From assembly GCF_001677475.2 (NCBI RefSeq), contig NZ_CP015229.1: DNA of 64,000 bases; one strand, given 5' to 3'. A model generated the notes under the pieces. The model was not told the DNA's origin, made no database searches, and was given only the letters and a program-made list of their open reading frames with translations. Shown here one piece after another: positions 1 through 64,000 of the stretch (within the stretch, counting starts at the first letter, position 1; the number at the start of each line of letters is the position of its first letter). Source of the DNA: Escherichia coli (GTDB lineage Bacteria; Pseudomonadota; Gammaproteobacteria; Enterobacterales; Enterobacteriaceae). The position numbers were made by a program, and so were the translations under genes.

Positions 1-616
1 GATGCTGTTCCGCCATAAGGCGACGGATATTGCCCGCGAACTCATCATCCTGAATCAGCGACAAATGGGCGCTGAGGATGGTTTTGCTTTCGCCGTCACG
101 CTCGCGCAACTGCTGGTTCAGTTGCTCGGCAAGCGTTGCCAGGCTGTGCTCCAGCCAGGTGGAATCTTGCGCACTGGCCGGGATCGCCCGATAACTGTCG
201 AGGCTGTCGCTCTGTAACAGGGTCAGTGTACCCACGCCGACGCCGCTTGCCAGCACATTGCCGTACAGTAAATCCGGGTTAAGGCGGCTTAATGAACGCG
301 GCAGCGGATGCGCCGTCAGTTCTGCCTGCGTCGGCTGAACGCTGTCGCTGTCGATAAAGCGCACCTGGATGTACTCTTCCAGCACGCGCCGCGCCTGCTC
401 TTCATCGCTGCCGCTAATGTTCAGGCTGCAACTGTCATTAAATAAGGTGCCGGTGCCAATCAGCGCCAGTGAACTTTTGGCATCGGCCTTTGCGTTCTGG
501 CGATGGTTAATAAAAGTGATTTCGCTTTGCCACTGGCTGCACTGCTCTTTAAGTTCCCACGCCGGACGAGCATGTAGACCGTTAGGCAAAGGACAGAGAA
601 ATTGAATCGTTAACAT
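1..616 (-). CDS. fryA: PTS multiphosphoryl transfer protein FryA, N-terminal part only (gene runs off the window start)
   Basis: Minus-strand ATG at 616 with GGAG RBS upstream; translation begins MLTIQFLCPLPNGLHARPAWELKEQ (HPr-like domain); open frame continues to position 1. Not in the ORF track because no stop lies inside the window. Confidence 0.85.
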   Translation of the reverse strand, partial: MLTIQFLCPLPNGLHARPAWELKEQCSQWQSEITFINHRQNAKADAKSSLALIGTGTLFNDSCSLNISGSDEEQARRVLEEYIQVRFIDSDSVQPTQAELTAHPLPRSLSRLNPDLLYGNVLASGVGVGTLTLLQSDSLDSYRAIPASAQDSTWLEHSLATLAEQLNQQLRERDGESKTILSAHLSLIQDDEFAGNIRRLMAEQH

Positions 617-640
617 AACCGCTCCGGGTTAATCAGGAGA

Positions 641-1678
641 TCATCTGAAATCCGTCAGTTGAACAACCGTCTCACGCGTAAGACGTTGAATAAGGGCAGA
701 TAAAAGCTGCTGCATCTGCAAGATGTCGCGGCAGTCGGCAATCGATGCGGCGCAATGTCCATGGCGGGTTGCTGGCCCCATCACCACTGTGGGTACGCCA
801 GTACCGGTTAAGTGAACCGCTCCACCGTCCGTGCCGCCGTTACTGAACATATCCGCCTGTAACGGCACGCCAATTTCTGCCGCCACGGTTTCGATCCAGG
901 CGGTGAGTTTTGGCGGCGCAATCAGTGACTTGTCGCTTAACACCAGCATCGGGCCGTTACCAATCTGGCGATGGTTAGCCGTGCCATAATCAAAGTTTTT
1001 CGCCCAGCAGGCGGTATCAAGCACAATGGCGACGTCCGGCGACACCGCGCGGGTGGCAGTTTGCCCGCCGCGTAATCCCACCTCTTCGCTCGAACTTGCC
1101 ACCAGCCACACTTCCGCAGGCAGTTCGGCGTCGTGCAGCTCACGTAGTAACGTCACCAGCAGATAGCAACCGAGGCGGTCATCAAAAGCTTTCCCCATCA
1201 CTCGCTGGTGGGGGAGAACCTGAAAAGTAGTATCAAACGTGACGCGATCGCCTGGGCGAATTCCCGCCTGCATCACTTCGTCATACGAGCGCGCACCAAT
1301 GTCCACGCGCATGGCGCTGACATCATTCCCCTGCCGGTCGCCGTCAAGCAGGCCGGGAATTTTGCACTCTTTACGGGTGGTGATGCGCACCGGCTGCAAC
1401 TGGCGGGCAGCCATGCGCACGTTGCCAACCGGCAGCACGTCAATAGCGCCTTCGCGGGAGATGCTGCGCACCATAAATCCCACTTCGTCCATATGCGCAC
1501 AGATCATCACTTTCGGACCTGTCGATTCATTGAGGCGGATCAGCACCGATCCCAGACCATCAAATCGCACTTCTTTTTGCAGGCGATCCGCTTCTTCCAG
1601 CAGGATCTGCCGCACTTCCTGTTCCGAGGAGGCGATCGCATCGGCCTCGCTCAACGCTTTTAATAGCGATAAATCCAT
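641..1678 (-). CDS. ypdE: M42-family aminopeptidase YpdE
   Basis: 345 aa ORF; N-terminus [21 protein letters not shown]; start overlaps ypdF stop by 1 nt (TAATG). Confidence 0.9.
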
Positions 1679-2763
1679 TATGCCTCTCCCGTGAGCAACA
1701 CTGTTTTCGGCATGGCGTAGAGCACTTCTGCGCCTTGCGGGGTAACCAGCACAACATCTTCGATGCGCACGCCCCCTTGCCCTGGCAAATAAATCCCCGG
1801 CTCTACGGTCAGTAACATGCCAGGCTGTAGCGTCGTGGTGTCCCTCGGTGAAAAACGCGGATCTTCATGGACTTCAATGCCGATAGCATGACCGGTGTTG
1901 TGGCCAAAATAGTCGCCATAACCGGCTTCTGTAATGACCCGGCGCGCGGCATCGTCAACCTGCTGGCAGCGCACGCCGGGGCGAATCGCGGAGATTGCCG
2001 CGAGCTGTGCCTGCAGGACAATCTGATAGACGTTAAACAGCGGGTGAGATTCGGCGCTCACCCCTTCGCCATTCACCAGCAAGGTGCGCGTCATATCAGA
2101 GCAGTAGCCCTGATATAGCGCACCGAAATCGAGAGTGACAAACTCGCCCGCTGCAACAATCTTGTCGCTGGCTTTGCCGTGCGGCAGCGCCCCACGCCAG
2201 CCACTGGCGACAATGGTGTCAAAAGAGGCTTTTTCTGCGCCCTGCTGGCGCATAAACCACTCCAGTTCAGCGGCTATCTCGCGCTCGCTCATCCCCGCCT
2301 GAATAAAGCGGCGAATATGCTCCGCTCCGCGATCGGCAATCCCACAGGCGAGGCGGATTTTCTCCACCTCCTCTGGCGTTTTGATTTGCCGCAGCACATC
2401 CGGCGTGGCGCTTACCAGTTTCGCATTGAGTTCAGACTGCCAGCGGTGCGCGGTTTCCCAACTCACCTGCTGGCCTTCAAAACCGAGCGTTTGCAACTGC
2501 TCATCGGCAATGATTTGCCTGACGACGGTTGTAAGCGTGTGCGTCGCGTCAAGCAAATGCAGCGGGTAGCCTTGCGTGCGAGCTTCCACATCCGCGTAAT
2601 AGCGCGAATCCACCAGAATGTGCGCACTTTCACGGCTAATCACCACATAACCTGATCCGGTGGAGATCCCCAGATGCGGCTGTTTGTTCTGCCGTGAGGA
2701 GAGAAGCACTGCATCCAGTTGTTGCGCCTTAAGCCAGTCGCGCAGCGAAGCGAGTAATGTCAT
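1678..2763 (-). CDS. ypdF: Xaa-Pro aminopeptidase YpdF (M24 family)
   Basis: 361 aa ORF with HxxxH/E metal-binding signature region typical of M24 peptidases; position between fryC and ypdE. Confidence 0.9.
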
Positions 2764-2777
2764 CTGGATTTTCCTTC

Positions 2778-4025
2778 TTACAGGCTATCGATTAACAATT
2801 TACCTTTGCGGAACATCATCAGACGCAGGAACACCACCATCAGCGCAGTTATGACTGCCCCCAGCGCGATCCCCGCCATATAGACGCCCAGGTTAGTGAC
2901 CAGCGGCCATGCCCAGATAGCGGATTCCGGGAACCATTGCACTGCGCCCAGCCAGACAGCGGCGGTTGAGCCGACAATAGCACCGACCATATACGACGGA
3001 ATGGCGGTGATGGGACTTTCCAGCGCAAACGGAATCGCACCTTCACTGATCCCCATAAACGCCAGGAACATCGCGGTTTTACCCTGCGGATAAAGTTGGG
3101 CGTTGAACAGACGTTTGCCGGTTAAACGGCGGTCGATAATGGTCGCCAGACCCAGACCAATCGGCGGAATAACAATAGCGATGGAACGCGCGGTAACCGG
3201 TAATACGTGGTCAGTGGTAAAGCTGAAGGCAACGAAACCAGCTGCTTTGTTGATCGGGCCACCAAGGTCGATTGCTGTCGCCGCGGCGATCCCCATCGCG
3301 TACATCAGCGCGCCCTTCTCACCTGCGGCAGTCAGCACGGTACGGATACCGCCGTTGATCCAGCCACCAAAGGGGGTGATGACGTAGTACATCGCCAACA
3401 TGACAAAAATGGCGGAAAGAATCGGTAGCAAAAATGTGGTTTTGAACGCTAACAGGAATTCCGGTAACTGGATTTTCTGGTTCATCCACTTCACAAGGTA
3501 ACCAGCAACGATAGAAATAATCAGGGCACCAATGAAGGTGGACGGCACCGGCGAAGAGGTCGCCCATTGCATAGTGCTGGGATCGAAGTTCAGCAGTTGC
3601 GTCGGCTGGGTAGACATCAACCCGCCGATAAAACCAGCCGGGAACGCCAGTTTGCCACCGATAGAGTTCGCCACAAATGCAGCAAACATCGGAATGGCAA
3701 AACCAAACAACACGCCGCCGAAGGACTGCGACAACCAGGCAAATTTCAGTAAGGAGAGGTCGAAACCGGAGAATTTCCCGCTATTAAGAGCATCCATGAT
3801 GCCGATATCAGCAGGAATTTTAAGCCAGCTATAAGCAATCAGCTGGCTGAAAGCGAGGATCACACCGCCCATAATTAAGGTCGGCACCATGCGTGAAATC
3901 CCTGACATCACATGCTGCGGGAGTTCACCCCAGAAGCTGCTTTTAGAGGCCTGCGGATTCTTAACTGCCGCTGCCGCACCGGATGCGCCAGGCACAACGG
4001 TTGCACTGCGTTTTTTAATGGCCAT
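2778..4025 (-). CDS. fryC: PTS fructose-like EIIC component FryC
   Basis: 415 aa polytopic membrane ORF with PTS EIIC character; synteny with fryB/ypdF. Confidence 0.9.
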
Positions 4026-4046
4026 AACAATTATCCCTGTCGAATA

Positions 4047-4373
4047 TTACTGTTGTTCAGAGGCAATCATCTCTTCGATTTCTTTGATGATGCCCGCAGC
4101 GTTTTTAATTGCGTCCTGCAAAGTGATTTCATAAACGTCGCGTGATTCGAAACGTTCGTTATCTTCCGGGGTAACTGCCACTGAGTGGATGATGATGGTC
4201 GCTTCGGCGATATCCTGCACCGTCAGGCGATTCTGGATGCCGTCCGCGCCCTGAGTTTCAATTTTCACTTCATAGCCTGCTTCCACCGCCGCTTCTTCCA
4301 GCGCCTGGGCTGCCATAAAGGTGTGAGCCAGACCCATAGGGCAGGCACATAAAGCAATCAGTTTCTTACTCAT
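4047..4373 (-). CDS. fryB: PTS fructose-like EIIB component FryB
   Basis: ORF track gives 125 aa; the RBS-supported start is the internal ATG (MSKKLIALCACPMGLAHTFMAAQ), giving 108 aa with the CxxxxxxH-like EIIB cysteine motif; GAGGA RBS upstream. Confidence 0.85.
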   Translation of the reverse strand: MSKKLIALCACPMGLAHTFMAAQALEEAAVEAGYEVKIETQGADGIQNRLTVQDIAEATIIIHSVAVTPEDNERFESRDVYEITLQDAIKNAAGIIKEIEEMIASEQQ

Positions 4374-4552
4374 CGTTAATTCCTCGTTCAGTGATAGTTG
4401 ACGATTGAAATTATGAACGTGCAAAACAAATCGCCGTTACCAGACAAATAATGCATTTACTGGAGAATTAATCCCGCTGTACGGAAGTGTGACGCAGGTC
4501 GGCCTTGTGAGGAGGACACAAAGAAAAATTGAATTAACTGTATGATTTAAAA

Positions 4553-4582
4553 GATTATCGGGAGAATTACCTCCCGATATAA
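4553..4582 (-). terminator. Intrinsic terminator downstream of glk
   Basis: Hairpin ATCGGGAG-AATTAC-CTCCCGAT followed by a T-rich run on the minus strand, just after the glk stop. Confidence 0.6.
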
Positions 4583-4592
4583 CAGGAAGGAT

Positions 4593-5558
4593 TTACAGAA
4601 TGTGCCCTAAGGTCTGGCGTAAATGTGCACCGGAACCGAGAAGACCCGGATTGTCATGGACGATGAGATACACCGGAATATCATGGACATATTCTTTAAA
4701 GCGCCCTTTATCTTCAAATGCGGCACGGAAACCAGAGGCTTTGAAGAACTCAAGGAAGCGCGGCACGATACCGCCCGCAATAAACACGCCGCCAAATGTC
4801 CCTAGATTGAGCGCCAGATTGCCGCCAAAACGGCCCATAATGACGCAAAACAGCGACAACGCGCGGCGGCAATCGGTGCAGCTGTCAGCCAGCGCGCGTT
4901 CGGTAATATCTTTTGGCTTGAGATTTTCTGGCAGGCGGTTGTCGGCTTTAACAATTGCGCGATACAAATTCACCAGCCCAGGGCCAGAAAGCACGCGTTC
5001 CGCCGAAACATGGCCAATTTCCGCACGCAGTATTTCGAGGATAATGGCCTCTTCTTCACTATTCGGCGCAAAATCAACGTGACCGCCTTCGCCTGGCAAG
5101 CTTACCCAACGCTTATCGACATGGACCAGATGTGCAACCCCAAGCCCCGTTCCGGCACCGTAAACCGCAATAGGCTTACCTTCGACCGGTTCTGCGCCAC
5201 CAAACTGAATCAGATGCTCTTTTTTCAGCATCGGGATCGCCATCGATACAGCGGTAAAATCGTTAATAATTTCCAGATGGCTAAAACCGAGATTCTTTTT
5301 CATTTCGGCAATTGAGAACGCCCAGGTATGGTTGGTCATTGCCACCCAGTCACCGGTAATTGGGCAAGCGATGGCAATACAGCCGTCTTTCACCTCGACC
5401 TTATGTTCTTCAAGATAAACGCGAATGACCGCTTCGAGGCTGGGGTAATCAAGCCCTGAATAGGTCTTAGCCTGCGAGATTTCACCACTGGCAATATCAC
5501 ACAGAGCAAGACGTGCGTTGGTGCCGCCCACATCACCGACTAATGCATACTTTGTCAT
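4593..5558 (-). CDS. glk: Glucokinase
   Basis: 321 aa; N-terminus [21 protein letters not shown] (ROK/glucokinase ATP-binding motif). Confidence 0.97.
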
Positions 5559-5761
5559 TCTTCAACTGCTCCGCTAAAGTCAAAATAATTCTTTCTCACA
5601 CTGTAAATTCCTGGGGGCATAACAACAACGCCGGAAAGGCAGGCTCCCTGTAAATATCGATCTGGGTCACACAATTACTTTATCGTTTCAGCACCAATTG
5701 CAGCGATGCCTTTTTGCAAGCTGGGCAAACTAAGTATCTGACCCCGCATAAGGAATAGAAC

Positions 5762-7018
5762 ATGCTCCATCCGCGAGCCAGAACCATGTTGTTATTATCG
5801 CTCCCCGCCGTGGCAATTGGGATTGCGTCCAGTCTTATTCTGATTGTGGTGATGAAAATCGCCTCGGTATTACAGAATTTGCTCTGGCAACGACTGCCGG
5901 GAACTCTGGGGATAGCCCAGGATTCACCTTTCTGGATCATCGCCATATTAACGCTAACAGGTATTGCGGTGGGGTTGGTTATCCGTTTCAGCCAGGGGCA
6001 TGCTGGACCAGACCCCGCCTGTGAACCGCTGATCGGCGCACCGGTTCCGCCCTCTGCGCTACCAGGACTTATCGTAGCATTAATTCTCGGTCTTGCTGGC
6101 GGCGTCAGCCTGGGGCCGGAACATCCGATCATGACCGTCAATATCGCCCTTGCCGTCGCCATTGGCGCTCGTCTGTTACCGCGCGTCAACCGAATGGAGT
6201 GGACTATTTTAGCCTCTGCCGGAACCATCGGCGCGCTGTTTGGCACACCTGTTGCGGCGGCGTTGATATTTTCGCAAACCTTAAATGGCAGTAATGAAGT
6301 GCCGCTATGGGATCGACTCTTTGCGCCGTTAATGGCAGCGGCGGCTGGTGCGCTGACGACAAGTCTATTTTTCCACCCCCATTTTTCGCTGCCCATTGCG
6401 CATTACGGACAGATGCAGATGGCAGACATTATCAGCGGTGCGATTGTAGCGGCGATTGCCATCGCTGCGGGGATGGTCGCCGTATGGTGTCTGCCACGGT
6501 TGCACGCAATGATGCATCAGATTAAAAACCCTGTGCTTATGCTCGGGGTTGGCGGGTTTATTCTCGGTATTTTGGGGGTTATTGGTGGGCCGGTTTCACT
6601 GTTTAAAGGGCTGGATGAGATGCAGCAAATGGTGATGAATCAGGCTTTCAGCACCAGTGATTACTTTTTACTGGCGGTGATTAAGCTCGCCGCTCTGGTC
6701 ATTGCCGCCGCCAGCGGGTTTCGTGGCGGGCGAATCTTCCCGGCAGTGTTTGTTGGCGTGGCGTTAGGTTTGATGCTACATGAACACGTTCCCGCAGTCC
6801 CGGCGGCAATTACTGTCTCCTGCGCTATTCTCGGTATGGTACTGGTGGTAACGCGCGATGGCTGGTTAAGCCTGTTTATGGCGGCAGTCGTTGTACCTGA
6901 TACCAATCTGCTACCGCTACTTTGTATCGTTATGCTTCCGGCATGGCTATTGCTGGCTGGCAAACCGATGATGATTGTGAATCGCCCGAAGCAGCAACCA
7001 CCCCACGATAATCTTTAG
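5762..7018 (+). CDS. yfeO: ClC-family putative ion channel YfeO
   Basis: 418 aa polytopic membrane ORF; N-terminus [20 protein letters not shown]; AAGGA RBS. Confidence 0.9.
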
Positions 7019-7132
7019 CAAAAAATGCTCTCCATCATGATTTAAGAGTTATGGCGATGAAACGGGGCTTTACCTCCCCGTAATATTGCGTTAACAGGCC
7101 GCTGACGGCTTCGATCGTGAAGGAGAATATCA

Positions 7133-7459
7133 ATGTTCAGGTCACTGTTTCTGGCGGCCGCCCTGATGGCTTTTACCCCGCTTGCGGCAAACGCAGGTGA
7201 AATTACCCTACTGCCATCAATCAAATTACAAATTGGCGATCGCGATCATTACGGTAATTACTGGGACGGTGGTCATTGGCGCGACCGTGATTACTGGCAT
7301 CGTAATTACGAATGGCGTAAAAACCGCTGGTGGCGTCACGATAATGGCTACCACCGTGGCTGGGATAAGCGTAAAGCGTATGAGCGTGGCTATCGTGAAG
7401 GCTGGCGCGACCGTGATGATCATCGAGGGAAAGGCCGTGGACACGGACATCGTCATTAA
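7133..7459 (+). CDS. ypeC: Small secreted protein YpeC (DUF2502), W/R/H/D-rich
   Basis: 108 aa; signal peptide [21 protein letters not shown] followed by low-complexity [18 protein letters not shown]...GHGHRH; GGAG RBS. Confidence 0.85.
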
Positions 7460-7483
7460 ACACATCCACCAATGGAGCACGAT

Positions 7484-7575
<92 letters not shown>

Positions 7576-7600
7576 TGTGCCTGGTACGACGCCAGTTGAA

Positions 7601-8848
<1,248 letters not shown>

Positions 8849-8851
8849 CTA

Positions 8852-8873
8852 AAACATAGCCTTTGCTATGTTT
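8852..8873. promoter_or_regulatory. MntR operator (palindrome) in the mntH leader
   Basis: AAACATAGC-CTTT-GCTATGTTT perfect inverted repeat immediately upstream of the mntH RBS; matches the MntR box as I recall it. Confidence 0.75.
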
Positions 8874-8890
8874 CATGCTATGCCAAACGA

Positions 8891-8910
8891 GAATGATTAT
8901 CAAATTCATT
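8891..8910. promoter_or_regulatory. Fur box candidate upstream of mntH
   Basis: GAATGATTATCAAATTCATT resembles the GATAATGATAATCATTATC Fur consensus; mntH is known to be Fur/MntR co-regulated. Confidence 0.5.
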
Positions 8911-9174
8911 TGAATGGATTGTGGTGATTTCTCTGATAGACCAGGATTATGACTACGAAAAGATTGATGACTTGAATGTTATGGTTATGTTTAATGTTAG
9001 CACATTTACATAACTTTCAGCTTCCATACACAACATAGCAGAAATGTATGACAGCTCACTATTTTTGAAGCTTGTCACAGGACGTCATTATAGTGTGTGT
9101 CAGATCTCGTTTTCCTTAACCATGTTACATAGAATGTGCACGGAAATTTAACCTGCCTCATATTTGGAGCAAAT

Positions 9175-10377
9175 ATGGACCGCGTCCTTCATTTTGTACT
9201 GGCACTTGCCGTTGTTGCGATTCTCGCACTGCTGGTAAGCAGCGACCGCAAAAAAATTCGTATCCGTTATGTTATTCAACTGCTTGTTATCGAAGTGTTA
9301 CTGGCGTGGTTCTTCCTGAACTCCGACGTTGGTTTGGGCTTCGTGAAAGGCTTCTCCGAAATGTTCGAAAAACTGCTCGGATTTGCCAACGAAGGGACTA
9401 ACTTCGTCTTTGGTAGCATGAATGATCAAGGCCTGGCATTCTTCTTCCTGAAAGTGCTGTGCCCAATCGTCTTTATCTCTGCACTGATCGGTATTCTCCA
9501 GCACATTCGCGTGTTGCCGGTGATTATCCGCGCAATTGGTTTCCTGCTCTCCAAAGTCAACGGTATGGGCAAACTGGAATCCTTTAACGCCGTCAGCTCC
9601 CTGATTCTGGGTCAGTCTGAAAACTTTATTGCCTATAAAGATATCCTTGGCAAAATCTCCCGTAACCGTATGTACACCATGGCAGCAACGGCGATGTCCA
9701 CCGTTTCTATGTCCATCGTTGGTGCATACATGACCATGCTGGAGCCGAAATATGTCGTTGCAGCGCTGGTACTGAATATGTTCAGCACATTTATCGTGCT
9801 GTCGCTGATCAACCCGTACCGTGTTGATGCCAGTGAAGAAAACATTCAGATGTCCAACCTGCACGAAGGTCAGAGCTTCTTCGAAATGCTGGGTGAATAC
9901 ATTCTGGCAGGTTTCAAAGTTGCCATTATCGTTGCCGCAATGCTGATCGGCTTTATCGCCCTGATCGCGGCGCTGAACGCACTGTTTGCCACCGTGACTG
10001 GCTGGTTTGGCTACAGCATCTCCTTCCAGGGCATCCTGGGCTACATCTTCTATCCGATTGCATGGGTGATGGGTGTTCCGTCCAGCGAAGCACTGCAGGT
10101 GGGCAGTATCATGGCGACCAAACTGGTTTCCAACGAGTTCGTTGCGATGATGGATCTGCAGAAAATTGCTTCCACGCTCTCTCCGCGTGCTGAAGGCATC
10201 ATCTCTGTGTTCCTGGTTTCCTTCGCTAACTTCTCTTCAATCGGGATTATCGCAGGTGCAGTTAAAGGCCTGAATGAAGAGCAAGGTAACGTGGTTTCTC
10301 GCTTCGGTCTGAAGCTGGTTTACGGCTCTACCCTGGTGAGTGTGCTGTCTGCGTCAATCGCAGCACTGGTGCTGTAA
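9175..10377 (+). CDS. nupC: Nucleoside:H+ symporter NupC
   Basis: ORF track starts at 9136; chosen start is the ATG giving [20 protein letters not shown] (400 aa), CNT-family transporter. Confidence 0.95.
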
Positions 10378-10388
10378 GCACCATACAT

Positions 10389-10420
10389 AAAAAAGCCGGG
10401 GATAATTCCCCGGCTTTTTT
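10389..10420. terminator. Bidirectional intrinsic terminator between nupC and pdeA
   Basis: AAAAAGCCGGGGATAATTCCCCGGCTTTTTT: GC-rich hairpin flanked by A-run and T-run. Confidence 0.8.
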
Positions 10421-10427
10421 ACGCCTG

Positions 10428-12617
10428 TTAATCAGCTAATGGCTGCGGGCGACCAATCAGATACCCTTGCAGATATTGCACCCCGAGCTTATGCAATAGC
10501 GCCTGTTGCTGTTGCGTCTCGACAAACTCCGCGACCACACTCAATGACTTCGCTTTCGCCAGATCGGTAATTGATCTCACAATCATCGCATCCAGCGTGT
10601 TCGTGACAATATCTTTCACAAAGACGCCATCAATTTTGATGATATCAGCCTGCAAACGCTTTAACCGTTCGTAGTTGGCATATCCGGTGCCAAAGTCATC
10701 AATCGCAATCCGGAAACCAAACTTATGCAGCTGCTCGATGTTGTACATGCTGCTTTCTGCGTTAGAAAACGCCTGCTCCTCGGTGATCTCAAGAATGACC
10801 GCCTGCGGGGAGATGTGATAACGCTTAAACAGACGAATAATCCGCCCGGCAATATTCTTTTGCAGCAGCGTGAGCGGCATTAAATTGACTGAAAAGCGCG
10901 GTCCTTTTTTGTCGCAAGGGTGTGTTGCCAGCCACTTCAACAAGGATTCCAGCACTTGCAAATCAAAACGCGCGCTAAGGTTAAACTGAGCAATAAGGGG
11001 CAGAAACTTATCCGGGGTCATAATGCCGCCGTCATACTTCAGTCGCGCGAGGATCTCATCATAACCTTCACCCTCTTTGTTGCGAATTGGCTGGGCGTAG
11101 AGCAGCAAATCACCCTGATCTAACGCCGTGCGAATGGTATTCAGCAATAGCACCTGTTTAGTGGTCTGCCCGGAAACCATCTCCTCTCTGCTATCCAGCG
11201 CCAGCACATGATGATGTGCACAGGATTGCTCCGCCAGCCAGCTTAACTGCCCCAACAAGGGTTGCAGGGTTTCCTGATTTCCATCAAAACGCCCCCAGGC
11301 AGCACCATAGCCCATATCCAGCCCGGTATTGTTCCAGTGAATTTGCCGACTATTCAGGATGTTAACCATATGCTGGAGTCGTCCTTCCGTTTCCGGTCCG
11401 CTCAGCACTAACAGCAGTTCACTACCCGGCAATTGATACAACTTTTCGTTTTCCTGCATCAACGGCAGCAGCGTACGGTAAATTGAGCGGATACAGTGAA
11501 CGCGCATCATTAACCCGTAATGACGACTCATAAACTCAAGATTATCAATGCGCAGGCAGCAAAAACTCTTGCCCGCCTCTTGCTCCGGCGCTTGTTCTAA
11601 CGCACGAAAGTTGGGTAGGAGCGTTAACGGATCGGTCAGCGCCTGCAAATGCCAGCGGCGATTAAGCCATTCACTGCGATGATAAATGCGCACCATATAG
11701 AGCAGGCAAACGCTAAAGGAAATCAGCACCGCAAGAATAAATGCCAGCGAATATTCGGTTTCCACCCCTTGCAAAAAGTTCTGGTTGTAATTCAGCAGGC
11801 AAAGCGTTGAAACAGCCCAGGTGAGATTTAAAAACGGATAGCGAAGCTTACCGACCCCGAGGGTAAAGATGATGAAGAAAACGGGTACCAGGTAACCGGC
11901 AATAAAGTCGTTTTCATAAGGTGTGCACAACAGAAGTAGCAGCACGCTTAACGCTGCCAGCCAGCTTAAGGTAAATGCGCGTTTCTCTTTGCCCAACGAC
12001 GGAGCGATATCCCTGCGCCACAATATCTGCGCAAAGTGGGGACTTACAATCATGCGAGTGAGATAGTAGAAAAGCATGTTGTAAATCAGCACAGCGGTGA
12101 AAAGGCTTAGCAAATCAACGACCGTGAAAATGGCATCCGCATCGCCGAAAAAGGTGGATATCTTTAGCGGGAAATCAAAGAAGCTCCCCACAAGATACAT
12201 GCTGCATTTGATGCCGATCGGCGTCACCAAACCAAGCCAGAACAGACGTTGCCAGACATATCGGCTGGTCAATCCATAACGCCAACGCGTCCCCAGCTGC
12301 CAGCGTAATATTGCGCAGGCACACAACACGACAAACGTCTGGCTGCCGAGCATGACCGCAGTCTGTAAAAAAGAGAGATGAAAGTTCCACAGATTGGTGC
12401 AAAACATCCCGCATAAAACGGGAACGACACCGCGCCAGCCAAAGATAAACAAGATTGATAGCATTACGCACAGTGGCATCCACGCCAGAAAGATATAACT
12501 GGAATGGATAATGGCAAGTGGCGAAATAAAACGGGATAGCTGAATAAGTACCACGGTGAGCGTAAACGCTAGTGTGAATATCTTGATATTTTTTATCAGG
12601 TTATGCTCCACAAACAT
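10428..12617 (-). CDS. pdeA: c-di-GMP phosphodiesterase PdeA (YfeA), MASE1-GGDEF-EAL
   Basis: ORF track 749 aa; start chosen at internal Met (MFVEHNLIKNIK) giving 729 aa; N-terminal polytopic domain, C-terminal EAL motifs (EITE...DDFGTGY). Confidence 0.85.
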   Translation of the reverse strand: MFVEHNLIKNIKIFTLAFTLTVVLIQLSRFISPLAIIHSSYIFLAWMPLCVMLSILFIFGWRGVVPVLCGMFCTNLWNFHLSFLQTAVMLGSQTFVVLCACAILRWQLGTRWRYGLTSRYVWQRLFWLGLVTPIGIKCSMYLVGSFFDFPLKISTFFGDADAIFTVVDLLSLFTAVLIYNMLFYYLTRMIVSPHFAQILWRRDIAPSLGKEKRAFTLSWLAALSVLLLLLCTPYENDFIAGYLVPVFFIIFTLGVGKLRYPFLNLTWAVSTLCLLNYNQNFLQGVETEYSLAFILAVLISFSVCLLYMVRIYHRSEWLNRRWHLQALTDPLTLLPNFRALEQAPEQEAGKSFCCLRIDNLEFMSRHYGLMMRVHCIRSIYRTLLPLMQENEKLYQLPGSELLLVLSGPETEGRLQHMVNILNSRQIHWNNTGLDMGYGAAWGRFDGNQETLQPLLGQLSWLAEQSCAHHHVLALDSREEMVSGQTTKQVLLLNTIRTALDQGDLLLYAQPIRNKEGEGYDEILARLKYDGGIMTPDKFLPLIAQFNLSARFDLQVLESLLKWLATHPCDKKGPRFSVNLMPLTLLQKNIAGRIIRLFKRYHISPQAVILEITEEQAFSNAESSMYNIEQLHKFGFRIAIDDFGTGYANYERLKRLQADIIKIDGVFVKDIVTNTLDAMIVRSITDLAKAKSLSVVAEFVETQQQQALLHKLGVQYLQGYLIGRPQPLAD

Positions 12618-12824
12618 GAGTACACTACTCTCACTGATCGGGGTTTTCAGGCACACAAATAATAAGTTTATTCGCATCGCGAAGCAAACAGGGGCCAGCC
12701 TGTTGCCTATTTTTCATCCAATGATGCTTTCACCAGGCGGCGCTAACCCGGACGTAGACTGTATTACAAAAGCGGCAAAAAGCAGAGACAAAAAACCCCC
12801 GCTTTGCAGCGAGGGTTGGAAATT

Positions 12825-12900
<76 letters not shown>

Positions 12901-12932
12901 GTCACGTAAAGCTTGTCGAGTTGACGGGCGGC

Positions 12933-12961
12933 ATCATATGAATTCCGCCCGAATGTGTCAA
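12933..12961 (-). promoter_or_regulatory. Sigma70 promoter for tRNA-Ala
   Basis: On minus strand TTGACA (12961-12956), 17-nt spacer, TATGAT (12938-12933), followed by GC-rich discriminator typical of stable-RNA promoters. Confidence 0.6.
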
Positions 12962-13134
12962 CGGCAAATTGCAACGTGTAGTTTCAATCGCTGAAAAATC
13001 AGGCAAATGAACAATTTTGGAAAACCGCTCGCATTCAGTAGTTATTCATGTCACGGTTTCCTGTAAAGTGGTGTTATAAAATGAACTACTAATAGACCCC
13101 ATACATTCAGGGAATTGTTATGTTCAAGGAGAGG

Positions 13135-13479
13135 ATGACGCCAGATGAACTTGCCAGACTGACTGGCTATAGCCGCCAGACCATTAATAAATGGGTACGC
13201 AAGGAAGGCTGGACAACGTCACCAAAACCTGGCGTCCAGGGTGGCAAAGCCCGACTGGTTCACGTCAATGAACAGGTTCGTGAATATATTCGCAATGCTG
13301 AACGTCCGGAAAGTCAGGGAGAAACGCCTGCCCTTTCTGGTGATGCGCCGCTTGAAGTATTGCTGGTGACACTGGCGAAAGAGATGACGCCAGTCGAACA
13401 AAAACAGTTTACATCCTTACTTCTGCGGGAAGGGATTATCGGATTGTTACAACGCTTAGGGATTCGCGATAGCAAATAA
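13135..13479 (+). CDS. yfeC: Putative HTH DNA-binding protein YfeC
   Basis: ORF track starts 13120; AGGAG RBS supports ATG at 13135 (MTPDELARLTGYSRQTINKWVRKEGW), 114 aa; paralogous to adjacent yfeD. Confidence 0.85.
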   Translation: MTPDELARLTGYSRQTINKWVRKEGWTTSPKPGVQGGKARLVHVNEQVREYIRNAERPESQGETPALSGDAPLEVLLVTLAKEMTPVEQKQFTSLLLREGIIGLLQRLGIRDSK

Positions 13480-13480
13480 T

Positions 13481-13873
13481 ATGAAAAGATTACGCAATAA
13501 AATGACCACCGAAGAACTGGCTGAATGTCTCGGTGTGGCTAAACAAACTGTTAACCGTTGGATCAGAGAAAAAGGCTGGAAAACGGAAAAATTTCCCGGC
13601 GTGAAAGGCGGTCGTGCCAGACTTATTCTGGTCGATACGCAAGTTTGCGAGTTTATTCAGAACACGCCTGCGTTCCATAACACACCAATGTTGATGGAAG
13701 CTGAAGAGAGAATTGCTGAATACGCTCCTGGAGCACGCGCCCCGGCGTATCGACAAATCATCAACGCGATAGATAATATGACAGACATTGAGCAGGAAAA
13801 AGTCGCGCAATTTTTGTCACGTGAAGGAATTCGCAATTTCCTCGCCCGTCTCGATATTGACGAATCAGCATAA
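13481..13873 (+). CDS. yfeD: Putative HTH DNA-binding protein YfeD
   Basis: 130 aa; MKRLRNKMTTEELAECLGVAKQTVNRWIREKGW, clear paralogue of YfeC. Confidence 0.85.
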   Translation: MKRLRNKMTTEELAECLGVAKQTVNRWIREKGWKTEKFPGVKGGRARLILVDTQVCEFIQNTPAFHNTPMLMEAEERIAEYAPGARAPAYRQIINAIDNMTDIEQEKVAQFLSREGIRNFLARLDIDESA

Positions 13874-13875
13874 AT

Positions 13876-13915
13876 AAAAAACGGCAGGATATTATCTCCT
13901 GCCGTTTATCTTTTT
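13876..13915. terminator. Bidirectional terminator between yfeD and gltX
   Basis: AAAAAACGGCAGGATATTATCTCCTGCCGTTTATCTTTTT hairpin with flanking A/T runs. Confidence 0.8.
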
Positions 13916-13924
13916 ACACGCTAA

Positions 13925-15340
13925 TTACTGCTGATTTTCGCGTTCAGCAATAAAGGCCAGCGCTTTGTTGATACGCTCAATGCTACGTGTCTTACCGATC
14001 GCGTGAACGGTAACATCCAGTGCTGGAGACTGCCCCGCACCGGTTACGGCGACACGCAGCGGCATACCAACTTTACCCATACCCACTTCCAACTCATCCG
14101 CCGTCGCCTGAATAGCGTGATGAACGTTTTCAGCGGTCCAGTCAGTAATCGCGGCCAGTTTGTCACGAACCACTTCCAGCGGCTGACGCGCTACCGGACG
14201 CAGATGTTTTTTCGCGGCGTCGGCATCGAACTCTGCAAAATCTTCGTAGAAATAACGGCAGCTCTGTGCCATCTCTTTCAGCGTCTTGCAGCGTTCGCCC
14301 AGCAGTTTCACCAGATCAGCCAGCTGCGGGCCGTTACGGGTATCGATATTTTCCTGCTCAATGTGCCACTGTAAGTGAGTAGCAACATACTCCGGCGGCA
14401 GCGCGTTAATGTAGTGATGGTTCAGCCACAGCAACTTGTCGGTGTTGAACGCACTGGCAGATTTGCTGACGGCATTCAAAGTGAAGTATTTGATCATCTC
14501 TTCACGAGTGAAGATTTCCTGATCGCCGTGGGACCAGCCCAGACGCACCAGATAGTTCAGCAGTGCTTCTGGCAAATAACCGTCATCACGGTACTGCATT
14601 ACGCTGACCGCCCCGTGACGTTTGGACAGTTTTTTACCGTCATCGCCGTTGATCATAGAAACGTGCGCGTAAACCGGCACCGGCGCTTTCAGGGCTTTAA
14701 GAATGTTGATCTGGCGCGGCGTGTTGTTGATATGGTCTTCGCCACGGATAACATGGGTGATTTCCATATCCCAGTCATCAACAACCACACAGAAGTTATA
14801 GGTTGGGGAACCATCGGTACGGCGAATGATCAGATCATCCAGCTCCTGGTTGCTGAACTCAATCGGGCCACGGATCTGATCGTCAAAAACAACAGAACCT
14901 TCCTGCGGGTTAGCAAAACGTACAACGCACGGTTCATCATCAGCATGATGCTCATGGCTGTGGCGGCAGCGACCGTCATAACGCGGCTTCTCACCTTTCG
15001 CCATTTGTTCTTCGCGCAGCGCTTCCAGGCGCTCTTTAGAGCAATAGCATTTATAAGCAGTGCCCTCTTCCAGCATCTGATCGATCACCGCGTTGTAGCG
15101 ATCAAAACGTTTGGTCTGGAAGTACGGACCTTCATCCCACTCCAGGCTCAGCCAGTTCATGCCATCCATAATGGCTTCGATAGCTTCCGGCGTGGAACGC
15201 TCAAGATCGGTGTCTTCAATACGCAGCACGAACTCACCGCCGTGGTTACGTGCAAAAAGCCAGGAGTAAAGAGCAGTACGCGCGCCGCCAACGTGCAGAT
15301 AGCCTGTTGGGCTTGGCGCGAAGCGAGTTTTGATTTTCAT
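13925..15340 (-). CDS. gltX: Glutamyl-tRNA synthetase
   Basis: 471 aa; N-terminus [27 protein letters not shown] (HIGH motif), KLSKR (KMSKS-like) motif present. Confidence 0.97.
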
Positions 15341-15553
15341 GAAATGGCCTTACGTTTAGAAAGATGCCGACAACCGGCAAATCCTGGAAAAATTGAGTGG
15401 GCGATATTCTATCACTCCCGCCTGATTCCTCAATGTAGTTCGGGTTTCTACCTTAAGCATTATTGTTTTCGTTGACAAATTGCGCAACACGGTCTGTTTT
15501 GCGATCATCTTGCTTAAATTTACGACGAACGAACAATTTCTTTAGAAAATGCG

Positions 15554-15581
15554 TTGACTCATTTTGAACTCTCCCTATAAT
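15554..15581 (+). promoter_or_regulatory. Sigma70 promoter of the Val-Val-Lys tRNA operon
   Basis: TTGACT (15554-15559), 16-nt spacer, TATAAT (15576-15581), GC-rich discriminator GCGACTCC, AT-rich upstream region. Confidence 0.7.
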
Positions 15582-15598
15582 GCGACTCCACACAGCGG

Positions 15599-15674
15599 GG
15601 GTGATTAGCTCAGCTGGGAGAGCACCTCCCTTACAAGGAGGGGGTCGGCGGTTCGATCCCGTCATCACCCACCA
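15599..15674 (+). tRNA. valU: tRNA-Val (UAC)
   Basis: GGGTGATTAGCTCAGCTGGGAGAGCACCTCCCTTACAAGGAGGGGGTCGGCGGTTCGATCCCGTCATCACCCACCA, 76 nt. Confidence 0.95.
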
Positions 15675-15718
15675 ACTACTTTATGTAGTCTCCGCCGTGT
15701 AGCAAGAAATTGAGAAGT

Positions 15719-15794
15719 GGGTGATTAGCTCAGCTGGGAGAGCACCTCCCTTACAAGGAGGGGGTCGGCGGTTCGATCCCGTCATCACCCACCA
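15719..15794 (+). tRNA. valX: tRNA-Val (UAC), second identical copy
   Basis: Identical 76-nt sequence to the first Val tRNA after a 44-nt spacer. Confidence 0.95.
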
Positions 15795-15798
15795 CTTC

Positions 15799-15874
15799 GG
15801 GTCGTTAGCTCAGTTGGTAGAGCAGTTGACTTTTAATCAATTGGTCGCAGGTTCGAATCCTGCACGACCCACCA
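15799..15874 (+). tRNA. lysV: tRNA-Lys (UUU)
   Basis: GGGTCGTTAGCTCAGTTGGTAGAGCAGTTGACTTTTAATCAATTGGTCGCAGGTTCGAATCCTGCACGACCCACCA, 4 nt after the second Val tRNA. Confidence 0.95.
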
Positions 15875-15878
15875 ATGT

Positions 15879-15907
15879 AAAAAAGCGCCCTAAAGGCGCT
15901 TTTTTGC
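15879..15907 (+). terminator. Intrinsic terminator of the tRNA operon
   Basis: AAAAAAGCGCCCTAAAGGCGCTTTTTTGC hairpin plus T-run. Confidence 0.85.
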
Positions 15908-15982
15908 TATCTGCGATTTGCGAAATTGCCTGATGCGCTTCACTTAGCAGACTACTATTTCCGGCAATTCCTGTCTCCTCAC

Positions 15983-16867
15983 CTACTGTGTCAATGCAGC
16001 CAACAGCTTAACCATCGCGGGCGTCACCTGCTGTGTTTCATAAACAATATATAAATCTGCAGGGATGCGCTGTTTGAGCGGACGGAAAATGACACCTGGC
16101 CAGTTCATTTGTGCGTAGCTGTCCGCTATCAATGTGATACCAATGCCCATACTGACCATGGCGAGTACCGTTTGCGGTTCATTAACTTCGCGAATAACAA
16201 CCGGTGAAAATCCCACCTGCTGGCAAACTCGCTGCAAAAAATCCCAGTCAGTGTACACGGGCGGCATTGTAACAAAATACTCGTCACGTAGCGCTTCCAG
16301 CGGGACGGTGGAAAATGATGAGAAATGATGCTCTTCAGGCATCGCCACCAGAAACGCCGATTCATGCAACCGTAAGCTGGTAAAACCTGCAGGTGGTTCT
16401 GTTGCCATTCGCCAGATACCGGCATCGAGTTCACGTCGTTCCAGCAGGGTCATTTGCATCGCGGGCATCTTTTCGCGAAAAAGAACGTCAACGTTAGGAT
16501 TTTCCCTGAGGAATCGCCGCATAACCGGGCGCATCCGTCCCCACATTGCCGTTCCCACTACGCCGAGTTCAATCCGCCCTGCTTCTCCCCGACCTATTTG
16601 TTCAACCCGAGCCAATACATTATTAGCATTCACCAGCAATCGACGCGATTCTTCCATCAAGATTTTGCCCGCGTGTGTCAGTACGACGCTGCGCGAATGG
16701 CGAATAAAAAGCTGCGTGCCGAGTTGATTTTCCAGCTCTTTAATATGAATACTGAGCGGAGGCTGAGACATATTTAAACGCGCTGCTGCGCGACCAAAAT
16801 GCAACTCTTCCGCTACGGCAAGAAAATAACGGAGCAACTTAAGATCTGTTCTGTATACGCGTTCCAT
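15983..16867 (-). CDS. xapR: LysR-family activator of xanthosine catabolism XapR
   Basis: ORF track 299 aa; start chosen at MERVYRTDLKLLRYFLAVAEELHFGRAAARLNMSQPPLS (294 aa), LysR HTH. Confidence 0.9.
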   Translation of the reverse strand: MERVYRTDLKLLRYFLAVAEELHFGRAAARLNMSQPPLSIHIKELENQLGTQLFIRHSRSVVLTHAGKILMEESRRLLVNANNVLARVEQIGRGEAGRIELGVVGTAMWGRMRPVMRRFLRENPNVDVLFREKMPAMQMTLLERRELDAGIWRMATEPPAGFTSLRLHESAFLVAMPEEHHFSSFSTVPLEALRDEYFVTMPPVYTDWDFLQRVCQQVGFSPVVIREVNEPQTVLAMVSMGIGITLIADSYAQMNWPGVIFRPLKQRIPADLYIVYETQQVTPAMVKLLAALTQ

Positions 16868-17087
16868 AATTAAGTGCTCCATATAATAAATACATCGTAT
16901 TAAATTATCATGGCATAAAGTATTTCACCACCAGATATCCGACATACATAAACACAATGGATAATATACCTGGTAATACATTTGGTACAGGAATAGGCAA
17001 GCGCACGATTGTAAACAAAGCACCAATGCCAAAACCAACGCCGGAAGAAAATAAAATATCTTTCACTAATTAACCTTTATCATAAAA

Positions 17088-17110
17088 GCAGCTCTGAAGA
17101 GCAGAGCTGC
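17088..17110 (-). terminator. Terminator hairpin downstream of xapB
   Basis: GCAGCTCTG-AAGA-GCAGAGCTGC inverted repeat followed by a T-run on the minus strand. Confidence 0.6.
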
Positions 17111-17118
17111 GAATCCTT

Positions 17119-18375
17119 TTAATGAGCCACCGCTCGATGCTTTATCTTTTCAGGGTCATGATTATATTTAAACCCAAAGAAAAATATCACTGCGAGAAAA
17201 AGAGCATATCCTGCAAACACCAGCCAGATAGTTTGCCAGTCTTTTACGCCATCCACCGAAAAGTAATCTACTGCCATACCGCTCAGAATCGAGCCAATCC
17301 ATGCGCCGACACCATTTACCATGGTCATAAAGAGCCCCTGCGCGCTGGCACGAATGCTGGAATCAACTTCCTGTTCGACAAATACCGAACCAGAAATATT
17401 GAAGAAATCGAATGCACAGCCATAAACAATCATCGACAGCAGCAGCAAAATAAATCCGGTTGTTGACGGATCGCCATAGGCGAAGAAGCCAAAGCGCAGC
17501 GTCCAGGCCACCATACTCATCAGCATGACGGTTTTAATTCCAAATCGCTTTAAAAAGAATGGGATAGTCAGTATAAAGCCCACTTCTGCCATCTGTGAAA
17601 CCGACAGTAAAATGGAGGGATATTTCACCACAAAACTGTCAGCAAACTCCGGGTTACGGGCGAAATCATGTAGGAACGGATTACCAAAAACGTTGGTAAT
17701 TTGCAGTACCGCACCCAGCATCATGGCAAAGAGGAAAAAGATGGCCATGCGTGGATTTTTAAACAGCACGAAGGCATCCAGACCCAGCTTGCTGGCAAGC
17801 GATGTGGTCGTTTTTTTCTCCGCAACCGGAATCTTCGGCAAAGTCAGCGCATAAGCCGACAGCAGCAATGACGCACCGGACGCGATATACAGCTGCAGAC
17901 TACTCAATTCCAGATGCAGCAGGCTTACTGCCCACATCGCGACAATGAACCCCACCGTACCAAAAACGCGAATGGGCGGGAAAGCGGTCACCGGGTCAAG
18001 CCCTGCCTGGGCAAGACAGGAATAAGAGACGCTGTTCGATAACGCAATAGTCGGCATAAACGCCATCGCATTGACTAACATCACCCAAAACATCATATCC
18101 GGATCAGTTACGGATGCCGCATAAAAAAGTACGCCCGCACACACCAGGTGACATAGCATGTATGCACGTTCTGCGCGCAGCCATTTGTCTGCGATGATCC
18201 CCATTATACCAGGCATAATAATCGCGGCGATCCCTTTGGAACTGTAAACCATGCCAACATTAGCGCCGGTGAAATGAAGGGTATTAATCATGTAAGAACC
18301 GAGGGTAACCAGCCAGCTCCCCCAGATAAAATATTGCAAAAAGGACATTACCTTTAAGCGCAAAGCGATGCTCAT
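17119..18375 (-). CDS. xapB: Xanthosine permease XapB (MFS nucleoside:H+ symporter family)
   Basis: 418 aa, 12-TM-like ORF; MSIALRLKVMSFLQYFIWGSWLVTLGSYM. Confidence 0.95.
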   Translation of the reverse strand: MSIALRLKVMSFLQYFIWGSWLVTLGSYMINTLHFTGANVGMVYSSKGIAAIIMPGIMGIIADKWLRAERAYMLCHLVCAGVLFYAASVTDPDMMFWVMLVNAMAFMPTIALSNSVSYSCLAQAGLDPVTAFPPIRVFGTVGFIVAMWAVSLLHLELSSLQLYIASGASLLLSAYALTLPKIPVAEKKTTTSLASKLGLDAFVLFKNPRMAIFFLFAMMLGAVLQITNVFGNPFLHDFARNPEFADSFVVKYPSILLSVSQMAEVGFILTIPFFLKRFGIKTVMLMSMVAWTLRFGFFAYGDPSTTGFILLLLSMIVYGCAFDFFNISGSVFVEQEVDSSIRASAQGLFMTMVNGVGAWIGSILSGMAVDYFSVDGVKDWQTIWLVFAGYALFLAVIFFFGFKYNHDPEKIKHRAVAH

Positions 18376-18435
18376 AATCGTTTCCTTGTCGCATCATATG
18401 GCCTCACTCAGTGAGGCCGTTTATTGTTGTTTTAC

Positions 18436-19269
18436 TCAGGCAATTTTGCGCAGAAAGCCGCAAATAAGATTAATAAAGTTTTGCTTTGAGAGTTCCGCTG
18501 CTGCCAGCGTTTGGGCATGAGAAAGCTTCACGTCACTCAGACCTTCCGCCATGTTGGTAATCGCAGAGACCGCAACGACTTTAAGGTCGCAATGGCGAGC
18601 TGAAATAACCTCAGGCACCACAGACATACCAACAACATCCCCACCAATAATTTGCATCATGCGAATTTCCGCCGCAGTCTCGAAATTCGGCCCCGGATAC
18701 GAGACGAACACGCCCTCCGTCAGAGAGAAACCCTCTTCTTTTGCCACTTTTTGTAACAGTGCGCGGTATTCCGCATCGTAGGCATTTGCCAGTGAGAAGA
18801 AACGCTCGCCAAAACGATCATCGTTAAGACCCACCATCGGCGTACCTGGCATGGCGTTGATATGATCTTTCAATGCGACCAGGCTGCCTGCCCCCACTTC
18901 CGGACGCAGCGAGCCTGCCGCATTGGTGCAGAACAGTAGCTCGCAGCCCAGCAGCTTAAAGGTACGAATTGCGTCAGTCATAATGGTCATTCCACGACCT
19001 TCGTAGAAATGTCCGCGACCTTTCATACATACCACCGGTACGCCCTGGAGATGGCCCAGCACTAACTCCCCCGCATGACCATGTACCGTACTTACCGGGA
19101 AGCCCGGCAGCTTTTCGTAGGAAATTGCGACAGCGTTCTCAATCTGATCGGCCAGCGCGCCCAGCCCGGAACCTAAAATAAAGGCCACTCGTGGCGTGAA
19201 ATCAGGTTTATAAGTCTTGATAATATCTATGCAAAACAGCGGGTTATGAGAAAATTGAACCTGAGGCAT
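18436..19269 (-). CDS. xapA: Xanthosine (purine nucleoside) phosphorylase II
   Basis: 277 aa; PNP-family motifs (GSGLG, hexameric/trimeric PNP fold signature). Confidence 0.95.
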   Translation of the reverse strand: MPQVQFSHNPLFCIDIIKTYKPDFTPRVAFILGSGLGALADQIENAVAISYEKLPGFPVSTVHGHAGELVLGHLQGVPVVCMKGRGHFYEGRGMTIMTDAIRTFKLLGCELLFCTNAAGSLRPEVGAGSLVALKDHINAMPGTPMVGLNDDRFGERFFSLANAYDAEYRALLQKVAKEEGFSLTEGVFVSYPGPNFETAAEIRMMQIIGGDVVGMSVVPEVISARHCDLKVVAVSAITNMAEGLSDVKLSHAQTLAAAELSKQNFINLICGFLRKIA

Positions 19270-19517
19270 ATATATCCTTTTTCTGTAGGGTGGAATCTAA
19301 CGCCTTTTTATAGCGAGGTTGTCCCGGCTCTTACCAATACACTTTTCTCACGCATTCAATAGCGATTCGATATCGATGGATTTATATCTTTTCTCTATTA
19401 ATCCACGGTAAAAACTGTATTGGCGATATTAATTCCTTTGCATTAACAATATGTCGTTTTTAGCAAACCACTTTATTAAGCAATCTACTAATAACGATCG
19501 GCATAGGGAATTATGCT

Positions 19518-20282
19518 ATGAAAAAACATCTTTTAACTCTGACACTTTCCTCTATATTAGCGATACCTGTTATATCTCATGCAGAATTTAAAGGCGGTTT
19601 TGCAGATATCGGCGTGCATTATCTGGACTGGACCAGCCGGACTACCGAAAAATCGTCGACCAAATCACACAAAGATGATTTTGGTTATCTTGAAATTGAA
19701 GGTGGCGCTAACTTTAGTTGGGGAGAAATGTACGGGTTCTTCGACTGGGAAAACTTCTATAACGGTCGCCATAATAAACCAGGTAGCGAGCAGCGTTATA
19801 CCTTTAAAAATACCAACCGTATTTACCTGGGTGACACCGGATTTAATCTTTACCTGCACACGTATGGCACCTACGGGTCTGCGAATCGTGTGAATTTCCA
19901 CGACGATATGTTCCTGTACGGTGTCGGCTACAATTTCACCGGCAGCGGTTGGTGGTTCAAACCGTTCTTTGCTAAGCGTTATACAGATCAAACCTATTAC
20001 ACTGGCGACAACGGCTATGTCGCCGGCTGGGTTGCAGGTTACAACTTTATGCTGGGCAGCGAGAAATTCACTCTTACCAACTGGAACGAGTACGAGTTTG
20101 ACCGTGACGCTACCTATGCAGCGGGTAATGGCGGTAAAGAAGGGCTGAATGGCGCAGTTGCACTGTGGTGGAATGCAACATCACACATCACTACGGGGAT
20201 TCAGTATCGATATGCGGATGACAAACTGGGCGAAGATTTTTACCAGGATGCGATAATCTACTCCATCAAATTTAACTTCTGA
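19518..20282 (+). CDS. yfeN: Putative outer-membrane beta-barrel protein YfeN (Tsx-like)
   Basis: 254 aa; signal peptide MKKHLLTLTLSSILAIPVISHA; aromatic-rich strands and C-terminal ...IKFNF typical of OMP barrels. Confidence 0.85.
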   Translation: MKKHLLTLTLSSILAIPVISHAEFKGGFADIGVHYLDWTSRTTEKSSTKSHKDDFGYLEIEGGANFSWGEMYGFFDWENFYNGRHNKPGSEQRYTFKNTNRIYLGDTGFNLYLHTYGTYGSANRVNFHDDMFLYGVGYNFTGSGWWFKPFFAKRYTDQTYYTGDNGYVAGWVAGYNFMLGSEKFTLTNWNEYEFDRDATYAAGNGGKEGLNGAVALWWNATSHITTGIQYRYADDKLGEDFYQDAIIYSIKFNF

Positions 20283-20320
20283 TTGATTCCTGCCGGGGCT
20301 CCCGGCAGTATGAATTCACT

Positions 20321-21247
20321 CTATATCTGATACAACGGATCCCCTTCCCGCCCAGCCATTAGCGCATGGCCCTGGTCTCGTACCACGTCCCATAACGCTT
20401 GTGCGGCGGTGGAAAGTGAACGGTTCTTCCTGCGCACCAGCATCAACTGGCGTTCCACCACCGGCGTAATGCGCTTTACCACCAGCGGGCTACCTTCAGG
20501 TAACGGCAGCGCCAGTGCGGGAAGAATACTGATGCCGATGCCTGCGGCTACCATCGGGAACAGCGTCGCCGGATGTCCAATCTCCTGCACAATATTCGCC
20601 TGAATACCATTGCGCGCCAGCGCTGCGTCAATCAGCGGTCGGCTGCCTGACGCGTAATCCTGCAACACCAATTTCGCTCCCTGTAATGCCTGCCAGGGTA
20701 CATAATCTTCCACGGCCAAAGCGCTATCGCGATGGCAAAGCAGAAAGAAAGGCTCGGAAAGAATCGCTTCACATTGCAGATCGCCCACTGGGCCTGGATC
20801 GATGACGATGCCAAAGTCGACATCTCCCTGGCGAATACTTTCCATCACCCACTGCTGCGGACGATCGTGCAGGACAAACTGAATATCTGGATAGCGGCGA
20901 TGGCTTTCAGCAATGCATTGCGGAATAAGATGCGCGGAAATGGTCTGGCTGGCAGCGACGCGAACTTTTCCGCTCAGTTGTTGCCCCATACGCCCGGTAT
21001 CGCGCAACGTACTGTTAAGTTCATCCAGTAGTCGCTCAAGACGCAAAGCCAACTGCTGCCCTGCATCTGTAAGCACCACTTCACGCGTGGTTCTGTCCAG
21101 CAGGCGAACACCAGTATGATTTTCCAGCTCCTTCACACTGTGACTCACTGCCGACTGGCTCAGGCCGATACGCTCTCCTGCACGACTAAAACTTTTCTCC
21201 TGCGCTACTGTGACGAAAACCTTTAATTGTTTTAAAGAATAATTCAT
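20321..21247 (-). CDS. yfeR: LysR-family transcriptional regulator YfeR
   Basis: 308 aa; N-terminal LysR HTH ([38 protein letters not shown]). Confidence 0.9.
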
Positions 21248-21336
21248 CTGTTTTCTTCATGAATGGATGCAATAAATCAATTTTATTTCTCAAACTGGAA
21301 GAAGCACAATAGAACCATCGATCATCTGGAGTCTTT

Positions 21337-22335
21337 ATGAAACTTTTTCGTATCCTCGATCCTTTCACCTTAACCCTGATCACGGTGGTGTTGCTGGCCT
21401 CTTTCTTTCCGGCCAGAGGCGATTTCGTCCCCTTCTTTGAAAATCTGACCACCGCAGCTATTGCCCTGCTGTTCTTTATGCACGGCGCGAAGTTGTCGCG
21501 TGAGGCGATTATTGCTGGCGGTGGTCACTGGCGACTGCATTTGTGGGTAATGTGCAGCACCTTCGTGCTGTTTCCGATTCTGGGTGTACTGTTTGCCTGG
21601 TGGAAACCGGTAAATGTCGACCCGATGCTCTACTCCGGTTTTCTCTACTTGTGCATTCTCCCCGCTACCGTGCAGTCTGCAATCGCCTTCACGTCAATGG
21701 CGGGCGGTAACGTCGCGGCGGCGGTTTGTTCTGCGTCAGCATCCAGCCTGCTGGGGATTTTCCTTTCGCCATTGCTGGTTGGCCTGGTGATGAATGTTCA
21801 CGGTGCAGGGGGCAGCCTTGAACAGGTCGGTAAAATTATGCTGCAACTGCTGCTGCCGTTTGTGTTGGGGCATCTTTCCCGGCCGTGGATTGGTGACTGG
21901 GTGTCGCGCAATAAAAAATGGATTGCGAAAACTGACCAGACGTCCATTCTGTTGGTGGTTTATACAGCGTTCAGCGAAGCCGTCGTTAATGGTATCTGGC
22001 ATAAAGTTGGCTGGGGATCATTGCTGTTTATCGTGGTGGTCAGCTGCGTTCTTCTGGCTATCGTGATTGTAGTTAACGTCTTTATGGCACGCCGACTGGG
22101 CTTCAATAAAGCAGATGAAATTACTATCGTCTTTTGTGGTTCGAAAAAGAGTCTGGCAAATGGCATCCCGATGGCAAACATTCTGTTCCCCACAGCGGTG
22201 ATCGGTATGATGGTGCTGCCCCTGATGATTTTCCATCAGATCCAATTGATGGTCTGTGCGGTGCTGGCGCGTCGATACAAACGCCAGACCGAACAGTTAC
22301 AGGCGCAGCAGAAAAGCCGCGCCAATAAAGCTTAA
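21337..22335 (+). CDS. yfeH: BASS-family (bile acid:Na+ symporter-like) transporter YfeH
   Basis: 332 aa polytopic membrane ORF, divergent from yfeR. Confidence 0.85.
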   Translation: MKLFRILDPFTLTLITVVLLASFFPARGDFVPFFENLTTAAIALLFFMHGAKLSREAIIAGGGHWRLHLWVMCSTFVLFPILGVLFAWWKPVNVDPMLYSGFLYLCILPATVQSAIAFTSMAGGNVAAAVCSASASSLLGIFLSPLLVGLVMNVHGAGGSLEQVGKIMLQLLLPFVLGHLSRPWIGDWVSRNKKWIAKTDQTSILLVVYTAFSEAVVNGIWHKVGWGSLLFIVVVSCVLLAIVIVVNVFMARRLGFNKADEITIVFCGSKKSLANGIPMANILFPTAVIGMMVLPLMIFHQIQLMVCAVLARRYKRQTEQLQAQQKSRANKA

Positions 22336-22550
22336 AGCGGACGCTTCAGGGGCTGGACCAGTTGCGTCAGCCCCTCAGTTTTAATCAGCAGCGTGATTTG
22401 CATTAGCTCACCGAGCTTCCCTGCCGGGAACTCATCTTTGCGGGCAAACCACAGAAGATACTCCTCCGGCAGGTCGATTAAGCGACGCCCTTTGTATTTG
22501 CCAAACGGCATTATCGTATTGGCTATTTCAATCAGCTGCTCTTTTTCCAT
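22332..22550 (-). CDS. ypeB: Small protein YpeB (DUF3820)
   Basis: ORF track 103 aa would overlap ligA; the start consistent with ligA stop is MEKEQLIEIANTIMPFGKYKGRRLIDL (72 aa). Confidence 0.75.
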   Translation of the reverse strand: MEKEQLIEIANTIMPFGKYKGRRLIDLPEEYLLWFARKDEFPAGKLGELMQITLLIKTEGLTQLVQPLKRPL

Positions 22551-22551
22551 C

Positions 22552-24576
<2,025 letters not shown>

Positions 24577-24581
24577 TCAAT

Positions 24582-24606
24582 GCTAAAAACCCCCGACAAG
24601 CGGGGG
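24582..24606 (-). terminator. Terminator-like hairpin between zipA and ligA
   Basis: On minus strand CCCCCG-CTTGT-CGGGGG followed by TTTTTAGC, ending about 14 nt before the ligA ATG. Confidence 0.5.
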
Positions 24607-24637
24607 TTCGAAGAGGAGTTAATTTGCCTTAAGTGTA

Positions 24638-25636
24638 TCAGGCGTTGGCGTCTTTGACTTCGCGGATGATGTCCTGGTACTCGCGCAATTTCTGCGGAGT
24701 CATCATACGGCGCTGATCGTCAAGCACTACACCGCCCACTTCATCGGCAATATGCTGCGCAGATTGCAGCATCAGCTTGAAGTTCTGCAGCTCGTCACCG
24801 TAAGACGGTACCTGCATAAAGATAGTGACACCCGGAGTAGTGAAATCCTTCATTTCAGGATCAAAGGTTCCCGGTTTCACCATATTCGCCAGGCTAAATA
24901 ACGCCGGGCCGCTGCCATCCGGGCTAAGATGACGATGGTAAATATTCATATCGCCAAAAATGAAGCCCGCTTGTTGAATGCTGTTAAGAAGCAGTTCACC
25001 GTTTAGCTCGCTACCGTGATGCGCCGCGACGTTCATGATAATCACCGCTTCTTTGCGCTTCGGTTTATCCATAACTGGAGCCGGTTCCGCTACAGGCTCA
25101 GGCTGTGGTGCCGCTACAGGCTCTGCAGGCTGGAAAGCCTGTTGTGCCGGTTGCGGTGCTGAATGCACTGGCTGCGGCGCTGATGCGACCTGTGGCGAAA
25201 CTGGCTGCTGCAACGGCTGTTCAGGCTGCGGCTGATAGGCAGGCTGCTGCACGGGTTGCTGCACCGGCTGCGCTGGACGCGGAGCATGTTGCGGCGGTAC
25301 CTGCGCTTCAGGCGGCTGCTGGACCGGTTGACGCGGCTGTGCAGACGCATAAGGCGGTTGGTACTGGTGTTGCGGCGACGGACGAGCAGCCTCATGCTCC
25401 TGGGCGTTAGCCGGGGCATGATTCACGCGGTGAACACGAACCTCACCAACGCCCTCATCATCTTCGACATCCTCGTCATAAGAATCGTCGTCACGTTTTG
25501 ACTTCATTCGTTTTAATGGCCGATCGCGGAACATAGAAGATCGTTCTTTACGGCTGGTCCAGAAACCATGTACCAGTAAAGCGATTATGGCGATCGCGCC
25601 AACAATGATTAATATCAGACGCAAATCCTGCATCAT
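24638..25636 (-). CDS. zipA: Cell-division protein ZipA
   Basis: ORF track 349 aa; start chosen at [26 protein letters not shown] (N-terminal TM anchor), long P/Q-rich linker, C-terminal FtsZ-binding domain. Confidence 0.9.
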
Positions 25637-25865
25637 TATATTCTCTGTTGTTCTAACACCTTGCCACCACGGCAAACATTTACTCACTAAGAGTATTTGC
25701 CGATTACCTCAAGTGCAAGTGCACTATTAACTTTCACAGCACAAAGATAGATGAAATCGTGCTTTTTGCTGTTTTTTCGAACATATCCTAACTGTCCATT
25801 GCGCAATTACCCGGTAAAATACGCAGAATTTTCCTGGGATTGGTCAAAAGGAGCTCATCCTGATT

Positions 25866-26627
25866 ATGGTTTCATCATTCACATCTGCCCCACGCAGCGG
25901 TTTTTACTATTTTGCGCAAGGCTGGAAGCTCGTCTCGCAACCTGGGATTCGGCGTTTCGTTATTTTACCGCTGCTGGTCAATATTTTGTTGATGGGGGGC
26001 GCATTCTGGTGGCTCTTTACGCAACTCGATGTCTGGATCCCGACTCTCATGAGTTATGTTCCGGACTGGTTACAATGGCTGAGCTATCTGTTGTGGCCTC
26101 TGGCTGTCATCTCTGTGCTGTTAGTGTTTGGCTATTTCTTCTCAACGATTGCTAACTGGATTGCCGCTCCGTTCAATGGTTTATTGGCTGAACAACTGGA
26201 AGCACGATTGACTGGCGCTACACCGCCAGATACCGGGATTTTCGGTATCATGAAAGATGTGCCGCGAATCATGAAACGCGAATGGCAAAAATTTGCCTGG
26301 TATCTGCCGCGCGCAATTGTATTGCTAATTCTTTACTTCATCCCTGGTATTGGGCAAACCGTCGCGCCGGTACTGTGGTTCCTGTTTAGCGCCTGGATGT
26401 TAGCCATCCAGTATTGCGATTACCCCTTCGATAACCACAAAGTGCCGTTTAAAGAGATGCGCACCGCCCTGCGCACACGCAAAATCACCAATATGCAGTT
26501 TGGTGCTTTAACCAGTCTGTTTACGATGATCCCTCTGCTTAATCTGTTCATCATGCCCGTTGCCGTTTGTGGTGCGACGGCGATGTGGGTCGATTGCTAT
26601 CGCGATAAACACGCGATGTGGCGGTAA
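25866..26627 (+). CDS. cysZ: Sulfate transporter CysZ
   Basis: 253 aa; [39 protein letters not shown]. Confidence 0.95.
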
Positions 26628-26811
26628 CAATCTACCGGTTATTTTGTAAACCGCTTGTGTGAAACAGGGGTGGCTTATGCCGCCCCTTATTCCATCTTGC
26701 ATGTCATTATTTCCCTTCTGCATATAGATATGCTAAATCCTTACTTCCGCATATTCTCTGAGCGGGTATGCTACCTGTTGTATCCCAATTTCATACAGTT
26801 AAGGACAGGCC

Positions 26812-27783
26812 ATGAGTAAGATTTTTGAAGATAACTCGCTGACTATCGGTCACACGCCGCTAGTTCGCCTGAATCGCATCGGTAACGGACGCATTCTGGC
26901 GAAGGTGGAATCTCGTAACCCCAGCTTCAGCGTTAAGTGCCGTATCGGTGCCAACATGATTTGGGATGCCGAAAAACGCGGCGTGCTGAAACCAGGCGTT
27001 GAACTGGTTGAACCAACCAGCGGTAATACCGGGATTGCACTGGCCTATGTCGCTGCCGCTCGCGGTTACAAACTTACCCTGACCATGCCAGAAACCATGA
27101 GTATTGAACGCCGCAAGCTGCTGAAAGCGTTAGGTGCAAACCTGGTGCTGACCGAAGGTGCTAAAGGCATGAAAGGCGCAATCCAAAAAGCAGAAGAAAT
27201 TGTCGCCAGCAATCCAGATAAATACCTTCTGCTGCAACAATTCAGCAATCCGGCAAACCCTGAAATTCACGAAAAAACCACCGGTCCGGAGATCTGGGAA
27301 GATACCGACGGTCAGGTTGATGTATTTATTGCTGGCGTTGGCACTGGCGGTACGCTGACCGGCGTCAGCCGCTACATTAAAGGCACCAAAGGCAAGACCG
27401 ATCTTATCTCTGTCGCCGTTGAGCCAACCGATTCTCCAGTTATCGCCCAGGCACTGGCTGGTGAAGAGATTAAACCTGGCCCGCATAAAATTCAGGGTAT
27501 TGGCGCTGGTTTTATCCCGGCTAACCTCGATCTCAAGCTGGTCGATAAAGTCATTGGCATCACCAATGAAGAAGCGATTTCTACCGCGCGTCGTCTGATG
27601 GAAGAAGAAGGTATTCTTGCAGGTATCTCTTCTGGAGCAGCTGTTGCTGCGGCGTTGAAACTACAAGAAGATGAAAGCTTTACCAACAAGAATATTGTGG
27701 TTATTCTACCATCATCGGGTGAGCGTTATTTAAGCACCGCATTGTTTGCCGATCTCTTCACTGAGAAAGAATTGCAACAGTAA
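26812..27783 (+). CDS. cysK: Cysteine synthase A (O-acetylserine sulfhydrylase A)
   Basis: 323 aa; [24 protein letters not shown]...[10 protein letters not shown] (PLP lysine motif). Confidence 0.97.
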
Positions 27784-27805
27784 TGCCAGCTTGTTAAAAA
27801 TGCGT

Positions 27806-27834
27806 AAAAAAGCACCTTTTCAGGTGCTTTTTTG
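27806..27834 (+). terminator. Intrinsic terminator after cysK
   Basis: AAAAAAGCACCTTTTCAGGTGCTTTTTTG hairpin plus T-run. Confidence 0.85.
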
Positions 27835-27905
27835 TGGCCTGCTTCAAACTTTCGCCCCTCCTGGCATTGATTCAGCCTGTCGGAACTGGTATTTAACCAG
27901 ACTAA

Positions 27906-27927
27906 TTATTTTGATGCGCGAAATTAA
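27906..27927. promoter_or_regulatory. Candidate Mlc/NagC-type operator in the ptsH upstream region
   Basis: TTATTTTGATGCGCGAAATTAA: AT-rich arms around a central CGCG, as in Mlc operators; ptsHI is known to be Mlc-regulated. Confidence 0.45.
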
Positions 27928-28166
27928 TCGTTACAGGAAAAGCCAAAGCTGAATCGATTTTATGATTTGGTTCAATTCTTCCTTTAGCGGCATAATGTTT
28001 AATGACGTACGAAACGTCAGCGGTCAACACCCGCCAGCAATGGACTGTATTGCGCTCTTCGTGCGTCGCGTCTGTTAAAAACTGGCGCGAACAATACAGG
28101 CTAAAGTCGAACCGCCAGGCTAGACTTTAGTTCCACAACACTAAACCTATAAGTTGGGGAAATACA

Positions 28167-28424
28167 ATGTTCCAGCAAGAAGTTACCATTACCGCTCCGA
28201 ACGGTCTGCACACCCGCCCTGCTGCCCAGTTTGTAAAAGAAGCTAAGGGCTTCACTTCTGAAATTACTGTGACTTCCAACGGCAAAACCGCCAGCGCGAA
28301 AAGCCTGTTTAAACTGCAGACTCTGGGCCTGACTCAAGGTACCGTTGTGACTATCTCCGCAGAAGGCGAAGACGAGCAGAAAGCGGTTGAACATCTGGTT
28401 AAACTGATGGCGGAACTCGAGTAA
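28167..28424 (+). CDS. ptsH: Phosphocarrier protein HPr
   Basis: 85 aa; [29 protein letters not shown] (His15 site). Confidence 0.98.
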
Positions 28425-28468
28425 TTTCCCGGGTTCTTTTAAAAATCAGTCACAAGTAAGGTAGGGTT

Positions 28469-30196
28469 ATGATTTCAGGCATTTTAGCATCCCCGGGTAT
28501 CGCTTTCGGTAAAGCTCTGCTTCTGAAAGAAGACGAAATTGTCATTGACCGGAAAAAAATTTCTGCCGACCAGGTTGATCAGGAAGTTGAACGTTTTCTG
28601 AGCGGTCGTGCCAAGGCATCAGCCCAGCTGGAAACGATCAAAACGAAAGCTGGTGAAACGTTCGGTGAAGAAAAAGAAGCCATCTTTGAAGGGCATATTA
28701 TGCTGCTCGAAGATGAGGAGCTGGAGCAGGAAATCATAGCCCTGATTAAAGATAAGCACATGACAGCTGACGCAGCTGCTCATGAAGTTATCGAAGGTCA
28801 GGCTTCTGCCCTGGAAGAGCTGGATGATGAATACCTGAAAGAACGTGCGGCTGACGTACGTGATATCGGTAAGCGCCTGCTGCGCAACATCCTGGGCCTG
28901 AAGATTATCGACCTGAGCGCCATCCAGGATGAAGTCATTCTGGTTGCCGCTGACCTGACGCCGTCCGAAACCGCACAGCTGAACCTGAAGAAGGTGCTGG
29001 GTTTCATCACCGACGCGGGTGGCCGTACTTCCCACACCTCTATCATGGCGCGTTCTCTGGAACTACCTGCTATCGTGGGTACCGGTAGCGTCACCTCTCA
29101 GGTGAAAAATGACGACTATCTGATTCTGGATGCCGTAAATAATCAGGTTTACGTCAATCCAACCAACGAAGTTATTGATAAAATGCGCGCTGTTCAGGAG
29201 CAAGTGGCTTCTGAAAAAGCAGAGCTTGCTAAACTGAAAGATCTGCCAGCTATTACGCTGGACGGTCACCAGGTAGAAGTATGCGCTAACATTGGTACGG
29301 TTCGTGACGTTGAAGGTGCAGAGCGTAACGGCGCTGAAGGCGTTGGTCTGTATCGTACTGAGTTCCTGTTCATGGACCGCGACGCGCTGCCCACTGAAGA
29401 AGAACAGTTTGCTGCTTACAAAGCAGTGGCTGAAGCGTGTGGCTCGCAGGCGGTTATCGTTCGTACCATGGACATCGGCGGCGACAAAGAGCTGCCATAC
29501 ATGAACTTCCCGAAAGAAGAGAACCCGTTCCTCGGCTGGCGCGCTATCCGTATCGCGATGGATCGTAAAGAGATCCTGCGCGATCAGCTCCGCGCTATCC
29601 TGCGTGCCTCGGCTTTCGGTAAATTGCGCATTATGTTCCCGATGATCATCTCTGTTGAAGAAGTGCGTGCACTGCGCAAAGAGATCGAAATCTACAAACA
29701 GGAACTGCGCGACGAAGGTAAAGCGTTTGACGAGTCAATTGAAATCGGCGTAATGGTGGAAACACCGGCTGCCGCAACAATTGCACGTCATTTAGCCAAA
29801 GAAGTTGATTTCTTTAGTATCGGCACCAATGATTTAACGCAGTACACTCTGGCAGTTGACCGTGGTAATGATATGATTTCACACCTTTACCAGCCAATGT
29901 CACCGTCCGTGCTGAACTTGATCAAGCAAGTTATTGATGCTTCTCATGCTGAAGGCAAATGGACTGGCATGTGTGGTGAGCTTGCTGGCGATGAACGTGC
30001 TACACTTCTGTTGCTGGGGATGGGTCTGGACGAATTCTCTATGAGCGCCATTTCTATCCCGCGCATTAAGAAGATTATCCGTAACACGAACTTCGAAGAT
30101 GCGAAGGTGTTAGCAGAGCAGGCTCTTGCTCAACCGACAACGGACGAGTTAATGACGCTGGTTAACAAGTTCATTGAAGAAAAAACAATCTGCTAA
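28469..30196 (+). CDS. ptsI: PTS Enzyme I
   Basis: 575 aa; [51 protein letters not shown]; [13 protein letters not shown] phosphohistidine motif. Confidence 0.98.
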
Positions 30197-30236
30197 TCCA
30201 CGAGATGCGGCCCAATTTACTGCTTAGGAGAAGATC

Positions 30237-30746
30237 ATGGGTTTGTTCGATAAACTGAAATCTCTGGTTTCCGACGACAAGAAGGATACCGGAACTATTG
30301 AGATCATTGCTCCGCTCTCTGGCGAGATCGTCAATATCGAAGACGTGCCGGATGTCGTTTTTGCGGAAAAAATCGTTGGTGATGGCATTGCTATCAAACC
30401 AACTGGAAACAAAATGGTCGCGCCTGTAGACGGCACCATTGGTAAAATCTTTGAAACCAACCACGCGTTCTCTATCGAATCTGATAGCGGCGTTGAACTG
30501 TTCGTCCACTTCGGTATCGACACCGTTGAACTGAAAGGCGAAGGCTTCAAGCGTATTGCTGAAGAAGGTCAGCGCGTGAAAGTTGGCGATACTGTCATTG
30601 AATTCGATCTGCCGCTGCTGGAAGAGAAAGCCAAGTCTACCCTGACTCCGGTTGTTATCTCCAACATGGACGAAATCAAAGAACTGATCAAACTGTCCGG
30701 TAGCGTGACTGTGGGTGAAACCCCGGTTATCCGCATCAAGAAGTAA
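30237..30746 (+). CDS. crr: Glucose-specific PTS EIIA (EIIA-Glc)
   Basis: 169 aa; [39 protein letters not shown]. Confidence 0.98.
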
Positions 30747-30760
30747 TTCTTGCCGCAGTG

Positions 30761-30790
30761 AAAAATGGCGCCCATCGGCGCCATTTTTTA
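30761..30790. terminator. Bidirectional terminator between crr and pdxK
   Basis: AAAAATGGCGCC-CATC-GGCGCCATTTTTTA; overlaps the pdxK stop codon. Confidence 0.8.
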
Positions 30791-31639
30791 TGCTTCCGCC
30801 AGCGGCGGCAAAATCAATTCATCGCTCTCATGCTGCTGGGTATAGCGCATCACCTCCAGCACACGTAATCCCGCGCTATGTACCGCGTCAGTTAATTCCT
30901 TACCTTTCAACAAGCCACTGATAAGCTGAGCACAAAACAGGTCGCCAGTCCCTTTCAGGTCAGTTTTAACCCGTGAATGGGAAATGACATTCACGCTGTC
31001 GGCACTGACCACCACCACCTGCATCTCCTGATTTTCTTCATTACCGGAGACGCTGGTAATCACCACCCATTTTAATGTGTCTGAAAGCAGACTTTTTGCG
31101 GCAGCAATGGCACTGTCGAGATCGCGGCAATTTTTACCGGTCAGGATTTCCAGCTCAAAAATATTGGGGGTAATTCCCTGCGCCAGCGGCAGTAAATATT
31201 GTCGATACGCCTCGGGAAGGTCAGGTTTGACATAAATTCCGCTATCAATATCGCCAATCACTGGATCGACCATGATCAATAGGTCAGGATGATCTTTGCG
31301 TAGTGCAGTCAGCCACTCGGCAAGGATTTTGATTTGCGATGCCGTTCCCATATAGCCCGTGGTTACAGCACGAAGTTGGCGCAACGCATCACGCTCCTGA
31401 AGCGCACGCAAATAGCCGCTAAACCATTCGTCCGGAATCGCACCACCGTAGAAAGTGTCATAATGCGGTGTATTGCTCAGCAATACAGTCGGCACGGCAA
31501 AGACATTCAAGCCGTTCTGTTTTATAGCAGGCACCGCAATGCTGTTGCCTACGCTGCCGTACACTACCTGCGACTGCACGGCGACGATATCCGCCTGCAA
31601 TGCCCTGCTCTTATCGTTAAACAACAACAAACTACTCAT
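30788..31639 (-). CDS. pdxK: Pyridoxal/pyridoxine/pyridoxamine kinase
   Basis: 283 aa; [40 protein letters not shown]. Confidence 0.95.
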
Positions 31640-31652
31640 TTAATTTTTTCTC

Positions 31653-32112
<460 letters not shown>

Positions 32113-32114
32113 TC

Positions 32115-33026
32115 TTAAATCCCTGCCCCCTGGCTAAAATGCTCTTCCCCAAACACCCCGGTAGAAAGGTAGCGATCGCCGCGATCGCAGATGATCGCGA
32201 CCACCACCGCGCCGGGGTTAGCTTTTGCCACGCGCAGTGCTCCGGCAACCGCGCCGCCAGAGCTGACGCCACAGAATATTCCTTCCCGCACTGCCAGTTC
32301 GCGCATGGTGTTTTCTGCATCGCGCTGATGAATATCCAGCACCTCATCCACCAGCGAAGCGTTGAAAATCCCCGGCAGATATTCCGCAGGCCAGCGGCGA
32401 ATGCCGGGAATGCTACTGCCCTCTTCCGGCTGCAGGCCAACAATGGTCACCGGTTTGGATTGTTCGCGCATAAAGCGTGAAACGCCGGTGATAGTGCCGG
32501 TTGTTCCCATGCTGGAGACAAAATGGGTAATGCGCCCGCCAGTTTGCTGCCAGATTTCCGGCCCGGTGGTAGTATAATGGGCGTAGGGATTATCAGGATT
32601 ATTGAACTGATCGAGCAGCTTTCCTTCACCACGATTCGCCATTTCAAGCGCCAGATCGCGCGCACCTTCCATGCCCTGCTCTTTGGTGACAAGAATCAGT
32701 TCCGCACCATAAGCACGCATCGCCGCACGGCGTTCCTGGCTCATGTTGTCGGGCATCAGCAATTTCATGCGATAGCCTTTAAGCGCGGCAATCATTGCCA
32801 GCGCAATGCCGGTGTTACCACTGGTGGCTTCGATCAGCACGTCACCCGGTTTAATTTCCCCGCGCTTTTCCGCCTCGACGATCATCGAAAGTGCCGCACG
32901 ATCTTTTACCGAACCTGCCGGGTTATTGCCTTCCAGTTTCAACCAGACTTCACTGCCGTTATTCGGCCCCATTCGCTGCAACTTCACCAGAGGCGTATTG
33001 CCAATTGTTTGTTCTAATGTACTCAC
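32115..33026 (-). CDS. cysM: Cysteine synthase B (O-acetylserine sulfhydrylase B)
   Basis: ORF track shows a 329 aa open frame; the start is taken as GTG at 33026 (STLEQTIGNTPLVKLQRMGP...), giving 303 aa; PLP motif SVKDRAA. Confidence 0.92.
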   Translation of the reverse strand: MSTLEQTIGNTPLVKLQRMGPNNGSEVWLKLEGNNPAGSVKDRAALSMIVEAEKRGEIKPGDVLIEATSGNTGIALAMIAALKGYRMKLLMPDNMSQERRAAMRAYGAELILVTKEQGMEGARDLALEMANRGEGKLLDQFNNPDNPYAHYTTTGPEIWQQTGGRITHFVSSMGTTGTITGVSRFMREQSKPVTIVGLQPEEGSSIPGIRRWPAEYLPGIFNASLVDEVLDIHQRDAENTMRELAVREGIFCGVSSGGAVAGALRVAKANPGAVVVAIICDRGDRYLSTGVFGEEHFSQGAGI

Positions 33027-33049
33027 GATCTCTATCCATACGTGGTGTT

Positions 33050-33086
33050 GCCTGATGCGACGCTTGCGCGTCTTATCAGGCCTACA
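33050..33086. repeat. REP element between cysA and cysM
   Basis: GCCTGATGCGACGCTTGCGCGTCTTATCAGGCCTACA, canonical REP, inside the cysPUWAM transcription unit. Confidence 0.8.
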
Positions 33087-33159
33087 GGTTACAAACCTTG
33101 CCATTAAAAAGCCCGGATCGCGGGAAGCGCCTCCGGGCGTTTAACATTCACTCAACCTA

Positions 33160-34257
33160 TCAGGCGCTTTGTGCGAGAGCAAGTTCCTCATCGCGGGTTT
33201 CAATACGCTCGTCGCCGTTATACAGCCGCGCATGTTGCAGACCAACGAATAAACGCTCGCCACGTTGCGGGGCGTCGTCGCCGTGCATCACGACCGTCAG
33301 CGCTTCGTTGTACCACCCCAGCGGCTGCACGACTAATTGGGTGTAGTGGCCTTTCGGGCTGGCTTCCAGTACCTGTACCGGCAGCGGCGAATCGAGGCTG
33401 GTACGGCGGCTGATATCCACTTCCCACGGACGCAGGAAGAGATCCACCGGCCCCTGATACGCAGGTGTATAGCCCAGCGGCCAGCGATGTGCGCCAACAT
33501 GGAACTGCCCGCCGCGAATGGTTCCCTGCAGGCGGTTCACTTCGCCCATAAATTCGAGTACAAAACGGGTCGCTGGTTCGCGCCATACCTGGTCCGGTGC
33601 ATCAGCCTGCTCGATATTGCCCTGGCTCATCACCACTACACGATCGGCTACTTCGGTCGCTTCTTCCTGGTCATGGGTCACAAACACGCTGGTGAATTTC
33701 AGCTCTTCATGTAACTGACGCAGCCAGCGACGCAGCTCTTTACGCACCTGCGCATCCAGCGCGCCAAACGGTTCATCAAGCAGCAGAATTTGCGGTTCTA
33801 CAGCCAGCGCGCGCGCCAGCGCTACACGCTGTTTCTGGCCGCCGGAAAGCTGCGCCGGATAACGATCCGCCAGATGGGCAAGCTGCACCATCTCCAGCAA
33901 TTTTGTCACTTTCGCTTTGATCGCCGCGGCATTCGGGCGCTCGCGACGCGGCAGCACCGTCAGGCCAAAAGCGATATTGTCGAACACCGTCATATGACGG
34001 AATAGCGCGTAATGCTGGAACACGAAACCGACTTTACGGTCCCTCGCGTGCAGACGGCTGACATCGGTACCGTGAAAGCGAATTTGTCCGCTGGTTTGAT
34101 GCTCCAGCCCGGCAATAATGCGCAGCAGCGTGGTTTTCCCGGAACCGGACGGCCCCAGCAACGCGACCATCTGACCAGAAGGAATATCCAGTGAGATATC
34201 GTTCAGCACCTGGGTGCGACCAAACGACTTCTTAATATTGGCAATCTCAATGCTCAT
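33160..34257 (-). CDS. cysA: Sulfate/thiosulfate ABC transporter ATP-binding protein
   Basis: 365 aa; Walker [10 protein letters not shown], signature [15 protein letters not shown]. Confidence 0.97.
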
Positions 34258-35122
34258 GATGCTCCTCCTGCTGCGCGCGTTTTTCCTGATTCTCCAGGCG
34301 CCACTGCAACATACTCTTTAAAAACAAGGTGATAATCGCCATCAGCGTCAACAGCGCGGCGGCGGTAAAGGAGCCGACGGTGTTGTAGTCCTGCTCCAGC
34401 AATTCAATCTGTAACGGCAGCGACAGGGTTTCACCGCGAATCGAGCCGGAAACCACCGATACCGCGCCAAACTCGCCAATCGCGCGGGCGTTGGTCAGCA
34501 CCACGCCGTAAAGCAGCGCCCAGCGAATATTCGGTAATGTGACGCGACGGAACATCTGCCAGCCGGACGCGCCAAGCAAAATCGCCGCTTCGTCCTCCTG
34601 GCTGCCCTGGCTTAACATCACCGGCACCAGCTCGCGCACCACAAATGGACACGTCACGAAGATGGTGACCAGCACCATTCCCGGCCACGAGAACATAATT
34701 TGCAGGTTATGCTCGTCGAGCCAACCGCCCAGCGGGCCATTAGAGCCGTAGAACAGCAGATACACCAGACCGGCAACCACCGGCGATACGGCAAACGGAA
34801 TGTCCAGTAGCGTCAGCAGTAACTGGCGTCCAGGGAAGTTAAAGCGCGTCACCAGCCAGGCCAGCAGAATGCCGAACACCAGGTTCACCGGCACGGCAAT
34901 CAGCGCAATCATCACCGTCAGCCAGATGGCGTGCAGCATGTCCGGGTCAGCCAGATTCTGTATAACTGGCATCAGCCCTTTGCTGAACGCCTGTATGAAG
35001 ATATAAATCATCGGCACCAGCAGGATGAACGCCGATACCAGCATCCCGATGCCAATCAGAAACCATTTGCCCCAGTTAATCGGGCGCGCGTCATAACGCT
35101 TCAATTGTGTCACTTCCGCCAT
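34247..35122 (-). CDS. cysW: Sulfate/thiosulfate ABC transporter permease CysW
   Basis: 291 aa membrane ORF; 11-nt overlap with cysA. Confidence 0.95.
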
Positions 35123-35955
35123 TAATGACCTACCACACGCCGACCAAAGCGACTTTGCAGAGTGTTAATTGAGAACAGCAGCATCAGGGATGCCGCGAGG
35201 ATCACCGAAGCAATCGCGCTCGCCGCCGGGTAATCAAACTCCTGCAAGCGCACAAAAATCATCAGCGACGTAACTTCCGTCTTCCAGGCGATGTTCCCGG
35301 CGATAAATATCACCGCGCCAAACTCACCAAGACTACGGGTAAACGACAGCGCAATACCGGCAATCAGCGCCGGAGAGAGTTCTGGCAGCACCACTTTGCA
35401 GAAGCTCTGCCAGCGCGTTGCACCGAGCGTTTCTGCCGCTTCTTCATATTCCGGCCCTAACTCTTCCAGCACCGGCTGCACGGTACGCACTACAAACGGA
35501 ATGCTGGTAAAGGCCATCGCCACCGCAATCCCCAGCCAGGTATAGGTGACTTTGATATCAAACTTCGCCAGCCATTCACCGTAAAAACCGTTCACGGAAA
35601 AGAGCGAGGCCAGCGTTAAACCGGCCACTGCCGTTGGCAGCGCAAAGGGTAAATCCATCAGCGCATCAAGCAGCGTGCGGCCAGGGAAGCGATAACGGGT
35701 TAAGATCCACGCCATCAGCAGGCCGAAAACACCGTTAAAAATCGACGCGACAAACGCCGACAGCAGCGTCACTTTATAGGCCGCGACCACCTGCGGATTG
35801 GTGATCACCTCCCAGTACTGCGCCCAGCTCATCTCAGAAAGCTGCATCACCAGCGCGGAGAGCGGCAGTAACAAAATCAGGCACACAAACAGCAGACTGG
35901 TGCCGAGGCTCAGGGTAAAGCCCGGCAACACGCGTCGTGAAGAAACTGCAAACAT
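35122..35955 (-). CDS. cysU: Sulfate/thiosulfate ABC transporter permease CysU (CysT)
   Basis: 277 aa membrane ORF; start/stop overlap with neighbours. Confidence 0.95.
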   Translation of the reverse strand: MFAVSSRRVLPGFTLSLGTSLLFVCLILLLPLSALVMQLSEMSWAQYWEVITNPQVVAAYKVTLLSAFVASIFNGVFGLLMAWILTRYRFPGRTLLDALMDLPFALPTAVAGLTLASLFSVNGFYGEWLAKFDIKVTYTWLGIAVAMAFTSIPFVVRTVQPVLEELGPEYEEAAETLGATRWQSFCKVVLPELSPALIAGIALSFTRSLGEFGAVIFIAGNIAWKTEVTSLMIFVRLQEFDYPAASAIASVILAASLMLLFSINTLQSRFGRRVVGH

Positions 35956-36971
35956 TACTTACGCCCCGCCGCTAACAGCTTGTCTAACTCGCCGCCGCTG
36001 GTGAAGTGGGTTTTCATCACTTCCGGCCAGGAGCCAAATTTGTCTTCCACGCGGAACAGATCGGTCTGCGGGAATTTGTCTTTCAGTTTGTCCATGACTT
36101 CCGGGTTATTTACGCGGTAGTAATAGTCGGTGATGATGGTTTGCGCCTGCGGGCTGTAGAGCCAGTTCAGGTAGGCTTTTGCTGCTTTTTCCGTACCGTT
36201 GGCCTGCACGTTTTTATCGACCCACGCCACCGGGAATTCCGCCAGAATGTTGGTTTTCGGAATCACCACTTCAAAGCCCTGCGCTTCATACTGTTTACGG
36301 ATGTTGTTCACTTCCGACTCGAAGCTGATCAGCACATCGCCCAGGCCGCGCTCGGCAAAAGTGGTGGTCGCGCCACGACCGCCGGTATCGAACACTTCAA
36401 CGTTTTTCAGGAACTGGGTCATAAACTGTTCGGTTTTGGCTTTATCGCCACCGTCAGCTTGATCCGCTACGCCCCATGCCGCCAGATAGGTATAACGCGC
36501 GTTACCCGACGTTTTCGGGTTCGGGAAAATCAGCTTCACGTCGGAGCGCACCAGGTCGTTCCAGTCGTGGATATTCTTCGGGTTGCCCTTACGCACCAGG
36601 AAGCCCATGGTGGAGTAGAACGGCGAGCTATTATTCGGCAGGCGCGACTGCCAGTCTGCCGGGATCAGCTTGCCTTTGTCATGCAGGATCTGTACGTCAG
36701 TCACCTGGTTATAAGTGACAACGTCGGCTTTTAAGCCCTGCAAAATTGCCAGCGCCTGTTTTGATGACCCGGCATGAGATTGTTTTATCGTCAGTTTGTC
36801 GCCGCCGTTATCTTTTGCCCACTGCTGTTCAAACGGGATATTCAGGGCGGCAAACAGCTCGCGGGAGACGTCATAAGAACTGTTCAGCAGTTCCGTTGCC
36901 TGTACATGGCCCGCCAGCAGCAGAGAAGCGACCAGCGCGAGTGAGTTCTTTTTCAGTAAGTTAACGGCCAT
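35955..36971 (-). CDS. cysP: Periplasmic thiosulfate-binding protein
   Basis: 338 aa; signal peptide [25 protein letters not shown]. Confidence 0.95.
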
Positions 36972-37274
36972 TGCGCACCCTTATAAATTTAATGACTTTC
37001 TAATAGTCATCATATTTATAACGGACGTGAAAGGAGTAACGGTTTTATATACCGTTTGGTGATTTGGAAGTTGAAAAGGGAATAAGAACTTGGTTCAACA
37101 GGCGTAATTGTTGCAGTCAGTTTGGACACGGACAGCGCGGAGAAACCGGAGCGTACACATAGTACGTGAGGATTTCGAGCACTGCCCGGGGCAAAAATGA
37201 CAAATAAAATAGCCTGGTGAACTTAGTTCAAGACGAAATCCTCCCCACACATGCAGGGAGGAAACAGAGGTGAA

Positions 37275-38066
37275 TCAGATGCCGACGCTAACCGTCTCCG
37301 GCAGTGTGCTGCCGCCATCAATCACATTCTGTGTACCGGTTAAATAACTTGATTCATCCGATGCGAGGAAGGCTGCCAGTTCGCCGACTTCCAGCGGATC
37401 GGCGAGGCGACGCATCGGGATTGCTTTTGCCATTTCAGTCAGCACCGATTCTGGATCTTCCGGGTTCGACTGGCGGGCAATGCTTTCCGCCATTGGCGTG
37501 CGAACGTATCCCGGGCAGATGGCGTTAACGCGAATACCAGACTGCGCGTACTCCACCGCCAGCGATTTAGTCAGGCCAACAATCGCCGCTTTCGTTAAGG
37601 CGTACGCCGTTTCACCCGGATCGGCCACCATATCGCCAGTGACCGAAGACATCATCACAATGCGACCATCTTTGCGGGCAATCATCTCCGGCAGCACCGC
37701 CTTCGTGACGTTCCATACGCCTTTAATATTGATATCAATATGGAAATCGCGATCTTCATCGCTCATATCGAGGAAACTGCCCAGACGACAAACGCCTGCG
37801 TTATTCACCAGGATATCAATGCGCCCTTCTTTTTCCTTCGCGCGCTTGATAGCTGCGGCTACCGACGCCGGGTCACGCACATCGGCGACAACCGCCGTAC
37901 AGCGATGACCACGACCACACAGTTCGTCCGCCAGTTTTTCGATCTCAGGGGAGATATCCAGCAAGATTAGGTTTGCGCCATGACGCGCAAAAGTTCTGGC
38001 AATTCCTTCGCCAATTCCCTGCAATGCGCCCGTAATCAGTGCTGTCTTGCCCGTGAGTTTACCCAT
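37275..38066 (-). CDS. ucpA: Short-chain dehydrogenase/reductase UcpA
   Basis: ORF track 285 aa; AAGGAGA RBS supports start at MGKLTGKTALITGALQGIGEGIA (263 aa), classical SDR TGxxxGIG and YxxxK motifs. Confidence 0.92.
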   Translation of the reverse strand: MGKLTGKTALITGALQGIGEGIARTFARHGANLILLDISPEIEKLADELCGRGHRCTAVVADVRDPASVAAAIKRAKEKEGRIDILVNNAGVCRLGSFLDMSDEDRDFHIDINIKGVWNVTKAVLPEMIARKDGRIVMMSSVTGDMVADPGETAYALTKAAIVGLTKSLAVEYAQSGIRVNAICPGYVRTPMAESIARQSNPEDPESVLTEMAKAIPMRRLADPLEVGELAAFLASDESSYLTGTQNVIDGGSTLPETVSVGI

Positions 38067-38194
38067 TTTAATGCTCTCCTTGTTAATACAGAGCGTTACA
38101 CTCCATTCCCTCTGAAAATACAGGATAAACAAAATATTGCTGCGGATCAGCTCACTAATTCAGGAAAATCTCAATTCAGTCGCTGCTTTATGCA

Positions 38195-39052
38195 TCATTT
38201 CAGGCGTTGCGTTAGCTCACTGCTGCGCTCAATCATTTTCAATGACTCCACATCATTGAGTTGCACAAGGCCAACAAACAGTAAATCGGTAACAGAATTT
38301 TGCGCCGTGCGGGTGGACATCGACGAGCTGCGCCATTCGGTTTCGCCAGAAACGGTATCGAGGGTGAAATGCGCCAGCCGCCGCAGCGGGGAATCGGTTA
38401 ACGAGGTAATGGCAATCACCGTTGCCCCCTGCTTTCGCGCTGCCTCGGCGCACAGCACAATCTCTTTTTTACTGCCGCTGTAAGAGATAGCGATTTGTAC
38501 ATCGCCTTTTTTTAGCGCCTGGGAAACGGTGGCTTGTACATGTGTGTCGGCTTCGCAGGCCACGCGATAGCCAATTTTCATCAGTTTGAATGAAAGATCG
38601 CGCCCCACCAGCGCCGACCCGCCCAGGCCCGTTATCTGGATAAACGGTGCTTTACTGATGACCTCAATGATTTTTTGCAGCCGCGCGTAGTCGAACAACG
38701 CGCAGGTTTGCTCCAGCGCCAGTTCTTTTTCGCGATTCAGTTTGCGGGCAATCACTTCCAGCGAATCATCACTGGTAATCGAACTGTGCAGGTGCAGCGC
38801 CGTGGCATTCGTTTTCTCCCGGCTGGCACTGTATTCGCCAATTAACGCCATACGCAATTCAGTAAATCCTTGCGCGCCGAGCTTCTGGGCAAACTTCACA
38901 ATACTCGACTGACTGATGCCGAGCTGTTTCGCCATCTTGCGCGAAGAAACGGATTTCAGCTCACTCACGTTGTCCTGCAGAAAGTCAGCAATTTTTTGCT
39001 CGTTCTCGGTAAATTCACTTTCCGCATTGCGTATTTTCGTCAGGTACAACAT
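38195..39052 (-). CDS. murR: RpiR/SIS-family repressor MurR
   Basis: ORF track 370 aa; start chosen at [24 protein letters not shown] (285 aa), HTH plus SIS domain; divergent from murQ. Confidence 0.9.
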
Positions 39053-39215
39053 CTTCCACTCTCCTGGGCTGGCAGCAAAAATTCCGCTTAAGTTCTTATG
39101 ACGCTCTTCACACTCTGCGAGTGTAGACTCAATGATTCCTTTAAGTCTGTCAATTCGGGATATATGATTCCATACATCTGCAATTATTTGATCGTAAATA
39201 GTAAGGTCACCACCG

Positions 39216-40112
39216 ATGCAACTTGAAAAGATGATTACCGAAGGCTCGAACGCCGCCTCGGCTGAAATTGACCGCGTATCAACGCTGGAAATGTGCCGGA
39301 TTATCAACGATGAAGATAAAACCGTGCCGCTTGCCGTTGAGCGCGTACTGCCGGATATCGCCGCAGCGATCGATGTTATCCACGCCCAGGTAAGCGGCGG
39401 CGGGCGTCTGATTTATCTCGGTGCGGGAACATCAGGTCGTCTGGGGATTCTGGATGCCAGCGAATGTCCGCCGACCTACGGCGTGAAACCGGGCCTGGTA
39501 GTTGGTTTGATTGCTGGCGGCGAATATGCTATTCAGCACGCGGTGGAAGGCGCGGAAGATAGCCGGGAAGGTGGTATTAATGATCTGAAAAATATCGGCT
39601 TAACCGCGCAGGATGTGGTGGTTGGTATTGCGGCCAGCGGACGCACGCCGTATGTGATTGCCGGACTGGAATACGCACGCCAGCTTGGCTGCCGCACAGT
39701 GGGAATTTCCTGTAATCCCGGGAGCGCTGTTTCAACTACCGCAGAGTTTGCCATTACGCCGGTAGTTGGGGCCGAAGTGGTCACTGGTTCTTCTCGAATG
39801 AAAGCAGGTACGGCGCAGAAACTGGTGCTCAACATGCTCTCCACCGGGCTGATGATTAAATCCGGCAAAGTGTTCGGCAACCTGATGGTCGATGTGGTCG
39901 CCACCAACGAAAAACTGCATGTGCGCCAGGTCAATATCGTTAAAAACGCCACCGGATGTAATACCGAACAAGCAGAAGCGGCGTTAATTGCCTGCGAACG
40001 CAACTGTAAAACTGCCATTGTGATGGTGCTGAAAAATCTCGATGCCGCAGAAGCTAAAAAACGCCTGGATCAACACGGCGGCTTTATTCGTCAGGTTTTA
40101 GACAAGGAATAA
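39216..40112 (+). CDS. murQ: N-acetylmuramic acid 6-phosphate etherase
   Basis: 298 aa; [41 protein letters not shown] domain. Confidence 0.97.
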
Positions 40113-40115
40113 CCC

Positions 40116-41540
<1,425 letters not shown>

Positions 41541-41545
41541 TATCA

Positions 41546-41635
41546 TGAAACGGACAATGCTCTATCTTTCTCTGCTGGCTGTTAGCTGCAGCGTCAGCGC
41601 CGCAAAATACCCTGTTCTGACAGAAGGTAGTTGAT
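41546..41635 (+). pseudogene. yfeW: 29-codon ORF encoding only a signal-peptide-like sequence; probable 5' remnant of yfeW (PBP4B)
   Basis: MKRTMLYLSLLAVSCSVSAAKYPVLTEGS then stop; in the reference gene order a ~430 aa penicillin-binding protein follows murP here, but only ~180 bp separate murP and yfeX in this window. Confidence 0.5.
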
Positions 41636-41663
41636 CAAGTATATGCGGCGTTAAAGCAGTAAT

Positions 41664-41700
41664 AAAAAGGCCAGTCAGTAATGTTACTGCCTGGCCTTTA
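41664..41700. terminator. Bidirectional terminator hairpin before the yfeX stop
   Basis: AAAGGCCAG-TCAGTAATGTTACTGC-CTGGCCTTT long inverted repeat. Confidence 0.7.
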
Positions 41701-41719
41701 ATCAATGAATCAGAAACGC

Positions 41720-42703
<984 letters not shown>

Positions 42704-42714
42704 TCAGACGCAAA

Positions 42715-43290
42715 TTAACGCCGCCAGATAATTTTACTGACTTTCCAGTTTTTCAGGGTATCGTCAGAAGGCATTAACCCTTCAGGACCACTCCATTCCC
42801 CGCTGAACTGGTAGCTAATATGTTGACTGCCTTCGGCTTTACATTCGACGGCACGATTATCATCACTGTCGGCCTTTTGGCAATTGCCAAATGCTTTGCT
42901 GTAAAGGTCGCTAAACGGTGTACCGATTTTAACACCGGTGTCAGCAGCAATATCGCTATCCAGCACATCAATGCGGCTGATCGTGCCTTGATCGCCGTTA
43001 ATCACCATCGCCACGTTGTCGCCTTTCATCACTTCAAAAAAGCGCACCACGTTGCCGTTCGCGGTTTTCATTCCGCTGCGCAGGCGATAATCGCCATCAA
43101 GCGCATCGGCAATGGCTTGTTCTTGCAGTGGTGTGGACGCCGTTAATTCACCCACGCCCTGCTCGCTCACTTTGGTGGACGAACCAAACCAGTTCCACGG
43201 GTTAGCGGCAGACCAGTTAACTGACGACATCGTGGAACAGCCGGCCAGCATCAACGGCATAGCGCATAACATTAAACGCAGCGATTTCAT
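42715..43290 (-). CDS. yfeY: Lipoprotein YfeY (DUF1131)
   Basis: 191 aa; lipobox MKSLRLMLCAMPLMLAGCS. Confidence 0.88.
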   Translation of the reverse strand: MKSLRLMLCAMPLMLAGCSTMSSVNWSAANPWNWFGSSTKVSEQGVGELTASTPLQEQAIADALDGDYRLRSGMKTANGNVVRFFEVMKGDNVAMVINGDQGTISRIDVLDSDIAADTGVKIGTPFSDLYSKAFGNCQKADSDDNRAVECKAEGSQHISYQFSGEWSGPEGLMPSDDTLKNWKVSKIIWRR

Positions 43291-43350
43291 GTCACTTCCT
43301 TTGGTTATTCAATAACGTTGCTTGGAGTGCAAATTCACCAAAAAGTGCCG

Positions 43351-43800
43351 TTATTCTTTTTCTTCATTAAAACAAGCGCGTAAACGTCGATTGGTCAGCA
43401 GCCAGATTAACGCCACAATATCCGCCACTACCAGCGCCAGACCGATACCGCTAACGGATTCACCGTTCAGCCACAGCCACGGTTGCCAGCAAAGTAAAAC
43501 CACTTGCGCTAACAGCAACAGAAAATAGAGCCCATGCCAGGTGCGAGGAAACGTAGCCCGCCGACCGCTCAACAAAAACGCCAGCACCGCCGGAATGCCA
43601 GGAATCAGCCCCAGCCAGAAATTATCGTGATCGGGATAAAACAGATTTAGCAGCGCAGTACCCTGCTCGCGCGACGCACCGGCAATGACAAACAGCACCC
43701 AGGTTCGCGCCTGAAGCAATAGCACAAGCCAGAAGAGCAAGGGTAAACGCAGGCGACCGTGCGCATCATAATGGACAGGATGAAACTCAGTACTCTTCAT
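43351..43800 (-). CDS. yfeZ: Inner-membrane protein YfeZ
   Basis: 149-151 aa hydrophobic ORF ([29 protein letters not shown]); exact start (43806 or 43800) uncertain. Confidence 0.8.
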
Positions 43801-44212
43801 CTTCAATCAAACGCTTACCCAGACTCAGCACGTCGGCGTGTTCATATCCCAGGCGTTCATACATTCCGAGCACCATGTCGTTATCTTCCGGCACATTGAT
43901 CTGAATTTTCGGGCAGCCGCGAGCAATCAGCTTTTTCTCCAGCCGGTTAAGCAACGCATTGGCAATCCCACGCCCACGAAACTCAGGATGCACGCCAAGA
44001 TAATAAGCAGACCCGCGATGCCCGTCATAACCGCCCATCACCGTTCCGACCACTTCACCGTTCACCTCAGCGACCAGAAACAAACTGACGTCATGGTTCA
44101 TCTTACGCTCGATGTCCATTTCCGGATCGTTCCACGGACGCAGCAAGTCGCAACGCTCCCAAAGGGTGATTACCTCTTCGAAATCTTCCTGGCGAAATAC
44201 GCGTATCTCCAT
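43787..44212 (-). CDS. ypeA: GNAT-family acetyltransferase YpeA
   Basis: ORF track 178 aa; start chosen at [24 protein letters not shown] (141 aa); overlaps the yfeZ start by about 14 nt. Confidence 0.88.
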
Positions 44213-44425
44213 GGTATTCGTTACCTTTTTGCGGGTTAAAAGGCTGATTATGGCGTGAACGGTCGAATTAGCCAATATCTGACGAAAATCGGTTGAAAAA
44301 GTGGCATAATGGGGAGTTGTCAACTATTGAAATGAAAAGTAAAACAATTCTCAACAGCAAACCGTCGTAACGGATTACGCGATACGATATAACATCTGGA
44401 ACTTTATTATTACAACTCAGGCCGT

Positions 44426-45295
44426 ATGAGCACTTTTAAACCACTAAAAACACTCACTTCGCGCCGCCAGGTGCTGAAAGCCGGTTTGGCTGCCCTGACG
44501 TTGTCAGGAATGTCGCAAGCCATCGCCAAAGACGAACCTTTAAAAACCAGCAACGGACACAGCAAGCCGAAAGCCAAAAAATCTGGCAGCAAACGTGTCG
44601 TTGTTCTCGATCCAGGCCACGGTGGGATCGATACCGGAGCGATCGGACGCAACGGTTCGAAAGAAAAACATGTGGTGCTGGCGATTGCTAAAAACGTCCG
44701 TTCCATTTTGCGTAATCATGGGATTGATGCGCGTTTAACGCGTTCTGGCGATACGTTTATCCCACTTTACGATCGCGTTGAAATCGCCCATAAACATGGC
44801 GCAGATCTGTTTATGTCAATTCATGCCGATGGCTTTACCAACCCGAAAGCTGCCGGTGCTTCGGTATTTGCCCTCTCTAACCGTGGGGCAAGTAGCGCAA
44901 TGGCGAAATACCTGTCTGAACGCGAAAACCGCGCCGATGAAGTTGCCGGTAAAAAGGCGACTGACAAGGATCACCTATTGCAGCAAGTGCTGTTTGATCT
45001 GGTGCAAACCGATACTATTAAAAACAGCCTGACGCTTGGCTCGCATATTCTGAAAAAGATTAAGCCGGTGCATAAACTGCACAGCCGCAACACCGAACAA
45101 GCCGCGTTTGTGGTGTTGAAATCGCCGTCGGTTCCTTCGGTGCTGGTGGAAACCTCGTTTATCACCAACCCGGAAGAAGAGCGACTGTTAGGCACGGCGG
45201 CGTTTCGTCAGAAAATCGCCACAGCGATTGCTGAAGGCGTGATCAGTTATTTCCACTGGTTCGACAACCAGAAAGCACATTCGAAAAAGCGATAA
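44426..45295 (+). CDS. amiA: N-acetylmuramoyl-L-alanine amidase AmiA
   Basis: 289 aa; Tat-type signal (SRRQVLKAGLAALTLSG), amidase_3 domain. Confidence 0.95.
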   Translation: MSTFKPLKTLTSRRQVLKAGLAALTLSGMSQAIAKDEPLKTSNGHSKPKAKKSGSKRVVVLDPGHGGIDTGAIGRNGSKEKHVVLAIAKNVRSILRNHGIDARLTRSGDTFIPLYDRVEIAHKHGADLFMSIHADGFTNPKAAGASVFALSNRGASSAMAKYLSERENRADEVAGKKATDKDHLLQQVLFDLVQTDTIKNSLTLGSHILKKIKPVHKLHSRNTEQAAFVVLKSPSVPSVLVETSFITNPEEERLLGTAAFRQKIATAIAEGVISYFHWFDNQKAHSKKR

Positions 45296-46198
<903 letters not shown>

Positions 46199-46203
46199 CT
46201 CCC

Positions 46204-47256
46204 TCACCCCCATTCCCGCATCCGCTGATGCAACGTCAACGACGGCTTCTCGGCAAACAGCTGCTGGTAATCCGTGGCAAATTGCCCCAGATGCCAGAAT
46301 CCCCACTGCATGGCGGCGTCTTTTACCGTTGTGCTTTGCGACCACGGGCTTATCAGTTCGCGGCGTACGGCATTCAGGCGAATGCGTTTCAGCCACGCGT
46401 TCGGGCCAATGCCTAAAATAGCGTGAAACGCGTTTTGTAGCGTGCGGCGACTGACATGCAGTTGATTACACAAATCCAGCACCGTCACCGGTTCGGACAT
46501 GTTTTCCAGCACATATTCACGGGCGCGGGAAAGTAATCTACGGTAACTCTGATGACTGATGCTTTCCGCCGTCACCATTGGTTGCGCTTCTTCCAGCATC
46601 GCCCCCATCGCCATTAGCAAATTATCCCCCAGCACTTTTCGCACTGCAGGCTGATGGAGATTTTCCGGGTTCTCGCAAAACGTCGCCAGCGCCTGTTGGA
46701 CAAAGCCCCACAGCGCGGCTTTATGCTGCTCTTTCACTTCCAGCGCCGACTGGCTACGCAGCATATGTAATACCCGATCCGGATTATGCAAAAAGTTAGC
46801 CTGACGGGTGATGACATCTTCAGAAAGCACTACGCCCAGGATCGTGTAATCGTCCGGCGTACTTAATTCAAACTCAGTGCCACCGGGGCGCGTCGCTATT
46901 TCTGCGCTTCCCAGACATTGCGAACCGATAAATCCCTGCTCACCGCGCGTCGCCGGAATGCCAAACCAGAACGAGTTCGGCCAGACCAGGCACGACTGAC
47001 GCAGTGCCAGACCGGTGTATTCACGAAAAACCTGAATATCATCGAGTAGAATTTCCGTAAATTCACCATGAAACTTGCCCGGATGCAGCTGATCGTAAAT
47101 CTGCTGCCAGGCGGTAATCGTTAAAGCATGTTCATAGACATCCGTTGTCTGTCGTTGATGAACATTATCCACTTCGACCTTCGGCGTGAGCTTCAGGTTT
47201 TCGGGTAAGGGTTCATGATAAAGATGGTGCAAATTGGCTGTACGGGTCTTTTTCAT
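46204..47256 (-). CDS. eutR: AraC-family activator of the eut operon
   Basis: 350 aa; C-terminal AraC HTH; stop is 5 bp from the convergent hemF stop. Confidence 0.95.
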
Positions 47257-47301
47257 GATGTTAATGCCAGGTGTTGTAGGACACCCGGCACCTCCGACAG
47301 G

Positions 47302-47802
47302 TTAATGGGGCTTGAGACGATAACGACTACTGCGTTTACGTAACGTCCCGGCAGAAAAGAGCTGTTCGAGCGCATTTCTGGCTTTTTCCAGCGGCCAGCC
47401 AAAGTGGGCAGCCACTTCTCCTGCCGTCATTCCCTGACGTACTGATGTTAACAGCGCCAACAACTCGTCAGCAGATTCCGCGACGATAACTGGCGCGTCG
47501 GGTTCCTTTACGGGTTGCTTCGGCTGGCGGTTAAAGCCAGTAACCAGCCACTGGGTGTCATCGTCTGGCCGACCGATCTCCTTACGGCTGATGACACGCC
47601 CGGTACGCATCGCGGCAGCACAACCTGCGTCCAGCGCAGCACGACACGCCGCCAGATCGCCTTCCACCACCAGCGTTAAGCGACCAGGGTCAAGCACTTC
47701 GTGACTGAGCAGACGAACGTTAGCTGCTTTGAGCATGGCATCCGCTGCATCTATCGCGGCGACCATGCCGTCCACTTCCAGCAATCCCAGTGCATTGATC
47801 AT
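47302..47802 (-). CDS. eutK: Microcompartment shell protein EutK (BMC domain plus C-terminal nucleic-acid-binding-like domain)
   Basis: MINALGLLEVDGMVAAIDAADAMLKAANVRLL (BMC fold); start 47802 or 47808. Confidence 0.92.
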   Translation of the reverse strand: MINALGLLEVDGMVAAIDAADAMLKAANVRLLSHEVLDPGRLTLVVEGDLAACRAALDAGCAAAMRTGRVISRKEIGRPDDDTQWLVTGFNRQPKQPVKEPDAPVIVAESADELLALLTSVRQGMTAGEVAAHFGWPLEKARNALEQLFSAGTLRKRSSRYRLKPH

Positions 47803-47814
47803 CGGCAACCTCCA

Positions 47815-48474
47815 TTACGCACGCTGGATTGGATTACGCGCGATTTCCAGCACTGCATCGGTAAAGGCGTTACAGGCCGCTTTACACGCTGCCTGGCTAC
47901 CGGTTAAAAATGCTGCCGAGTAGTTAGTTTCAGACGGTGGCGGGACATAGGTCACCAGCTGTACGTCGGCAGATTTCAGGGCTGCATCAATGCCGTAGGT
48001 CGCTTCCAGCGGCGGTGCCACCAGATACGCCATCGGATCGCCAAGCGTGATCCCGGCGGTTGATGAGAGATAAGAACCGGTACGCGAAACTACATGTGCC
48101 AGGAAGGCTGTATTTTCTGCGTCATTAGCCCACTGGAAAGCAGCGCCATTTTCAATATGCGCAACCATCGCATCCAGACCTGCACGCACTTCCGCCGGGT
48201 TTGGCCCACCAAGCATAATCAGCACTTCACCGGCAGTCGGTGACGGTCCGTGTGCAGCGCCCGCATACAGCGAGCGACCATACACCACTTCGACCATCGC
48301 CTGTTTGGTCGCTTCGTCAGCCGCAATGTAGGTTACGTCATCGGAGTCGGCAGAAATCAGCCCGAGGCTACGAATATGCGGCGGCAATTTCAGTTCACGC
48401 GCAAATTCGGCGTTAACGGAGGCAATCACCCGCATGGCGGTGACAGACGGTCGAATCAAATCTAAAGCTGGCAT
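47815..48474 (-). CDS. eutL: Microcompartment shell protein EutL (tandem BMC domain)
   Basis: 219 aa. Confidence 0.95.
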
Positions 48475-48483
48475 GATGCCTCC

Positions 48484-49371
48484 TTATCGGGTCATGTTGA
48501 TGCCGGATGCTTTCTGCTCCAGCATACGTTTCGCCAAATCCACAATGACGGCTGCGGCTTCAACCGGCGGTGTGCCGCCCTGGTGAATGTTAGAGATACA
48601 GGTGCGATCGGCCTCAACGGTGGTCGCCATACGCGGCGAGTAAACGGCGTAGCAGGAGAGGCTTTCTGACTGCCCTAATCCCGGGCGTTCGCCCACCAGC
48701 AGGATCACCACTTTCGCGCCGAGGATCTCACCGATCTGATCTTCAATCTTCACGCGACCATAACGAACAAAGAATGGCGTACCGACTTTCAGCCCGGCCT
48801 GTTTCAGGCCCGCCATCAGCGGCGGCAGGATCTCTTCGTAGTTCACGGTGATCGCATCAGTTGACAGGCCATCAGAAATAACGACCTGCACGTCCGGATT
48901 GGCAACACACTGCGCTTTCAGCGCTTCAACAGCTTCTGCACTCAGGCGGCGGCCCATATCCGGGCGAGTCAGGTAGAGATTTTTGTCGCTAATTTCAGAG
49001 CGTACTTCCAGCAAGCCCTGCGCTTTCACCCACTCTTCCGGCACTTCTTTAAGTACGGTATCTTTCGAACGAGAGTGATCGGCCAGGAAACGCAGCAACG
49101 CCTGGGTACGCGGACGCGGACCGGCACGACCGGTACAAACGCGGGCCACGGTGCTGCGACGCAGTTCTGTTAACACATCCGCACGATGTGGGTTTTCAAC
49201 ACCAATCCACGCTTTTGCTTCCGCAGAACCTAAATCCAGCGCGCAGCTTTCCGAGGTCACCGATGCCGCACAGGTGGTGGTGGCGCACTTTGCTTCTGAC
49301 GGCTCGGGGGCCGTTTGTCCCATTGACGCCATCACGCTGCGTACAATTTCTTCAATCTGTTTTTGATCCAT
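48484..49371 (-). CDS. eutC: Ethanolamine ammonia-lyase small subunit
   Basis: 295 aa; [18 protein letters not shown]. Confidence 0.96.
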
Positions 49372-49391
49372 GATGTGTTATCTCCGCGTCA

Positions 49392-50753
49392 TCAGAAGAA
49401 CAGTGACGGATCGCCCGCCCGTTTGGTCAGGCGACCGTTTGCCATAATGCCCATGCTTTCCAGCCAGCGCTCAAACTCCGGTGACGGGCGCAGGTTGAGT
49501 AACTGACGCACAGTGGCAGTGTCGTGGAAGGCCGTGGTCTGGTAGTTGAGCATGATGTCATCGCCTAACGGCATCCCCATGATGTAGTTGCAGCCTGCGG
49601 TGGCGAGCAGGATCATCAGGTTTTCGTTGAGGTTCTGGTCAGCGTCAGCGTGGTTGGTGTAACAGCAGTCACAGCCCATAGAGATGCCGCTCAGCTTGCC
49701 CATAAAGTGATCTTCTAAGCCCGCACGGATAATCTGACGGTCATTGTAGAGATACTCCGGCCCAATAAAGCCGACCACGGTGTTGACGATAAACGGATCG
49801 TAATGACGCGCCAGCCCATAGTTACGTGCTTCCATCGTCACCTGGTCTGCGCCGAAGTTAGCGCCAGCGGATAGCGCTGAACCTTGTCCGGTTTCGAAGT
49901 AGAGGCAGTTTTCCCCGGCGATACGGTTGAACTCTGCACCCACTGCGCGCGCTTCGTCGAGCATCGCCAGTTCCACACCAAACTCTTTCAGCCCTTTTTC
50001 ACTGCCACAGATACTCTGGAAAATCAGCCCGCCTGGTGCGCCACGACGAATCGCTTCGATCTGGGTGGTGACGTGCGCCAGTACGCAGCCCTGAGTTGGG
50101 ATGTTGAATTTGTCGATCACGCTATAGATGGTGTCCAGCACGCGGCTTAAGTTTTCCACGTCGTCAGTTACCGGGTTGACGCCGATCACCGCATCGCCCA
50201 CCCCGAAGGAAAGCCCTTCGTAGATTTGCGCGGCGATACTTTGCACGTCGTCACGGGTGTCATTTGGCTGCAAACGGGCGCTGAAGGTGCCCGGAATACC
50301 GATGGTGGTATTGGCCTTTTTGATTACCGGCATTTTCTTCGCGCCGTAGATCAGGTCCGCGTTGGAGCAAATCTTCGCTACCGCCGCGACCACTTCCGAG
50401 GTCAGCCCTTTGCGGGTAAAGGCAATGTCGTCCACGCTGGTTTCATCGCTCAGCACATACTCACGCAGTTCGCTGATGCTCCAGTTTTTAATCTGGTTGT
50501 AGGCCGTTTCGTTAACGTCGTCCTGAATCAGCCGCGTCACGCAGTCATCTTCATAGGCAATCACCGGATTATTGCGGATGTCCGCTACGGTCATTTCCGA
50601 CAACACCTGCTTTGCCGCCACGCGCTCCTGTGAGCTTGCCGCTGCAACGCCTGCCAGCACATCCCCCGAACGCAGTTCGTTGGCTTTAGCCAGCACCTCT
50701 TTTACATCCTTAAACTGATATACATTGCCGAACAATGTGGTCTTTAGTTTCAT
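49392..50753 (-). CDS. eutB: Ethanolamine ammonia-lyase large subunit
   Basis: 453 aa; MKLKTTLFGNVYQFKDVKEVLAKANELRSGDVLAG. Confidence 0.97.
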   Translation of the reverse strand: MKLKTTLFGNVYQFKDVKEVLAKANELRSGDVLAGVAAASSQERVAAKQVLSEMTVADIRNNPVIAYEDDCVTRLIQDDVNETAYNQIKNWSISELREYVLSDETSVDDIAFTRKGLTSEVVAAVAKICSNADLIYGAKKMPVIKKANTTIGIPGTFSARLQPNDTRDDVQSIAAQIYEGLSFGVGDAVIGVNPVTDDVENLSRVLDTIYSVIDKFNIPTQGCVLAHVTTQIEAIRRGAPGGLIFQSICGSEKGLKEFGVELAMLDEARAVGAEFNRIAGENCLYFETGQGSALSAGANFGADQVTMEARNYGLARHYDPFIVNTVVGFIGPEYLYNDRQIIRAGLEDHFMGKLSGISMGCDCCYTNHADADQNLNENLMILLATAGCNYIMGMPLGDDIMLNYQTTAFHDTATVRQLLNLRPSPEFERWLESMGIMANGRLTKRAGDPSLFF

Positions 50754-50764
50754 AAGTCGTTCCC

Positions 50765-52168
50765 TCAGGAAGGAAATGCGAGTGATTTCACCGTCACCGG
50801 CACAACCGATCCGCCAAAAAGAGGCGTACCAATGTCGATATAGTCCCCCGCGCGGACAATCACTTCGTCAATGACTGCCAACGGGAGTTGTTGTAGCTGT
50901 GGGCGCAATAACATGCCCAGAGCTTTACCAAAGTCCTGCCCGGCCACCACCAGCAGGGGATGCGGATTCGGAAAACGCGCGACGAAATCGACCAGCGCGT
51001 TGATGACCGTCAGTACCGCGGCGTAACGCACAGGCAGCGAGGCGGGAAGCGCCAGCACGTACGCGTCAGTTTTGGGATCAAGATCCAGCTGAATCAGCGC
51101 CTGTTGCCAGGCACTCACCAGATCCGTTTCATCAATCGGGATCGCCACCGGCAAATTGCGCAGCGGCAGTTGTACGCCCTCCAGCCAGATTGTGCTGCCA
51201 GAGAGCGAAAGGGTATGTGCACCCGCGCCAATCACCGTGGCGCGTACGGTTTGCGCCGGAAACTGCACATTCATCTCACGCAGGCGCGGATGGTCATGCA
51301 GCGCCGTTGCCAGAAGTGGGCCAATATCGGCAAAACAGAACGGGTCGGCGGGCTGGTGGCGATAACATTCGCCCACGCCGCCAGAAAGCGTAATGATTTC
51401 GGGCGTAACACCTGTGGGCAGCAAACCGGTTTGCATCAATGCCTGCGCGAGCGGCGAGAGCGTTCCGTCAATCACTTCGACAATCAGTTCTGCCATCCGC
51501 CGGGTAACCTGCACCAGCTGCGCGCCGGTCAGCGAACGGACGTCAGTGCCTGCACCGAAGCACTCATCCACAATCATCTGCCCCGGTTTATGAGCGTAAA
51601 CCACGCGCCCCTGGCTGTCGGTTTCCAGCAGGCGACCACCGACGTTGAGGCAGGCAGTGCCGCTGATTTTTCCGGCATCGAACAGGGCGTAGTTCGCGGT
51701 GCCACCGCCGATGTCGATATTCAGTACCCGACACAGCCGTTGTTCAGAAAGGGTTTGCGCCCCGGCACCGTGACCAGCGATTACGGATTCGAGGTGCGGC
51801 CCGGCGCTGGCGACGACAAAATCGCCCAGCGACTGAGAGAGCGCCATCACCGCCAGGCGAGCATTGCGGGTTTTCGCGCTTTCACCGGTGATGATGATGG
51901 CACCAGAATCAACGCTTTCCGGCGCAATTCCCGCTGCCTGATATTGCTCTAAAATCAGCGATTTCAGTTCCGCTTCTTTTAAACCACCCTGTTTATCGAC
52001 AGGGGTAAAGAACACCGGGCTTTGCCAGCTAATTTCGCGTTTGATGAATTCGTAGCGCGGCACCTGCGACACCGCCGCACGGTTAACCAGCTCCAGGTGG
52101 GAGAAAATCACCTGGGTGGTGGTGGTGCCGATATCGATACCGACGCTCAGTAGCTGGCGAGTGTTCAC
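50765..52168 (-). CDS. eutA: Ethanolamine ammonia-lyase reactivase EutA
   Basis: 467 aa; MNTRQLLSVGIDIGTTTTQVIFS (ASKHA-like ATPase); 11 bp downstream of eutB with no insertion. Confidence 0.96.
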   Translation of the reverse strand: MNTRQLLSVGIDIGTTTTQVIFSHLELVNRAAVSQVPRYEFIKREISWQSPVFFTPVDKQGGLKEAELKSLILEQYQAAGIAPESVDSGAIIITGESAKTRNARLAVMALSQSLGDFVVASAGPHLESVIAGHGAGAQTLSEQRLCRVLNIDIGGGTANYALFDAGKISGTACLNVGGRLLETDSQGRVVYAHKPGQMIVDECFGAGTDVRSLTGAQLVQVTRRMAELIVEVIDGTLSPLAQALMQTGLLPTGVTPEIITLSGGVGECYRHQPADPFCFADIGPLLATALHDHPRLREMNVQFPAQTVRATVIGAGAHTLSLSGSTIWLEGVQLPLRNLPVAIPIDETDLVSAWQQALIQLDLDPKTDAYVLALPASLPVRYAAVLTVINALVDFVARFPNPHPLLVVAGQDFGKALGMLLRPQLQQLPLAVIDEVIVRAGDYIDIGTPLFGGSVVPVTVKSLAFPS

Positions 52169-53391
52169 GATTGTGCCTCCGCTTCGGTTTTAGCCGTTGC
52201 CGCGTCTTCTTTTGGCACCAGCATCATCGCCACGCCAATCGCCGTGACGCCGCCGATAAGCTTGCCGACAATCATCGGGAAGATCATGGCGTTCATGTTG
52301 GCAGCGGCGAAGCCTAAGTGGTCGCCCAGGGCGAAAGCAGCGGAAACGGCGAAGGCGCAGTTGATGACTTTGCCGCGGGTATCCATCTGCTTCATCATGC
52401 CAAACATCGGGATGTTGTTGGCAAGCGTTGCCACCATGCCGGCTGCCGCGATGTTGTTCATATTCAGCACTTTACCGACGCTCATCAGCGGTTTTTCAAA
52501 CCAGCGGGTCAGCAGCAGCACCATCGGATACGCCCCTAACAGAACGCAGGAGATAGAACCGATAACTTCAATGGCGCGCATCACCTCACCGGGTTTATCG
52601 CCAGGGGCCATAAAGATAGGATCCAGACCGGGGATCAGTTCCCAGCCAAGCAGGAATTTCACTACCGCAGCGGCAAGACCGAGGGTGATCAATGCAACGA
52701 GGAATTTGGCAAAGATCTGGAAGCCGTTGATCATTTTTTCCGGGATGAATTTCAGCCCCAGCGCCACCAGAATCGCGACAATGATCACCGGGATCATGTT
52801 CATCAGGATCAGGGCGAAAGTGAAATCCACCGGCTGACCGTTGATCTGTACACCGGAGTACATCGCTACCAGACCACCAGCGATACAACCAATCGGAATG
52901 GTCACAATGCCCGCCAGCACGCCGAGCGCCAGATAACGACGGTCAGAAGGTTCGATAATGCCGAGCGCCACCGGAATGGAAAACACAATCGTTGGCCCCA
53001 TCATCGACCCGAGAATTAACCCAGAGTATAGCCACGCGGCTACGTCGCCGCCCGCCAGCTCTTTGGCGAGGAAGAAGCCGCCCATATCGCACGCCAGCAG
53101 TGTTCCGGCGAACATCGATGGGTTAGCGCCGAGCATTTCGTAAACCGGAATAATTACCGGCCCGAGTACGTGGGCCAGTACCGGTGCCAGCGCGGTCATA
53201 CCGACCATCGCCAGGCCCAGTGCGCCCATTGCCATAAAGCCTTCTTCGAACTGACCGCCTGATCCTTCGATACTTTTACCGAACTTACCGAGGAAACGAG
53301 CAGAACCGCCGAACTGCGACAGGATCCTGTCTACGGCAGCTATCAGCATAAAGAACATCATGATGTACATGATGATTTCGTTAATTCCCAT
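52165..53391 (-). CDS. eutH: Ethanolamine permease/facilitator EutH
   Basis: 408 aa polytopic membrane ORF; 4-nt overlap with eutA. Confidence 0.95.
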   Translation of the reverse strand: MGINEIIMYIMMFFMLIAAVDRILSQFGGSARFLGKFGKSIEGSGGQFEEGFMAMGALGLAMVGMTALAPVLAHVLGPVIIPVYEMLGANPSMFAGTLLACDMGGFFLAKELAGGDVAAWLYSGLILGSMMGPTIVFSIPVALGIIEPSDRRYLALGVLAGIVTIPIGCIAGGLVAMYSGVQINGQPVDFTFALILMNMIPVIIVAILVALGLKFIPEKMINGFQIFAKFLVALITLGLAAAVVKFLLGWELIPGLDPIFMAPGDKPGEVMRAIEVIGSISCVLLGAYPMVLLLTRWFEKPLMSVGKVLNMNNIAAAGMVATLANNIPMFGMMKQMDTRGKVINCAFAVSAAFALGDHLGFAAANMNAMIFPMIVGKLIGGVTAIGVAMMLVPKEDAATAKTEAEAQS

Positions 53392-53421
53392 CGCCTTTAC
53401 TCCCTGTTAGTTGTTATTTAT

Positions 53422-53506
<85 letters not shown>

Positions 53507-53507
53507 T

Positions 53508-54695
53508 TTATTGCGCCGCTGCGTACAGACCGACAATCTGTTCCAGGCTGGCGGTACGCGGGTTGCTGCGCAGACAAATATCTTCCTGCGCGGCCTGCGC
53601 CCATGCGCCGTAATGTCCGGTGGTTGCACCCACGTCTGCCAGCCGCTTGTTGATCCCGACTTCCGCAATCAGCTCACTTACCGCGTTAATAGCGTCACGA
53701 TCGTCGGATTTTTTAGTTCGCAGCGCCCGACCAATCTGACTAAACCGATCACGACAAACCATCCGGTTAAATTCCATCACCGTTGGCAGCAACATGGCGT
53801 TCGCCAGACCGTGTGGAATATGCAGCGCCGCCCCTGGCTGATGCGCCATCGCGTGGCACAACCCAAGTCCGGCACTGGAAAACGCCATTCCCGCCATACA
53901 TGAAGCCAGCAACATGCTCTCGCGCGCGGCAAGGTCATGACCGTAGCCCACCGCTTTCGGCAGTGATTTGCCAATCATCGCAATGGCACCAATCGCCAGA
54001 CTGTCGGTAAACGGTGTGGCGTTCAGCGCGCTGTACGCTTCAATGGCATGGGTTAACGCATCAATGCCAGTCATCGCCGTGACATGCGACGGCACACCTT
54101 CGGTCAATGCGGCGTCGAGGATCGCCACATCCGGCATCAGCGAGGCATGGGCTAACACCTGCTTGCGCCCGCTCACCGCGTCAATAATCACCGTTACGTT
54201 GGTGGTTTCAGAGCCGGTTCCGGCGGTCGTTGGAATGGCAATCAGCGGCAAGCGCGGTTGCAGAACGCTGGTTTCTGACATCTCTGCCAGCGTGCTATCC
54301 GGGTTCGTCACCAGCAACGCCACGGCTTTTGCTGCATCCAGCACCGAGCCGCCGCCAAACGCGATCAACCCATCACAGCCTGATTCACGCAACTGCGCCA
54401 CGGCTGCACACACGTCGGTGATGCACGGTTCGCCCACCGGACATGGCCAGAGCGTCATGGCGATACCTTTAACGGCCAGGCTGCGCGTCAGCCCGGCGGT
54501 CATCCCTGCCTGATGCAAAAAGCTGTCTGCCATCACGAACAGATGTTTCAGCCCACGCGTTTGCGCTTGCTGCCCGCAACTGCTCACCGCGCCCGGACCG
54601 CAAAGCGTCACCGGTGGAACGCTAAATGTTTTTACCCGTTGCAGATTCAGGGTATCGAACGCCTGAAAGAGCGCGGTCTGCAATTCATTTTGCAT
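53508..54695 (-). CDS. eutG: Iron-containing alcohol dehydrogenase EutG
   Basis: 395 aa. Confidence 0.95.
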   Translation of the reverse strand: MQNELQTALFQAFDTLNLQRVKTFSVPPVTLCGPGAVSSCGQQAQTRGLKHLFVMADSFLHQAGMTAGLTRSLAVKGIAMTLWPCPVGEPCITDVCAAVAQLRESGCDGLIAFGGGSVLDAAKAVALLVTNPDSTLAEMSETSVLQPRLPLIAIPTTAGTGSETTNVTVIIDAVSGRKQVLAHASLMPDVAILDAALTEGVPSHVTAMTGIDALTHAIEAYSALNATPFTDSLAIGAIAMIGKSLPKAVGYGHDLAARESMLLASCMAGMAFSSAGLGLCHAMAHQPGAALHIPHGLANAMLLPTVMEFNRMVCRDRFSQIGRALRTKKSDDRDAINAVSELIAEVGINKRLADVGATTGHYGAWAQAAQEDICLRSNPRTASLEQIVGLYAAAQ

Positions 54696-55521
54696 ATAGC
54701 CCCTCCGCTTTTTCTCGCCCGCTACTGGCGATCGCCAGCGGGGTCATAAACAAACTGTGCTGCGGTAAATGCACCTGTAACGCCGGGAATTGTTTGCGAA
54801 ACAGTTCCGCCACGCCCGGTTGCATACAAGAGCCGCCCGCCAGCCATAAATCAGTAATGCCCTGCCCTTCAATATGCCGGGCAACAATGTCCGCCATTTT
54901 TTCGTACACCGGTTTCACCGCGGGCCAAATCTCTTCACCGTGACCGCGCTTGTACTGCTCTGCCTCTTCCAGCGAAATACGACGATTTCCGGCGAGAGTC
55001 AGAGAGATGTGATGTCCGCCAGTGGCTTCATCCGCCGAGTACGTCACCTTGCCCTTTTTCACGATGGCAATGCCGGTAGTGCCACCGCCGATATCCACTA
55101 CGCCTGCGTTATCCAGTTGCAGCAGATCCGCGACTGCGGTTGGCTCATCCAGCACATGGCTCACTTCCAGTCCGGCAGACTCCAGCACGTTGATGGAAAT
55201 ACGCGGGTCCGTACCTGGAGGAAAAGAGGTCGCCGCATGGCTAAAACGGCGACCGAATTGCTGCTCGAGGGTGTCGAGATGGCGACGAACAATGGTGACC
55301 GCACCGAAGAAATCCCAGACGATGCCGTCGCGGACCACATCAGCCCAGTCGAGGCATACCGCCACCGGCTGACCGTCGCGGTCAACAACCATCGACACCA
55401 CATCGCAGGTGCCCAGATCCACCCCCAGCCACAGCGGAGATTCCGTCGCGGCAGGCGTCTGGTTACACAGCGTTGCCGCTATGTGCAGACGTGGGGTGAG
55501 CCATTGTTCGTCGTGCGCCAT
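54685..55521 (-). CDS. eutJ: Chaperone-like protein EutJ (Hsp70/actin-fold ATPase)
   Basis: 278 aa; 11-nt overlap with eutG. Confidence 0.95.
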   Translation of the reverse strand: MAHDEQWLTPRLHIAATLCNQTPAATESPLWLGVDLGTCDVVSMVVDRDGQPVAVCLDWADVVRDGIVWDFFGAVTIVRRHLDTLEQQFGRRFSHAATSFPPGTDPRISINVLESAGLEVSHVLDEPTAVADLLQLDNAGVVDIGGGTTGIAIVKKGKVTYSADEATGGHHISLTLAGNRRISLEEAEQYKRGHGEEIWPAVKPVYEKMADIVARHIEGQGITDLWLAGGSCMQPGVAELFRKQFPALQVHLPQHSLFMTPLAIASSGREKAEGLYAK

Positions 55522-55531
55522 CTGTTACTCC

Positions 55532-56935
55532 TTAAACAATGCGAAACGCATCGACTAATACACAGCGACGCAGACGGACAAACGTCCGCGCGCTGGTTAC
55601 CCCTTCACCGGTTGGCGTGGTGATGGTCATGGTGGTCCAGCCTTCCCCGCCCAGCCCCAGCCCGGCAATACACGGTCCGTTCTTAACGAAAATGCTGGTA
55701 TCAATGGCATTCGCCATCTGGTTCATGTTCTCGATATTGCGCGAGTGCATTGCCGCCGTGTGGTGGCAACCGCCTTCCAGTTTCACCGCCAGCGCAATGG
55801 CATCCGCCACGTTGGCGACGCGCACGACGGGCAGCACCGGCATCATCAGTTCAGTCACAGCAAACGGATGTTCTGCGGTGGTTTCTACAAACAGCAGTCG
55901 CGTTTGTTCCGGAACTTTAAGGCCGATTGCCGCCGCGATTTTCGCCGCATCGCGACCAACCCAGTCACGGCTGACGGTGCCTTTTCCGCGCTCGTCGATA
56001 TTTTTCAGCAACACCGGTTGCAGCTGCTGCGCCTGCTCTGCGGTCAGTTTCACCGCGTGCTGGCCTTCCATCAGACGCATCAGTTCATCGGCTACGCTAT
56101 CCACAACAATCAGTACCTTTTCGTCGGCACAAATGATGTTGTTATCGAAAGACGCGCCTTTGACGATGGACTGAGCAGCACGGGCGAGGTCAGCGGTTTC
56201 ATCCACCACTACCGGCGGGTTGCCAGCGCCTGCGGCAATCAGACGTTTATTGGTGTGTTTACGCGCCGCTTCTACTACCGCTTCGCCGCCGGTCACCACC
56301 AGAAGGCCGATGCCCGGAAACTTGAACAAACGTTGCGCGGTTTCGATATCCGGATTGGCCACGGTCACCAGTAAGTTTTCCGGCCCGCCTGCAGCAACAA
56401 TTGCCCGGTTGAGCAGCGTAATCGCTCGCTGAGAGACTTTTTTCGCCGCCGGATGCGGGGCAAAAATGACGCTGTTGCCCGCAGCAATCAGGCTGATGGC
56501 GTTATTAATAACGGTCGCCGCCGGGTTAGTGGACGGCGTTACCGAAGCCACCACGCCCCAGGGCGCGTTTTCAATTAGGGTCAGGCCGTTGTCGCCGGTC
56601 AGCACCTGCGGAGAGAGGCACTCAACGCCTGGTGTGCCGCGCGCCTGAGCGACGTTTTTGGCAAATTTATCTTCGACGCGCCCCATGCCGGTTTCACTGA
56701 CGGCAAGTTCCGCTAAATCTCTGGCGTGTTTTTCGCCTGCTTCACGAATGGCAACAATGGCTAACTGGCGCATTGCCACGCTCTTTAACCCTTGCTGGGC
56801 AATTTTGGCTGCCGCAACGGCGTCATCCAGGGACGCGAAAACGCCCATCTCATGAACGGCGGCGGGCGGCGTATCACTGCTTTGCATTTTCAGCAGTACC
56901 GCTTTCACCACCTGTTCAATATCCTGTTGATTCAT
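55532..56935 (-). CDS. eutE: Acetaldehyde dehydrogenase (CoA-acylating) EutE
   Basis: 467 aa; MNQQDIEQVVKAVLLKMQSS. Confidence 0.96.
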   Translation of the reverse strand: MNQQDIEQVVKAVLLKMQSSDTPPAAVHEMGVFASLDDAVAAAKIAQQGLKSVAMRQLAIVAIREAGEKHARDLAELAVSETGMGRVEDKFAKNVAQARGTPGVECLSPQVLTGDNGLTLIENAPWGVVASVTPSTNPAATVINNAISLIAAGNSVIFAPHPAAKKVSQRAITLLNRAIVAAGGPENLLVTVANPDIETAQRLFKFPGIGLLVVTGGEAVVEAARKHTNKRLIAAGAGNPPVVVDETADLARAAQSIVKGASFDNNIICADEKVLIVVDSVADELMRLMEGQHAVKLTAEQAQQLQPVLLKNIDERGKGTVSRDWVGRDAAKIAAAIGLKVPEQTRLLFVETTAEHPFAVTELMMPVLPVVRVANVADAIALAVKLEGGCHHTAAMHSRNIENMNQMANAIDTSIFVKNGPCIAGLGLGGEGWTTMTITTPTGEGVTSARTFVRLRRCVLVDAFRIV

Positions 56936-56946
56936 GATGTTCTGCC

Positions 56947-57234
56947 TTATTTGTGGAAAATTACCTGACCGCCAGACACCACCTCATCGACGATGCCAAT
57001 CACGCACAGATCGACCGGTGACGTTTCGCTTTTATGCGCCTGGCGGGCGGAACTGCCACTCACCAGCAACACCCACTCCCCGGTTCCCGCGCCAATATTG
57101 TCGATGGCGACGGCACATTGCCCGTCAGGATTACCTTGTGGATCAATCATTTCCACCATCAGCAATTTGTCATGCGCCAGTCCGTGATGGCGTACGGTAC
57201 AAACAATTTGTCCAGTGACGACTGCCAGTTTCAT
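56947..57234 (-). CDS. eutN: Microcompartment vertex protein EutN
   Basis: 95 aa; MKLAVVTGQIVCTVRHHGLAHDKLLMVEMI (EutN/CcmL fold). Confidence 0.95.
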   Translation of the reverse strand: MKLAVVTGQIVCTVRHHGLAHDKLLMVEMIDPQGNPDGQCAVAIDNIGAGTGEWVLLVSGSSARQAHKSETSPVDLCVIGIVDEVVSGGQVIFHK

Positions 57235-57340
57235 ACCCGCCTCCGTGGCGTATTTCAGGTAAAAGCTCCCCCTACCCTCCGCGGAAGGTAAAATGAAAAA
57301 TGAGAGAGCGTGACGCCCGAATCGACGTCACACAGGGTGA

Positions 57341-57634
57341 TTACAGGTTGCTGCTATCGCCTTTCAGGCCGATCGGGAAAACTTCTTCCAGGTCGCCGTG
57401 CGGGCGCGGGATAACATGTACAGATACCAGCTCGCCGATACGCTGTGCCGCTGCGGCACCGGCATCGGTCGCCGCTTTACAGGCTGCAACATCACCACGA
57501 ACCATAGCAGTACACAGGCCGCCGCCAATCTGCTTAACACCAACCAGTTTGACGCGCGCAGCTTTCACCATCGCGTCAGAAGCCTCAATCAGTGCAACCA
57601 GGCCCCGGGTTTCGATCATTCCTAATGCTTCCAT
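57341..57634 (-). CDS. eutM: Major microcompartment shell protein EutM (BMC domain)
   Basis: ORF track 111 aa; AGAGGA RBS supports start at [28 protein letters not shown] (97 aa). Confidence 0.95.
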
Positions 57635-57672
57635 TGTGCTTTCCTCTTTATCAGGGTCCAGAACGGGACCGT

Positions 57673-58689
57673 TCATTCAACCAGTGTTTGTAAACTGCTT
57701 TCGCGGTTCACTTCTGTCTGACGCGGCACAGCTGCCACCAGCGCCAGCTCGATAATTTCCTGCACGCTACAACCACGAGAGAGATCGTGCATCGGCGCGG
57801 CAAGTCCTTGTATCAATGGCCCGACGGCACGATATCCGCCGAGTCGTTGTGCGATTTTGTAGCCAATATTTCCGGCTTCCAGCGACGGAAAAACCATCAC
57901 ATTGGCCTTGCCTTGTAGCGGGCTGGCAGGCGCTTTTTGCGCCGCCACTTCCGGCACGAAGGCGGCGTCAAACTGCAACTCGCCATCGACTACCAACTGC
58001 GGCGCGCGCTCACGGACGATTTCTGTCGCCTGCTGGACGTTGGCAACGCAGGGGTGACGGGCGCTGCCGTTACTGGAAAACGACAACATCGCCACGCGCG
58101 GCTCTTCTCCGGTGATGGCGCGCCAGGTTTCGGCGCTGGCAAGCGCGATATCCGCCAACTGCGCCGCCGTCGGCTGTGGCACTACGCTGCAATCGGCAAA
58201 GCCCAATGCGGGGCCACTGTACTGTGGCAGCATCAGGAAAATGGAGGAGAGCGTTTTACAGCCTGGCTGTAAGCCAATAATGCGTAATCCGGCACGCAGC
58301 ACATTCGCCGTGGAAGAGAGATTGCCCGCGATACAGACATCCGCTGTCCCGGCGCTGACCATTGCGGCAGCGAACATCAGCGGATCGGTGAGTTTTTCCA
58401 GCGCATCCGGCGGCGTTTTTTCGCCCGCGCGGGCCAGCCAGCGATGAGCAAATTCTTCCCGCATTGCGAGGTTGCCATGCGGATCAATCACCTGTAGCCC
58501 GTCCATCGCCACGCCATGACTGAGCGCAAACTGACGAAGTTCAAACGGATTGGCGACCAGAATGGGCGTTGCCAGACCTTGTTGATGTAAATATTGCGCA
58601 GCTTTCAGCACACGTTGATCTAACGCATCCGGAAAAACTACTCTGGCGGGCGCTCGCAACGCCAGTTCACGACAACGTTCAATAATCAT
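57673..58689 (-). CDS. eutD: Phosphotransacetylase EutD
   Basis: 338 aa; [34 protein letters not shown]. Confidence 0.96.
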
Positions 58690-59489
58690 TGCGTTTCCCC
58701 CAGTCGTTGTTGGATCTGCTTCACCGTTAGCGGCTGCTTCGTTACGCTCAGGATCATCATCACGTAGACCGTGCTCGAAAGGCGGTTCAGTGCCTGCAAG
58801 ATGTCCGGGCGTAATACTTCAAAACTGCGGGTTATAAACACCTGCGCCGCTACGGTTTCGGTTTCCCGCACTTTGGTGCGTAGCAGATTGAGCAACGCAG
58901 CATCGCGCCCGTGGCTGGCTTCCGGCACCAGATGATCGTGGTCGAGATAGCGCAGCGGCTGGTGAGAAAGCCGATGCAGATCTTCGTCAGAAAGCCCGAC
59001 AATCGCTTGTTCGCCCAGCGGTTCCCCCAGCGCATCGGCGCGCATAATGTTGCCAAGACGCGAGCGGATGTCCGCCAGCCACGGCTGCCACGGTTCTGCC
59101 AGTTCAATTTGCAGCCACACTGCCAGCGCAATGGTGCTGTCGAGAACCGCGCGAAAACCCAGGCGCGGATCGCTTTTGGCGACCATTTTTTCCGCCGACA
59201 GGTGAGTCAGCGTATCCGGCTTTTTTGCCACCGGCTGGCGGCACAGTTCGCAGCACGCCTGCGGATGTTCATCGCTACTGGTCAGCCCGTGAACGGGCTG
59301 TGGCTGCTGCTGTTCATCGTCAACAAACAGGCGGCCCTGCTCGTCAATAAACTTGATGCGCAGATGGCGGCTTTCCAGTAACTCCCGGGCAGAGGGCGTC
59401 AGGCGACTGTGCGCAGGGAGATGGATCTCTGCGCCTTCGCTGAGCGTATGGTTCGCTCGTAGCCATGCTTCGGTGATGAAATCTTTCAT
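58686..59489 (-). CDS. eutT: Ethanolamine-utilisation corrinoid adenosyltransferase EutT
   Basis: 267 aa; 4-nt overlaps on both sides. Confidence 0.95.
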
Positions 59490-60187
59490 AGGGATTGCCA
59501 GTTAGCCGGCCAGGCGACATACAGGAATTTCACGCTGGATGTCGTGCCAAATTCGATGCTGGAGCCTTTCGGGATAAACATCACGTCGCCTGCTTTGGCG
59601 ATCATGGTTTCGCCTTCGTGGCGAACATGCAGTTCCCCTTCCAGCACCATGTCGATTTCGTCGTAGTTCAGGGTCCATGGGAAGAAGGCGTTCTCCCACT
59701 GCATAAAACCGGCGGCCATGCTACTGCCGTCATCTCCGGTGACCAGATCCGTTAATCCGACGCAGTGTGGCTGTGCGCCGTCGAAACGACCAAACTTGAC
59801 GCTGCTGCCATCAATCACTTTGATGCCGCCTTTGCCGGTCACCGATTTGAAGCTCGGCTGCATTGCCCCCTGCTCCAGCGACTGTTTTTCCTTCATCACT
59901 TTTTCCATCAGCTGCGCGACCAGGCTTTCGGTAAACTGGCCTTCCGGCAACTGGGCAATGATGGTTTCGCGGATGCGCTGGCTTTCGGTTTTATCGGCTG
60001 GCGCGCTGGCGGGAACAGACGCCGTTACCGGAGTCGATTCATCGCATTCGGTGATGGTAAAACCCAGTAGTTCCGCCACTTCACGGGCTTCCGGAGTAAT
60101 AATGCTGGCACGTAGAACCACGGACATTGCCTGTTCGCCGCGCGCGTGTGCTTCACGAATATCATTCGCTGTGATGAGTTTTTTCAC
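59486..60187 (-). CDS. eutQ: Cupin-fold protein EutQ
   Basis: 233 aa; MKKLITANDIREAHARGEQAMSVVLRASIITPEAR. Confidence 0.93.
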   Translation of the reverse strand: MKKLITANDIREAHARGEQAMSVVLRASIITPEAREVAELLGFTITECDESTPVTASVPASAPADKTESQRIRETIIAQLPEGQFTESLVAQLMEKVMKEKQSLEQGAMQPSFKSVTGKGGIKVIDGSSVKFGRFDGAQPHCVGLTDLVTGDDGSSMAAGFMQWENAFFPWTLNYDEIDMVLEGELHVRHEGETMIAKAGDVMFIPKGSSIEFGTTSSVKFLYVAWPANWQSL

Positions 60188-60641
60188 CTGCTTCCTCCTG
60201 TTTGGTGAGAGATGCCAGATAATCCACCAGTTGCTGCACGCTTTGCGGGTCGTGGCTGTTTAGCTCGAAAATCGGCTCTTCGAAGCCAGTCTCAAGCAAT
60301 AACTTTCGCGTTGCGGCGACGTCAGCATCTGGCATGTCCGTTTTACTGATGACGGCGATTTGCCGTTTGCTGACGCCAATATCCAGCAACCCGGCAGGCA
60401 ACCGACTTTCCGGGTCATTCGCGTCGTGGACATAGATCAGCATGTCCACATCCTGTAGCGTGGTAATTAAGGCGTGATACCAGCGGGGATGGCTAAAATA
60501 TTCACCTGGCGTATCAATATCACCCTTATTATTAAATTCCACAGCCTGCGTTTTTCGCGCGAGGGTATAATCCCCTTGCAACGCATTAAATAACGTTGTC
60601 TTTCCTGCTCCGACAGCACCCACAAACGCAATTCGTTTCAT
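60162..60641 (-). CDS. eutP: P-loop NTPase EutP
   Basis: 159 aa; Walker A GAVGAGKTT; 26-nt overlap with eutQ. Confidence 0.93.
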   Translation of the reverse strand: MKRIAFVGAVGAGKTTLFNALQGDYTLARKTQAVEFNNKGDIDTPGEYFSHPRWYHALITTLQDVDMLIYVHDANDPESRLPAGLLDIGVSKRQIAVISKTDMPDADVAATRKLLLETGFEEPIFELNSHDPQSVQQLVDYLASLTKQEEAGEKTHHSE

Positions 60642-60653
60642 GAATGCCTCGCA

Positions 60654-60989
60654 TTAACTTTTGGTCATTTCACAAAGCGTATAATTTAATAAGCGACCTA
60701 AACCACTGACAGTTTGTGATAACGCTTCTTCTACTGCACCCACCGAGCCATAAATCACCAGCGCGCCGCTAAAACGGTCGAGAAATCCGATATGCACATC
60801 GGCGGCTTTCAGCGCTAAATCACCGGCGATCATCGCCGTTTCGCCGGGAGTTAGCGTCATAATGCCGATTGCACCCGCATCCGGAACGCCGATTTTCTTC
60901 GCCAGTTCCTCGCCGGGATGCGCGATGAGATGCGCCAGTGTGACCTGTTTGCCGGGCACAAATTCTTGAATGATGCGTTCTTTATCCAT
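60654..60989 (-). CDS. eutS: Microcompartment shell protein EutS (permuted BMC domain)
   Basis: ORF track 135 aa; start chosen at [26 protein letters not shown] (111 aa). Confidence 0.9.
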
Positions 60990-61238
60990 GAGTCGCCGCC
61001 TGTGAAAAACTTGCGTGTATCGTGACAATTTTTCGTCAGAGTAAATAACAAAATTCGGCAAGCGCGTTTAAAAGGTGAGGTAGATCACTAAGAATGGAGA
61101 GATATTTACTGTTATGAATAAACTTTCATATGCGACGCATGAATATAAATAAAATAATATCGAGATATTTTATATACTGATTTTTTTATTATTCGCAAAC
61201 TCAGTAATAAGCTTTACTAATATATTGCAGCTAAACTG

Positions 61239-61262
61239 CTTACCCTGAATATTCAGGGTAAG
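61239..61262. other. Perfect 24-bp palindrome between the maeB stop and the eut promoter region (possible maeB terminator hairpin)
   Basis: CTTACCCTGA-ATAT-TCAGGGTAAG, 10-bp arms with a 4-nt loop, in an otherwise AT-rich intergenic region. Confidence 0.45.
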
Positions 61263-61280
61263 CGTGAGAGTTAAAAAAAA

Positions 61281-63560
61281 TTACAACGGTTGGGTTTGCG
61301 CTTCAACCACGGCCAGCGCCACCATGTTGACGATACGACGCACCGATGCGATCGGCGTTAACACGTGAACCGGTTTCGCCACGCCCATCAGCACCGGACC
61401 GACAGTCACACCTTCCGAGCTGGAAACGCGCAGTAAGTTGTAACTAATGCGGGCAGCTTCCATGTTTGGCATTACCAGAATATTGGCGGAACCTTTCAAA
61501 GGGCTGTCCGGCATACGGTCATTGCGAATCGCTTCCACCAGCGCTGCATCGCCGTGCATTTCACCATCAATCATCAGTTCTGGCGCTCGTTCCCTGACCA
61601 GTTCCAGCGCCTGACGCATTTTGCTCGACGACGGGCAGTCAGAAGAACCAAAGTTGGAGTGCGACAACAAAGCAACACGCGGCTCAATACCAAAACGACG
61701 GACAGTTTCTGCCGCCATCAAGGTGATCTCCGCCAGCTCTTCTGCGTCTGGTTCGTCATTGACGTATGTATCGGCAATAAAGGTGTTACCACTCGGCAGC
61801 AGCAGCGCGTTCATGGCACCTGCGGTGTGAACGCCATCGCGATAACCAAAGACATTTTTTACCACGCTAAAGTGTTCATGGTAATCACCCACCGTACCGC
61901 AAATCATTGCATCGGCTTCGCCACGCTGAACCATGATCGCGCCGATCACTGTCGGGTTACTGATCAGCGCACGCTGCGCCTGCTCCTGGGTGACACCACG
62001 ACGCTTCATGATCTGGAAGTATTCGGTCCAGTACTCTTTAAAGCGCGGATCGGATTCGTTATTGACGATCTCAAAATCAACACCCGCTTTGATCTGCAAG
62101 CCCAGTTTCTGAATGCGCATTTCGATCACGTTCGGACGACCGATAAGGATCGGTTTCGCCAGTCCCAGCGTTACCAGTTCCTGAGTGGCATGCAGAACGC
62201 GCGCCTCTTCCCCTTCCGGCAGAACAACGCGCTTCGGCGCTTTGCGAGCCTGGGAGAAAATCGGCTTCATAAACAGGTTGGTTTTGTAAACGAACTCAGT
62301 CAGCTTGTCGATGTAGACGTCGAAATCAGCAATCGGACGCGTCGCCACGCCCGACTCCATCGCCGCTTTCGCGACCGCAGGAGCGATCTTAACGATCAAG
62401 CGCGGATCAAACGGTTTTGGAATGATGTATTCCGGACCAAAGCTCAGATCCTGATCGCCATAAGCTGAAGCCACCACTTCACTCTGTTCCGCATGGGCCA
62501 GTTCTGCAATCGCGCGTACTGCCGCCAGTTTCATCTCTTCGTTGATGGCGGTTGCGCCAACGTCCAGCGCGCCACGGAAGATGAACGGGAAGCAAAGAAC
62601 GTTGTTCACCTGGTTCGGGTAGTCGGAACGGCCGGTACAGATGATGGCATCCGGACGCACTTCTTTCGCCAGCGGCGGCAGAATTTCCGGTTCCGGGTTC
62701 GCCAGCGCCAGGATCATTGGCGCACGGGCCATTTTCTTCACCATTTCCTGGGTCAGCACTTTCGGGCCGGAACAGCCGAGGAAAATATCCGCGCCTTCAA
62801 TCACATCATCGAGGGTACGTTTGCCGTCATCCACTACCGCATATGCGGCTTTGGTTTCCGCCATGTTTGGCTCACGGCCCTGATAGATAACACCTTTTGA
62901 ATCGCAAACCACGATGTTATGTTTTTGCAGCCCCAGCGCCACCAGCAGGTTCATACAAGCGATTGCTGCGGCACCCGCGCCGGAAACCACCATCCGCACG
63001 TCGGAGATGTTTTTCTCCACCACGCGCAAGCCGTTGAGGATGGCGGCAGTGCTGATGATTGCCGTGCCGTGCTGATCGTCGTGGAATACCGGAATATTCA
63101 TCCGCTCGCGCAGTTTCTGTTCAATATAGAAACATTCTGGCGCTTTAATGTCTTCGAGGTTGATTCCGCCGAAGGTCGGTTCGAGCGCAGCGACAACTTC
63201 AATAAATTTGTCCGGGTCGAGTTCATCAACTTCAATGTCAAATACATCAATCCCGGCGAATTTCTTAAACAGAACGCCCTTGCCTTCCATCACCGGTTTG
63301 CCTGCCAGCGCTCCAATGTTGCCTAACCCCAGCACCGCCGTACCGTTAGAGATCACCGCCACCAGGTTACCGCGCGCGGTATATTTGTAGGCTTTTAGCG
63401 GGTCTTTTTCGATTTCAAGACAAGGTGCGGCAACGCCTGGTGAGTAGGCCAGCGCCAGATCGCGCTGCGTTGCCAGAGGCTTGGTTGGAGAAACCTGGAT
63501 TTTCCCTGGAACTGGAAATTCATGGAAATCAAGTGCACTTTGTTTTAACTGGTCATCCAT
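61281..63560 (-). CDS. maeB: NADP-dependent malic enzyme (malic enzyme plus PTA-like domain)
   Basis: 759 aa; [44 protein letters not shown]. Confidence 0.97.
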
Positions 63561-63848
63561 TTGGTTGTTCCTTTCACGTAACGTTCACAAATAAAGTGTG
63601 TGGGCAACAGCCCCTGCCCACAACGTGGCGCACATTATTACCCTGCCGGAGTCTACAGACTTTGAGCAAGTCCAAACTCTCACCATTAATATAATGTTTT
63701 GGTAATAATCCTATAACACTGATGTTACCTGCTTAATCCAGCAATACCATGCCTGTCTGCTATGCTTTTTTGATGCGTTTAGCGAAATTTCTCAGAAGTG
63801 TGAATTAACGCACTCATCTAACACTTTACTTTTCAAGGAGTATTTCCT

Positions 63849-64000
63849 ATGAACGAGTTAGACGGCATCAAACAGTTCACCACTGTCGTGGCAGACAGCG
63901 GCGATATTGAGTCCATTCGCCATTATCATCCCCAGGATGCCACCACCAATCCTTCGCTGTTACTCAAGGCTGCCGGATTATCACAATATGAGCATTTAAT
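63849..64000 (+). CDS. talA: Transaldolase A, N-terminal part only (runs off the window end)
   Basis: AAGGAG RBS then [50 protein letters not shown]. Confidence 0.9.

What the first reader, a model, noticed from the sequence alone, without database searches (positions are those of the whole stretch)
15983..20282. AT-rich xapR-xapB-xapA-yfeN block immediately downstream of tRNA-Lys
By eye the xanthosine catabolism genes and the adjacent Tsx-like outer-membrane gene yfeN are noticeably more AT-rich than flanking core genes such as gltX and ligA, and they begin right after a tRNA-Lys gene. This is a typical signature of an old horizontally acquired islet, though no integrase or direct repeats are visible. 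The pairing of an outer-membrane channel with a nucleoside permease and phosphorylase suggests a complete xanthosine uptake route.
Basis: inference. Interest (0 to 1): 0.3.

Follow-up and report, generated by a model that had tools for sequence, protein, structure and literature searches.

The report
Swappable xanthosine-use gene cassette with porin
This stretch is the already known xanthosine-utilisation gene cluster (xapR-xapX-xapB-xapA) plus the uncharacterised outer-membrane channel gene yfeN; it is an optional, horizontally exchanged cassette that a quarter of E. coli strains lack, and sequence evidence suggests yfeN belongs to the same xanthosine-controlled pathway.

Summary
Genes and coordinates are right, the block starts 46 nt after tRNA-Lys, and it is the lowest-GC 4.3 kb stretch of the window (47.0% vs 52.6±2.9%). 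The signal is modest: GC3 is about 1 SD low, CAI is normal, and much of it comes from 35%-GC spacers and yfeN.

The islet reading is supported by better evidence than composition. The segment 15921-20319 is one of two alternative alleles in E. coli: 4098 of 5426 complete genomes carry it, and 1317 carry a 0.4 kb flxA-like gene at the same breakpoints. Only 17 of 52 Enterobacteriaceae species loci hold xap. Escherichia has xenologous xap versions (xapA dS 3.7 against 0.3 in flanks). Pseudocitrobacter vendiensis carries an E. coli-like copy, and Budviciaceae carry yfeN|xapA-xapB-xapX-deoC-xapR at an unrelated locus. There is no integrase and no att repeat, so exchange by homologous recombination in conserved flanks is inferred. 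Repeated xapR/xapA transfer was published in 2008.

New here: a second XapR-type promoter module faces yfeN (E=9e-5). YfeN models as a Tsx-like 12-strand barrel, and its homologues adjoin nucleoside genes in five of ten contexts. This makes a XapR-controlled outer-membrane entry step plausible but untested.

Verdict: ordinary and largely known, with low to moderate interest.

The parts
15599..15874 (+). tRNA-Val, tRNA-Val and tRNA-Lys(UUU), the valU...lysV operon. This is the conserved left anchor of the variable segment.
   Evidence: ARAGORN and Rfam. The same cluster is found in all Enterobacteriaceae loci checked.
15884..15905 (+). GC hairpin plus T-run (AGCGCC-CTAAA-GGCGCT-TTTTT), the terminator of the tRNA operon. 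Sequence shared with block-less genomes runs up to 15920.
   Evidence: Read directly from the sequence and compared with L001. The pattern scan did not list it.
15921..20319 (.). Variable segment (4399 bp), the xap+yfeN allele of a two-allele locus. In 1317 E. coli genomes it is replaced by about 0.4 kb carrying a flxA-like gene.
   Evidence: Breakpoints come from alignment of the window with L001. Counts are 4098 versus 1317 of 5426 genomes.
15983..16867 (-). xapR, the LysR-type activator of xapAB. The open frame extends to 16882.
   Evidence: Pfam HTH_1 plus LysR_substrate. NCBIfam NF007439 scores 528 bits against a cutoff of 290. It is 99% identical to K-12 XapR.
16908..17066 (-). xapX, a 52-aa DUF1427/TIGR03510 small hydrophobic protein of unknown role.
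   Evidence: The protein is identical to the annotated K-12 gene. TIGR03510 scores 64 bits. It is conserved in the Salmonella and Budviciaceae cassettes.
17088..17110 (.). Perfect 9-bp-stem hairpin with T-runs on both strands, lying between xapB and xapX. It is terminator-like.
   Evidence: Pattern scan only.
17119..18375 (-). xapB, the xanthosine/H+ symporter (NHS family of the MFS).
   Evidence: Pfam Nuc_H_symport scores 629 bits and TIGR00889 scores 752 bits.
18436..19269 (-). xapA, xanthosine phosphorylase.
   Evidence: TIGR01699 equivalog scores 536 bits against a cutoff of 371.
19331..19380 (-). xapA promoter module: ATCGATA..CTATTGAAT-N12-TGTATTGGT, followed 21 nt later by TATAAA. It is conserved in 19 xapA promoters from 10 or more genera.
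   Evidence: Alignment and nhmmer E=1.5e-14. The literature reports two XapR sites, one overlapping -35 (PMC7205307).
19384..19423 (+). Second XapR-type module in the opposite orientation, facing yfeN: CTATTAATC-N12-TGTATTGG, followed 21 nt later by AACAAT. It is a candidate XapR-dependent yfeN promoter.
   Evidence: nhmmer with the xapA-promoter profile gives E=8.9e-5 (18.7 bits), and nothing else in the 64 kb scores below E=3. It scores 16-24 bits in K-12, B2, ETEC, a cryptic Escherichia clade and P. vendiensis, and 13.8 bits in Salmonella. It is absent from xap loci without yfeN and from ampG-cyoA yfeN orthologues.
19518..20282 (+). yfeN, a Tsx/OmpK-family 12-stranded outer-membrane beta-barrel with a signal peptide and a C-terminal ...KFNF.
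   Evidence: Pfam Channel_Tsx scores 151 bits. The AlphaFold2 model has pLDDT 90. The best solved-structure match is Tsx 1TLW, with TM 0.66-0.68 and 14% identity.
20290..20308 (.). Hairpin CTGCCGG..CCGGCAG between the convergent genes yfeN and yfeR.
   Evidence: Read directly from the sequence.
20321..21247 (-). yfeR, a LysR-family gene. It is the conserved right anchor, and sequence shared with block-less genomes resumes at 20320.
   Evidence: dS falls back to 0.07 here.

Best explanation
The region is a 4.4-kb accessory catabolic cassette. It consists of the known xanthosine system xapR-xapX-xapB-xapA and the divergently transcribed outer-membrane channel gene yfeN. It sits in a gene-content hotspot between the valU-lysV tRNA operon and yfeR. 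In E. coli it is one of two alternative alleles; the other is a small flxA-like gene. Across Enterobacteriaceae three modules (xap, yfeN, flxA-like) occur in six combinations.

Shown: the cassette has been exchanged between lineages. Inferred: exchange and replacement happen by homologous recombination in the highly conserved flanks (tRNA genes on the left, yfeR/yfeH on the right), not through an integrase.

The known part of the mechanism, from the literature, is that xanthosine-bound XapR activates xapAB, XapB imports xanthosine and XapA phosphorolyses it. Inferred here: XapR also activates yfeN through a mirrored copy of its promoter module, and YfeN, a Tsx-fold barrel, provides the outer-membrane entry step for nucleosides. 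The mild AT-richness comes mainly from yfeN, the promoter spacers and a GC3 deficit of about 0.06. This fits transfer among Enterobacterales with 46-50% GC, but it does not prove it.
For: Polymorphism. 4098 of 5426 E. coli genomes have the block, and 1317 have the flxA-like allele at identical breakpoints. Flanks are equally similar whichever allele is present.

Distribution. Of 52 species loci, 24 have flxA-like only, 10 are empty, 5 have xap only, 6 have xap+flxA, 6 have xap+yfeN and 1 has yfeN+flxA. The block is present in S. enterica subsp. enterica but absent in subsp. arizonae and diarizonae and in Paratyphi A (PMC6138749).

Transfer. xapA dS between the window and an Escherichia cryptic lineage is 3.7, against 0.31-0.34 in the flanks. 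In P. vendiensis xapB, xapA, yfeN and yfeR are 89-94% identical to the window, against 78-87% for the flanks. The XapA+XapB tree is incongruent with the flank tree. Budviciaceae carry yfeN(71%)|xapA(86%)-xapB(78%)-xapX-deoC-xapR(70%) between modF and modE. Repeated xapR-xapA co-transfer is already published (PMC2395238).

No integrase and no att repeats were found.

The yfeN link. A XapR-type module faces yfeN. The fold is Tsx-like. yfeN co-occurs with xap at this locus (Fisher p=0.003, not corrected for phylogeny). YfeN homologues sit next to nucleoside permease or phosphorylase genes in five of ten distinct contexts. dN/dS is below 0.1 for all block genes.
Against: Composition and codon adaptation are within the normal gene range, and xap GC3 tracks host GC3 (r=0.74). 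The cassette is therefore either long resident or exchanged among similar genomes. The same chromosomal position in many genera is also what vertical descent with repeated loss would give, and a truncated yfeR in S. arizonae points to deletion. Recombination in the flanks is inferred from the breakpoints, not observed. Eleven of 17 xap-bearing species lack yfeN. yfeN orthologues in Yersinia, Xenorhabdus, Proteus and Plesiomonas have no nucleoside neighbours. The yfeN-facing module is strong only in the Escherichia/Salmonella-type cassette, so shared descent may inflate its apparent conservation. It could also be a distal XapR site serving xapA. YfeN is only 14% identical to Tsx, and neither single-sequence nor profile searches reach Tsx. 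No paper in the searchable library links yfeN to xanthosine.
Confidence: 0.7

Rival explanations
1. The block is ancestral core DNA of Enterobacteriaceae that was inherited vertically. Its patchy distribution comes only from repeated deletions, and no horizontal acquisition is involved.
For: xap occupies the same lysV-yfeR position in Escherichia, Salmonella, Citrobacter, Klebsiella, Atlantibacter, Lelliottia, Enterobacter and Silvania. GC3 tracks the host and CAI is normal. S. arizonae shows a deletion reaching into yfeR. A decayed haplotype exists in E. coli.
Against: xapA dS is saturated (3.7) between two Escherichia lineages whose flanks differ by 0.3. P. vendiensis has an E. coli-like cassette in diverged flanks. 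Klebsiella and Silvania are misplaced in the Xap tree. The cassette sits at an unrelated locus in Budviciaceae with XapA 86% identical. Published analysis infers four acquisitions.
Confidence: 0.15
2. The block is a classical tRNA-targeting genomic island that was integrated at tRNA-Lys by a site-specific integrase, which has since been lost.
For: The variable segment begins 46 nt after tRNA-Lys. Its distribution is sporadic. It is slightly AT-rich.
Against: No integrase or recombinase gene, or remnant of one, is present among the ORFs. No copy of the tRNA 3' end occurs anywhere else in the window within 3 mismatches, and no flanking direct repeats were found. The junction lies beyond the tRNA terminator, not inside the tRNA. 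The alternative allele fills the same breakpoints, so this is a replacement rather than an insertion.
Confidence: 0.03
3. yfeN is only a physical passenger. It is a general or otherwise dedicated outer-membrane channel or surface protein unrelated to xanthosine, and the second promoter-like module is a distal XapR site for xapA or a chance similarity.
For: Most xap-bearing species lack yfeN. Orthologues in four genera lie between ampG and cyoA with no nucleoside genes. E. coli already has Tsx (established knowledge). A yfeN S121P mutation had no phenotype in one study (PMC7797564). HusR, another LysR regulator, binds this spacer (PMC12844172).
Against: The module has the same internal spacing and the same 21-nt distance to a -10-like hexamer as the xapA promoter. 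It occurs only where yfeN is present. yfeN-type genes adjoin nucleoside transport or catabolism genes in five independent contexts, including an apparent channel-plus-NupG-like two-gene operon and a deoR|tsx-like-nupC-deoCABD operon.
Confidence: 0.3
4. The AT-richness says nothing about origin. It reflects membrane-protein amino-acid composition, weak expression and AT-rich promoter spacers.
For: xapB and yfeN have the lowest GC1 values in the window (0.50 and 0.465). The spacers are 35% GC. CAI is normal. Other native stretches are nearly as AT-rich (47.9% at nupC-pdeA).
Against: GC3 is also lower than in the flanks, by 0.06 here and by 0.05 on average over 20 hosts. yfeN GC3 stays at 0.46-0.52 in hosts whose flanks are 0.58-0.66. 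Other membrane-protein genes in the window have GC3 of 0.58-0.75.
Confidence: 0.35

Closest known systems
xapABR xanthosine catabolism system of E. coli K-12 (Seeger, Poulsen and Dandanell 1995; as cited in PMC7205307 and PMC2395238)
   Same: Gene order and orientation are the same. The proteins are 98-99% identical to K-12. Equivalog-level family matches are met. The xapA promoter is conserved with its two XapR sites.
   Different: There is no functional difference. The window lacks the RtT-like repeat that K-12 carries between lysV and xapR. It is about 2% diverged from K-12 at the nucleotide level.
Tsx, the nucleoside-specific outer-membrane channel of E. coli (PDB 1TLW/1TLY)
   Same: YfeN matches Pfam Channel_Tsx. 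The predicted 12-stranded barrel has Tsx as its best solved-structure match, with TM 0.66-0.68.
   Different: Identity is only 14%, and neither single-sequence nor profile searches reach Tsx. Annotators group YfeN with OmpK rather than Tsx. The substrate is unknown. It is linked to xap rather than being a stand-alone gene.
tRNA-associated genomic islands
   Same: The segment lies next to a tRNA gene, has a sporadic distribution and is slightly atypical in composition.
   Different: It has no integrase, no att direct repeats and no mobility genes. It is small (4.4 kb). An alternative cassette occupies identical breakpoints.
Repeated co-transfer of neighbour regulators with their target operons (Price, Dehal and Arkin 2008, Genome Biol 9:R4, Fig. 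3)
   Same: That paper uses xapR-xapA as its worked example and infers four acquisitions in gamma-proteobacteria. The present data extend the same pattern within Enterobacterales.
   Different: The passages retrieved from that paper do not mention yfeN, the flxA-like alternative allele, or the within-E. coli dimorphism.

Membership tests
xapABR xanthosine utilisation system | XapA belongs to the xanthosine phosphorylase equivalog family. | tested here: met
   TIGR01699 scores 536 bits against a cutoff of 371.
xapABR xanthosine utilisation system | An NHS-family nucleoside/H+ symporter lies directly downstream of xapA. | tested here: met
   Pfam Nuc_H_symport scores 629 bits and TIGR00889 scores 752 bits. 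The genes lie 60 nt apart on the same strand.
xapABR xanthosine utilisation system | A LysR-type activator XapR lies downstream, and conserved XapR sites lie in the xapA promoter. | tested here: met
   NF007439 scores 528 bits. The promoter module is conserved in 19 loci and matches the window at E=1.5e-14.
xapABR xanthosine utilisation system | Xanthosine-inducible growth on, and phosphorolysis of, xanthosine. | not testable with these tools
   This needs an experiment. All reading frames are intact and dN/dS is below 0.1.
Tsx/OmpK family outer-membrane channel (for YfeN) | Match to the family profile. | tested here: met
   PF03502 scores 151 bits against a cutoff of 27.2, covering profile positions 2-244 of 244.
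Tsx/OmpK family outer-membrane channel (for YfeN) | A 12-stranded beta-barrel fold like Tsx, with a signal peptide and a C-terminal aromatic residue. | tested here: met
   The model has pLDDT 90 and 12 strands. The top PDB match is 1TLW_B, with E=7e-8 and TM 0.66/0.68. The N-terminus reads MKKHLLTLTLSSILAIPVISHA|EF and the C-terminus reads KFNF.
Tsx/OmpK family outer-membrane channel (for YfeN) | Conserved nucleoside-binding residues lining the channel, and nucleoside transport. | not tested
   The Tsx structure paper was not available. Sequence alignment to Tsx is unreliable at 14% identity. Transport needs an experiment.
XapR regulon (for yfeN) | A XapR-type binding module correctly placed upstream of the gene. 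| tested here: met
   Window 19384-19423(+) matches the xapA-promoter profile at E=8.9e-5. It lies at -134 to -95 from the yfeN ATG and has the same N12 and N21 spacings as the xapA promoter.
XapR regulon (for yfeN) | XapR- and xanthosine-dependent transcription. | not testable with these tools
   No expression data could be found in the library.
Integrase-type tRNA-linked genomic island | An integrase or recombinase gene at the tRNA-proximal end. | tested here: not met
   All ORFs are assigned and none is a recombinase.
Integrase-type tRNA-linked genomic island | Direct repeats derived from the tRNA 3' end flanking the island. | tested here: not met
   The 23-nt lysV 3' end occurs once in the window within 3 mismatches. 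No flanking repeats were found.
Integrase-type tRNA-linked genomic island | Sporadic distribution among close relatives. | tested here: met
   75.5% of E. coli genomes and 17 of 52 species loci carry it.

The most novel reading that the evidence does not exclude
yfeN encodes the missing outer-membrane step of the xanthosine pathway. It would be a XapR-activated, xanthosine-inducible Tsx-fold nucleoside channel. yfeN|xapA-xapB-xapX-xapR would then be a self-contained, three-compartment uptake-and-catabolism cassette that travels as a unit among Enterobacterales. In E. coli it would be kept as an old presence/absence polymorphism against a flxA-like allele.
Probability: 0.4. Interest if true: 0.4.

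Novelty: already known. Interest (0 to 1): 0.3.

Why it matters
The genes, their function (apart from yfeN and xapX) and the horizontal mobility of xapR-xapA are already in the literature, so the finding as written adds little. Three points are worth keeping.

1. The locus is a clean natural experiment. Two alternative alleles at identical breakpoints segregate at about 75% and 24% in E. coli, including within phylogroups. This can confound pangenome association studies; xapB and xapR already appear as hits in one such study.

2. There is a concrete, cheap-to-test hypothesis for an orphan outer-membrane protein: yfeN as a member of the XapR regulon and a nucleoside channel.

3. The case shows that adjacency to a tRNA can mark a recombination anchor rather than an integrase target.

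Tried and rejected
- Looked for att-like repeats of the lysV 3' end and for any flanking direct or inverted repeats. None were found.
- Rfam scan of the window found only the four tRNAs. The RtT-like element annotated in K-12 is absent here.
- Sequence searches of YfeN, and of a 44-sequence YfeN profile, against PDB did not reach Tsx. The only hit was a marginal NanC match at E=0.13. The fold comparison was needed instead.
- Plasmid carriage was considered as a vehicle. The five hits are megabase-size or non-mobilisable records that look like mislabelled chromosome pieces, so this was rejected.
- The primary papers could not be read: Seeger 1995, Jorgensen and Dandanell 1999, and the Tsx structure paper are not held. 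A remembered Sort-Seq paper does not cover xap.
- Diversifying selection on surface loops was considered for the 10% nucleotide divergence of yfeN within E. coli. It was rejected because dN/dS is 0.04, so the divergence is synonymous and points to old alleles.
- The simple promoter scan found no consensus sigma-70 promoter in the xapA-yfeN spacer. This is expected for activator-dependent promoters and is not informative.

Full report
**What is there.** The window is Escherichia DNA. Its best match to 5426 complete E. coli genomes is 98.6% in the block and 99.3% in the adjacent core. The finding's coordinates hold these genes:
- xapR at 15983-16867(-), with the open frame running to 16882
- xapB at 17119-18375(-)
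- xapA at 18436-19269(-)
- yfeN at 19518-20282(+)

All reading frames are intact. Family matches are at equivalog level, and the proteins are 98-100% identical to K-12. To the left lie gltX(-), then tRNA-Val, tRNA-Val and tRNA-Lys(UUU) ending at 15874, and a GC hairpin plus T-run at 15884-15905. To the right lie yfeR(-), yfeH(+) and ligA(-).

**Composition.** The block has 47.0% GC against 52.6% for the window. It is the lowest of all 4.3-kb windows (sd 2.9; the next lowest elsewhere is 47.9%). Per gene, GC is 45-51% against 53.6±3.4 and GC3 is 0.50-0.55 against 0.587±0.06 (p about 0.01). CAI is ordinary at 0.21-0.39 against 0.34±0.09 (p=0.6; Sharp-Li weights entered from memory). The two membrane proteins have the lowest GC1 values in the window, and the spacers are 35% GC. 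Across 20 hosts, xap GC3 follows the host flank GC3 (r=0.74) with a mean deficit of 0.05. yfeN GC3 stays near 0.46-0.52 almost everywhere.

**A two-allele locus in E. coli.** The block is present in 4098 of 5426 complete genomes. In 1317 others, including HS, O157:H7, O121 and O103 strains, the interval holds about 0.4 kb with a 113-aa FlxA-like gene (Pfam PF14282) whose end overlaps yfeR. Aligning the two forms puts the breakpoints at window 15920|15921, just past the tRNA-operon terminator, and at 20319|20320, one base before the yfeR stop codon. Neither allele carries remnants of the other, so this is a replacement rather than a simple insertion. Flanking genes are equally similar to the window whichever allele a strain has. 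A published pangenome table shows both states within phylogroups A and B1 (PMC9602453). About ten genomes carry a third, decayed mosaic haplotype that I could not explain.

**Distribution beyond E. coli.** I collected 80 loci by their GltX match, and 52 of them span the whole interval. Of these, 24 have the flxA-like gene only, 10 are empty, 5 have xap only, 6 have xap+flxA-like, 6 have xap+yfeN and 1 has yfeN+flxA-like. S. enterica subsp. enterica has the full E. coli-like arrangement. Subspecies arizonae and diarizonae do not, and Paratyphi A is reported to lack xapAB (PMC6138749).

**Evidence for horizontal exchange.**
- Between the window and an Escherichia cryptic lineage (L005; E. albertii is the same type), xapA dS is 3.7 and nucleotide identity is 72-78%. 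This is as distant as Klebsiella. Yet gltX and yfeR differ by dS 0.31-0.34.
- Within E. coli, the alleles of the window/K-12 type and of the B2 strain NC101 differ by dS 0.16-0.23 in xap and 0.55 in yfeN, against 0.07-0.13 in the flanks. dN/dS is below 0.1 throughout, so these are old alleles under purifying selection.
- Pseudocitrobacter vendiensis carries xapB, xapA, yfeN and yfeR at 89-94% identity to the window, in flanks that are 78-87% identical.
- The XapA+XapB tree nests P. vendiensis inside the E. coli type, nests the Klebsiella oxytoca group inside Citrobacter, and places Silvania with Citrobacter. All of this contradicts the flank tree (neighbour-joining, no bootstrap).
- Budviciaceae (Limnobaculum parvum and strain BWR-B9; loci at 46% GC) carry yfeN(71%) divergent from xapA(86%)-xapB(78%)-xapX-deoC-xapR(70%), plus deoB in one of them. 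The cassette lies between modF and modE, a different locus in a different family.

There is no integrase, no tRNA-derived repeat and no true plasmid copy. I therefore infer exchange by homologous recombination in the conserved flanks. Deletions also contribute: yfeR is truncated in S. arizonae. [quoted passage not shown]

**Is yfeN part of the pathway?**
- *Family.* YfeN matches Channel_Tsx at 151 bits. Its AlphaFold2 model (pLDDT 90) is a 12-stranded barrel whose best solved match is Tsx with thymidine (1TLW, TM 0.66-0.68, 14% identity). Sequence-only searches do not reach Tsx.
- *Regulation.* All 19 xapA promoters examined share ATCGATA...CTATTGA-N12-TGTATTGGT, followed 21 nt later by TATAA. 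This fits the two reported XapR sites, one of which overlaps -35 (PMC7205307). A profile built from these promoters finds two matches in the 64-kb window: the xapA promoter at 19331-19380(-) with E=1.5e-14, and a non-overlapping second match at 19384-19423(+) with E=8.9e-5. The only other match below E=3 (19356-19379(+), E=0.01) lies inside the first and is its palindromic XapR site read from the other strand. The second copy faces yfeN at -134 to -95 from its ATG. It keeps the N12 spacing (CTATTAATC-N12-TGTATTGG) and has a conserved AACAAT 21 nt downstream. It scores 16-24 bits in K-12, B2, ETEC, a cryptic clade and P. vendiensis, and 13.8 bits in Salmonella. Only the core 8-mer is seen in C. 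sedlakii and L005. It is absent from xap loci that lack yfeN and from yfeN orthologues elsewhere.
- *Neighbourhood.* yfeN co-occurs with xap at this locus in 6 of 7 cases against 11 of 45 (Fisher p=0.003, uncorrected for phylogeny). YfeN-type genes adjoin nucleoside genes in five of ten distinct contexts:
  - xap in Enterobacteriaceae
  - xap plus deoC/deoB in Budviciaceae
  - a channel followed by a NupG-like permease pair
  - deoD-deoB-deoC in Endozoicomonas
  - deoR|channel-nupC-deoC-deoA-deoB-deoD in Vreelandella
- *Against.* Eleven of 17 xap-bearing species lack yfeN. Orthologues in Yersinia, Xenorhabdus, Proteus, Plesiomonas and one further genome (species not given in the output) sit by ampG with no nucleoside genes, and one sits alone between modE and modF.
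- *Literature.* The library contains no functional data on yfeN. It is described only as a putative Tsx-family protein. A S121P change was neutral, no BASEL phage needed it, and a HusR gSELEX peak lies in the xapA-yfeN spacer.

**Verdict.** The islet interpretation is right in substance, but for reasons other than composition, and it is largely already known. The tRNA is best seen as a recombination anchor. The proposed complete uptake route is a reasonable and now sharper hypothesis, with yfeN as a candidate XapR-regulon outer-membrane nucleoside channel, but it has not been shown. Interest is low to moderate.

Noticed in passing
window 15599-15874 and 12825-12900: The window has two tRNA-Val, one tRNA-Lys and a single tRNA-Ala(GGC). 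Most E. coli and other Enterobacteriaceae loci examined have three Val plus Lys and two Ala. E. coli ECE218 and Pseudocitrobacter vendiensis share the two-Val form and are 100% identical over the tRNA region.
   Followed up: partly
window 15875-15982; L003 2850-2975: K-12, ECE218 and ETEC1748 carry a roughly 155-bp insertion between lysV and xapR, within which a 126-nt RtT sRNA is annotated. It duplicates the last ~18 nt of lysV plus its terminator. The window, NC101 and the flxA-like allele lack it. The repeat does not flank the block.
   Followed up: partly
window 16908-17066 (-): A small xapX gene (52 aa, DUF1427/TIGR03510, hydrophobic) lies between xapB and xapR. It is conserved in the Salmonella and Budviciaceae cassettes, and its function is unknown. 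A perfect bidirectional hairpin at 17088-17110 separates it from xapB.
   Followed up: partly
window 13481-13873 (yfeD): yfeD differs by dS of about 0.5 (89% nucleotide identity) between the window/K-12 type and the B2/ETEC1748/cryptic-clade type. Its neighbours yfeC and gltX differ by dS of about 0.1. This is a second spot of deeply diverged alleles, 2 kb left of the block.
   Followed up: no
L002 6200-7560 (E. coli MLI104K2): This is a rare third haplotype. It has xap-type junctions on both sides, but inside it holds only xapB fragments (83-92% identity), a flxA-like fragment (76%) and a 64-nt xapA piece embedded in that fragment. About ten genomes carry it, and its origin is unexplained.
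   Followed up: partly
L005 3311-6030 (Escherichia cryptic lineage labelled E. coli SCPM-O-B-8794): This divergent cassette type has two extra genes between yfeN and xapA. One is a second NupG/XapB-like permease (61% identity to XapB). The other is a 309-aa protein with a nucleoside 2-deoxyribosyltransferase domain. E. albertii (L006) carries the same xap type, but its contig holds too little sequence upstream of xapA to show these genes or yfeN.
   Followed up: partly
L065 8360-9270 (Buttiauxella massiliensis): This locus has yfeN plus the flxA-like gene but no xap genes. A weak (10.6-bit) match to the XapR-box profile lies beside yfeN and may be a relic of a lost xap cassette.
   Followed up: no
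L086 1991-3632 (E. coli ETEC1748): An IS200/IS605 element (insQ/tnpB plus a tnpA pseudogene) is inserted between yfeD and gltX in this strain only. This is further evidence that the neighbourhood tolerates insertions.
   Followed up: no
L096 and L097 (Budviciaceae), 5372-11243: The xap cassette there includes deoC, and deoB in one genome. This extends it from uptake and phosphorolysis to pentose-phosphate catabolism. A related genome has the yfeN-like gene alone at the same modE|modF position (L098).
   Followed up: partly

What the first reader, a model, noticed from the sequence alone, without database searches (positions are those of the whole stretch)
16908..17066. Unannotated small hydrophobic ORF candidate between xapR and xapB
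Downstream of the xapB terminator on the minus strand, a GTG-initiated 52-codon frame encodes a hydrophobic peptide (VKDILFSSGVGFGIGALFTIVRLPIPVPNVLPGILSIVFMYVGYLVVKYFMP) with a possible AAGG RBS. It could be a small membrane protein, but the region is AT-rich and hydrophobic translations arise easily from T-rich sequence, so confidence is low. An alternative 38-codon plus-strand frame (16957-17073) has no RBS.
Basis: seen in the sequence. Interest (0 to 1): 0.3.

Follow-up and report, generated by a model that had tools for sequence, protein, structure and literature searches.

The report
xapX: conserved small membrane protein gene
The 52-codon frame between xapB and xapR is a real, strongly conserved gene for a tiny two-helix membrane protein that databases already call XapX (DUF1427); it is missing only from the E. 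coli K-12 reference annotation, and its function has not been tested.

Summary
The ORF is exactly as described: window 16908-17066, minus strand, GTG start, 52 codons, AAGG 7 nt upstream, just after the xapB hairpin terminator. Its length alone is not significant, because 14% of shuffles of the 251-nt spacer give an ORF this long. Conservation settles the matter. All eight Enterobacterales orthologues, from Escherichia to Pragia and Chimaeribacter, keep xapA-xapB-ORF-xapR, and with the window copy every one is exactly 52 codons with an ATG or GTG start and an SD-like tract. dN/dS is about 0.05-0.15, variable sites fall 20/10/45 by codon position, and the rival frames acquire stops. The peptide scores 64 bits against NCBIfam TIGR03510 "XapX" (cutoff 27.8). 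PGAP annotates it as a "DUF1427 family protein" in thousands of E. coli genomes, but NC_000913.3 does not. AlphaFold predicts a helical hairpin with a Pro-x-Pro-x-Pro loop. The family has at least 1,314 clusters across Bacteria, haloarchaea and some viruses. In gamma-proteobacteria and one haloarchaeon it sits beside nucleoside permeases and catabolic enzymes, but only 1 of 8 blind-sampled loci showed this. It is therefore an already-known predicted gene, real with high confidence. An accessory role in nucleoside uptake is an inference. I found no translation data.

The parts
16908..17066 (-). xapX coding sequence: 52 codons, GTG start, TGA stop. It encodes a XapX/DUF1427-family protein identical to RefSeq WP_000651752.1.
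   Evidence: ORF. TIGR03510 scores 64.2 bits against a cutoff of 27.8. It is annotated as a CDS in RefSeq E. coli genomes. All orthologues are exactly 52 codons, and dN/dS is 0.05-0.15.
17074..17077 (-). Shine-Dalgarno-like AAGG (AAAGG extends to 17078), 7 nt upstream of the GTG.
   Evidence: Read directly from the sequence. A purine-rich SD-like tract (AAGG, AAAGG, AAGGA, AAGGG, AAGGAGG, TGGAG) sits at the same place in all nine orthologues.
17084..17110 (-). Hairpin after xapB (9-bp stem, 5-nt loop at 17088-17110) followed by a short TTTT tract (17084-17087). It is probably a leaky intrinsic terminator or an intercistronic stabiliser.
   Evidence: Terminator scan and RNA fold of -17.6 kcal/mol, z = -2.5. 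A hairpin is present at this position with a different sequence in 7 of 8 orthologous loci, but the T-tract is kept in only some.
17007..17063 (-). Codons 2-20: predicted transmembrane helix 1, carrying the G11-x3-G15 motif.
   Evidence: AF2 model with pLDDT 86.7 and helix at residues 2-20. G11 and G15 are each present in 47 of 49 family members.
16977..17006 (-). Codons 21-30: the conserved loop V-R-L-P-I-P-V-P-N-V. The family motif is (K/R)-L-P-x-P-A-P.
   Evidence: AF2 shows a non-helical segment at residues 21-30. P24, P26 and P28 are present in 47-48 of 49 members.
16917..16976 (-). Codons 31-50: predicted transmembrane helix 2, with G33 and the invariant G43-Y44.
   Evidence: AF2 helix at residues 31-50. 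Mean Kyte-Doolittle hydropathy is 1.69. G43 is invariant in 49 of 49 members.
17119..18375 (-). xapB, the xanthosine/H+ symporter (NHS family of the MFS), immediately upstream of xapX.
   Evidence: Pfam Nuc_H_symport at 628.6 bits and RefSeq annotation.
18436..19269 (-). xapA, xanthosine phosphorylase, the first gene of the operon.
   Evidence: Pfam PNP_UDP_1 and RefSeq annotation.
15983..16867 (-). xapR, the LysR-type activator. Its ATG lies 40 nt downstream of the xapX stop codon.
   Evidence: Pfam HTH_1 and LysR_substrate. The RefSeq CDS is 885 nt.

Best explanation
The frame is a genuine protein-coding gene, best called xapX. It is the fourth gene of the xanthosine-utilisation locus xapA-xapB-xapX-xapR. 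It encodes a 52-residue inner-membrane protein of the XapX/DUF1427 family. Two hydrophobic helices (residues 2-20 and 31-50) form a hairpin joined by a rigid, highly conserved (K/R)-L-P-x-P-x-P loop. A GxxxG motif in helix 1 and a small-residue face in helix 2 suggest helix packing or oligomerisation. Shown here: the ORF, its family membership, its synteny, and purifying selection on the amino-acid sequence. Inferred: (a) The protein inserts in the membrane with its termini in the cytoplasm; the charge bias supporting this is weak. (b) It is transcribed mainly by read-through of the short-U-tract hairpin after xapB, so it would be xanthosine/XapR-inducible at a lower level than xapAB, and it may also lie on the transcript that feeds xapR. 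(c) It acts at the membrane as an accessory to nucleoside uptake or catabolism, most simply by associating with or stabilising the XapB permease. My probabilities are: real gene 0.95, membrane hairpin 0.85, co-expression with the xap operon 0.6, nucleoside-uptake accessory role 0.35.
For: Family: NCBIfam TIGR03510 XapX scores 64.2 bits against a cutoff of 27.8 and covers 47 of 49 profile positions. PGAP annotates the CDS in E. coli genomes.

Synteny: xapA-xapB-X-xapR is kept in eight Enterobacterales loci across several families and in a Salmonella record. XapX identity of 69-100% is comparable to XapB and XapR.

All nine orthologues are exactly 52 codons. Three have ATG at the position of the E. 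coli GTG, and all have SD-like tracts.

Selection: dN/dS is 0.05-0.15 with synonymous sites near saturation. Two close pairs show 10 synonymous vs 0 nonsynonymous and 9 vs 0 changes. Variable columns are 20/10/45 by codon position. Other frames accumulate stops. An E. coli allele with 7 nucleotide differences encodes the identical protein accession, and K-12 differs by 2 synonymous changes.

Structure: the AF2 model has mean pLDDT 86.7 with two helices and a Pro-rich loop. GRAVY is 1.31.

Family breadth: 75 clusters at 50% identity and at least 1,314 at 90%.

Context: the gene lies directly after a nucleoside permease of an unrelated family (CNT NupC) and before deoC(ABD) in Aeromonas and Vibrio. 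It lies before deoD in Salinivibrio and Photobacterium. It overlaps a nucleoside hydrolase gene after an ECF transporter in the archaeon Halomarina.
Against: I found no direct evidence of transcription or translation of xapX. The Ribo-seq supplements I could reach were absent or truncated, and no paper in the library mentions the peptide.

A hairpin with a TTTT tail lies only about 21 nt upstream of the start codon, and no conserved dedicated promoter was found.

A Rho-termination region has been mapped with its best position 14 nt inside the K-12 ORF, in LB where read counts are very low (PMC7815308, Suppl. file 2). This is compatible with poor translation under non-inducing conditions.

The nucleoside context is not family-wide. 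In a blind sample of eight diverse genomes only one had nucleoside genes nearby. Other members sit with isochorismatase/amidase genes, FMN reductase, argS, an RND pump, or in viruses. The partner transporters belong to unrelated families, which argues against a specific transporter-binding subunit.

The E. coli sequence itself does not hit Pfam PF07235.
Confidence: 0.75

Rival explanations
1. XapX is a real small membrane protein, but its job is generic: membrane homeostasis, or a small channel or oligomer unrelated to nucleosides. Under this view its place in the xap locus is a historical accident of gene order.
For: Seven of eight blind-sampled family members have no nucleoside genes nearby. 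Contexts are very heterogeneous: argS in two Bacillota, an RND pump, FMN reductase, amidases, and stand-alone genes. Homologues occur in haloarchaeal and Geobacillus viruses. Tandem paralogue pairs in two MAGs suggest self-contained hetero-oligomers.
Against: Within gamma-proteobacteria there are three different nucleoside arrangements: xapAB-X, nupC-X-deoCABD and X-deoD. An archaeal ECF-nucleoside hydrolase-X operon adds a fourth. That recurrence is hard to ascribe to accident. The xapB-xapX adjacency is also kept from Escherichia to Pragia.
Confidence: 0.3
2. The ORF works mainly in cis as an upstream ORF or leader for xapR. Its translation, not its product, would control Rho-dependent polarity or mRNA structure and so set XapR levels.
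For: The ORF ends 40 nt before the xapR ATG. A Rho-termination region peaks at K-12 2,522,662, 14 nt into the ORF (PMC7815308). No convincing separate xapR promoter lies downstream of the ORF: the only sigma-70-like match would start transcription within the xapR SD, and it is not conserved in Pseudocitrobacter.
Against: Selection acts on the amino-acid sequence (dN/dS 0.05-0.15). The same protein family occurs where no regulator follows, such as the Vibrio nupC-X-deoC arrangement and stand-alone genes. In Pragia about 0.9 kb separates the ORF from xapR. A cis role could exist in addition to a protein role, but it cannot be the main reason for conservation.
Confidence: 0.07
3. It is a chance ORF in AT-rich intergenic DNA. 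The hydrophobic translation would come from T-rich sequence, and there would be no gene.
For: An ORF of at least 52 codons arises in 14% of shuffles of the spacer. The spacer is 35% GC. The curated K-12 record does not annotate the ORF, and I found no expression data.
Against: Length, frame and start position are conserved exactly in nine orthologues with saturated synonymous divergence. The curated HMM hit is far above cutoff. There are more than 1,300 homologous clusters across phyla.
Confidence: 0.02
4. It is a holin-like or toxin-like small membrane-damaging peptide, or alternatively the plus-strand 38-codon frame (16957-17073) is the real gene.
For: Three of 49 family members hit Pfam Phage_holin_3_3 weakly, and one of 49 hits a PHROG holin family. 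Homologues occur in some viruses. The plus-strand frame is open in the window and in K-12.
Against: The E. coli protein hits no holin or PHROG family. The locus has no endolysin, antitoxin or antisense-RNA context and is metabolic. The plus-strand frame has no family hit and acquires 1-4 stops in six of the eight orthologues.
Confidence: 0.02

Closest known systems
NCBIfam TIGR03510 'XapX domain' / Pfam PF07235 DUF1427
   Same: This ORF is the family's namesake. It is about 50 aa, hydrophobic and located between xapB and xapR. It scores 64.2 bits against a cutoff of 27.8. RefSeq protein WP_000651752.1 is this exact sequence.
   Different: Nothing differs structurally. The family has no assigned function, and GO annotations in RefSeq records give only 'biological_process'. 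The Pfam model does not detect the E. coli member directly, although it matches 32 of 49 relatives.
Small membrane proteins that modulate transporters in E. coli (AcrZ-AcrB, KdpF-KdpABC, MgtS-MgtA, SgrT-PtsG, CydX-CydAB); this comparison is from general knowledge
   Same: XapX is tiny and hydrophobic, is encoded next to or within the operon of a membrane transporter, and was overlooked by classical annotation. This is the working analogy for how XapX might act on XapB.
   Different: Most of those proteins are single-helix and lineage-restricted. XapX is a two-helix hairpin with a conserved Pro-x-Pro-x-Pro loop, and it is distributed across Bacteria, Archaea and viruses next to unrelated transporter families. 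No sequence relationship was detected, and no physical interaction has been tested.
Small oligomeric or dual-topology membrane proteins encoded as singletons or tandem pairs (SMR/EmrE, Fluc); this comparison is from general knowledge
   Same: The charge bias is weak, GxxxG-type packing motifs are present, and some genomes carry tandem paralogue pairs or longer 'XapX domain' proteins.
   Different: XapX has only two helices per chain, not four. No homology was found, and no transport activity is known. The resemblance is a lead only.

Membership tests
NCBIfam TIGR03510 (XapX domain) | HMM score at or above the curated cutoff over most of the 49-position model | tested here: met
   64.2 bits against a cutoff of 27.8, E = 5.8e-18, residues 4-50 matching model positions 2-48.
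NCBIfam TIGR03510 (XapX domain) | A small hydrophobic protein of about 50 aa encoded between xapB and xapR | tested here: met
   The protein is 52 aa with GRAVY 1.31. Its flanks are XapB (Nuc_H_symport) and XapR (LysR). The same order holds in eight other Enterobacterales loci.
Pfam PF07235 (DUF1427) | Direct match of the sequence to the Pfam HMM at the gathering threshold | tested here: not met
   The E. coli sequence gives no Pfam hit even at E <= 1.
Pfam PF07235 (DUF1427) | Homology to proteins that do match PF07235 (transitive membership) | tested here: met
   A profile seeded with the E. coli protein recovers relatives, 32 of 49 of which hit PF07235. Many hits of the family profile carry precomputed PF07235 labels. 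RefSeq names the E. coli protein 'DUF1427 family protein'.
Protein-coding gene (general) | Purifying selection on the encoded amino-acid sequence, with the frame preserved in relatives | tested here: met
   dN/dS is 0.05-0.15, variable sites are 20/10/45 by codon position, there are no indels or stops in nine orthologues, and the rival frames are broken.
Protein-coding gene (general) | Direct evidence of translation (ribosome footprints, tagged product, peptides) | not testable with these tools
   The Weaver et al. supplement is not held. The Stringer et al. supplement is truncated at about 250 kb of the genome. No paper mentions the peptide.
Transporter-accessory small proteins (AcrZ/KdpF/SgrT-like, a functional class) | Physical association with the neighbouring transporter and an effect on its activity | not testable with these tools
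   Only gene adjacency is available: XapB, NupC, MFS_2, an RND pump and an ECF transporter lie upstream in different lineages.
Phage holins | A match to a holin family and a lysis-cassette context | tested here: not met
   The E. coli protein has no Pfam or PHROG hit. Only 3 of 49 and 1 of 49 relatives give weak holin hits. The E. coli context is a metabolic operon.

The most novel reading that the evidence does not exclude
The XapX family could be an unrecognised membrane component of nucleoside-scavenging modules. It would be recruited independently next to unrelated nucleoside permeases (NHS-MFS XapB, CNT NupC, an archaeal ECF system) and next to cleavage enzymes (XapA, DeoD, the Deo operon, IU-nucleoside hydrolase). 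In that case it would act on something these systems share rather than on one transporter. Examples are handling the released nucleobase at the membrane, or coupling uptake to cleavage. In E. coli its translation might additionally set XapR levels through Rho polarity.
Probability: 0.2. Interest if true: 0.55.

Novelty: already known. Interest (0 to 1): 0.25.

Why it matters
The xap system is a textbook-level and modelling example of an inducible transporter switch, yet it is described as three genes (xapA, xapB, xapR). A fourth, strongly conserved membrane-protein gene sits inside it and is absent from the K-12 MG1655 reference annotation that most functional-genomics pipelines use. At 52 aa it falls just above the 50-aa limit of small-protein screens and below classical ORF cut-offs.

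Adding it to the reference would allow it to be quantified in Ribo-seq, proteomics and Tn-seq reanalyses. If it modulates XapB or XapR, quantitative models of the xanthosine switch would need revising.

The DUF1427 family is large and cross-domain and has no known function. The E. coli copy, in a simple inducible operon, is the most tractable entry point for studying it.

Tried and rejected
1. Ribo-seq evidence. The Weaver et al. preprint has no supplement held. The Stringer et al. supplement is cut at about 250 kb of genome coordinate, so the absence of a hit means nothing. The main texts do not mention xap.

2. The original xap operon paper (Seeger et al. 1995, PMC177358) is not held, so published transcript mapping could not be consulted.

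3. A dedicated promoter. The best sigma-70-like site lies inside the xapB 3' end (17190-17161). It is not conserved even in Escherichia sp. MOD1, where TATAAT becomes TACAAC. The site overlapping the xapX stop would start transcription within the xapR SD and is not conserved in Pseudocitrobacter.

4. A sigma-54 promoter, suggested by a published gSELEX peak (PMC8743547). There is no consensus match with two or fewer mismatches in the spacer, and window-wide matches are at chance level.

5. The holin or toxin idea. It rests on weak hits in 3 of 49 and 1 of 49 relatives, with none for the E. coli protein, so I dropped it.

6. Structural neighbours. Foldseek against the PDB gave zero matches. The sequence profile against the PDB gave only insignificant single-helix hits.

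7. The broad family alignment A4 was too divergent for locus retrieval, so I used the closer alignment A3.

8. A family-wide nucleoside association. An initial sample taken from plasmid hits looked striking, but a blind sample gave 1 of 8. The claim is therefore restricted to gamma-proteobacteria plus one haloarchaeon.

9. ORF length as evidence. I rejected this because 14% of shuffles match it.

Full report
OBSERVATION. A complete minus-strand ORF runs from 17066 to 16908 with a GTG start, 52 sense codons and a TGA stop. It translates to (M)KDILFSSGVGFGIGALFTIVRLPIPVPNVLPGILSIVFMYVGYLVVKYFMP. An in-frame TAA lies two codons upstream of the GTG, so there is no longer version. AAGG sits at 17074-17077, 7 nt from the start.

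The flanking genes on the same strand are xapB (17119-18375; Pfam Nuc_H_symport, 629 bits) and xapR (15983-16867; LysR), with xapA further upstream (18436-19269). A 9-bp GC-rich hairpin with a TTTT tail lies at 17110-17084, just after the xapB stop (-17.6 kcal/mol, z = -2.5). The alternative 38-codon plus-strand frame at 16957-17073 is also present.

IS IT MORE THAN CHANCE? Not by length. The xapR-xapB spacer is 251 nt and 35% GC, and 711 of 5000 dinucleotide-preserving shuffles contain a complete ORF of at least 52 codons.

COMPARATIVE EVIDENCE. A pattern scan of one genome per species returned eight Enterobacterales loci: Escherichia sp. MOD1, Pseudocitrobacter, Entomohabitans, Phytobacter, two Chimaeribacter, Citrobacter and Pragia. 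In all of them tblastn finds XapA, XapB, the small ORF and XapR in the same order and orientation.
- The small protein is 69-100% identical to the window's. XapB is 77-98% identical and XapR 63-95%.
- In every locus the ORF is exactly 52 codons. The start is GTG or ATG at the same position (ATG in Entomohabitans, Phytobacter and Pragia), and a purine-rich SD-like tract precedes it.
- Nei-Gojobori estimates give dN/dS of 0.05-0.15 wherever dS is not saturated.
- The window against Escherichia sp. MOD1 shows 10 synonymous and 0 nonsynonymous differences. The two Chimaeribacter species show 9 and 0.
- Variable alignment columns are 20, 10 and 45 (of 51 each) for codon positions 1, 2 and 3.
- The rival plus-strand frame gains 1-4 stops in six of the eight orthologues, and the other frames are also broken.

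Within E. coli, 4,077 of 5,426 complete genomes carry the ORF. In an even sample down the ranking, 39 of 40 annotate a full-length CDS. An allele with seven nucleotide differences encodes the identical protein accession WP_000651752.1. K-12 MG1655 differs from the window by two synonymous third-position changes. The only disruption seen was an IS1-associated deletion of xapA, xapB and most of the ORF in one strain.

WHAT IS KNOWN. The peptide matches NCBIfam TIGR03510 'XapX' at 64.2 bits (cutoff 27.8, E = 6e-18). PGAP-annotated RefSeq genomes call the CDS a 'DUF1427 family protein', including PGAP-annotated MG1655 derivatives. The curated reference record NC_000913.3 does not list it. 'Unannotated' is therefore true only of that record.

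Pfam PF07235 (DUF1427) does not detect the E. coli sequence directly, but it matches 32 of 49 relatives recovered from it. In the searchable literature I found one comparative paper noting DUF1427 as a domain of unknown function in plant-associated proteobacteria (PMC554113) and one incidental listing of a XapX-domain protein (PMC13268207). I found no functional study and no mention of the peptide.

THE PROTEIN. An exhaustive HMMER search finds 75 representative clusters at 50% identity. A word-indexed profile search finds at least 1,314 clusters at 90% identity. These come from Vibrionales, Aeromonadales, Alteromonadales, Rhizobiales, many Bacillota, Verrucomicrobiota and others. Further members occur on haloarchaeal plasmids, in Haloarcula tailed viruses and in Geobacillus virus E3.

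Members are mostly 50-65 aa, and some are 80-100 aa with a C-terminal extension. Conserved features are as follows:
- G11-x3-G15, each present in 47 of 49 members, and F18.
- A basic residue at position 22, followed by L-P-x-P-A-P, with each proline present in 47-48 of 49 members.
- G33, a small-residue face in helix 2, and an invariant G43 followed by Y44.

AlphaFold2 with the family alignment gives a confident helical hairpin: mean pLDDT 86.7, helices at 2-20 and 31-50, and a non-helical proline loop at 21-30. GRAVY is 1.31. K+R residues are more frequent in the termini than in the loop in 40 of 49 members, which weakly predicts both termini in the cytoplasm. For the E. coli protein the bias is only 2 against 1. 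No solved structure resembles it by fold or by sequence profile.

GENOMIC CONTEXT AND FUNCTION. Hits from the annotated plasmid and chromid collection and from unannotated loci showed a recurring nucleoside theme beyond the xap locus.
- Salinivibrio and Photobacterium have XapX immediately upstream of deoD.
- Aeromonas and Vibrio have tatD-nupC(CNT permease)-XapX-deoC-deoA-deoB-deoD.
- The archaeon Halomarina has ECF transporter S/T/A components, then an IU-nucleoside hydrolase, then DUF1427 overlapping it by 4 nt.
- A metagenomic copy overlaps a PRTase-like gene.
- A Natrinema copy lies next to an amidohydrolase annotated as 5'-deoxyadenosine deaminase.

A second recurring context is isochorismatase-family hydrolase plus amidase or amidohydrolase, in Rhizobium, Sinorhizobium and a Syntrophorhabdaceae MAG.

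To guard against cherry-picking, I then chose eight members by taxon and contig length alone. Only the Vibrio locus was nucleoside-linked. Two Bacillota share DUF1934-argS-XapX, Endozoicomonas has the gene after an RND pump, and four are stand-alone.

I conclude that the nucleoside association is real for gamma-proteobacteria. There it appears in three different arrangements involving two unrelated permease families, and an archaeal operon echoes it. It is not a property of the whole family.

The simplest mechanistic reading for E. coli is a membrane accessory of xanthosine uptake, associated with or stabilising XapB. I put this at about 0.35. A generic membrane role is about as likely, at 0.3.

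The window's own locus looks like a complete nucleoside island. Divergent from xapA is yfeN, which is a Tsx-family nucleoside channel by Pfam (151 bits).

EXPRESSION (INFERRED). Only about 21 nt separate the hairpin's short U-tract from the GTG, and no conserved promoter was found. The best sigma-70-like site lies inside xapB and is not conserved in the closest relative.

A hairpin at this position is present in seven of eight orthologous loci with quite different sequences. The T-tract is kept only in Escherichia, Pseudocitrobacter and Phytobacter, and Entomohabitans has no hairpin. This fits a leaky terminator or stabiliser that lowers expression of distal genes relative to xapAB, not a full stop. 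On that reading, xapX would be transcribed by read-through from the xanthosine-induced xapA promoter.

The published statement that xapR is constitutive and not autoregulated (quoted in PMC7205307) implies an additional promoter upstream of xapR. I could not place it.

Adams et al. (PMC7815308, Suppl. file 2) list an 'orphan' Rho-termination region whose best position is 2,522,662 on the minus strand, 14 nt inside the K-12 ORF. Reads upstream/downstream were 42/28 untreated and 77/161 with bicyclomycin, giving a Rho score of 3.1. The very low counts show the locus is almost silent in LB. That also explains why standard Ribo-seq conditions would miss xapX. The Rho signal is compatible with weak translation when uninduced, and it motivates the minor rival that the ORF also acts in cis on xapR.

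VERDICT. The reading as a small membrane protein is supported by strong comparative evidence. The 'unannotated' label applies only to the K-12 reference record. The gene and its family are already in curated databases, so this is not new in kind. Its function remains open. The practical outcomes are a curation gap in NC_000913.3 and a tractable entry point to a large cross-domain DUF.

Noticed in passing
window 15599-15874: ARAGORN finds two tRNA-Val(UAC) genes and one tRNA-Lys(UUU) here, whereas K-12 and strain 600468 have three tRNA-Val plus Lys (valU-valX-valY-lysV). The lysV-to-xapR gap is also shorter in the window, about 108 nt against 265 nt. The stretch annotated 'RtT sRNA' in strain 600468 therefore seems to be missing or shortened.
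   Followed up: partly
window 16868-17118 (K-12 xapR/xapB spacer): A published RpoN genomic-SELEX study lists a binding peak in the xapR/xapB spacer (PMC8743547). A scan for the sigma-54 consensus TGGCAC-N5-TTGCW with up to 2 mismatches finds nothing in the spacer, and matches across the whole window are at chance level.
   Followed up: yes
window ~17052 (K-12 2,522,662, minus strand): Adams et al. 2021 (PMC7815308, Suppl. file 2) report an 'orphan' Rho-termination region whose best position falls 14 nt inside xapX (Rho score 3.1, very low read counts in LB). It is called orphan only because xapX is absent from the K-12 annotation.
   Followed up: partly
window 19518-20282 (+): yfeN, divergent from xapA, is a Tsx-family nucleoside-specific outer-membrane channel by Pfam (151 bits). 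The region therefore holds an outer-membrane channel, a phosphorylase, an inner-membrane permease, XapX and a LysR activator. A second LysR gene (yfeR) follows.
   Followed up: partly
E. coli genomes; L028 (NZ_CP065613.1): The xap locus is accessory in E. coli: only about 75% of 5,426 complete genomes carry xapX. In strain FDAARGOS_944 an IS1 element replaces xapA, xapB and the first two thirds of xapX, leaving xapR.
   Followed up: partly
L011 3688-4138; L012 13-462: Two MAGs (Syntrophorhabdaceae and Candidimonas) carry two tandem, diverged XapX-like genes of a 'YVYxGKTE' subfamily. One copy has a basic residue in the loop and the other does not. This may point to hetero-oligomers or opposite topologies.
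   Followed up: no
H34-H38 (HCTV-1, HCTV-16, Geobacillus virus E3); L016: XapX/DUF1427 homologues are encoded by haloarchaeal tailed viruses, by a Geobacillus phage, and in a phage-like metagenomic block with RecA and MazG. They are annotated there as hypothetical proteins or not annotated at all.
   Followed up: no
L031 2121-4189; L035 2303-4162: In two distant Bacillota (Salibacterium and Desulfotomaculum) the XapX-like gene directly follows DUF1934-argS, a conserved arrangement unrelated to nucleoside catabolism. In Desulfotomaculum pyrG follows it.
   Followed up: no
window 17084-17110 and orthologous positions in L003-L010: The hairpin between xapB and xapX is kept as a structure with almost no sequence similarity between genera (for example GCAGCTCTG..CAGAGCTGC, GCTGGCG..CGCCAGC, GGCCGGCCGG..CCGGCCGGCC). 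The U-tract comes and goes, which suggests selection for the stem itself rather than for termination.
   Followed up: partly
window 16868-16882: The mechanical ORF for xapR extends five codons upstream (MEHLI-MERVYR, start at 16882) of the RefSeq start at 16867. A GGAG sits before the annotated ATG, which favours the annotated start.
   Followed up: no

Follow-up and report, generated by a model that had tools for sequence, protein, structure and literature searches.

In Escherichia coli yfeW stands third in the murQ operon, which MurR controls, and its product, PBP4B, is a penicillin-binding protein of low affinity (PMC5061867). A further source attributes to a study cited therein that the DD-carboxypeptidase activity of PBP4B is not essential for growth, and gives a rate of synthesis of 20–30 molecules per generation (PMC4916385). 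Under laboratory conditions the loss of PBP4B would be expected to be all but neutral. The gene order in strain K-12 is murR / murQ-murP-pbp4b / yfeX, with pbp4b (yfeW; penicillin-binding protein 4B) measuring 1,305 bp (L001 3246–4550).

In Bacillus subtilis the corresponding genes are ordered murQ-murR-murP-amiE-nagZ, and the gene in the position of pbp4b is amiE (ybbE), which encodes a MurNAc-L-alanine amidase (PMC5061867). Over 402 aa, intact E. coli PBP4B shares 54% identity with a protein of Bacillus spizizenii (L033 9632–10954, minus strand) whose gene follows murP directly and precedes one for a beta-N-acetylhexosaminidase-like (NagZ-like) protein; with 764 bits the Bacillus protein passes the cut-off (385) of the NCBIfam PBP4B equivalog model. 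By analogy E. coli PBP4B/YfeW may be a MurNAc-L-Ala amidase, instead of or besides a DD-carboxypeptidase, although in the literature the E. coli protein is a low-affinity PBP / DD-carboxypeptidase.

The DNA analyzed here (the window) is a stretch of 64,000 nucleotides from an E. coli genome. It contains murR (38195–39052, minus strand) and murQ (39216–40112), both full length, followed by an intact murP of 474 aa (40116..41540, plus strand; stop codon 41538–41540) and, in convergent orientation, an intact yfeX of 299 aa (41720..42619, minus strand), which is annotated as yfeX in all comparators. For murR, murQ and murP, the products exceed the cut-offs of their NCBIfam equivalog models by a wide margin (for MurP, 943 bits on NF007152 against 516), as YfeX does that of a superfamily model for Dyp-type peroxidases (300.6 bits on TIGR01413, Dyp-type peroxidase family). 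A reading of the window made from its sequence only, without database searches (the sequence-only reading), had expected a yfeW gene of roughly 1.3 kb between murP and yfeX and had put the gap at about 180 bp. Both statements hold: the gap measures 179 bp (41541..41719), and in K-12 the full-length gene occupies this place. The same reading had allowed that the reference might itself possess just a short ORF here, which is not the case.

At a distance of 4 nt from the murP stop, an ATG (41545–41547) begins an ORF of 29 codons that closes with TGA (41632–41634) and encodes the peptide MKRTMLYLSLLAVSCSVSAAKYPVLTEGS. The ORF thus occupies 41545..41634 on the plus strand; the sequence-only reading had found it behind murP and quoted the same peptide, and its coordinates (41546..41635) were one position too high. 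It had also noted a plausible signal peptide, and by homology this is the signal peptide of pbp4b, MKRTMLYLSLLAVSCSVSA. An ORF of 29 codons means little by its length, since 6 kb of sequence yields 82 ORFs of 20 aa or more; it is homology, as judged from alignment and profile search, that makes the remnant real. The first 81 nt (41545..41625, plus strand), which specify the signal peptide and ∼8 mature residues, align without gaps and with two mismatches to the 5′ end of K-12 pbp4b (L001 3246–3326), and also without gaps to the intact allele of strain SI-NP020 (L004 2746–2826). The encoded peptide matches positions 1–27 of the NCBIfam PBP4B model (NF002968, equivalog; E = 9.4e-6) with 24.7 bits, which is below the whole-protein cut-off of 385 bits; the intact SI-NP020 allele scores 893 bits. 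The position is also that of PBP4B: directly 3′ of murP, in the murQ operon, and convergent with yfeX.

The sequence-only reading proposed an internal deletion that had spared the 5′ end of the gene and the downstream terminator. Alignments with K-12 and eight other intact E. coli alleles support a single deletion of 1,184 bp with the hairpin downstream kept, but more of the gene survives than the 5′ end: the last 37 nt (41626..41662, plus strand) are also present and in their native frame read VVDQVYAALKQ, followed by the native TAA (41660–41662). Both ends of the remnant, 81 nt on the 5′ side and 37 nt on the 3′ side, are homologous to the intact gene in nine E. coli strains. The missing bases, L004 2827–4010 (K-12 L001 3327–4510), fall between positions 41625 and 41626, and this one event accounts for the whole difference between the window and intact alleles of the type found in SI-NP020 and 2014C-3338 (L004, L005). 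Because 1,184 leaves a remainder of two on division by three, the 3′ stub is out of frame relative to the 5′ stub and a TGA is encountered two codons beyond the junction, so that the remnant ORF comprises 27 native PBP4B codons plus two codons at or after the junction. Compared with K-12 pbp4b, the window retains the same locus, the homologous 81 and 37 nt and the same signal peptide; it lacks the 1,184 internal bp, the reading frame and all catalytic motifs. Codons 28–422 of 433 are removed, including SNTK (residues 102–105) and HTG (371–373), and neither serine active-site motif of the beta-lactamase/PBP fold (SxxK; K/H-T/S-G) is left in the remnant. Since the active-site motifs are lost with these codons, the pbp4b allele of the window is, on its sequence, null.

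Alignment with the reference, which the sequence-only reading recommended for defining the endpoints and any microhomology, places the junction at 41625/41626 with microhomology of at most 2 bp (GT). In intact alleles the left endpoint is flanked by ...CTGACAGAA/AGTTCGCC and the right endpoint by ...TATGGTTG/GGTAGTTGATC (the slash marks the endpoint). The junction in the window, ...CAGAA/GGTAGTTGA, is a blunt join with zero shared bases, while five of nine sampled deletion haplotypes, ST131 included, read ...CAGAAAGT/AGTTGA, which permits the 2-bp GT overlap. A search of 40 nt to either side of the endpoints revealed no direct repeat in register, the longest direct match being 7 nt and out of register; nor was an inverted repeat found in register at the endpoints. 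The lack of an in-register repeat and the overlap of at most 2 bp (GT) in the A-type junction argue against a repeat-mediated (homology-dependent) deletion. Given endpoints without a repeat, we infer illegitimate joining, either independent of homology or via the 2-bp microhomology.

We consider it very probable that the locus is a pseudogene remnant: that a single ancient deletion in pbp4b, which arose once and spread or persisted by homologous recombination, abolished the PBP4B product and was tolerated. Nothing in the analysis contradicts the pseudogene reading. In the murQ-murP-pbp4b operon, the 1,184-bp deletion in the third gene shifted the frame and brought an early TGA into play. Because its start codon is located 4 nt past the murP stop, on a transcript shared with murP, the remnant ORF may still be translated. 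Its product would be a pre-peptide of 29 residues consisting of a Sec-type signal peptide and ∼10 further residues, none of them catalytic. Taking the 64-kb window as the basis, the strain would be without PBP4B, with uptake and catabolism of MurNAc (murR, murQ, murP) untouched. Homologous recombination would then have spread or maintained the deletion in many E. coli lineages, and the dispensability and very weak expression of PBP4B would explain why the deletion was tolerated. The resemblance to the Bacillus protein at the amiE position belongs to the gene that was lost and not to the remnant; by analogy, the deleted gene may have been an AmiE-type muropeptide amidase feeding MurP.

Comparison with K-12 gives three gaps: the 1,184 bp within pbp4b, a single AAG codon, and a 182-bp segment containing REP sequences. 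The additional AAG (Lys) codon stands right before the pbp4b stop in K-12 (L001 4543–4545; between 41657 and 41658 of the window). The 182-bp insert lies between the pbp4b stop and the hairpin (L001 4556–4737; between 41667 and 41668) and carries REP-like palindromes (GCCGGATAAGGCGTTCACGCCGCATCCGGC); an incomplete second copy of the terminator hairpin bounds it. The insert is absent from the window and from all eight other intact alleles sampled, and the AAG codon is absent from most. SI-NP020 and 2014C-3338, together with four further intact alleles (L013–L015, L017), have neither, their gene being 1,302 bp long and separated from yfeX by 57 bp; in O157 (L012) and ECOR29 (L016) the insert is missing and the gene is still 1,305 bp. 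On this sampling of alleles, insert and AAG codon are peculiarities of K-12, separate from the deletion event in pbp4b. A comparison confined to MG1655 exaggerates the difference, because these two features are particular to K-12.

The state of the locus outside E. coli was examined by a scan of species-representative genomes (GTDB) for the active-site motif, followed by tblastn. The scan gave 59 matches, none of them in a record titled Escherichia coli; the pattern fits all nine intact E. coli alleles. The gene is intact and in full murP-pbp4b-yfeX order in E. whittamii and in a Citrobacter sp., and C. sedlakii has murR-murP-pbp4b-yfeX with the gene likewise intact. Escherichia sp. MOD1-EC7003 and E1V33 have an intact pbp4b beside murP (at least murP-pbp4b), and murP is paired with pbp4b at loci in Enterobacter, Lelliottia, Huaxiibacter and Superficieibacter as well. 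An exact-pattern scan of the species-representative genomes for the junction returned zero matches, by which the genome of the window is not itself one of the representatives. Since outgroups keep pbp4b intact and no species representative has the junction, the deletion is, on these comparisons, the derived state and confined to E. coli. One record encountered here, DXKH01000140.1 (L038, ‘MAG: Citrobacter sp. HRGM_Genome_0066’), is a contig that shares 95–97% identity with the window across 12.5 kb; the MurP, PBP4B and YfeX that it encodes are 98–99.7% identical to those of E. coli. It resembles E. coli and its Citrobacter label is probably wrong.

Within E. coli the deletion is common. A 651-bp query detected the contiguous junction in 1,272 of 5,426 complete genomes (an 83-bp query spanning the junction gave the same count), and at least 80% of pbp4b was present in 4,148; together the two classes comprise 5,420 of the 5,426 genomes. 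Among the carriers are E. coli C, O25b:H4-ST131 and B95.deltaA, a BL21(DE3) derivative. In every carrier inspected, PGAP marks an 87-nt stub as pseudo, with the label ‘hypothetical protein; incomplete; partial in the middle of a contig; missing C-terminus’. The remnant is thus a common pbp4b pseudogene allele that is known already through public annotation; the literature searched for yfeW/PBP4B contained no paper on this deletion allele. The PGAP-marked murP–yfeX pseudogene (E. coli C, B95.deltaA, ST131, ∼1,270 genomes) has the junction, the 29-codon ORF, the linked SNP described below and the hairpin in common with the window, and differs from it by point differences: in the 83-bp segment that spans the junction, identity to the window is 98.8% for ABWA45 and 92.8% for the ST131 type. 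In B2-type deletion haplotypes (L003, L009, L011) the remnant ATG stands 2 nt closer to the murP stop (TGATTATG as against TGATATCATG, window 41541–41544), and position 41626 is A in place of G.

Annotators should name the ORF a pbp4b pseudogene and not a ‘hypothetical protein’, and those who study PBP4B or the scavenging of MurNAc in carriers (the BL21 derivative, ST131) should keep the absence of the gene in mind. The loss is otherwise of little consequence: what is missing, in about a quarter of sequenced E. coli, is one redundant, non-essential class C PBP of very low abundance.

The mildly interesting angle is population-genetic, namely that one deletion allele, to which a SNP is linked, is found on many recombined backgrounds. 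The SNP is at 41638 (plus strand), where the window has A, a synonymous change of CAG to CAA in the old frame. In the gapped alignment every deletion haplotype (nine of nine) has A at this position and every intact E. coli haplotype (nine of nine) has G; the junction, too, falls at the identical base in the nine deletion haplotypes sampled, among which the window is counted. The perfect linkage of 41638 A to the deletion favors a single origin, and these alignments argue for a pbp4b deletion that arose once. Over the left (murP) flank of non-B2 strains, the deletion strain 135 differs from the intact strains TUM20902 and PKF4 at 1 of 1,400 nt, and the deletion strain ABWA45 differs from the intact strains K-12 and ECOR29 at 12 of 1,400; the differences between strain 135 and TUM20902 lie mostly within ∼30 nt of the junction. 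As judged from these flank comparisons, the surroundings of the deletion allele are reshuffled by recombination and not clonal. The simplest reading of the sequences is that an old allele has been moved by homologous recombination, or that the intact gene has been re-imported into deletion backgrounds.

The flanks of the window itself are ∼2% divergent from every comparator. Against E. coli C no tract of low divergence, the sign of a recent import, was detected near the junction, divergence continuing at ∼2% up to the junction. When the window was compared with the 5,426 complete E. coli genomes, the best identity was 97.4% over 16–20 kb (window 1–20000 and 34000–50000); identity to other Escherichia species was 92.6–94%. 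By these values the window is E. coli proper, from a deep or poorly sampled lineage without a close relative among complete genomes. Presence of the deletion allele in so divergent a lineage speaks to the age or mobility of the allele.

Such a distribution could also be that of an old presence/absence polymorphism, carried by recombination across deep E. coli lineages (those of E. coli C, the BL21 derivative, ST131 and the window) and held at a frequency of ∼23% by selection rather than drift. A reason for selection can be imagined: loss of a periplasmic MurNAc-L-Ala amidase of the AmiE type may alter the cell-wall fragments that are scavenged or released. We think this improbable.

A rival explanation is that the deletion is a recurrent hotspot event with many independent origins at the same two sites. 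The very different backgrounds that flank the deletion, some of them near-identical to intact haplotypes (as in the case of strain 135 and TUM20902 above), and its occurrence in E. coli C, the BL21 derivative, ST131 and the divergent lineage of the window are as one would expect of recurrence. However, the endpoints possess neither a direct nor an inverted repeat in register, and microhomology is limited to 2 bp at most; moreover, the nine sampled haplotypes agree on the junction to the base, every one of the 1,272 genomes has it contiguous, and the A at 41638 accompanies it in nine of nine deletion haplotypes and none of nine intact ones. We regard recurrence as very unlikely.

A different view of the remnant sees in the 29-codon ORF a small gene with a function, encoding a secreted or membrane micropeptide that selection has maintained since the deletion. 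Its start codon, its close spacing from the murP stop and its length of 29 codons are retained in nine of nine deletion haplotypes, and its N-terminus is a plausible signal peptide. Conservation of length nonetheless comes automatically with the deletion, because the stop is made by the junction itself. Only ∼10 residues would be left after cleavage of the signal peptide; PGAP calls the stub a pseudogene, and the gap holds no Rfam or other feature. The retained codons also vary: among variant codons of the 27, the deletion haplotypes have five non-synonymous and four synonymous alleles, as against one and three in intact E. coli, counts too small for significance. The non-synonymous variants in deletion haplotypes are V13I, A20T, Y22F, T26I and T26A, and residue 28 is either G or S. 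With five of nine variant codon alleles non-synonymous, the pattern leans in the direction of relaxed constraint on the retained codons. A maintained micropeptide seems to us very unlikely. An assembly or sequencing artefact, or a misremembered gene order, is refuted by the murP-pbp4b-yfeX order of K-12 and by the 1,272 independent complete genomes that carry the junction, and nothing in support of either was found.

Downstream of the pseudogene remnant, positions 41666–41699 form a predicted hairpin between the murQP(-pbp4b) operon and the convergent yfeX, with a run of T after it on the minus strand. The minimum free energy is −20.7 kcal/mol for the plus strand and −21.3 for the minus strand (z = −4.9 and −4.5, respectively), and none of 200 shuffled sequences was as stable. 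From its situation between two convergent transcription units, the modeled hairpin is probably a bidirectional terminator. A consensus terminator scan of 41400–41800 made no call, the hairpin having been overlooked because of an internal mismatch and a weak T-run on the plus strand. An Rfam scan of 41000–42200 (E ≤ 1) returned no match.

Two further observations concern the upstream genes. Within murQ, a patch at 39400–39800 of the window contains 13–20 SNPs per 200 bp relative to E. coli C, SI-NP020 and K-12, while the adjoining region at 40000–40600 contains 0–5 SNPs per 200 bp relative to the same three strains; the hypervariable patch suggests a recombination mosaic within murQ. In ST131 strain 2822 (L003 1–420) the repressor gene murR is wholly absent: ucpA abuts murQ and there is no counterpart of window positions 38217–39125. 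Loss of murR together with the pbp4b deletion was seen in this single ST131 genome; the window keeps murR.

Follow-up and report, generated by a model that had tools for sequence, protein, structure and literature searches.

The abutting convergent hemF and eutR genes of Escherichia coli: a species-wide layout at which antisense run-on is probably limited by Rho

In the 64,000-nucleotide stretch of Escherichia coli DNA analysed here (contig NZ_CP015229.1 of assembly GCF_001677475.2; hereafter "the window"), the genes hemF and eutR converge and their stop codons are separated by only 5 bp. This junction is the reference, species-wide layout of E. coli, and it is already known and ordinary. It is probably an abutting convergent pair like many others, in which run-on transcription is limited by Rho, as published K-12 data indicate for the hemF strand and as we infer for the eutR strand. 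The locus carries little weight as a discovery: the layout is that of the reference annotation, about one fifth of the sampled convergent pairs are equally tight, and the implied read-through already appears in a published table as a Rho termination region. It may serve instead as a worked example of how Rho clears antisense run-on between abutting convergent genes that have no terminators.

The junction and its surroundings are composed as follows:

44426..45295, + strand: amiA, directly upstream of hemF with a 3-bp gap (ORF list; NCBIfam AmiA, 579.4 bits)
45299..46198, + strand: hemF, oxygen-dependent coproporphyrinogen III oxidase, TAA stop at 46196-46198 (NCBIfam, 472.5 bits)
46199..46203, no strand: the 5-bp spacer CTCCC between the hemF and eutR stop codons
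46204..47256, - strand: eutR, AraC-family activator and last gene of the eut operon, TGA stop at 46204-46206 (NCBIfam, 790 bits)

In the ORF list, the hemF and eutR reading frames encode 299 and 350 amino acids, respectively, and the NCBIfam equivalog cutoffs against which their scores are to be read are 297 bits for HemF and 319 bits for EutR. The EutK gene, also assigned by NCBIfam, lies upstream of eutR on the eutR strand. The eutR TGA reads "tca" on the + strand at 46204-46206, and the junction letters at 46187-46212 are "gat tgg gtg taa ctccc tca ccc cca". The two genes and the 5-bp stop-to-stop gap that had been claimed in a preliminary description of this DNA are borne out by the sequence, the ORF list, and NCBIfam.

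The same 5-bp gap is annotated in RefSeq for the K-12 strain MG1655, in which hemF ends at 2554124 and eutR starts at 2554130, and for O157:H7 TR01. Between K-12 and the window, the stop codons and the spacer are identical, and the hemF-eutR region aligns ungapped with 96.9% identity. Among 5,426 complete E. coli genomes, a 1-kb probe with the junction at its centre matched contiguously in 5,393, and a 101-nt junction probe in 4,832. The frequency of such gaps within one genome was estimated from six 50-kb blocks of MG1655, preset at 0.1, 0.6, 1.1, 1.6, 3.1, and 4.1 Mb, in which every adjacent pair of a + strand CDS followed by a - strand CDS was counted (n = 49 convergent pairs). A gap of 5 bp or less was present in nine of these 49 pairs (18%; Wilson 95% confidence interval, about 10-31%), three of the nine being counted as true overlaps, and a gap of 10 bp or less in 12 of the 49. 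The nine tight pairs of the MG1655 sample are:

yadE/panD, gap 3 bp
fepE/fepC, gap -4 bp
entS/fepB, gap 3 bp
ybdL/ybdM, gap 0 bp
ybdR/yldA, gap 3 bp
yceK/msyB, gap 0 bp
tam/yneE, gap 3 bp
uspD/fpr, gap 4 bp
frwD/yijO, gap -14 bp

Because a total of 704 convergent pairs has been given for E. coli (bioRxiv 10.64898/2026.03.23.713779), the 18% found in the sample corresponds to the order of a hundred equally tight junctions in this species. A 5-bp convergent gap is by itself ordinary, and the earlier judgement that the arrangement is "probably benign" fits both the E. coli-wide layout and the frequency of equally tight junctions.

A consensus terminator scan found no hairpin followed by a T-run at the junction, the 200-nt junction folds on both strands were no more stable than those of shuffled sequences (z -0.85 and -0.31), and Rfam gave no match between 44000 and 48000 at E<=1. 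The hemF-eutR spacer also contains no REP motif of the GCCGGATG...TTATCCGGCCTAC type, and a search of the whole window gave a single unit, at 53469-53505. Therefore, as far as canonical elements are concerned, the description of the two genes as ending "without a terminator" stands. It should be mentioned that the lone clear REP unit of the window sits within the eut operon. The consensus scan also listed a weak + strand hairpin at 46715-46729, followed by TCTTTCACTT and adjoining the published Rho coordinate described below; we take this as a coincidence, because the MFE fold does not contain that stem and because the resolution of the Rho coordinate is only about 800 nt.

Transcription beyond the hemF stop codon is supported by data from K-12. 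In 2021, Adams et al. reported the Rho termination regions of MG1655, determined by DirectRNA-seq with and without bicyclomycin (PMC7815308). Their Supplementary file 2 contains a row that reads 2554640, +, "antisense eutR", 78, 18, 102, 106, 4.50, 8.9e-08, in which the four counts are the reads in the 800 nt on each side of the position, first upstream and then downstream, for untreated and then for bicyclomycin-treated cells (PMC7815308). The upstream and downstream counts are thus 78/18 in untreated cells and 102/106 under bicyclomycin, and the quotient (106/102)/(18/78) reproduces the Rho score of 4.5. The MG1655 coordinates were mapped to the window with an offset of 2507926, verified by the ungapped identity over hemF-eutR given above. 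Two features are then placed within antisense eutR:

about 46714, + strand: equivalent of the published MG1655 Rho termination region 2554640(+), 516 nt past the hemF stop; coarse, from 800-nt windows
46540..46777, + strand: C-rich, G-poor tract inside antisense eutR, a candidate rut (Rho loading) region

Over the tract, the C:G ratio of 78-nt windows on the + strand peaks at 1.67-1.73, a moderate enrichment at the 94th-95th percentile of the window. The bicyclomycin-sensitive drop of the + strand signal inside eutR indicates that hemF-sense RNA enters eutR and is stopped there by Rho; the data are those of K-12 in LB and not of the window strain. The read-through from hemF antisense into eutR, which the preliminary description had expected, is therefore supported by the K-12 data (Rho score 4.5, p 8.9e-8), whereas the mechanism proposed there omitted Rho, which limits this read-through according to the bicyclomycin data. 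No curated Term-seq 3' ends are recorded in MG1655 2553700-2554899, an interval spanning about 400-700 nt on either side of the junction (three growth conditions; PMC7815308 tables). The SMRT-Cappable-seq supplements hold no hemF, eutR, or amiA entries.

In 2012, Peters et al. reportedly described how Rho ends read-through and antisense transcripts in E. coli. The hemF run-on is like such transcripts in that it is untranslated, lies past a stop codon, and is antisense to the neighbouring gene; the C-rich, G-poor tract, the bicyclomycin-sensitive drop, and the lack of a discrete Term-seq peak are further points of likeness. Moreover, the locus itself stands in the published table, in which antisense positions form the largest class of Rho termination regions (51.5%; PMC7815308), and on the hemF side we find no difference from this class. 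In other words, the hemF-eutR locus is a routine case of Rho-limited antisense run-on. Mechanistically, RNA polymerase transcribing hemF would pass the TAA codon, where the ribosomes are expected to be released according to established knowledge; the RNA beyond it, no longer translated and antisense to the 3' half of eutR, would then expose the C-rich, G-poor stretch seen in the sequence, and Rho would end the run-on a few hundred nucleotides inside eutR, as the published K-12 bicyclomycin data suggest.

The statement in the preliminary description that there is no intervening hairpin is literally correct for the 5 bp between the stop codons; what it overlooked is a stem-loop that straddles the gap:

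46185..46217, no strand: imperfect inverted repeat of 33 nt, centred on the spacer and made up of the 3' ends of both coding sequences

The repeat pairs through 12 bp on the eutR strand, in blocks of 4 bp (GGGA/UCCC, UGGG/CCCA, and GUGA/UUAC), and through 10 bp on the hemF strand. In the GUGA/UUAC block, the stop codons of hemF and eutR are paired together, and the 5-bp spacer forms the loop. Folded on its own, 46185-46217 has an MFE of -12.0 kcal/mol (hemF strand) and -15.2 kcal/mol (eutR strand); equally stable 33-nt windows make up 3.3% (+ strand) and 0.6% (- strand) of those in the 64 kb, and 0.4% of mononucleotide shuffles are as stable (p=0.004). The same small stem-loop also appears in both of the 200-nt junction folds. 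The stem-loop exists because both proteins end alike, HemF in ...R-D-W-V and EutR in ...R-E-W-G.

Like an intrinsic terminator, this is a G+C-containing stem-loop at the 3' end of hemF and eutR. Unlike one, it is broken by two 1x1 internal loops, was missed by the consensus scan, and has no discrete 3' end mapped to it, although low expression could hide one. In addition, the stem is not followed by a U-tract, the next bases being GCAUCCGC on the + strand and UGACCUUA on the - strand. Because the U-tract is missing on both strands, the junction stem-loop does not qualify as an intrinsic terminator. Although no canonical terminator, this short structure, made up of the final codons of the two genes, may cause a pause or hinder 3'-exonucleases.

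The relatives of E. coli have filled the same position differently. In an EutR scan with one genome per species (63 loci), the convergent arrangement of hemF and eutR was found in Escherichia, in about 20 Citrobacter species, in the Klebsiella oxytoca group, and in Salmonella enterica subsp. arizonae, as well as in Pseudocitrobacter, a Pluralibacter MAG, and Intestinirhabdus. In Yokenella, Buttiauxella, Hafnia, Morganella, Brenneria, Dickeya, Pectobacterium, and Lonsdalea, no hemF lay within 4 kb of eutR. Because EutR has 350 amino acids (a few loci being slightly off) and HemF about 299 throughout, it is the spacer that differs between the groups, and the stop codons have not moved. By group, the spacer measures:

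Escherichia: 5 bp
Pluralibacter MAG: 8 bp
Intestinirhabdus: 19 bp
Citrobacter, Klebsiella, Salmonella arizonae, and Pseudocitrobacter: 54-150 bp, and 425-973 bp in a few cases

REP-type palindromes make up the long spacers, with units of the kind searched for in the window and GTAGGCC...CATCAGGC units (MFE -20 to -70 kcal/mol). REPs occupy the hemF-eutR spacer in about 25 related species, and the same REP family is represented in the window by the unit at 53469-53505. REPs between convergent genes have been described as combined terminators and decay blocks that go with higher expression of both neighbours, and REP/BIME elements are found at about 30% of the 704 E. coli convergent pairs (bioRxiv 10.64898/2026.03.23.713779). 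The hemF-eutR spacers of the sister genera, with one to several REP-type units each, thus represent the same niche, whereas the spacer in the window is only 5 bp long and has no REP. That REP palindromes are kept here in the sister genera suggests that some 3'-end element is useful at this junction. In Escherichia whittamii and E. coli 2017-02-2CC, related islands of 1.8 and 3.8 kb lie at the junction instead. Two apparent variants were set aside: a 190-bp gap in MOD1-EC7003 is an artefact of a premature eutR stop, the true junction being 5 bp, and the ATAAA junction variant had no match among E. coli genomes and therefore belongs to another Escherichia species.

Within the genus Escherichia, four lineages have kept the 5-bp length of the spacer, with the eutR-strand 5-mers GGGAG, ATAAA, and GGTAA, and all four have kept the stem-loop despite differing arms and spacers:

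K-12: eutR strand -15.2, hemF strand -11.3 kcal/mol
E1V33: eutR strand -12.9, hemF strand -12.6 kcal/mol
MOD1-EC7003: eutR strand -17.5, hemF strand -16.5 kcal/mol
SCPM-O-B-8794: eutR strand -9.2, hemF strand -9.0 kcal/mol

A stem-loop that is stabler than expected and kept in four lineages is unexplained by a model in which nothing at all is present at the junction. The strongest competitor of the preferred reading, which we nevertheless regard as improbable, is that the coding-embedded repeat is a functional bidirectional 3'-end element, namely a pause or collision site or a 3'-exonuclease block, which replaces the role of the REPs. The rank of its stability on both strands, its exact centring on the gap, and its retention in the four lineages are in favour of such a role, as is the presence of REPs, described as dual terminators and decay blocks, in this spacer in related species. 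On the other hand, the single-site significance of the repeat is modest, the version in the SCPM lineage is weak (-9 kcal/mol), and the repeat is largely forced by the proteins. The HemF C-terminal RDWV is conserved across all genera compared, so that part of the inverted repeat is dictated by the protein, and Trp stands at position -2 of both proteins in E. coli and in other genera; in the three other Escherichia lineages, EutR residue -2 is Leu instead of Trp. Also in favour of a functional element is the codon of the hemF Arg, which is encoded by AGG, a rare Arg codon in E. coli, in Escherichia and by CGN in the REP-bearing Citrobacter, Klebsiella, and Salmonella arizonae; AGG gives the outer GGGA/UCCC stem. 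The correlation between AGG and the lack of a REP is imperfect, however, because Pseudocitrobacter has both AGG and a REP.

Other tight junctions provide a further comparison. By stability, the 41-nt junction windows of hemF/eutR fall in the top 6.1% and 1.4%, whereas none of 12 other tight K-12 junctions (gap <=10 bp) is in the top 10% on both strands, and hemF/eutR is more structured than all 12. A general rule that tight junctions all carry coding-embedded hairpins is thus ruled out in this sample; tight junctions as a rule lack hairpins, and hemF/eutR, if anything, departs from this. In 2019, Ju et al. reportedly described overlapping bidirectional terminators that depend on the collision of RNA polymerases. 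The hemF-eutR junction is similar to them in that the region which both transcripts of the convergent pair would share holds a non-canonical stem-loop and no U-tract, and in a published model (Wang et al., bioRxiv 10.1101/2022.10.23.513370) bidirectional terminators between convergent genes require a hairpin where the transcripts overlap and look unlike intrinsic terminators. However, this class is Rho-independent (bioRxiv 10.1101/2022.10.23.513370), whereas the hemF-strand signal is Rho-sensitive, and the well-defined overlapping 3' ends of the class have no Term-seq counterpart at the hemF-eutR junction: no curated 3' end is recorded at the expected MG1655 position (~25541xx) under three growth conditions, and + strand coverage runs on and drops in a Rho-dependent manner about 0.5 kb further. 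The missing 3' end and the downstream Rho-dependent signal together argue against the stem-loop as the main terminator, although it may end a part of the transcripts. For specialists, the point of interest is that the same junction holds a REP in Citrobacter, Klebsiella, and Salmonella arizonae and a coding-embedded stem-loop in Escherichia.

The published Rho region is coarse, and this is an objection to the reading that we prefer, an ordinary pair with Rho-limited run-on: the reads could stem from an unmapped antisense promoter rather than from hemF. The + strand RNA inside eutR would then be initiated by an independent promoter within eutR, and the hemF transcripts would end near their stop codon. 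E. coli has many intragenic antisense promoters, and the 800-nt upstream window of the Rho score covers the end of hemF together with 516 nt of antisense eutR, so that the reads may come from either. We nevertheless consider this unlikely, and more so than a functional stem-loop, because the consensus scan found no sigma-70-like site on the + strand from the hemF stop to the Rho coordinate (46199-46714), because neither the scan nor the folds revealed a terminator that could end the hemF transcripts, and because the curated Term-seq tables list no 3' end at the hemF stop.

A regulatory use of the overlap, an idea raised in the preliminary description as possible antisense interference, is less probable still. 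It would mean that hemF, when induced by H2O2 through OxyR, lowers basal EutR through collision with the polymerase coming from the P2 promoter or through an RNA duplex, while an induced eut operon dampens hemF, so that oxidative stress and ethanolamine are coupled. Some of the ingredients are real: + strand RNA antisense to eutR exists in K-12, OxyR induces hemF (PMC9576991), and eutR is transcribed from an inducible P1 and a weak constitutive P2 promoter, its basal expression depending on the latter and on positive feedback and hence being sensitive to small changes (PMC5821096). Against it, a literature search on hemF with ethanolamine or the eut operon returned nothing relevant on cross-regulation, the antisense RNA is curtailed by Rho, the relatives have REP spacers or islands at the junction and give no sign of a conserved overlap, and tight convergent junctions are generic (9/49).

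The overlap does touch a part of eutR that specialists may wish to note, since the 3' region of this virulence-relevant regulator is a point of post-transcriptional control. The sRNA MavR binds the 3' coding region of eutR and protects the transcript from RNase E (PMC8565329). The control of eutR by MavR and RNase E and the hemF run-on thus involve the same 3' coding region of the eutR mRNA; MavR, however, is a trans-encoded sRNA with demonstrated binding, whereas the hemF run-on would be a cis-antisense by-product. A bolder combination of these elements, which we likewise hold to be very improbable, is that Escherichia has replaced the REP by a coding palindrome (the last 4-5 codons and both stops, with the rare AGG) as a minimal pause or decay block, and that hemF run-on raised by OxyR tunes basal EutR through the MavR/RNase E region. 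If this were true, the palindrome and the run-on together would connect oxidative stress with the sensing of ethanolamine and, in EHEC, with the regulation of virulence.

We return to the preferred reading, an ordinary abutting pair held in check by Rho, for the opposite direction. A lacZ transcriptional reporter of the eut operon in E. coli 536 was inserted in the eutR-hemF intergenic region, right after the eutR stop (PMC10710832), which presupposes transcription passing that stop. Native transcripts from eut P1 and P2 would continue beyond the eutR TGA and become antisense to hemF, and we infer eutR-sense read-through into hemF on this basis; it would presumably also be ended by Rho and/or by polymerase collision. 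In K-12, the eut operon, which is split by the CPZ-55 prophage in this strain, is uninduced in LB. Most likely, the antisense overlap of the two genes amounts to noise that the cell tolerates and Rho holds down, as would be expected at other tight junctions, because hemF and eutR are presumably both weakly expressed under most conditions. The strongest candidate for Rho loading on this strand is the following:

45383..45460, - strand: strongest C-rich, G-poor tract on the eutR strand after the eutR stop by C:G ratio, a candidate rut site

The C:G ratio is unremarkable before this tract, which lies about 750-820 nt into antisense hemF; within it, antisense to the Gly-rich codons of hemF, the ratio reaches 2.84, the 99.9th percentile.

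In the published table of Rho termination regions of MG1655 with and without bicyclomycin (Supplementary file 2 of Adams et al. 2021; PMC7815308), a region antisense to eutB is listed at 2558053 (+), with 523/24 reads in untreated cells versus 371/399 with bicyclomycin, a Rho score of 23 and p 3e-86; it is far stronger than the eutR-antisense region in the same table. These read counts imply an abundant antisense transcript within the eut operon. The region corresponds to window position ~50127 (+), a coordinate that presumes collinearity with K-12. On the other strand, the following tract is antisense to a Gly-rich segment close to the N-terminus of hemF; judged from its sequence, it is a candidate site at which Rho could load onto any transcript that reads through from eut:

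45383-45460, minus strand (eutR-sense): extreme C-over-G tract (35 C, 12 G; 99.9th percentile)

The eut operon of the window is contiguous, without a CPZ-55-type interruption, and it contains a single REP-type element in the 116-bp gap between ORFs of 395 and 408 aa:

53469-53505, minus strand: near-consensus REP unit, GCCGGATGCGACGCATGTCGCGTTTTATCCGGCCTTC (1 mismatch; 0 expected by chance)

By their order and size, the two flanking ORFs are eutG and eutH, which places the REP unit within the eut operon, in the sense orientation; there it might serve for internal attenuation or stabilisation.

At the hemF-eutR junction itself, the outer stem of the imperfect hairpin receives a contribution from the AGG codon at 46184-46186, which encodes the fourth-from-last residue of HemF (Arg). 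AGG is a rare codon in E. coli. It occupies this position in Escherichia, and also in a Pluralibacter MAG and in Pseudocitrobacter; CGC or CGT is found there in Citrobacter, Klebsiella, and Salmonella arizonae. On the opposite side of the junction, the 3' end of eutR seems to be disrupted or altered in some genomes: at locus L038 (Escherichia sp. MOD1-EC7003), a premature stop occurs ~190 nt ahead of the usual one, and the EutR proteins of loci L030 and L040 have different C-termini.

In a few Escherichia genomes, the 5 bp between hemF and eutR are replaced by an island:

4500-8359 of locus L002 (E. coli 2017-02-2CC, NZ_AP027764.1): 3.8-kb junction island
5060-6843 of locus L007 (E. whittamii): 1.8-kb junction island

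The larger island encodes a DUF1963 protein, a hypothetical protein, a Tli3-family T6SS immunity protein, and SEL1-like and TPR proteins. An AT-rich hemF-proximal end is common to both islands, and in E. whittamii a REP-like hairpin directly follows eutR.

Several public assemblies are doubtful. One "Citrobacter sp." MAG contains both an E. coli-type contig, with the 5-bp junction and an EutR 100% identical to that of the window, and a Citrobacter-type contig with a 54-bp REP spacer (loci L004 and L036); because both types are present, this bin is probably mixed. Fragments of ~400 bp that resemble E. coli eutR, located in assemblies labelled Bacillus hominis and Prolixibacteraceae (loci L060-L062), are probably contamination.

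Against 5,426 complete E. coli genomes, the best identity of each third of the window was 97.6-97.7%, and a 1-kb junction probe reached up to 99.5%, with its best match in O157:H7. At least 80% of window 1-24000 was found in one place in only 84 of these genomes. The window comes from an Escherichia or Shigella-type lineage that is somewhat divergent, and the region is possibly mosaic. The window also carries ordinary E. coli tRNA loci close to gltX:

12825-12900, minus strand: tRNA-Ala(GGC)
15599-15874, plus strand: tRNA-Val(TAC)-Val(TAC)-Lys(TTT) cluster

Follow-up and report, generated by a model that had tools for sequence, protein, structure and literature searches.

In Salmonella and E. 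coli, EutR acts with ethanolamine and adenosylcobalamin to activate the promoter located upstream of eutS. The eut operon of Salmonella enterica, the subject of Kofoid et al. in 1999, reportedly comprises 17 genes in the order eutSPQTDMNEJGHABCLKR. With respect to E. coli, strain Nissle 1917 was shown by growth assays, qPCR and electron microscopy to form Eut microcompartments and to grow on ethanolamine, while in K-12 BW25113 the induction of eutB fails and no growth was seen on ethanolamine (PMC7617246). The junction between eutA and eutB has been labelled a 'prophage insertion hot spot', and it was intact in 46 of 47 UPEC strains (PMC6652756). Additionally, the 8-bp duplication TCAGGAAG around the prophage CPZ-55 has been published, together with a CPZ-55 prevalence of 8% (PMC6379469). 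In this study, a stretch of 64,000 nucleotides of E. coli DNA (referred to below as the window) was analysed. Judged from its sequence, the locus comprises, with a probability of about 0.95, all 17 genes of the enterobacterial ethanolamine-utilisation operon, eutSPQTDMNEJGHABCLK-eutR, in a form that appears functional and in the ancestral and commonest arrangement.

Gene content and layout of the eut operon

Profile comparison placed all 17 Eut proteins, each at full length, above the curated NCBIfam cut-offs (Table 1). Each of the 17 genes has the length of its MG1655 counterpart and a single terminal stop, with no alignment gaps and no internal stops, and the encoded proteins display 96.2–100% amino acid identity to those of MG1655. 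This applies to both subunits of the signature enzyme (EutB and EutC), to the core pathway and cofactor-recycling enzymes EutE, EutD, EutG, EutA and EutT, and to five shell proteins (the hexameric EutM, EutK and EutS, the pseudohexameric EutL and the pentameric vertex protein EutN), all of which exceed equivalog or subfamily cut-offs; the accessory genes eutH, eutJ, eutP and eutQ and the AraC-type regulator gene eutR all match equivalog models. The genes occupy a single strand in the canonical order eutSPQTDMNEJGHABCLKR with maeB and hemF as neighbours, matching both MG1655 and strain 2018-05-2CC, and eutR closes the cluster at its 3' end, where it converges with hemF. The original prediction of a complete 17-gene eut locus on the minus strand was thus borne out by the gene lengths and by the profile scores.

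The finer layout was in part revised. The end of the locus had been placed at 61061, which corresponds to the longest TTG-initiated open reading frame, while the start homologous to the annotated eutS lies at 60989. The tight spacing that had been described holds in so far as several genes overlap, but not for eutH-eutG (116 nt), eutN-eutM (106 nt), eutR-eutK (45 nt) and eutM-eutD (38 nt). Similarly, overlaps of 4–11 nt were found for eutA/eutH (4 nt), eutG/eutJ (11 nt), eutD/eutT (4 nt) and eutT/eutQ (4 nt), whereas eutQ and eutP overlap by 26 nt. Within the REP-type region between eutH and eutG, positions 53422–53519 of the window align to two adjacent copies of the unit in MG1655.

Such a gene set would allow a single long transcript to provide the shell proteins EutS, EutM, EutN, EutL and EutK, the B12-dependent lyase EutBC with its reactivase EutA, the aldehyde dehydrogenase EutE, the phosphotransacetylase EutD, the alcohol dehydrogenase EutG, the adenosyltransferase EutT and the permease EutH, in addition to EutJ, EutP and EutQ. 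With eutR in the last position, induction of the operon would feed back positively on itself. No match to the sigma-70 consensus was found upstream of eutS, as is expected where a promoter depends on an activator, and the maeB-eutS region is its presumed location.

Table 1. Features of the eut locus in the window. Identities are amino acid identities to MG1655; profile scores are followed by their cut-offs in brackets.
Feature	Position	Strand	Details
eutR, AraC-type activator of the operon	46204..47256	-	350 aa; 99.1% identity; NF007522 equivalog 790 bits (319)
eutK, shell protein	47302..47802	-	166 aa; 99.4% identity; NF012010 362 bits (218)
eutL, shell protein	47815..48474	-	219 aa; NF011934 402 (198); TIGR04502 335 (300)
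eutC, ethanolamine ammonia-lyase small subunit	48484..49371	-	295 aa; 98.3% identity; NF003971 340 bits (230)
eutB, ethanolamine ammonia-lyase large subunit	49392..50753	-	453 aa; 99.8% identity; NF011649 665 bits (554)
Ultra-conserved block (nucleotide level): last 29 eutA codons, stop and spacer, -98 to -1 from the eutB ATG	50754..50851	-	sequence comparison
eutA-eutB spacer, GGGAACGACTT on the sense strand, with the eutB Shine-Dalgarno sequence	50754..50764	-	11 nt; read from sequence
Predicted 7-bp hairpin UUUCCUU/GAGGGAA, eutB Shine-Dalgarno paired with last eutA codons and stop	50760..50776	-	minimum-free-energy fold
Unoccupied attB core TCAGGAAG of CPZ-55/IntZ-family elements, overlapping the eutA stop codon	50765..50772	.	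single copy in window
eutA, lyase reactivase, GTG start	50765..52168	-	467 aa; 98.1% identity; NF007991 1069 (799)
eutH, ethanolamine permease	52165..53391	-	408 aa; NF011665 872 (574)
eutH-eutG intergenic region, REP-type palindromes, one unit of ~100 nt	53392..53507	.	116 nt; inverted repeats found
eutG, alcohol dehydrogenase	53508..54695	-	395 aa; NF011998 885 (556)
eutJ, chaperone-like protein	54685..55521	-	278 aa; NF011660 400 (182)
eutE, acetylating acetaldehyde dehydrogenase	55532..56935	-	467 aa; NF011927 736 (403)
eutN, shell vertex protein	56947..57234	-	95 aa; 100% identity; NF011992 210 (118)
eutM, major hexameric shell protein	57341..57634	-	97 aa; 100% identity; NF012018 213 (133)
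eutD, phosphotransacetylase	57673..58689	-	338 aa; NF007233 410 (310)
eutT, corrinoid adenosyltransferase	58686..59489	-	267 aa; NF011595 567 (226)
eutQ, GTG start	59486..60187	-	233 aa; NF012001 501 (193)
eutP	60162..60641	-	159 aa; NF012011 346 (258)
eutS, shell protein, first gene of the operon	60654..60989	-	111 aa; 100% identity; NF012012 247 (123)
maeB-eutS intergenic region, expected site of the EutR-dependent main promoter	60990..61280	-	placement from established knowledge

The eutA/eutB junction as an unoccupied attachment site

The gap of 11 bp between eutB and eutA, as originally reported, was confirmed, with the eutB ATG at 50753 and the eutA stop ending at 50765; the spacer sequence is identical in 34 of 35 species-representative loci. 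The accompanying statement that a prophage interrupts this junction in MG1655 was correct, as NC_000913.3 annotates 'cryptic prophage CPZ-55' at 2558691–2565480, between eutB (b2441) and eutA (b2451). When the proposed comparison with MG1655 was performed, the window aligned across the junction where the K-12 reference holds the prophage. CPZ-55 measures 6,790 bp in MG1655 and is flanked by the 8-bp duplication; aligned to the window, both flanks from MG1655 cover the same 8 bp (50765–50772), the core being continuous with both. The CPZ-55 interval of MG1655 has no aligning counterpart in the window, and no integrase or prophage genes lie between eutB and eutA, which are separated by just 11 nt. 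The window carries a single copy of TCAGGAAG, which therefore represents an empty attachment site, and the extended 20-mer around this core is unique within the window. The assignment to the known Eut microcompartment system is thus supported, with the junction that CPZ-55 occupies in K-12 being vacant here.

The TCAGGAAG sequence serves as the core used by IntZ-type tyrosine integrases. In K-12, CPZ-55 (6.8 kb, in the opposite orientation) cuts eutBCLK-eutR off from the main promoter; in the window, transcription could pass directly from eutA to eutB. Other elements are also present at this position in E. coli: strain TB354 carries a different island of 11.4 kb flanked by the same core, while strain ECONIH5 carries a degraded island of 7.8 kb. 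The phage-side arm of the TB354 island weakly resembles the end of eutA.

Sequence conservation around the attachment site

The attachment site is situated in a block of ~100–200 nt, formed by the 3' end of eutA and the 5' end of eutB, which hardly varies, even at synonymous sites, among Escherichia, Salmonella, Citrobacter and Klebsiella, whereas the flanking DNA differs by 15–25%; the block fades in distant genera. Its most conserved part (Table 1) is followed by weaker conservation that runs into eutB to approximately +98 (position 50655 of the window). In Salmonella, Citrobacter, Klebsiella and the loci L042 and L043, 0–4 differences per 98 nt were observed, as opposed to 16–29 in the adjacent 102 nt. 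Across 30 non-Escherichia species, the block reaches 99.6% identity and ranks first among 1,271 windows of 90 nt across 29 kb (mean identity 82.4%, sd 5.2), a rank that it retains when the pattern-forced stretch is left out.

These values, together with the frozen synonymous sites in the block, argue for a selected cis-acting element of the eut mRNA whose invariance integrases merely exploit as a target, a reading that we consider a real possibility although at less than even odds. Loci that were chosen through EutA alone confirm the conservation, with one difference in 98 nt for S. enterica, none for L043 and four for L042, compared to 16–27 in the adjacent 102-nt flank. However, this invariance is lost in Buttiauxella, Entomohabitans, Hafnia and Photorhabdus (22–27 differences per 98 nt), and it is uneven at equal EutA divergence, with no differences in L043 and 13–16 in L044 and L045.

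One candidate for such an element is a hairpin that sequesters the eutB Shine-Dalgarno sequence, in combination with an upstream structure, which may couple translation of eutB to that of eutA or set the relative stability of the two transcript halves. The predicted 7-bp pairing between the Shine-Dalgarno sequence and the eutA stop region is consistent with this, as is a long predicted hairpin spanning -98 to -25 (z = -2.1). The 7-bp hairpin, which may play a role in translational coupling, is nearly invariant, and covariation therefore cannot test it. Conversely, covariation in the predicted pairs is at chance level (two pairs change on both sides, a result matched by 333 of 500 shuffles), several variable positions in the block break predicted pairs, and the fold of the whole 211-nt junction region is no more stable than that of shuffled sequence (z = -0.06). 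Among the Rfam covariance models searched against the window, only tRNAs reached the gathering score, so that no cobalamin riboswitch or other described family was detected at the junction, and positions 50400–51100 gave no credible match up to E = 10. Furthermore, no promoter-like site was found at the block.

Less probable, and in our opinion unlikely, is that the block is identical across genera through repeated recombinational overwriting, whereby an element carrying its own eutA 3' end replaces that of the resident, as e14 does at icd. The status of the junction as an integrase hot spot (PMC6652756), the sharp edge of the block, its identity in some lineages as opposed to its ordinary divergence in others that are equally diverged, and the weak resemblance noted above for TB354 would fit such a process. 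However, attL and attR in CPZ-55 and TB354 have only 8 bp in common, the block was absent from all phage and true plasmid records searched, and the sole IMG/VR match was host DNA. A second eutA 3' end is almost never present in E. coli (5,414 places in 5,409 records), and the upstream edge of the block coincides with the start of the EutA C-terminal peptide, which is conserved even in distant genera. The tests for RNA structure, a promoter and a mobile-element origin of the block were negative or weak.

The CPZ-55/IntZ site lies within an ultra-conserved element of ~98 nt (eutA 3' end and spacer) plus a weaker ~98 nt of eutB, with synonymous sites frozen in Escherichia, Salmonella, Citrobacter, Klebsiella and related genera, of which no description was found. 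That it constitutes, if selected, an unrecognised cis-regulatory element in the eut mRNA is proposed tentatively and with some doubt. Such an element may act in translational coupling or in processing control that sets EutBC output, and would explain both the presence of a hot spot at one junction and why an insertion such as that in K-12 puts the part of the operon lying downstream out of action. Whether as a regulatory element overlooked in a well-studied operon or as the footprint of element-driven homogenisation, both of which are testable, a coding stretch of ~100–200 nt that is invariant across genera at a prophage hot spot could matter more than the operon finding.

Prevalence, ancestry and comparison with known eut loci

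The junction is uninterrupted in 4,963 of 5,426 complete E. coli genomes (91.5%), while 213, most of which are K-12 laboratory strains, carry CPZ-55 proper and 417 contain IntZ-like sequence. As roughly nine in ten complete genomes share it, the state of the operon is expected rather than remarkable. Over its full length, the locus matches thousands of E. coli genomes annotated from eutR to eutS at ~97.5%; the window is ~2.3% diverged in nucleotides from every complete RefSeq E. coli genome, and subtle regulatory differences are therefore possible. The outgroup set consisted of 35 species-representative loci and 10 loci selected solely by their EutA protein. At least 14 genera are represented, among them Salmonella, Citrobacter, Klebsiella, Yokenella, Hafnia and Photorhabdus, and in all 45 loci eutA is followed by eutB after 11–12 nt, which supports the claim that the uninterrupted arrangement is ancestral. 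It is very improbable that an IntZ-type element had integrated here and was later precisely excised, making the empty site a secondary reversion: different elements do repeatedly use the junction, and precise excision by a tyrosine recombinase is scarless and so compatible with the sequence, but the window lacks both a phage DNA remnant and a second core copy, and since the empty site is universal in the outgroups and prevalent in E. coli, it is simpler to assume that the site was never occupied.

The uninterrupted state, highlighted at the outset as the point of interest, is indeed present, but its interest is weak, as the exceptional case is K-12, a point already made in PMC6379469, PMC6652756 and PMC7617246; an intact eut operon with an empty CPZ-55 site is already known and has been published in full, including the 8-bp duplication. 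The strain thus carries a normal wild-type eut operon, K-12 being an atypical reference, and the finding as given matters very little. It does call for caution with K-12-based annotation pipelines and metabolic models, in which ethanolamine catabolism is predicted, yet BW25113 fails (PMC7617246).

The IntZ-family islands of TB354, ECONIH5 and strain U71 (PMC6652756) have the eutB/eutA junction in common with the window, but they measure 7.8–11.4 kb and encode an integrase with ~85% identity to intZ along with cargo genes that include gadC and murI, whereas the window is empty. The eut locus of K-12 MG1655 (b2437-b2462) possesses the 17 genes at identical lengths between the same neighbours, hemF and maeB. 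It differs in CPZ-55 (intZ and yffL to yffS, in the opposite orientation) with its duplicated core, in contrast to one core and no insert in the window, and in the eutH-eutG spacer, where an additional REP unit of ~100 nt brings the length to 216 nt, compared with 116 nt in the window. S. enterica agrees with the window in the genes present and in their order around the examined stretch, and the locus analysed (L041, eutG-eutH-eutA-eutB-eutC) shares the 4-nt eutH/eutA overlap and the 11-nt eutA-eutB spacer. The two differ at 1 of 98 nt and 2 of 100 nt in the junction block, as opposed to ~16% nucleotide divergence outside it and ~10% amino acid divergence in EutA. Finally, commensal and pathogenic E. 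coli (Nissle 1917, UPEC and EHEC) display the same uninterrupted eut architecture as the window, from which they are ~2.3% diverged in nucleotides.

Layout and context of the eut locus

The original prediction placed 17 eut genes together on the minus strand of the window, and this was upheld by the ORF listing and by gene-by-gene mapping onto E. coli K-12 MG1655. All 17 genes are of the same length as their MG1655 counterparts, with one terminal stop each and zero alignment gaps, while the encoded proteins display 96.2–100% amino-acid identity to those of MG1655 and, in 17 of 17 cases, match their curated NCBIfam family above its cut-off and at full length. The end of the locus had been set at 61061, where the longest possible ORF begins with a TTG; by homology, eutS starts at 60989.

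Coordinates of the eut genes in the window
Gene	Position	Strand	Basis
eutR	46204-47256	-	mapped to MG1655
eutK	47302-47802	-	mapped to MG1655
eutL	47815-48474	-	mapped to MG1655
eutC	48484-49371	-	mapped to MG1655
eutB	49392-50753	-	mapped to MG1655
eutA	50765-52168	-	mapped to MG1655
eutH	52165-53391	-	mapped to MG1655
eutG	53508-54695	-	mapped to MG1655
eutJ	54685-55521	-	mapped to MG1655
eutE	55532-56935	-	mapped to MG1655
eutN	56947-57234	-	mapped to MG1655
eutM	57341-57634	-	mapped to MG1655
eutD	57673-58689	-	mapped to MG1655
eutT	58686-59489	-	mapped to MG1655
eutQ	59486-60187	-	mapped to MG1655
eutP	60162-60641	-	mapped to MG1655
eutS	60654-60989	-	mapped to MG1655

Neighbouring genes overlap by 4 nt (eutA/H, eutD/T and eutT/Q), 11 nt (eutG/J) or 26 nt (eutQ/P), the wider gaps measure 116 nt (eutH-eutG), 106 nt (eutN-eutM), 45 nt (eutR-eutK) and 38 nt (eutM-eutD), and the eutA stop codon is followed after 11 nt (GGGAACGACTT) by the eutB ATG. 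Many database entries from E. coli assemblies (P0005-P0011 and P0061-P0068) represent fusions of EutH to EutA, 763 or 674 aa in length (Pfam PF04346 + PF06277), which probably stem from frameshifts or sequencing errors where the two genes overlap by 4 nt. The eutH-eutG spacer (53392-53507) is made up of REP-type palindromes and is shorter than the 216 nt of MG1655, because a unit of approximately 100 nt is tandemly duplicated in the latter; a related unit, 78% identical, is present at 7482-7577. Additionally, the start of the maeB-eutS spacer, right after the maeB stop codon (61230-61280, minus strand), carries a T-run and then a perfect palindrome with an 11-bp stem, GCTTACCCTGAATATTCAGGGTAAGC, which may act as the maeB terminator and thereby shield eut from read-through. 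Promoter and terminator scans identified no sigma-70-like site upstream of eutS.

In Salmonella and E. coli, transcription from the promoter ahead of eutS is activated by EutR together with ethanolamine and adenosylcobalamin. The polycistronic eut mRNA codes for the shell proteins (EutS, M, N, L and K), the lyase EutBC with the reactivase EutA, and likewise EutE, EutD, EutG, EutT, EutH, EutJ, EutP and EutQ, while eutR is its last gene, resulting in positive autoregulation. The part of this scheme checked in the window was family membership and gene order, and no element interrupts the window between eutA and eutB. Furthermore, a 7-bp hairpin (UUUCCUU/GAGGGAA, 50760-50776) is predicted, in which the Shine-Dalgarno sequence of eutB pairs with the region of the eutA stop, and this suggests that translation of the two genes may be coupled; the literature search yielded no report of coupled translation, an sRNA or an internal promoter at eutA/eutB. 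In K-12 BW25113, which carries the inserted prophage, eutS and eutR are still inducible, eutB is uninduced and compartments are absent (PMC7617246).

The empty attachment site and the state of the junction

The original prediction stated that a prophage occupies the eutB/eutA junction of MG1655, and the annotation of NC_000913.3 confirms this, as 'cryptic prophage CPZ-55' is located at 2558691-2565480, between eutB (b2441) and eutA (b2451), and comprises intZ and yffL to yffS, oriented against the eut genes. When aligned to the window, the two MG1655 flanks of CPZ-55 overlap by 8 bp. Base-by-base comparison revealed the core TCAGGAAG at both ends of CPZ-55 in MG1655 and once in the window (50765-50772), where it spans the eutA stop codon and the codons before it (sense-strand positions -19 to -12 relative to the eutB ATG). 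As the core is duplicated around CPZ-55 and single in the window, the latter represents an empty attB. The same 8-bp duplication and its position have already been published (PMC6379469).

The prevalence of this arrangement was assessed using a 601-bp probe with the junction at its midpoint, in which pieces up to approximately 800 bp apart were joined, such that very small insertions would count as contiguous; by this measure the junction is uninterrupted in 4,963 of 5,426 complete RefSeq E. coli genomes (91.5%). A total of 213 genomes, the great majority of them laboratory derivatives of K-12, carry CPZ-55 proper (coverage at least 80%, identity at least 99%), and approximately 200 further genomes carry an integrase region that is 80–90% identical to intZ. 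Two of these further genomes, with islands other than CPZ-55, were inspected. E. coli TB354 (L004, 16295-27706) harbours an 11.4-kb island at eutB/eutA with an IntZ-like integrase and gadC/murI cargo, bounded by the same 8-bp core as CPZ-55, while E. coli ECONIH5 (L053, 5051-12860) carries a degraded version of 7.8 kb at the same junction. Both islands fit the description of the eutA/eutB junction as a 'prophage insertion hot spot' (PMC6652756). Their contents include helix-turn-helix genes, a glutamate decarboxylase fragment and IS elements in addition to the IntZ-like integrase, gadC and murI, and eutR is frameshifted in TB354.

The proposal that the uninterrupted operon is ancestral was assessed with outgroup loci. 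GTDB species representatives were scanned with a degenerate eutB N-terminus pattern, which yielded 35 loci (Citrobacter, Klebsiella, Salmonella arizonae, Yokenella, Pluralibacter, Intestinirhabdus, Pseudocitrobacter, E. whittamii and other Escherichia), and in all 35 eutA ends 11 nt before eutB. Ten more loci were picked by EutA protein alone (S. enterica, an Enterobacteriaceae bacterium, four metagenome lineages, Buttiauxella, Entomohabitans, Photorhabdus and Hafnia), each with a spacer of 11–12 nt. These spacers therefore support the ancestral reading; an uninterrupted junction is normal, and it is K-12 that departs from the norm.

A conserved block at the eutA/eutB junction

In the outgroup alignment, 34 of 35 species share the same 30 nt ahead of the eutB ATG. 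This stretch forms part of a block from approximately -98 to +98 of the ATG (window ~50655-50851, minus strand) that is almost invariant, synonymous sites included, and is bordered by flanks with normal wobble divergence; this invariance is common to Escherichia, Salmonella, Citrobacter, Klebsiella, Pluralibacter and Pseudocitrobacter. Among the closer genera, the 98 nt upstream of the ATG contain 0–4 differences as against 16–29 in the adjoining 102 nt. A conservation scan of 1,271 windows of 90 nt, covering 29 kb and 30 non-Escherichia species, returned a mean identity of 82.4% (sd 5.2) compared to 99.6% for the block, and a 90-nt window fully outside the stretch constrained by the search pattern still ranks first (98.2%; runner-up 95.3%).

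The upstream half was upheld in three loci chosen via EutA protein, independently of the junction: S. enterica (1 difference/98 nt versus 16/102 in the adjacent sequence), L043 (0/98 versus 27/102) and L042 (4/98 versus 26/102). The downstream half is weaker in the junction-independent loci (11–18 differences/100 nt), and part of its conservation is therefore an ascertainment effect. Conservation of the upstream 98 nt weakens in ESL0689 and the EutA-chosen loci L044 and L045 (10–16 differences/98 nt), and is lost in Buttiauxella, Entomohabitans, Hafnia and Photorhabdus (22–27), where only approximately -45 to -5 is conserved and the C-terminal EutA peptide is kept at the protein level.

An RNA structure is not established for the block: a hairpin from -98 to -25 scores z = -2.1, while the whole region folds no better than shuffled sequences (z = -0.06), covariation is at chance level, and Rfam (gathering thresholds and E <= 10) returned tRNAs only, with no match at the junction. 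Promoter and terminator scans of the junction identified no sigma-70-like site, and comparison of the block with the region upstream of eutS as a possible EutR-box revealed no similarity beyond chance. Overlapping small ORFs are present on both strands, with ends that do not match the block boundaries. A mobile-element origin found no support: the block is absent from phage records, true plasmid records and viral contigs; the IMG/VR match is host DNA, and the PLSDB 'plasmid' NZ_CP134663.1 (L040), which contains the block at 100%, is a chromosome of 4.9 Mb that shares 97% identity with the window and is not its source. The e14/icd model, in which a phage would bring its own eutA 3' end to replace the resident one, is unsupported, and no duplicated eutA 3' end was found in E. 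coli genomes. The attB core lies inside the block, and the simplest link between the two is that integrases aim at unusually invariant sequence. This conserved junction block is the only element here that is worth follow-up.

Divergence of the window and comparison with MG1655

Across all 64 kb, the best match among the 5,426 complete RefSeq E. coli genomes reaches no more than 97.6–97.7% identity to the window; divergence along the eut locus is fairly even, identity to MG1655 is a mosaic of 96.0–99.3% by segment (1-64000), and representatives of other Escherichia species are further off (92.6–94.9%). The Eut proteins are exact copies of GenBank ANO90214-ANO90222 (Escherichia coli), and 6.5 kb of the window matches GCA_016118665.1 at 100% identity. 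A 26-mer specific to the window had no hit among GTDB species representatives, and the lineage is therefore not a species representative of its own. Judged by these identities, the window would fit an E. coli lineage that branches deeply and lacks a member in the complete RefSeq set; cryptic clade I is our guess.

Window positions 1-24000 are covered to at least 80% in one place by only 84 of the 5,426 genomes, with genes common to all, and the likely cause is indels or rearrangements near nupC-pdeA-tRNA. Outside eut, the window differs from MG1655 at ~10399-10410, 12825-12900, 15599-15874, ~32106-32110 and ~41625-41668: IS186C is missing; the window further contains one tRNA-Ala(GGC) versus alaX and alaW, two tRNA-Val(UAC) and one tRNA-Lys versus valU, valX, valY and lysV, and lacks ~0.96 kb holding yfeS and ~1.4 kb holding most of yfeW (pbp4b). 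The labels of two GTDB species representatives (L034 and L007) and of the PLSDB record L040 look wrong. Among GTDB species representatives, 'Citrobacter sp. HRGM_Genome_0066' shares 96.7% identity with this Escherichia window, while 'E. coli SCPM-O-B-8794' reaches only 92.6% and probably belongs to a different Escherichia species.

As originally stated, the Eut system is a known one and not new, and the prophage-free arrangement is likewise already known and common. In MG1655 CPZ-55 separates eutB from eutA, whereas in the window the two genes meet at an 11-nt junction with no prophage.

Follow-up and report, generated by a model that had tools for sequence, protein, structure and literature searches.

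A conserved folded RNA between eutM and eutN of the Escherichia coli eut operon, a candidate expression step-down

The stretch of DNA analysed here (the window) comprises 64 kb of Escherichia coli and carries the eut operon on its minus strand. The eut genes were identified through the annotation that RefSeq gives for matching genomes of E. coli. In the direction of transcription, eutD (57673-58689) is followed by eutM (57341-57634), which encodes the 97-aa hexameric shell protein of the BMC-H type, by eutN (56947-57234), which encodes the 95-aa pentameric vertex protein, and by eutE (55532-56935), all on the minus strand; eutM and eutN were delimited by the ORF list and the RefSeq annotation. 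The eutM stop codon UAA occupies 57341-57343 (eutM of K-12 is 294 nt long in RefSeq), and the eutN start codon AUG lies at 57234-57232. An earlier, sequence-only reading of the window had put the gap between the two genes at about 106 bp, and the untranslated spacer (57235-57340, minus strand) is indeed exactly 106 nt; its fold energy, single copy and match to a covariance model mark it as a folded RNA module. The description of the other eut junctions as overlapping or less than 20 bp apart was broadly correct, but eutM–eutN is not the only long gap: eutG and eutH are separated by 116 nt, eutD and eutM by 38 nt, and eutK and eutR by 45 nt.

The spacer is 100% identical to that of O157:H7 genomes and about 98% identical to that of most other E. 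coli. Position 57301, at the top of the lower stem of hairpin P2 described below, is A on the minus strand, as in O157:H7; in L001-L004, the other Escherichia loci, C takes its place (CUCUCUCA vs. CUCUCUCC). Two mechanically derived ORFs touch the region, i.e., one of 151 aa at 57300-57755 on the plus strand, antisense to eutM with its ATG inside the spacer, and one of 111 aa at 57341-57676 on the minus strand, an upstream extension of eutM that overlaps eutD; both are without support, and RefSeq gives the 97-aa eutM. A Term-seq study of MG1655 (Adams 2021, supplement) places the 3′ end of an antisense RNA at about 57401 on the plus strand (K-12 coordinate 2572217), about 60 nt inside the 3′ end of eutM, so that a plus-strand transcript must cross the spacer; no convincing sigma-70 promoter for this transcript lies in the spacer itself. 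The eutG–eutH gap (53392-53507, minus strand, 116 nt) holds a pair of REP sequences that form a BIME, GCCGGATGCGACGCATGTCGCGTTTTATCCGGCCT and GTAGGGCGGATAAGGCGTTTACGCCGCATCCGCC. The same gap measures 216 nt in K-12 MG1655, and REP content thus differs between strains. Inside eutN (57146-57173, minus strand), two promoter-like hexamers oriented toward eutE, ATGACA-16-AATGAT, match at 9 of 12 positions. Just two sites of this kind occur in 12 kb, below the number expected by chance, and the hexamer pair is probably meaningless; it would count if eutE through eutJ had a promoter of their own.

On the transcribed (minus) strand, the MFE fold of the spacer consists of two hairpins, P1 and then P2. 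P1 (GUGUGACGUC-GAUUCG-GGCGUCACGC; 57308-57333, minus strand) has 10 bp and a ΔG of −16.2 kcal/mol, begins 7 nt past the eutM stop codon, and contains a core, GUGACGUC/GGCGUCAC (57310-57331), of 8 bp including one G–U pair around the loop GAUUCG. It is the hairpin which had been noticed earlier as GTGACG-N10-CGTCAC with a stem of 6 bp; the hairpin is present, but its pairs were under-counted, as the 8-bp core extends to 10 bp. P2 (57265-57309, minus strand; ΔG −17.9 kcal/mol) directly adjoins P1 and is bipartite, with a lower stem of 8 bp (GCUCUCUC/GGGGGAGC), an upper stem of 7 bp (UACCUUC-CGCG-GAGGGUA) and, between them on the 5′ side, an internal loop of 11 nt; the stems total 15 bp. The U-rich stretch CAUUUUUCAUUUU (57290-57302, minus strand), which had been read as following the first stem, exists, but UCUCUC separates it from P1, and it forms the internal loop of P2 rather than a tail of P1. 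Likewise, the palindrome TCCGCGGA (57278-57285), proposed as a second small element, has no independent standing, since it comprises the loop and the closing pairs of the upper stem at the apex of P2. Downstream of P2 come a tail, UUUUACCUGAAAUAC (57250-57264, minus strand), the UUUUACCUGAAA part of which is invariant in 19 sequences, and the eutN start region (57232-57249, minus strand), consisting of a GCC-ACGGA-GGC mini-hairpin, the Shine–Dalgarno (SD) sequence GGAGG (57240-57244), a G+C-rich linker CGGGU, and the AUG (57232-57234). The folding energies for which the sequence-only reading had asked predict a stable structure, both for the single hairpins given above and for the whole spacer, whose MFE of −41.4 kcal/mol compares with −31.9 ± 3.5 kcal/mol for dinucleotide shuffles (z = −2.75), only 3 of 200 shuffles being as stable. 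A search for the P1 pattern gave one match in the 64-kb window and no match in 100 shuffles.

The element belongs to no family that we could find. A search of Rfam 15 over 56800-57800 on both strands gave no match up to E = 10, and nothing is annotated in the eutM–eutN spacer of E. coli genomes in RefSeq, including K-12 MG1655. Our literature search returned no description of a eutM–eutN element, while an older mention of Salmonella REPs at this position is possible. Of 5426 complete E. coli genomes, 5407 carry the spacer, each in a single copy. When the element was turned into a covariance model, the model matched the 64-kb window once only, at this site. As an intergenic palindrome 7 nt past the eutM stop codon, P1 resembles the REP/BIME elements, which are extragenic palindromes near stop codons; however, P1 and P2 are single-copy and without similarity to the REP consensus, and membership in that class was rejected. 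REP-like matches elsewhere in the window lie at 7506 and 7540 (a pair, 7506-7553), at 33072 (single, 33072-33085), and at 53443 and 53469, showing that true REPs are multi-copy here and that P1 is not.

Most of the other classes of element considered for the gap were rejected. The hairpins do not form the pair of A1/G4 hexaloops expected of an ANTAR (EutV-type) target, as the P1 loop is GAUUCG here and 4-22 nt long in relatives and P2 is closed by a CGCG tetraloop. For a Nus-factor boxA (GCUCUUUAACAA-like), the corresponding E. coli sequence, GCUCUCUCA, is base-paired in P2 with covariation, Citrobacter has CCUCUCUCC, and the core is matched in a single Buttiauxella spacer. Of the small reading frames in the gap, neither the GUG frame of 19 codons in E. 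coli nor the Citrobacter mini-ORF beginning with AUG is conserved, and the indels are not multiples of three. A scan for sigma-70 promoters found none on either strand; by eye, a TAAAAT on the plus strand lacks a −35 element. A CRP site (TGTGA...TCAC) would have the wrong spacing, which moreover differs among species, and the spacing between the arms of P1, 4-22 bp, is incompatible with a fixed dimer site for a protein that binds DNA at an inverted repeat. GGA motifs, as putative sites for CsrA, are found at two places, in the GCC-ACGGA-GGC hairpin at the SD and on the 3′ side of the P2 loop.

A scan for EutN in one genome per species returned 48 loci. In the 42 loci with eutM directly before eutN, which belong to the Enterobacteriaceae, Pseudomonas nitroreducens and two Rhodocyclaceae, the gap measures 52-211 nt without exception. 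Escherichia, the C. freundii complex, three other Citrobacter genomes and Klebsiella spallanzanii have spacers of the P1/P2 type, which score 115-133 bits with the covariance model; weaker relatives (27-38 bits) occur in Buttiauxella and Entomohabitans, both of which keep the UAYCUGAA of the tail. In Yokenella the covariance model has no match, but a hairpin like P1 is retained. In Salmonella, K. pneumoniae, K. oxytoca, K. michiganensis, K. grimontii, C. amalonaticus, C. koseri, C. sedlakii, Pseudocitrobacter and Pluralibacter, on the other hand, the spacer is of the REP/BIME type; P1, P2 and the tail are absent, and only the SD-proximal bases are left. All 18 spacers tested are more stable than their own shuffles, with z values between −1.3 and −5.0. 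In every P1-type locus, 5-9 nt separate the stop codon from the start of the P1 hairpin, and in the REP-type spacers the first hairpin apparently lies within about 20 nt of it, as judged by eye from MFE folds. Since P1/P2 and REP/BIME elements alternate at the same gap, the constant feature is a long, strongly folded and untranslated spacer, nearly all of it paired, with its first hairpin inside the footprint of a ribosome on the eutM stop. The EutM of K. spallanzanii, which has an Escherichia/Citrobacter-type spacer where its congeners have REP spacers, is 98% identical to that of E. coli, and Citrobacter is split in the same manner between P1/P2 and REP spacers. The split suggests that the content of the spacer has been replaced more than once or that the eut locus has been transferred.

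Within the P1/P2 type, it is the structure that is conserved. An RNAalifold consensus on 19 sequences recovers both P1 and P2, and standard pairs occupy 98.7% of the cells of this alignment, compared with 50-65% when the partners are slid by 1-3 columns. Compensatory changes are seen at three pairs of P2 (C–G/G–C, A–U/G–C, and C–G/U–A), and their number rises to nine once Buttiauxella and Entomohabitans are added, in an alignment that is model-fitted and thus biased toward the structure. In the model-fitted alignment of 22 distinct sequences, P1 is paired in 100% of cells, and one of its pairs is seen as C–G, U–G and U–A. Seven of the eight P1 pairs are invariant over six genera, and in Yokenella the outer pair has changed from G–C to A–U. 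Outside the stems, the GGAG on the 3′ side of the P2 loop and the UUUUA after P2 are invariant in the 19 sequences. Between E. coli and Citrobacter or K. spallanzanii, identity is 88-100% in the P1 stems and 75-88% in P2 and the tail, falls to 13-29% in the P1 loop, and is 60-70% at the third codon positions of eutM and eutN. Conserved stems around a drifting loop are the signature of a hairpin selected as a hairpin. P2, the GGAG of its loop and UUUUACCUGAAA are conserved beyond the needs of a generic hairpin, and a further, specific role for them is possible.

The two genes flanking the spacer are expressed at very different levels, EutM being the most abundant and EutN the scarcest of the shell proteins. 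In a proteomics study of E. coli K-12 W3110 grown with ethanolamine and B12, the relative amounts were EutQ 100, EutM 96, EutL 39, EutB 37, EutE 27, EutC 24, EutS 11, EutD 10, EutK 8 and EutN 1 (PMC11334477), on an iBAQ-type scale that may under-report a 95-aa protein such as EutN. In E. coli LF82, RPKM values in minimal medium/bile salts were 108/357 for eutD, 55/177 for eutM, 5/62 for eutN, 14/149 for eutE and 13/147 for eutJ (PMC6379400). No other two neighbouring genes of the operon show as large a drop as eutM and eutN, 11-fold uninduced and 2.9-fold induced in this single RPKM table, in which eutN is a gene of only 287 bp. Both RNA and protein rise again at eutE, after eutN. The sequence-only reading had suggested that eutM is raised over the genes downstream; the largest RNA drop and the EutM and EutN values of 96 and 1 fit this general idea, but since eutE, EutB and EutL are well expressed, strong termination at the spacer is excluded. 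Termination explains a few-fold effect at most, and the rest of the roughly 100-fold difference between EutM and EutN is largely specific to eutN.

The same LF82 table holds two further patterns. Across the eutG–eutH gap the RNA goes up, from 35/168 RPKM for eutG to 106/514 for eutH (PMC6379400). Without induction, eutD and eutM stand far above their neighbours (eutT 13, eutD 108, eutM 55, eutN 5 RPKM), and they are induced only 3.2-3.3 fold, compared with 10-12 fold for eutN, eutE and eutJ (PMC6379400). These values give a hint of a constitutive promoter inside the operon, upstream of eutD, with a transcript that would end at the eutM–eutN spacer. K-12 Term-seq data taken with eut uninduced list no sense-strand 3′ end at the spacer (Adams 2021, supplement).

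A second, eutN-specific feature is the start site of the gene. On paper the SD of eutN, GGAGG at 5 nt from the AUG, is strong. In this window, opening the start region from −18 to +12 is predicted to cost 12.9 kcal/mol for eutN and 4.6 kcal/mol for eutM. Over 42 loci eutN has a mean of 12.2 kcal/mol, eutM one of 6.6 and eutE one of 7.4, and the value of eutN is higher than that of eutM in all 42 and than that of eutE in 40 of them; the closed state of the start site is predicted from these opening energies of related, non-independent sequences. Opening energies of eutP, eutJ and eutL are similar to that of eutN, yet EutL is abundant. The linker CGGGU between SD and AUG is unusually G+C-rich and is kept in nearly all Enterobacteriaceae, including those with REP-type spacers, and the start region of eutM is A-rich and by prediction the most open in the operon. 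A conserved helix sequestering the SD with convincing covariation was not found by RNAalifold over −25 to +60 in 25 loci, where the consensus reached only −7 kcal/mol. Some MFE folds contain a helix in which the 5′ end of the spacer closes on the SD, but the helix sits in different registers in different clades and is not supported as a conserved feature.

Based on these observations, we propose that the spacer is a conserved, folded untranslated RNA which brings about a post-transcriptional step-down of expression between eutM and eutN, a reading to which we assign a probability of roughly 0.5. Three contributions, each of which we infer, may combine in it. The long, hairpin-filled spacer would keep ribosomes that finish eutM from re-initiating at eutN; nearly all the other eut junctions are tight or overlapping, which would permit such coupling there. 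The hairpins could protect RNA ending after eutM by acting as a 3′ barrier against 3′-to-5′ exonucleases, and perhaps also cause weak pausing or termination, either of which would leave more eutM RNA than eutN RNA. Finally, the G+C-rich segment from SD to AUG would be hard to open and would make de novo initiation at eutN inefficient. The nearly complete base pairing of the spacer would offer little unstructured RNA to Rho and RNase E, and transcription would proceed into eutE–eutR. The presence of REP/BIME elements at the same position in sister genera suggests that a generic stable stem-loop near the stop codon is the essential property. What is found at this junction is what characterizes the decay-barrier and uncoupling class, i.e., a conserved stem-loop between a highly and a poorly expressed cistron with a step in both RNA and protein, and we infer that the hairpin is the cause of that step. 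Further observations stand against the step-down: eutN RNA is lower than the RNA of the downstream eutE, which neither a pure barrier nor a terminator explains, and REPs also colonise the eutG–eutH gap, so that the presence of REPs by itself is no proof of function.

The same step in RNA would be expected if the spacer were a leaky intrinsic terminator, in which P1 with the U-rich run, or P2 with UUUUA, halts a fraction of the polymerases and leaves eutS–eutM above eutN–eutR. P1 is listed as terminator-like by a simple terminator scan, the UUUUA that follows P2 does not vary, the biggest RNA drop of the operon falls precisely here, and the uninduced LF82 values for eutD and eutM (108 and 55 RPKM) over eutN, eutE and eutJ (5, 14 and 13) are those expected of a transcript ending in the gap. 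P1 and P2 do provide the G+C-rich stem-loop of an intrinsic terminator, but neither is followed immediately by the run of about 7-9 U; the tails are UCUCUCAU after P1, from which the U run is 7 nt distant, and UUUUACCU after P2. P1 and P2 score about −20 on a scale of the d'Aubenton-Carafa type, on which the trp attenuator and lambda tR2 reach +25 to +28; the formula used is a rough guide only and depends on where the hairpin limits are set (the rrnB T1 control scored −12.5 with A/U pairs counted in the stem). Furthermore, the tail after P1 is not consistently U-rich, there being no U tail in Yokenella or in any REP-type spacer, and covariation places the U-rich run together with CUCUCUC within P2, which deprives the U-rich stretch of the role of terminator tail that had been suggested for it. 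Downstream expression also speaks against it, as induced eutE RNA (149) is near that of eutM (177), and EutE, EutB and EutL reach 27-39 relative to 96 for EutM. We therefore consider a leaky terminator unlikely as the main explanation and retain partial termination, itself doubtful, as a minor contribution only. In a further reading, the spacer would be no passive barrier but a riboregulator that sets the ratio of the two proteins. P1 falls within the area covered by a ribosome that terminates on eutM; each termination event would transiently melt P1 and the C-rich 5′ end of the spacer and briefly free the otherwise closed eutN start, or else P1–P2 might be released as a stable operon-internal RNA with a target of its own. 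We regard this as a long shot. If true, EutN synthesis would keep a small and constant ratio to that of EutM whatever the level of induction, through translational coupling at a distance, and the riboregulator or released RNA would constitute a dedicated RNA device controlling microcompartment geometry.

Some bases are conserved beyond the requirements of pairing (seven of eight P1 pairs, the GGAG of the P2 loop, and UUUUACCUGAAA), which would fit a site for a specific factor, either CsrA on the two GGA motifs or NusB/S10 on the boxA-like GCUCUCUC, or an operon-internal sRNA made from the P1–P2 fragment. The GGA within the GCC-ACGGA-GGC hairpin at the SD points the same way, as do the sRNA-like order of parts, in which a 5′ hairpin is followed by pyrimidines and a hairpin with U4, and one Buttiauxella spacer with CUCUUUAAC, which we take to match the rrn boxA core. 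However, the genera with REP-type spacers keep a working operon without P1, P2 or the tail, an operon that can therefore do without any specific partner. The boxA-like stretch is paired with covariation and is not conserved in Citrobacter, the U4 tail is short for an Hfq-type sRNA, and the literature search found no link to any of these candidates. A specific factor or sRNA thus appears to us improbable. Another reading is that the spacer is non-functional filler, a tolerated gap in which hairpins (REPs or a fossil palindrome) gather neutrally, as REPs are mobile and occur in the eutG–eutH gap too, and the content of the spacer turns over among genera. Yet a spacer of 52-211 nt is found at every locus, out to the Betaproteobacteria, the element is single-copy and belongs to no repeat family, and the conservation of the P1 stems and of P2 far exceeds that of synonymous sites, with compensatory changes, while the loop drifts, all of which makes neutral filler very improbable. 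Finally, a hairpin so near the stop codon could throttle EutM itself by stalling terminating ribosomes. Liang, Rudd and Deutscher reportedly found in 2015 that REPs within 15 nt of a stop codon lower the output of the upstream gene, and P1 begins 5-9 nt past the stop in all P1-type loci, the first hairpin of REP-type spacers lying at about 20 nt or less when judged by eye. But EutM is the most abundant shell protein (96) and has the most open start in the operon, and selection to reduce it seems unlikely; we consider this the least probable of the explanations. We thus favour the post-transcriptional step-down between eutM and eutN.

Such a step would matter for the assembly of the compartment. 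An icosahedral shell needs about 100 times more hexamer (EutM) than vertex pentamer (EutN), although the two genes are adjacent in one operon. According to published work, loss of the vertex protein leads to elongated Eut assemblies, and moving the homologous pduN within its operon changed compartment size, shape and cargo loading (bioRxiv 10.64898/2026.05.01.722140). The conserved RNA at the eutM–eutN junction is a testable candidate for how the shell ratio is set, and the spacer is relevant wherever eutM and eutN are cloned together for synthetic compartments. Moreover, a unique element and REPs swap at one position of an operon, which bears on the long-standing question of what REPs do.

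Stem-loops within operons that set expression ratios are already known, and the single-copy, covarying two-hairpin element between eutM and eutN is found neither in Rfam nor in the literature searched. Among RNAs of eut loci, those of the Firmicutes include the dual-hairpin ANTAR targets of EutV and the EutX/Rli55 sRNA with its AdoCbl riboswitch, whereas enterobacterial EUT1 loci use EutR. P1/P2 shares with the Firmicute RNAs the form of a structured two-hairpin RNA inside a eut locus but differs in its P1 loop of 4-22 nt, its P2 tetraloop, and the lack of an Rfam match. The rplL–rpoB attenuator and the terminator T1 before dnaG in rpsU–dnaG–rpoD are operon-internal attenuators that set subunit ratios. 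Like them, the eutM–eutN element is a long, structured operon-internal spacer between a highly and a poorly expressed gene; unlike it, they are mapped terminators with proper U tails, and all the genes downstream of them are lowered, whereas the eut tails are poor and the genes after eutN recover. Intercistronic REP/BIME elements, the classic example among enterobacteria, e.g., at malE–malF, stabilise the upstream mRNA, attenuate transcription weakly, and affect translation near the stop codon. The eutM–eutN spacer likewise lies between genes of one operon, with a stem-loop a few nt past the stop and no perfect U tail, but P1/P2 is single-copy and locus-specific and has a second, bipartite hairpin and an invariant tail. 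The puf operon of Rhodobacter and papBA of E. coli contain intercistronic hairpins that act as decay barriers and give segments of the mRNA different stabilities. These hairpins have no sequence relationship to the eut spacer, but they also follow the gene of an abundant structural protein, whose RNA outlives the rest, and by analogy P1 and P2 may do the same for eutM.
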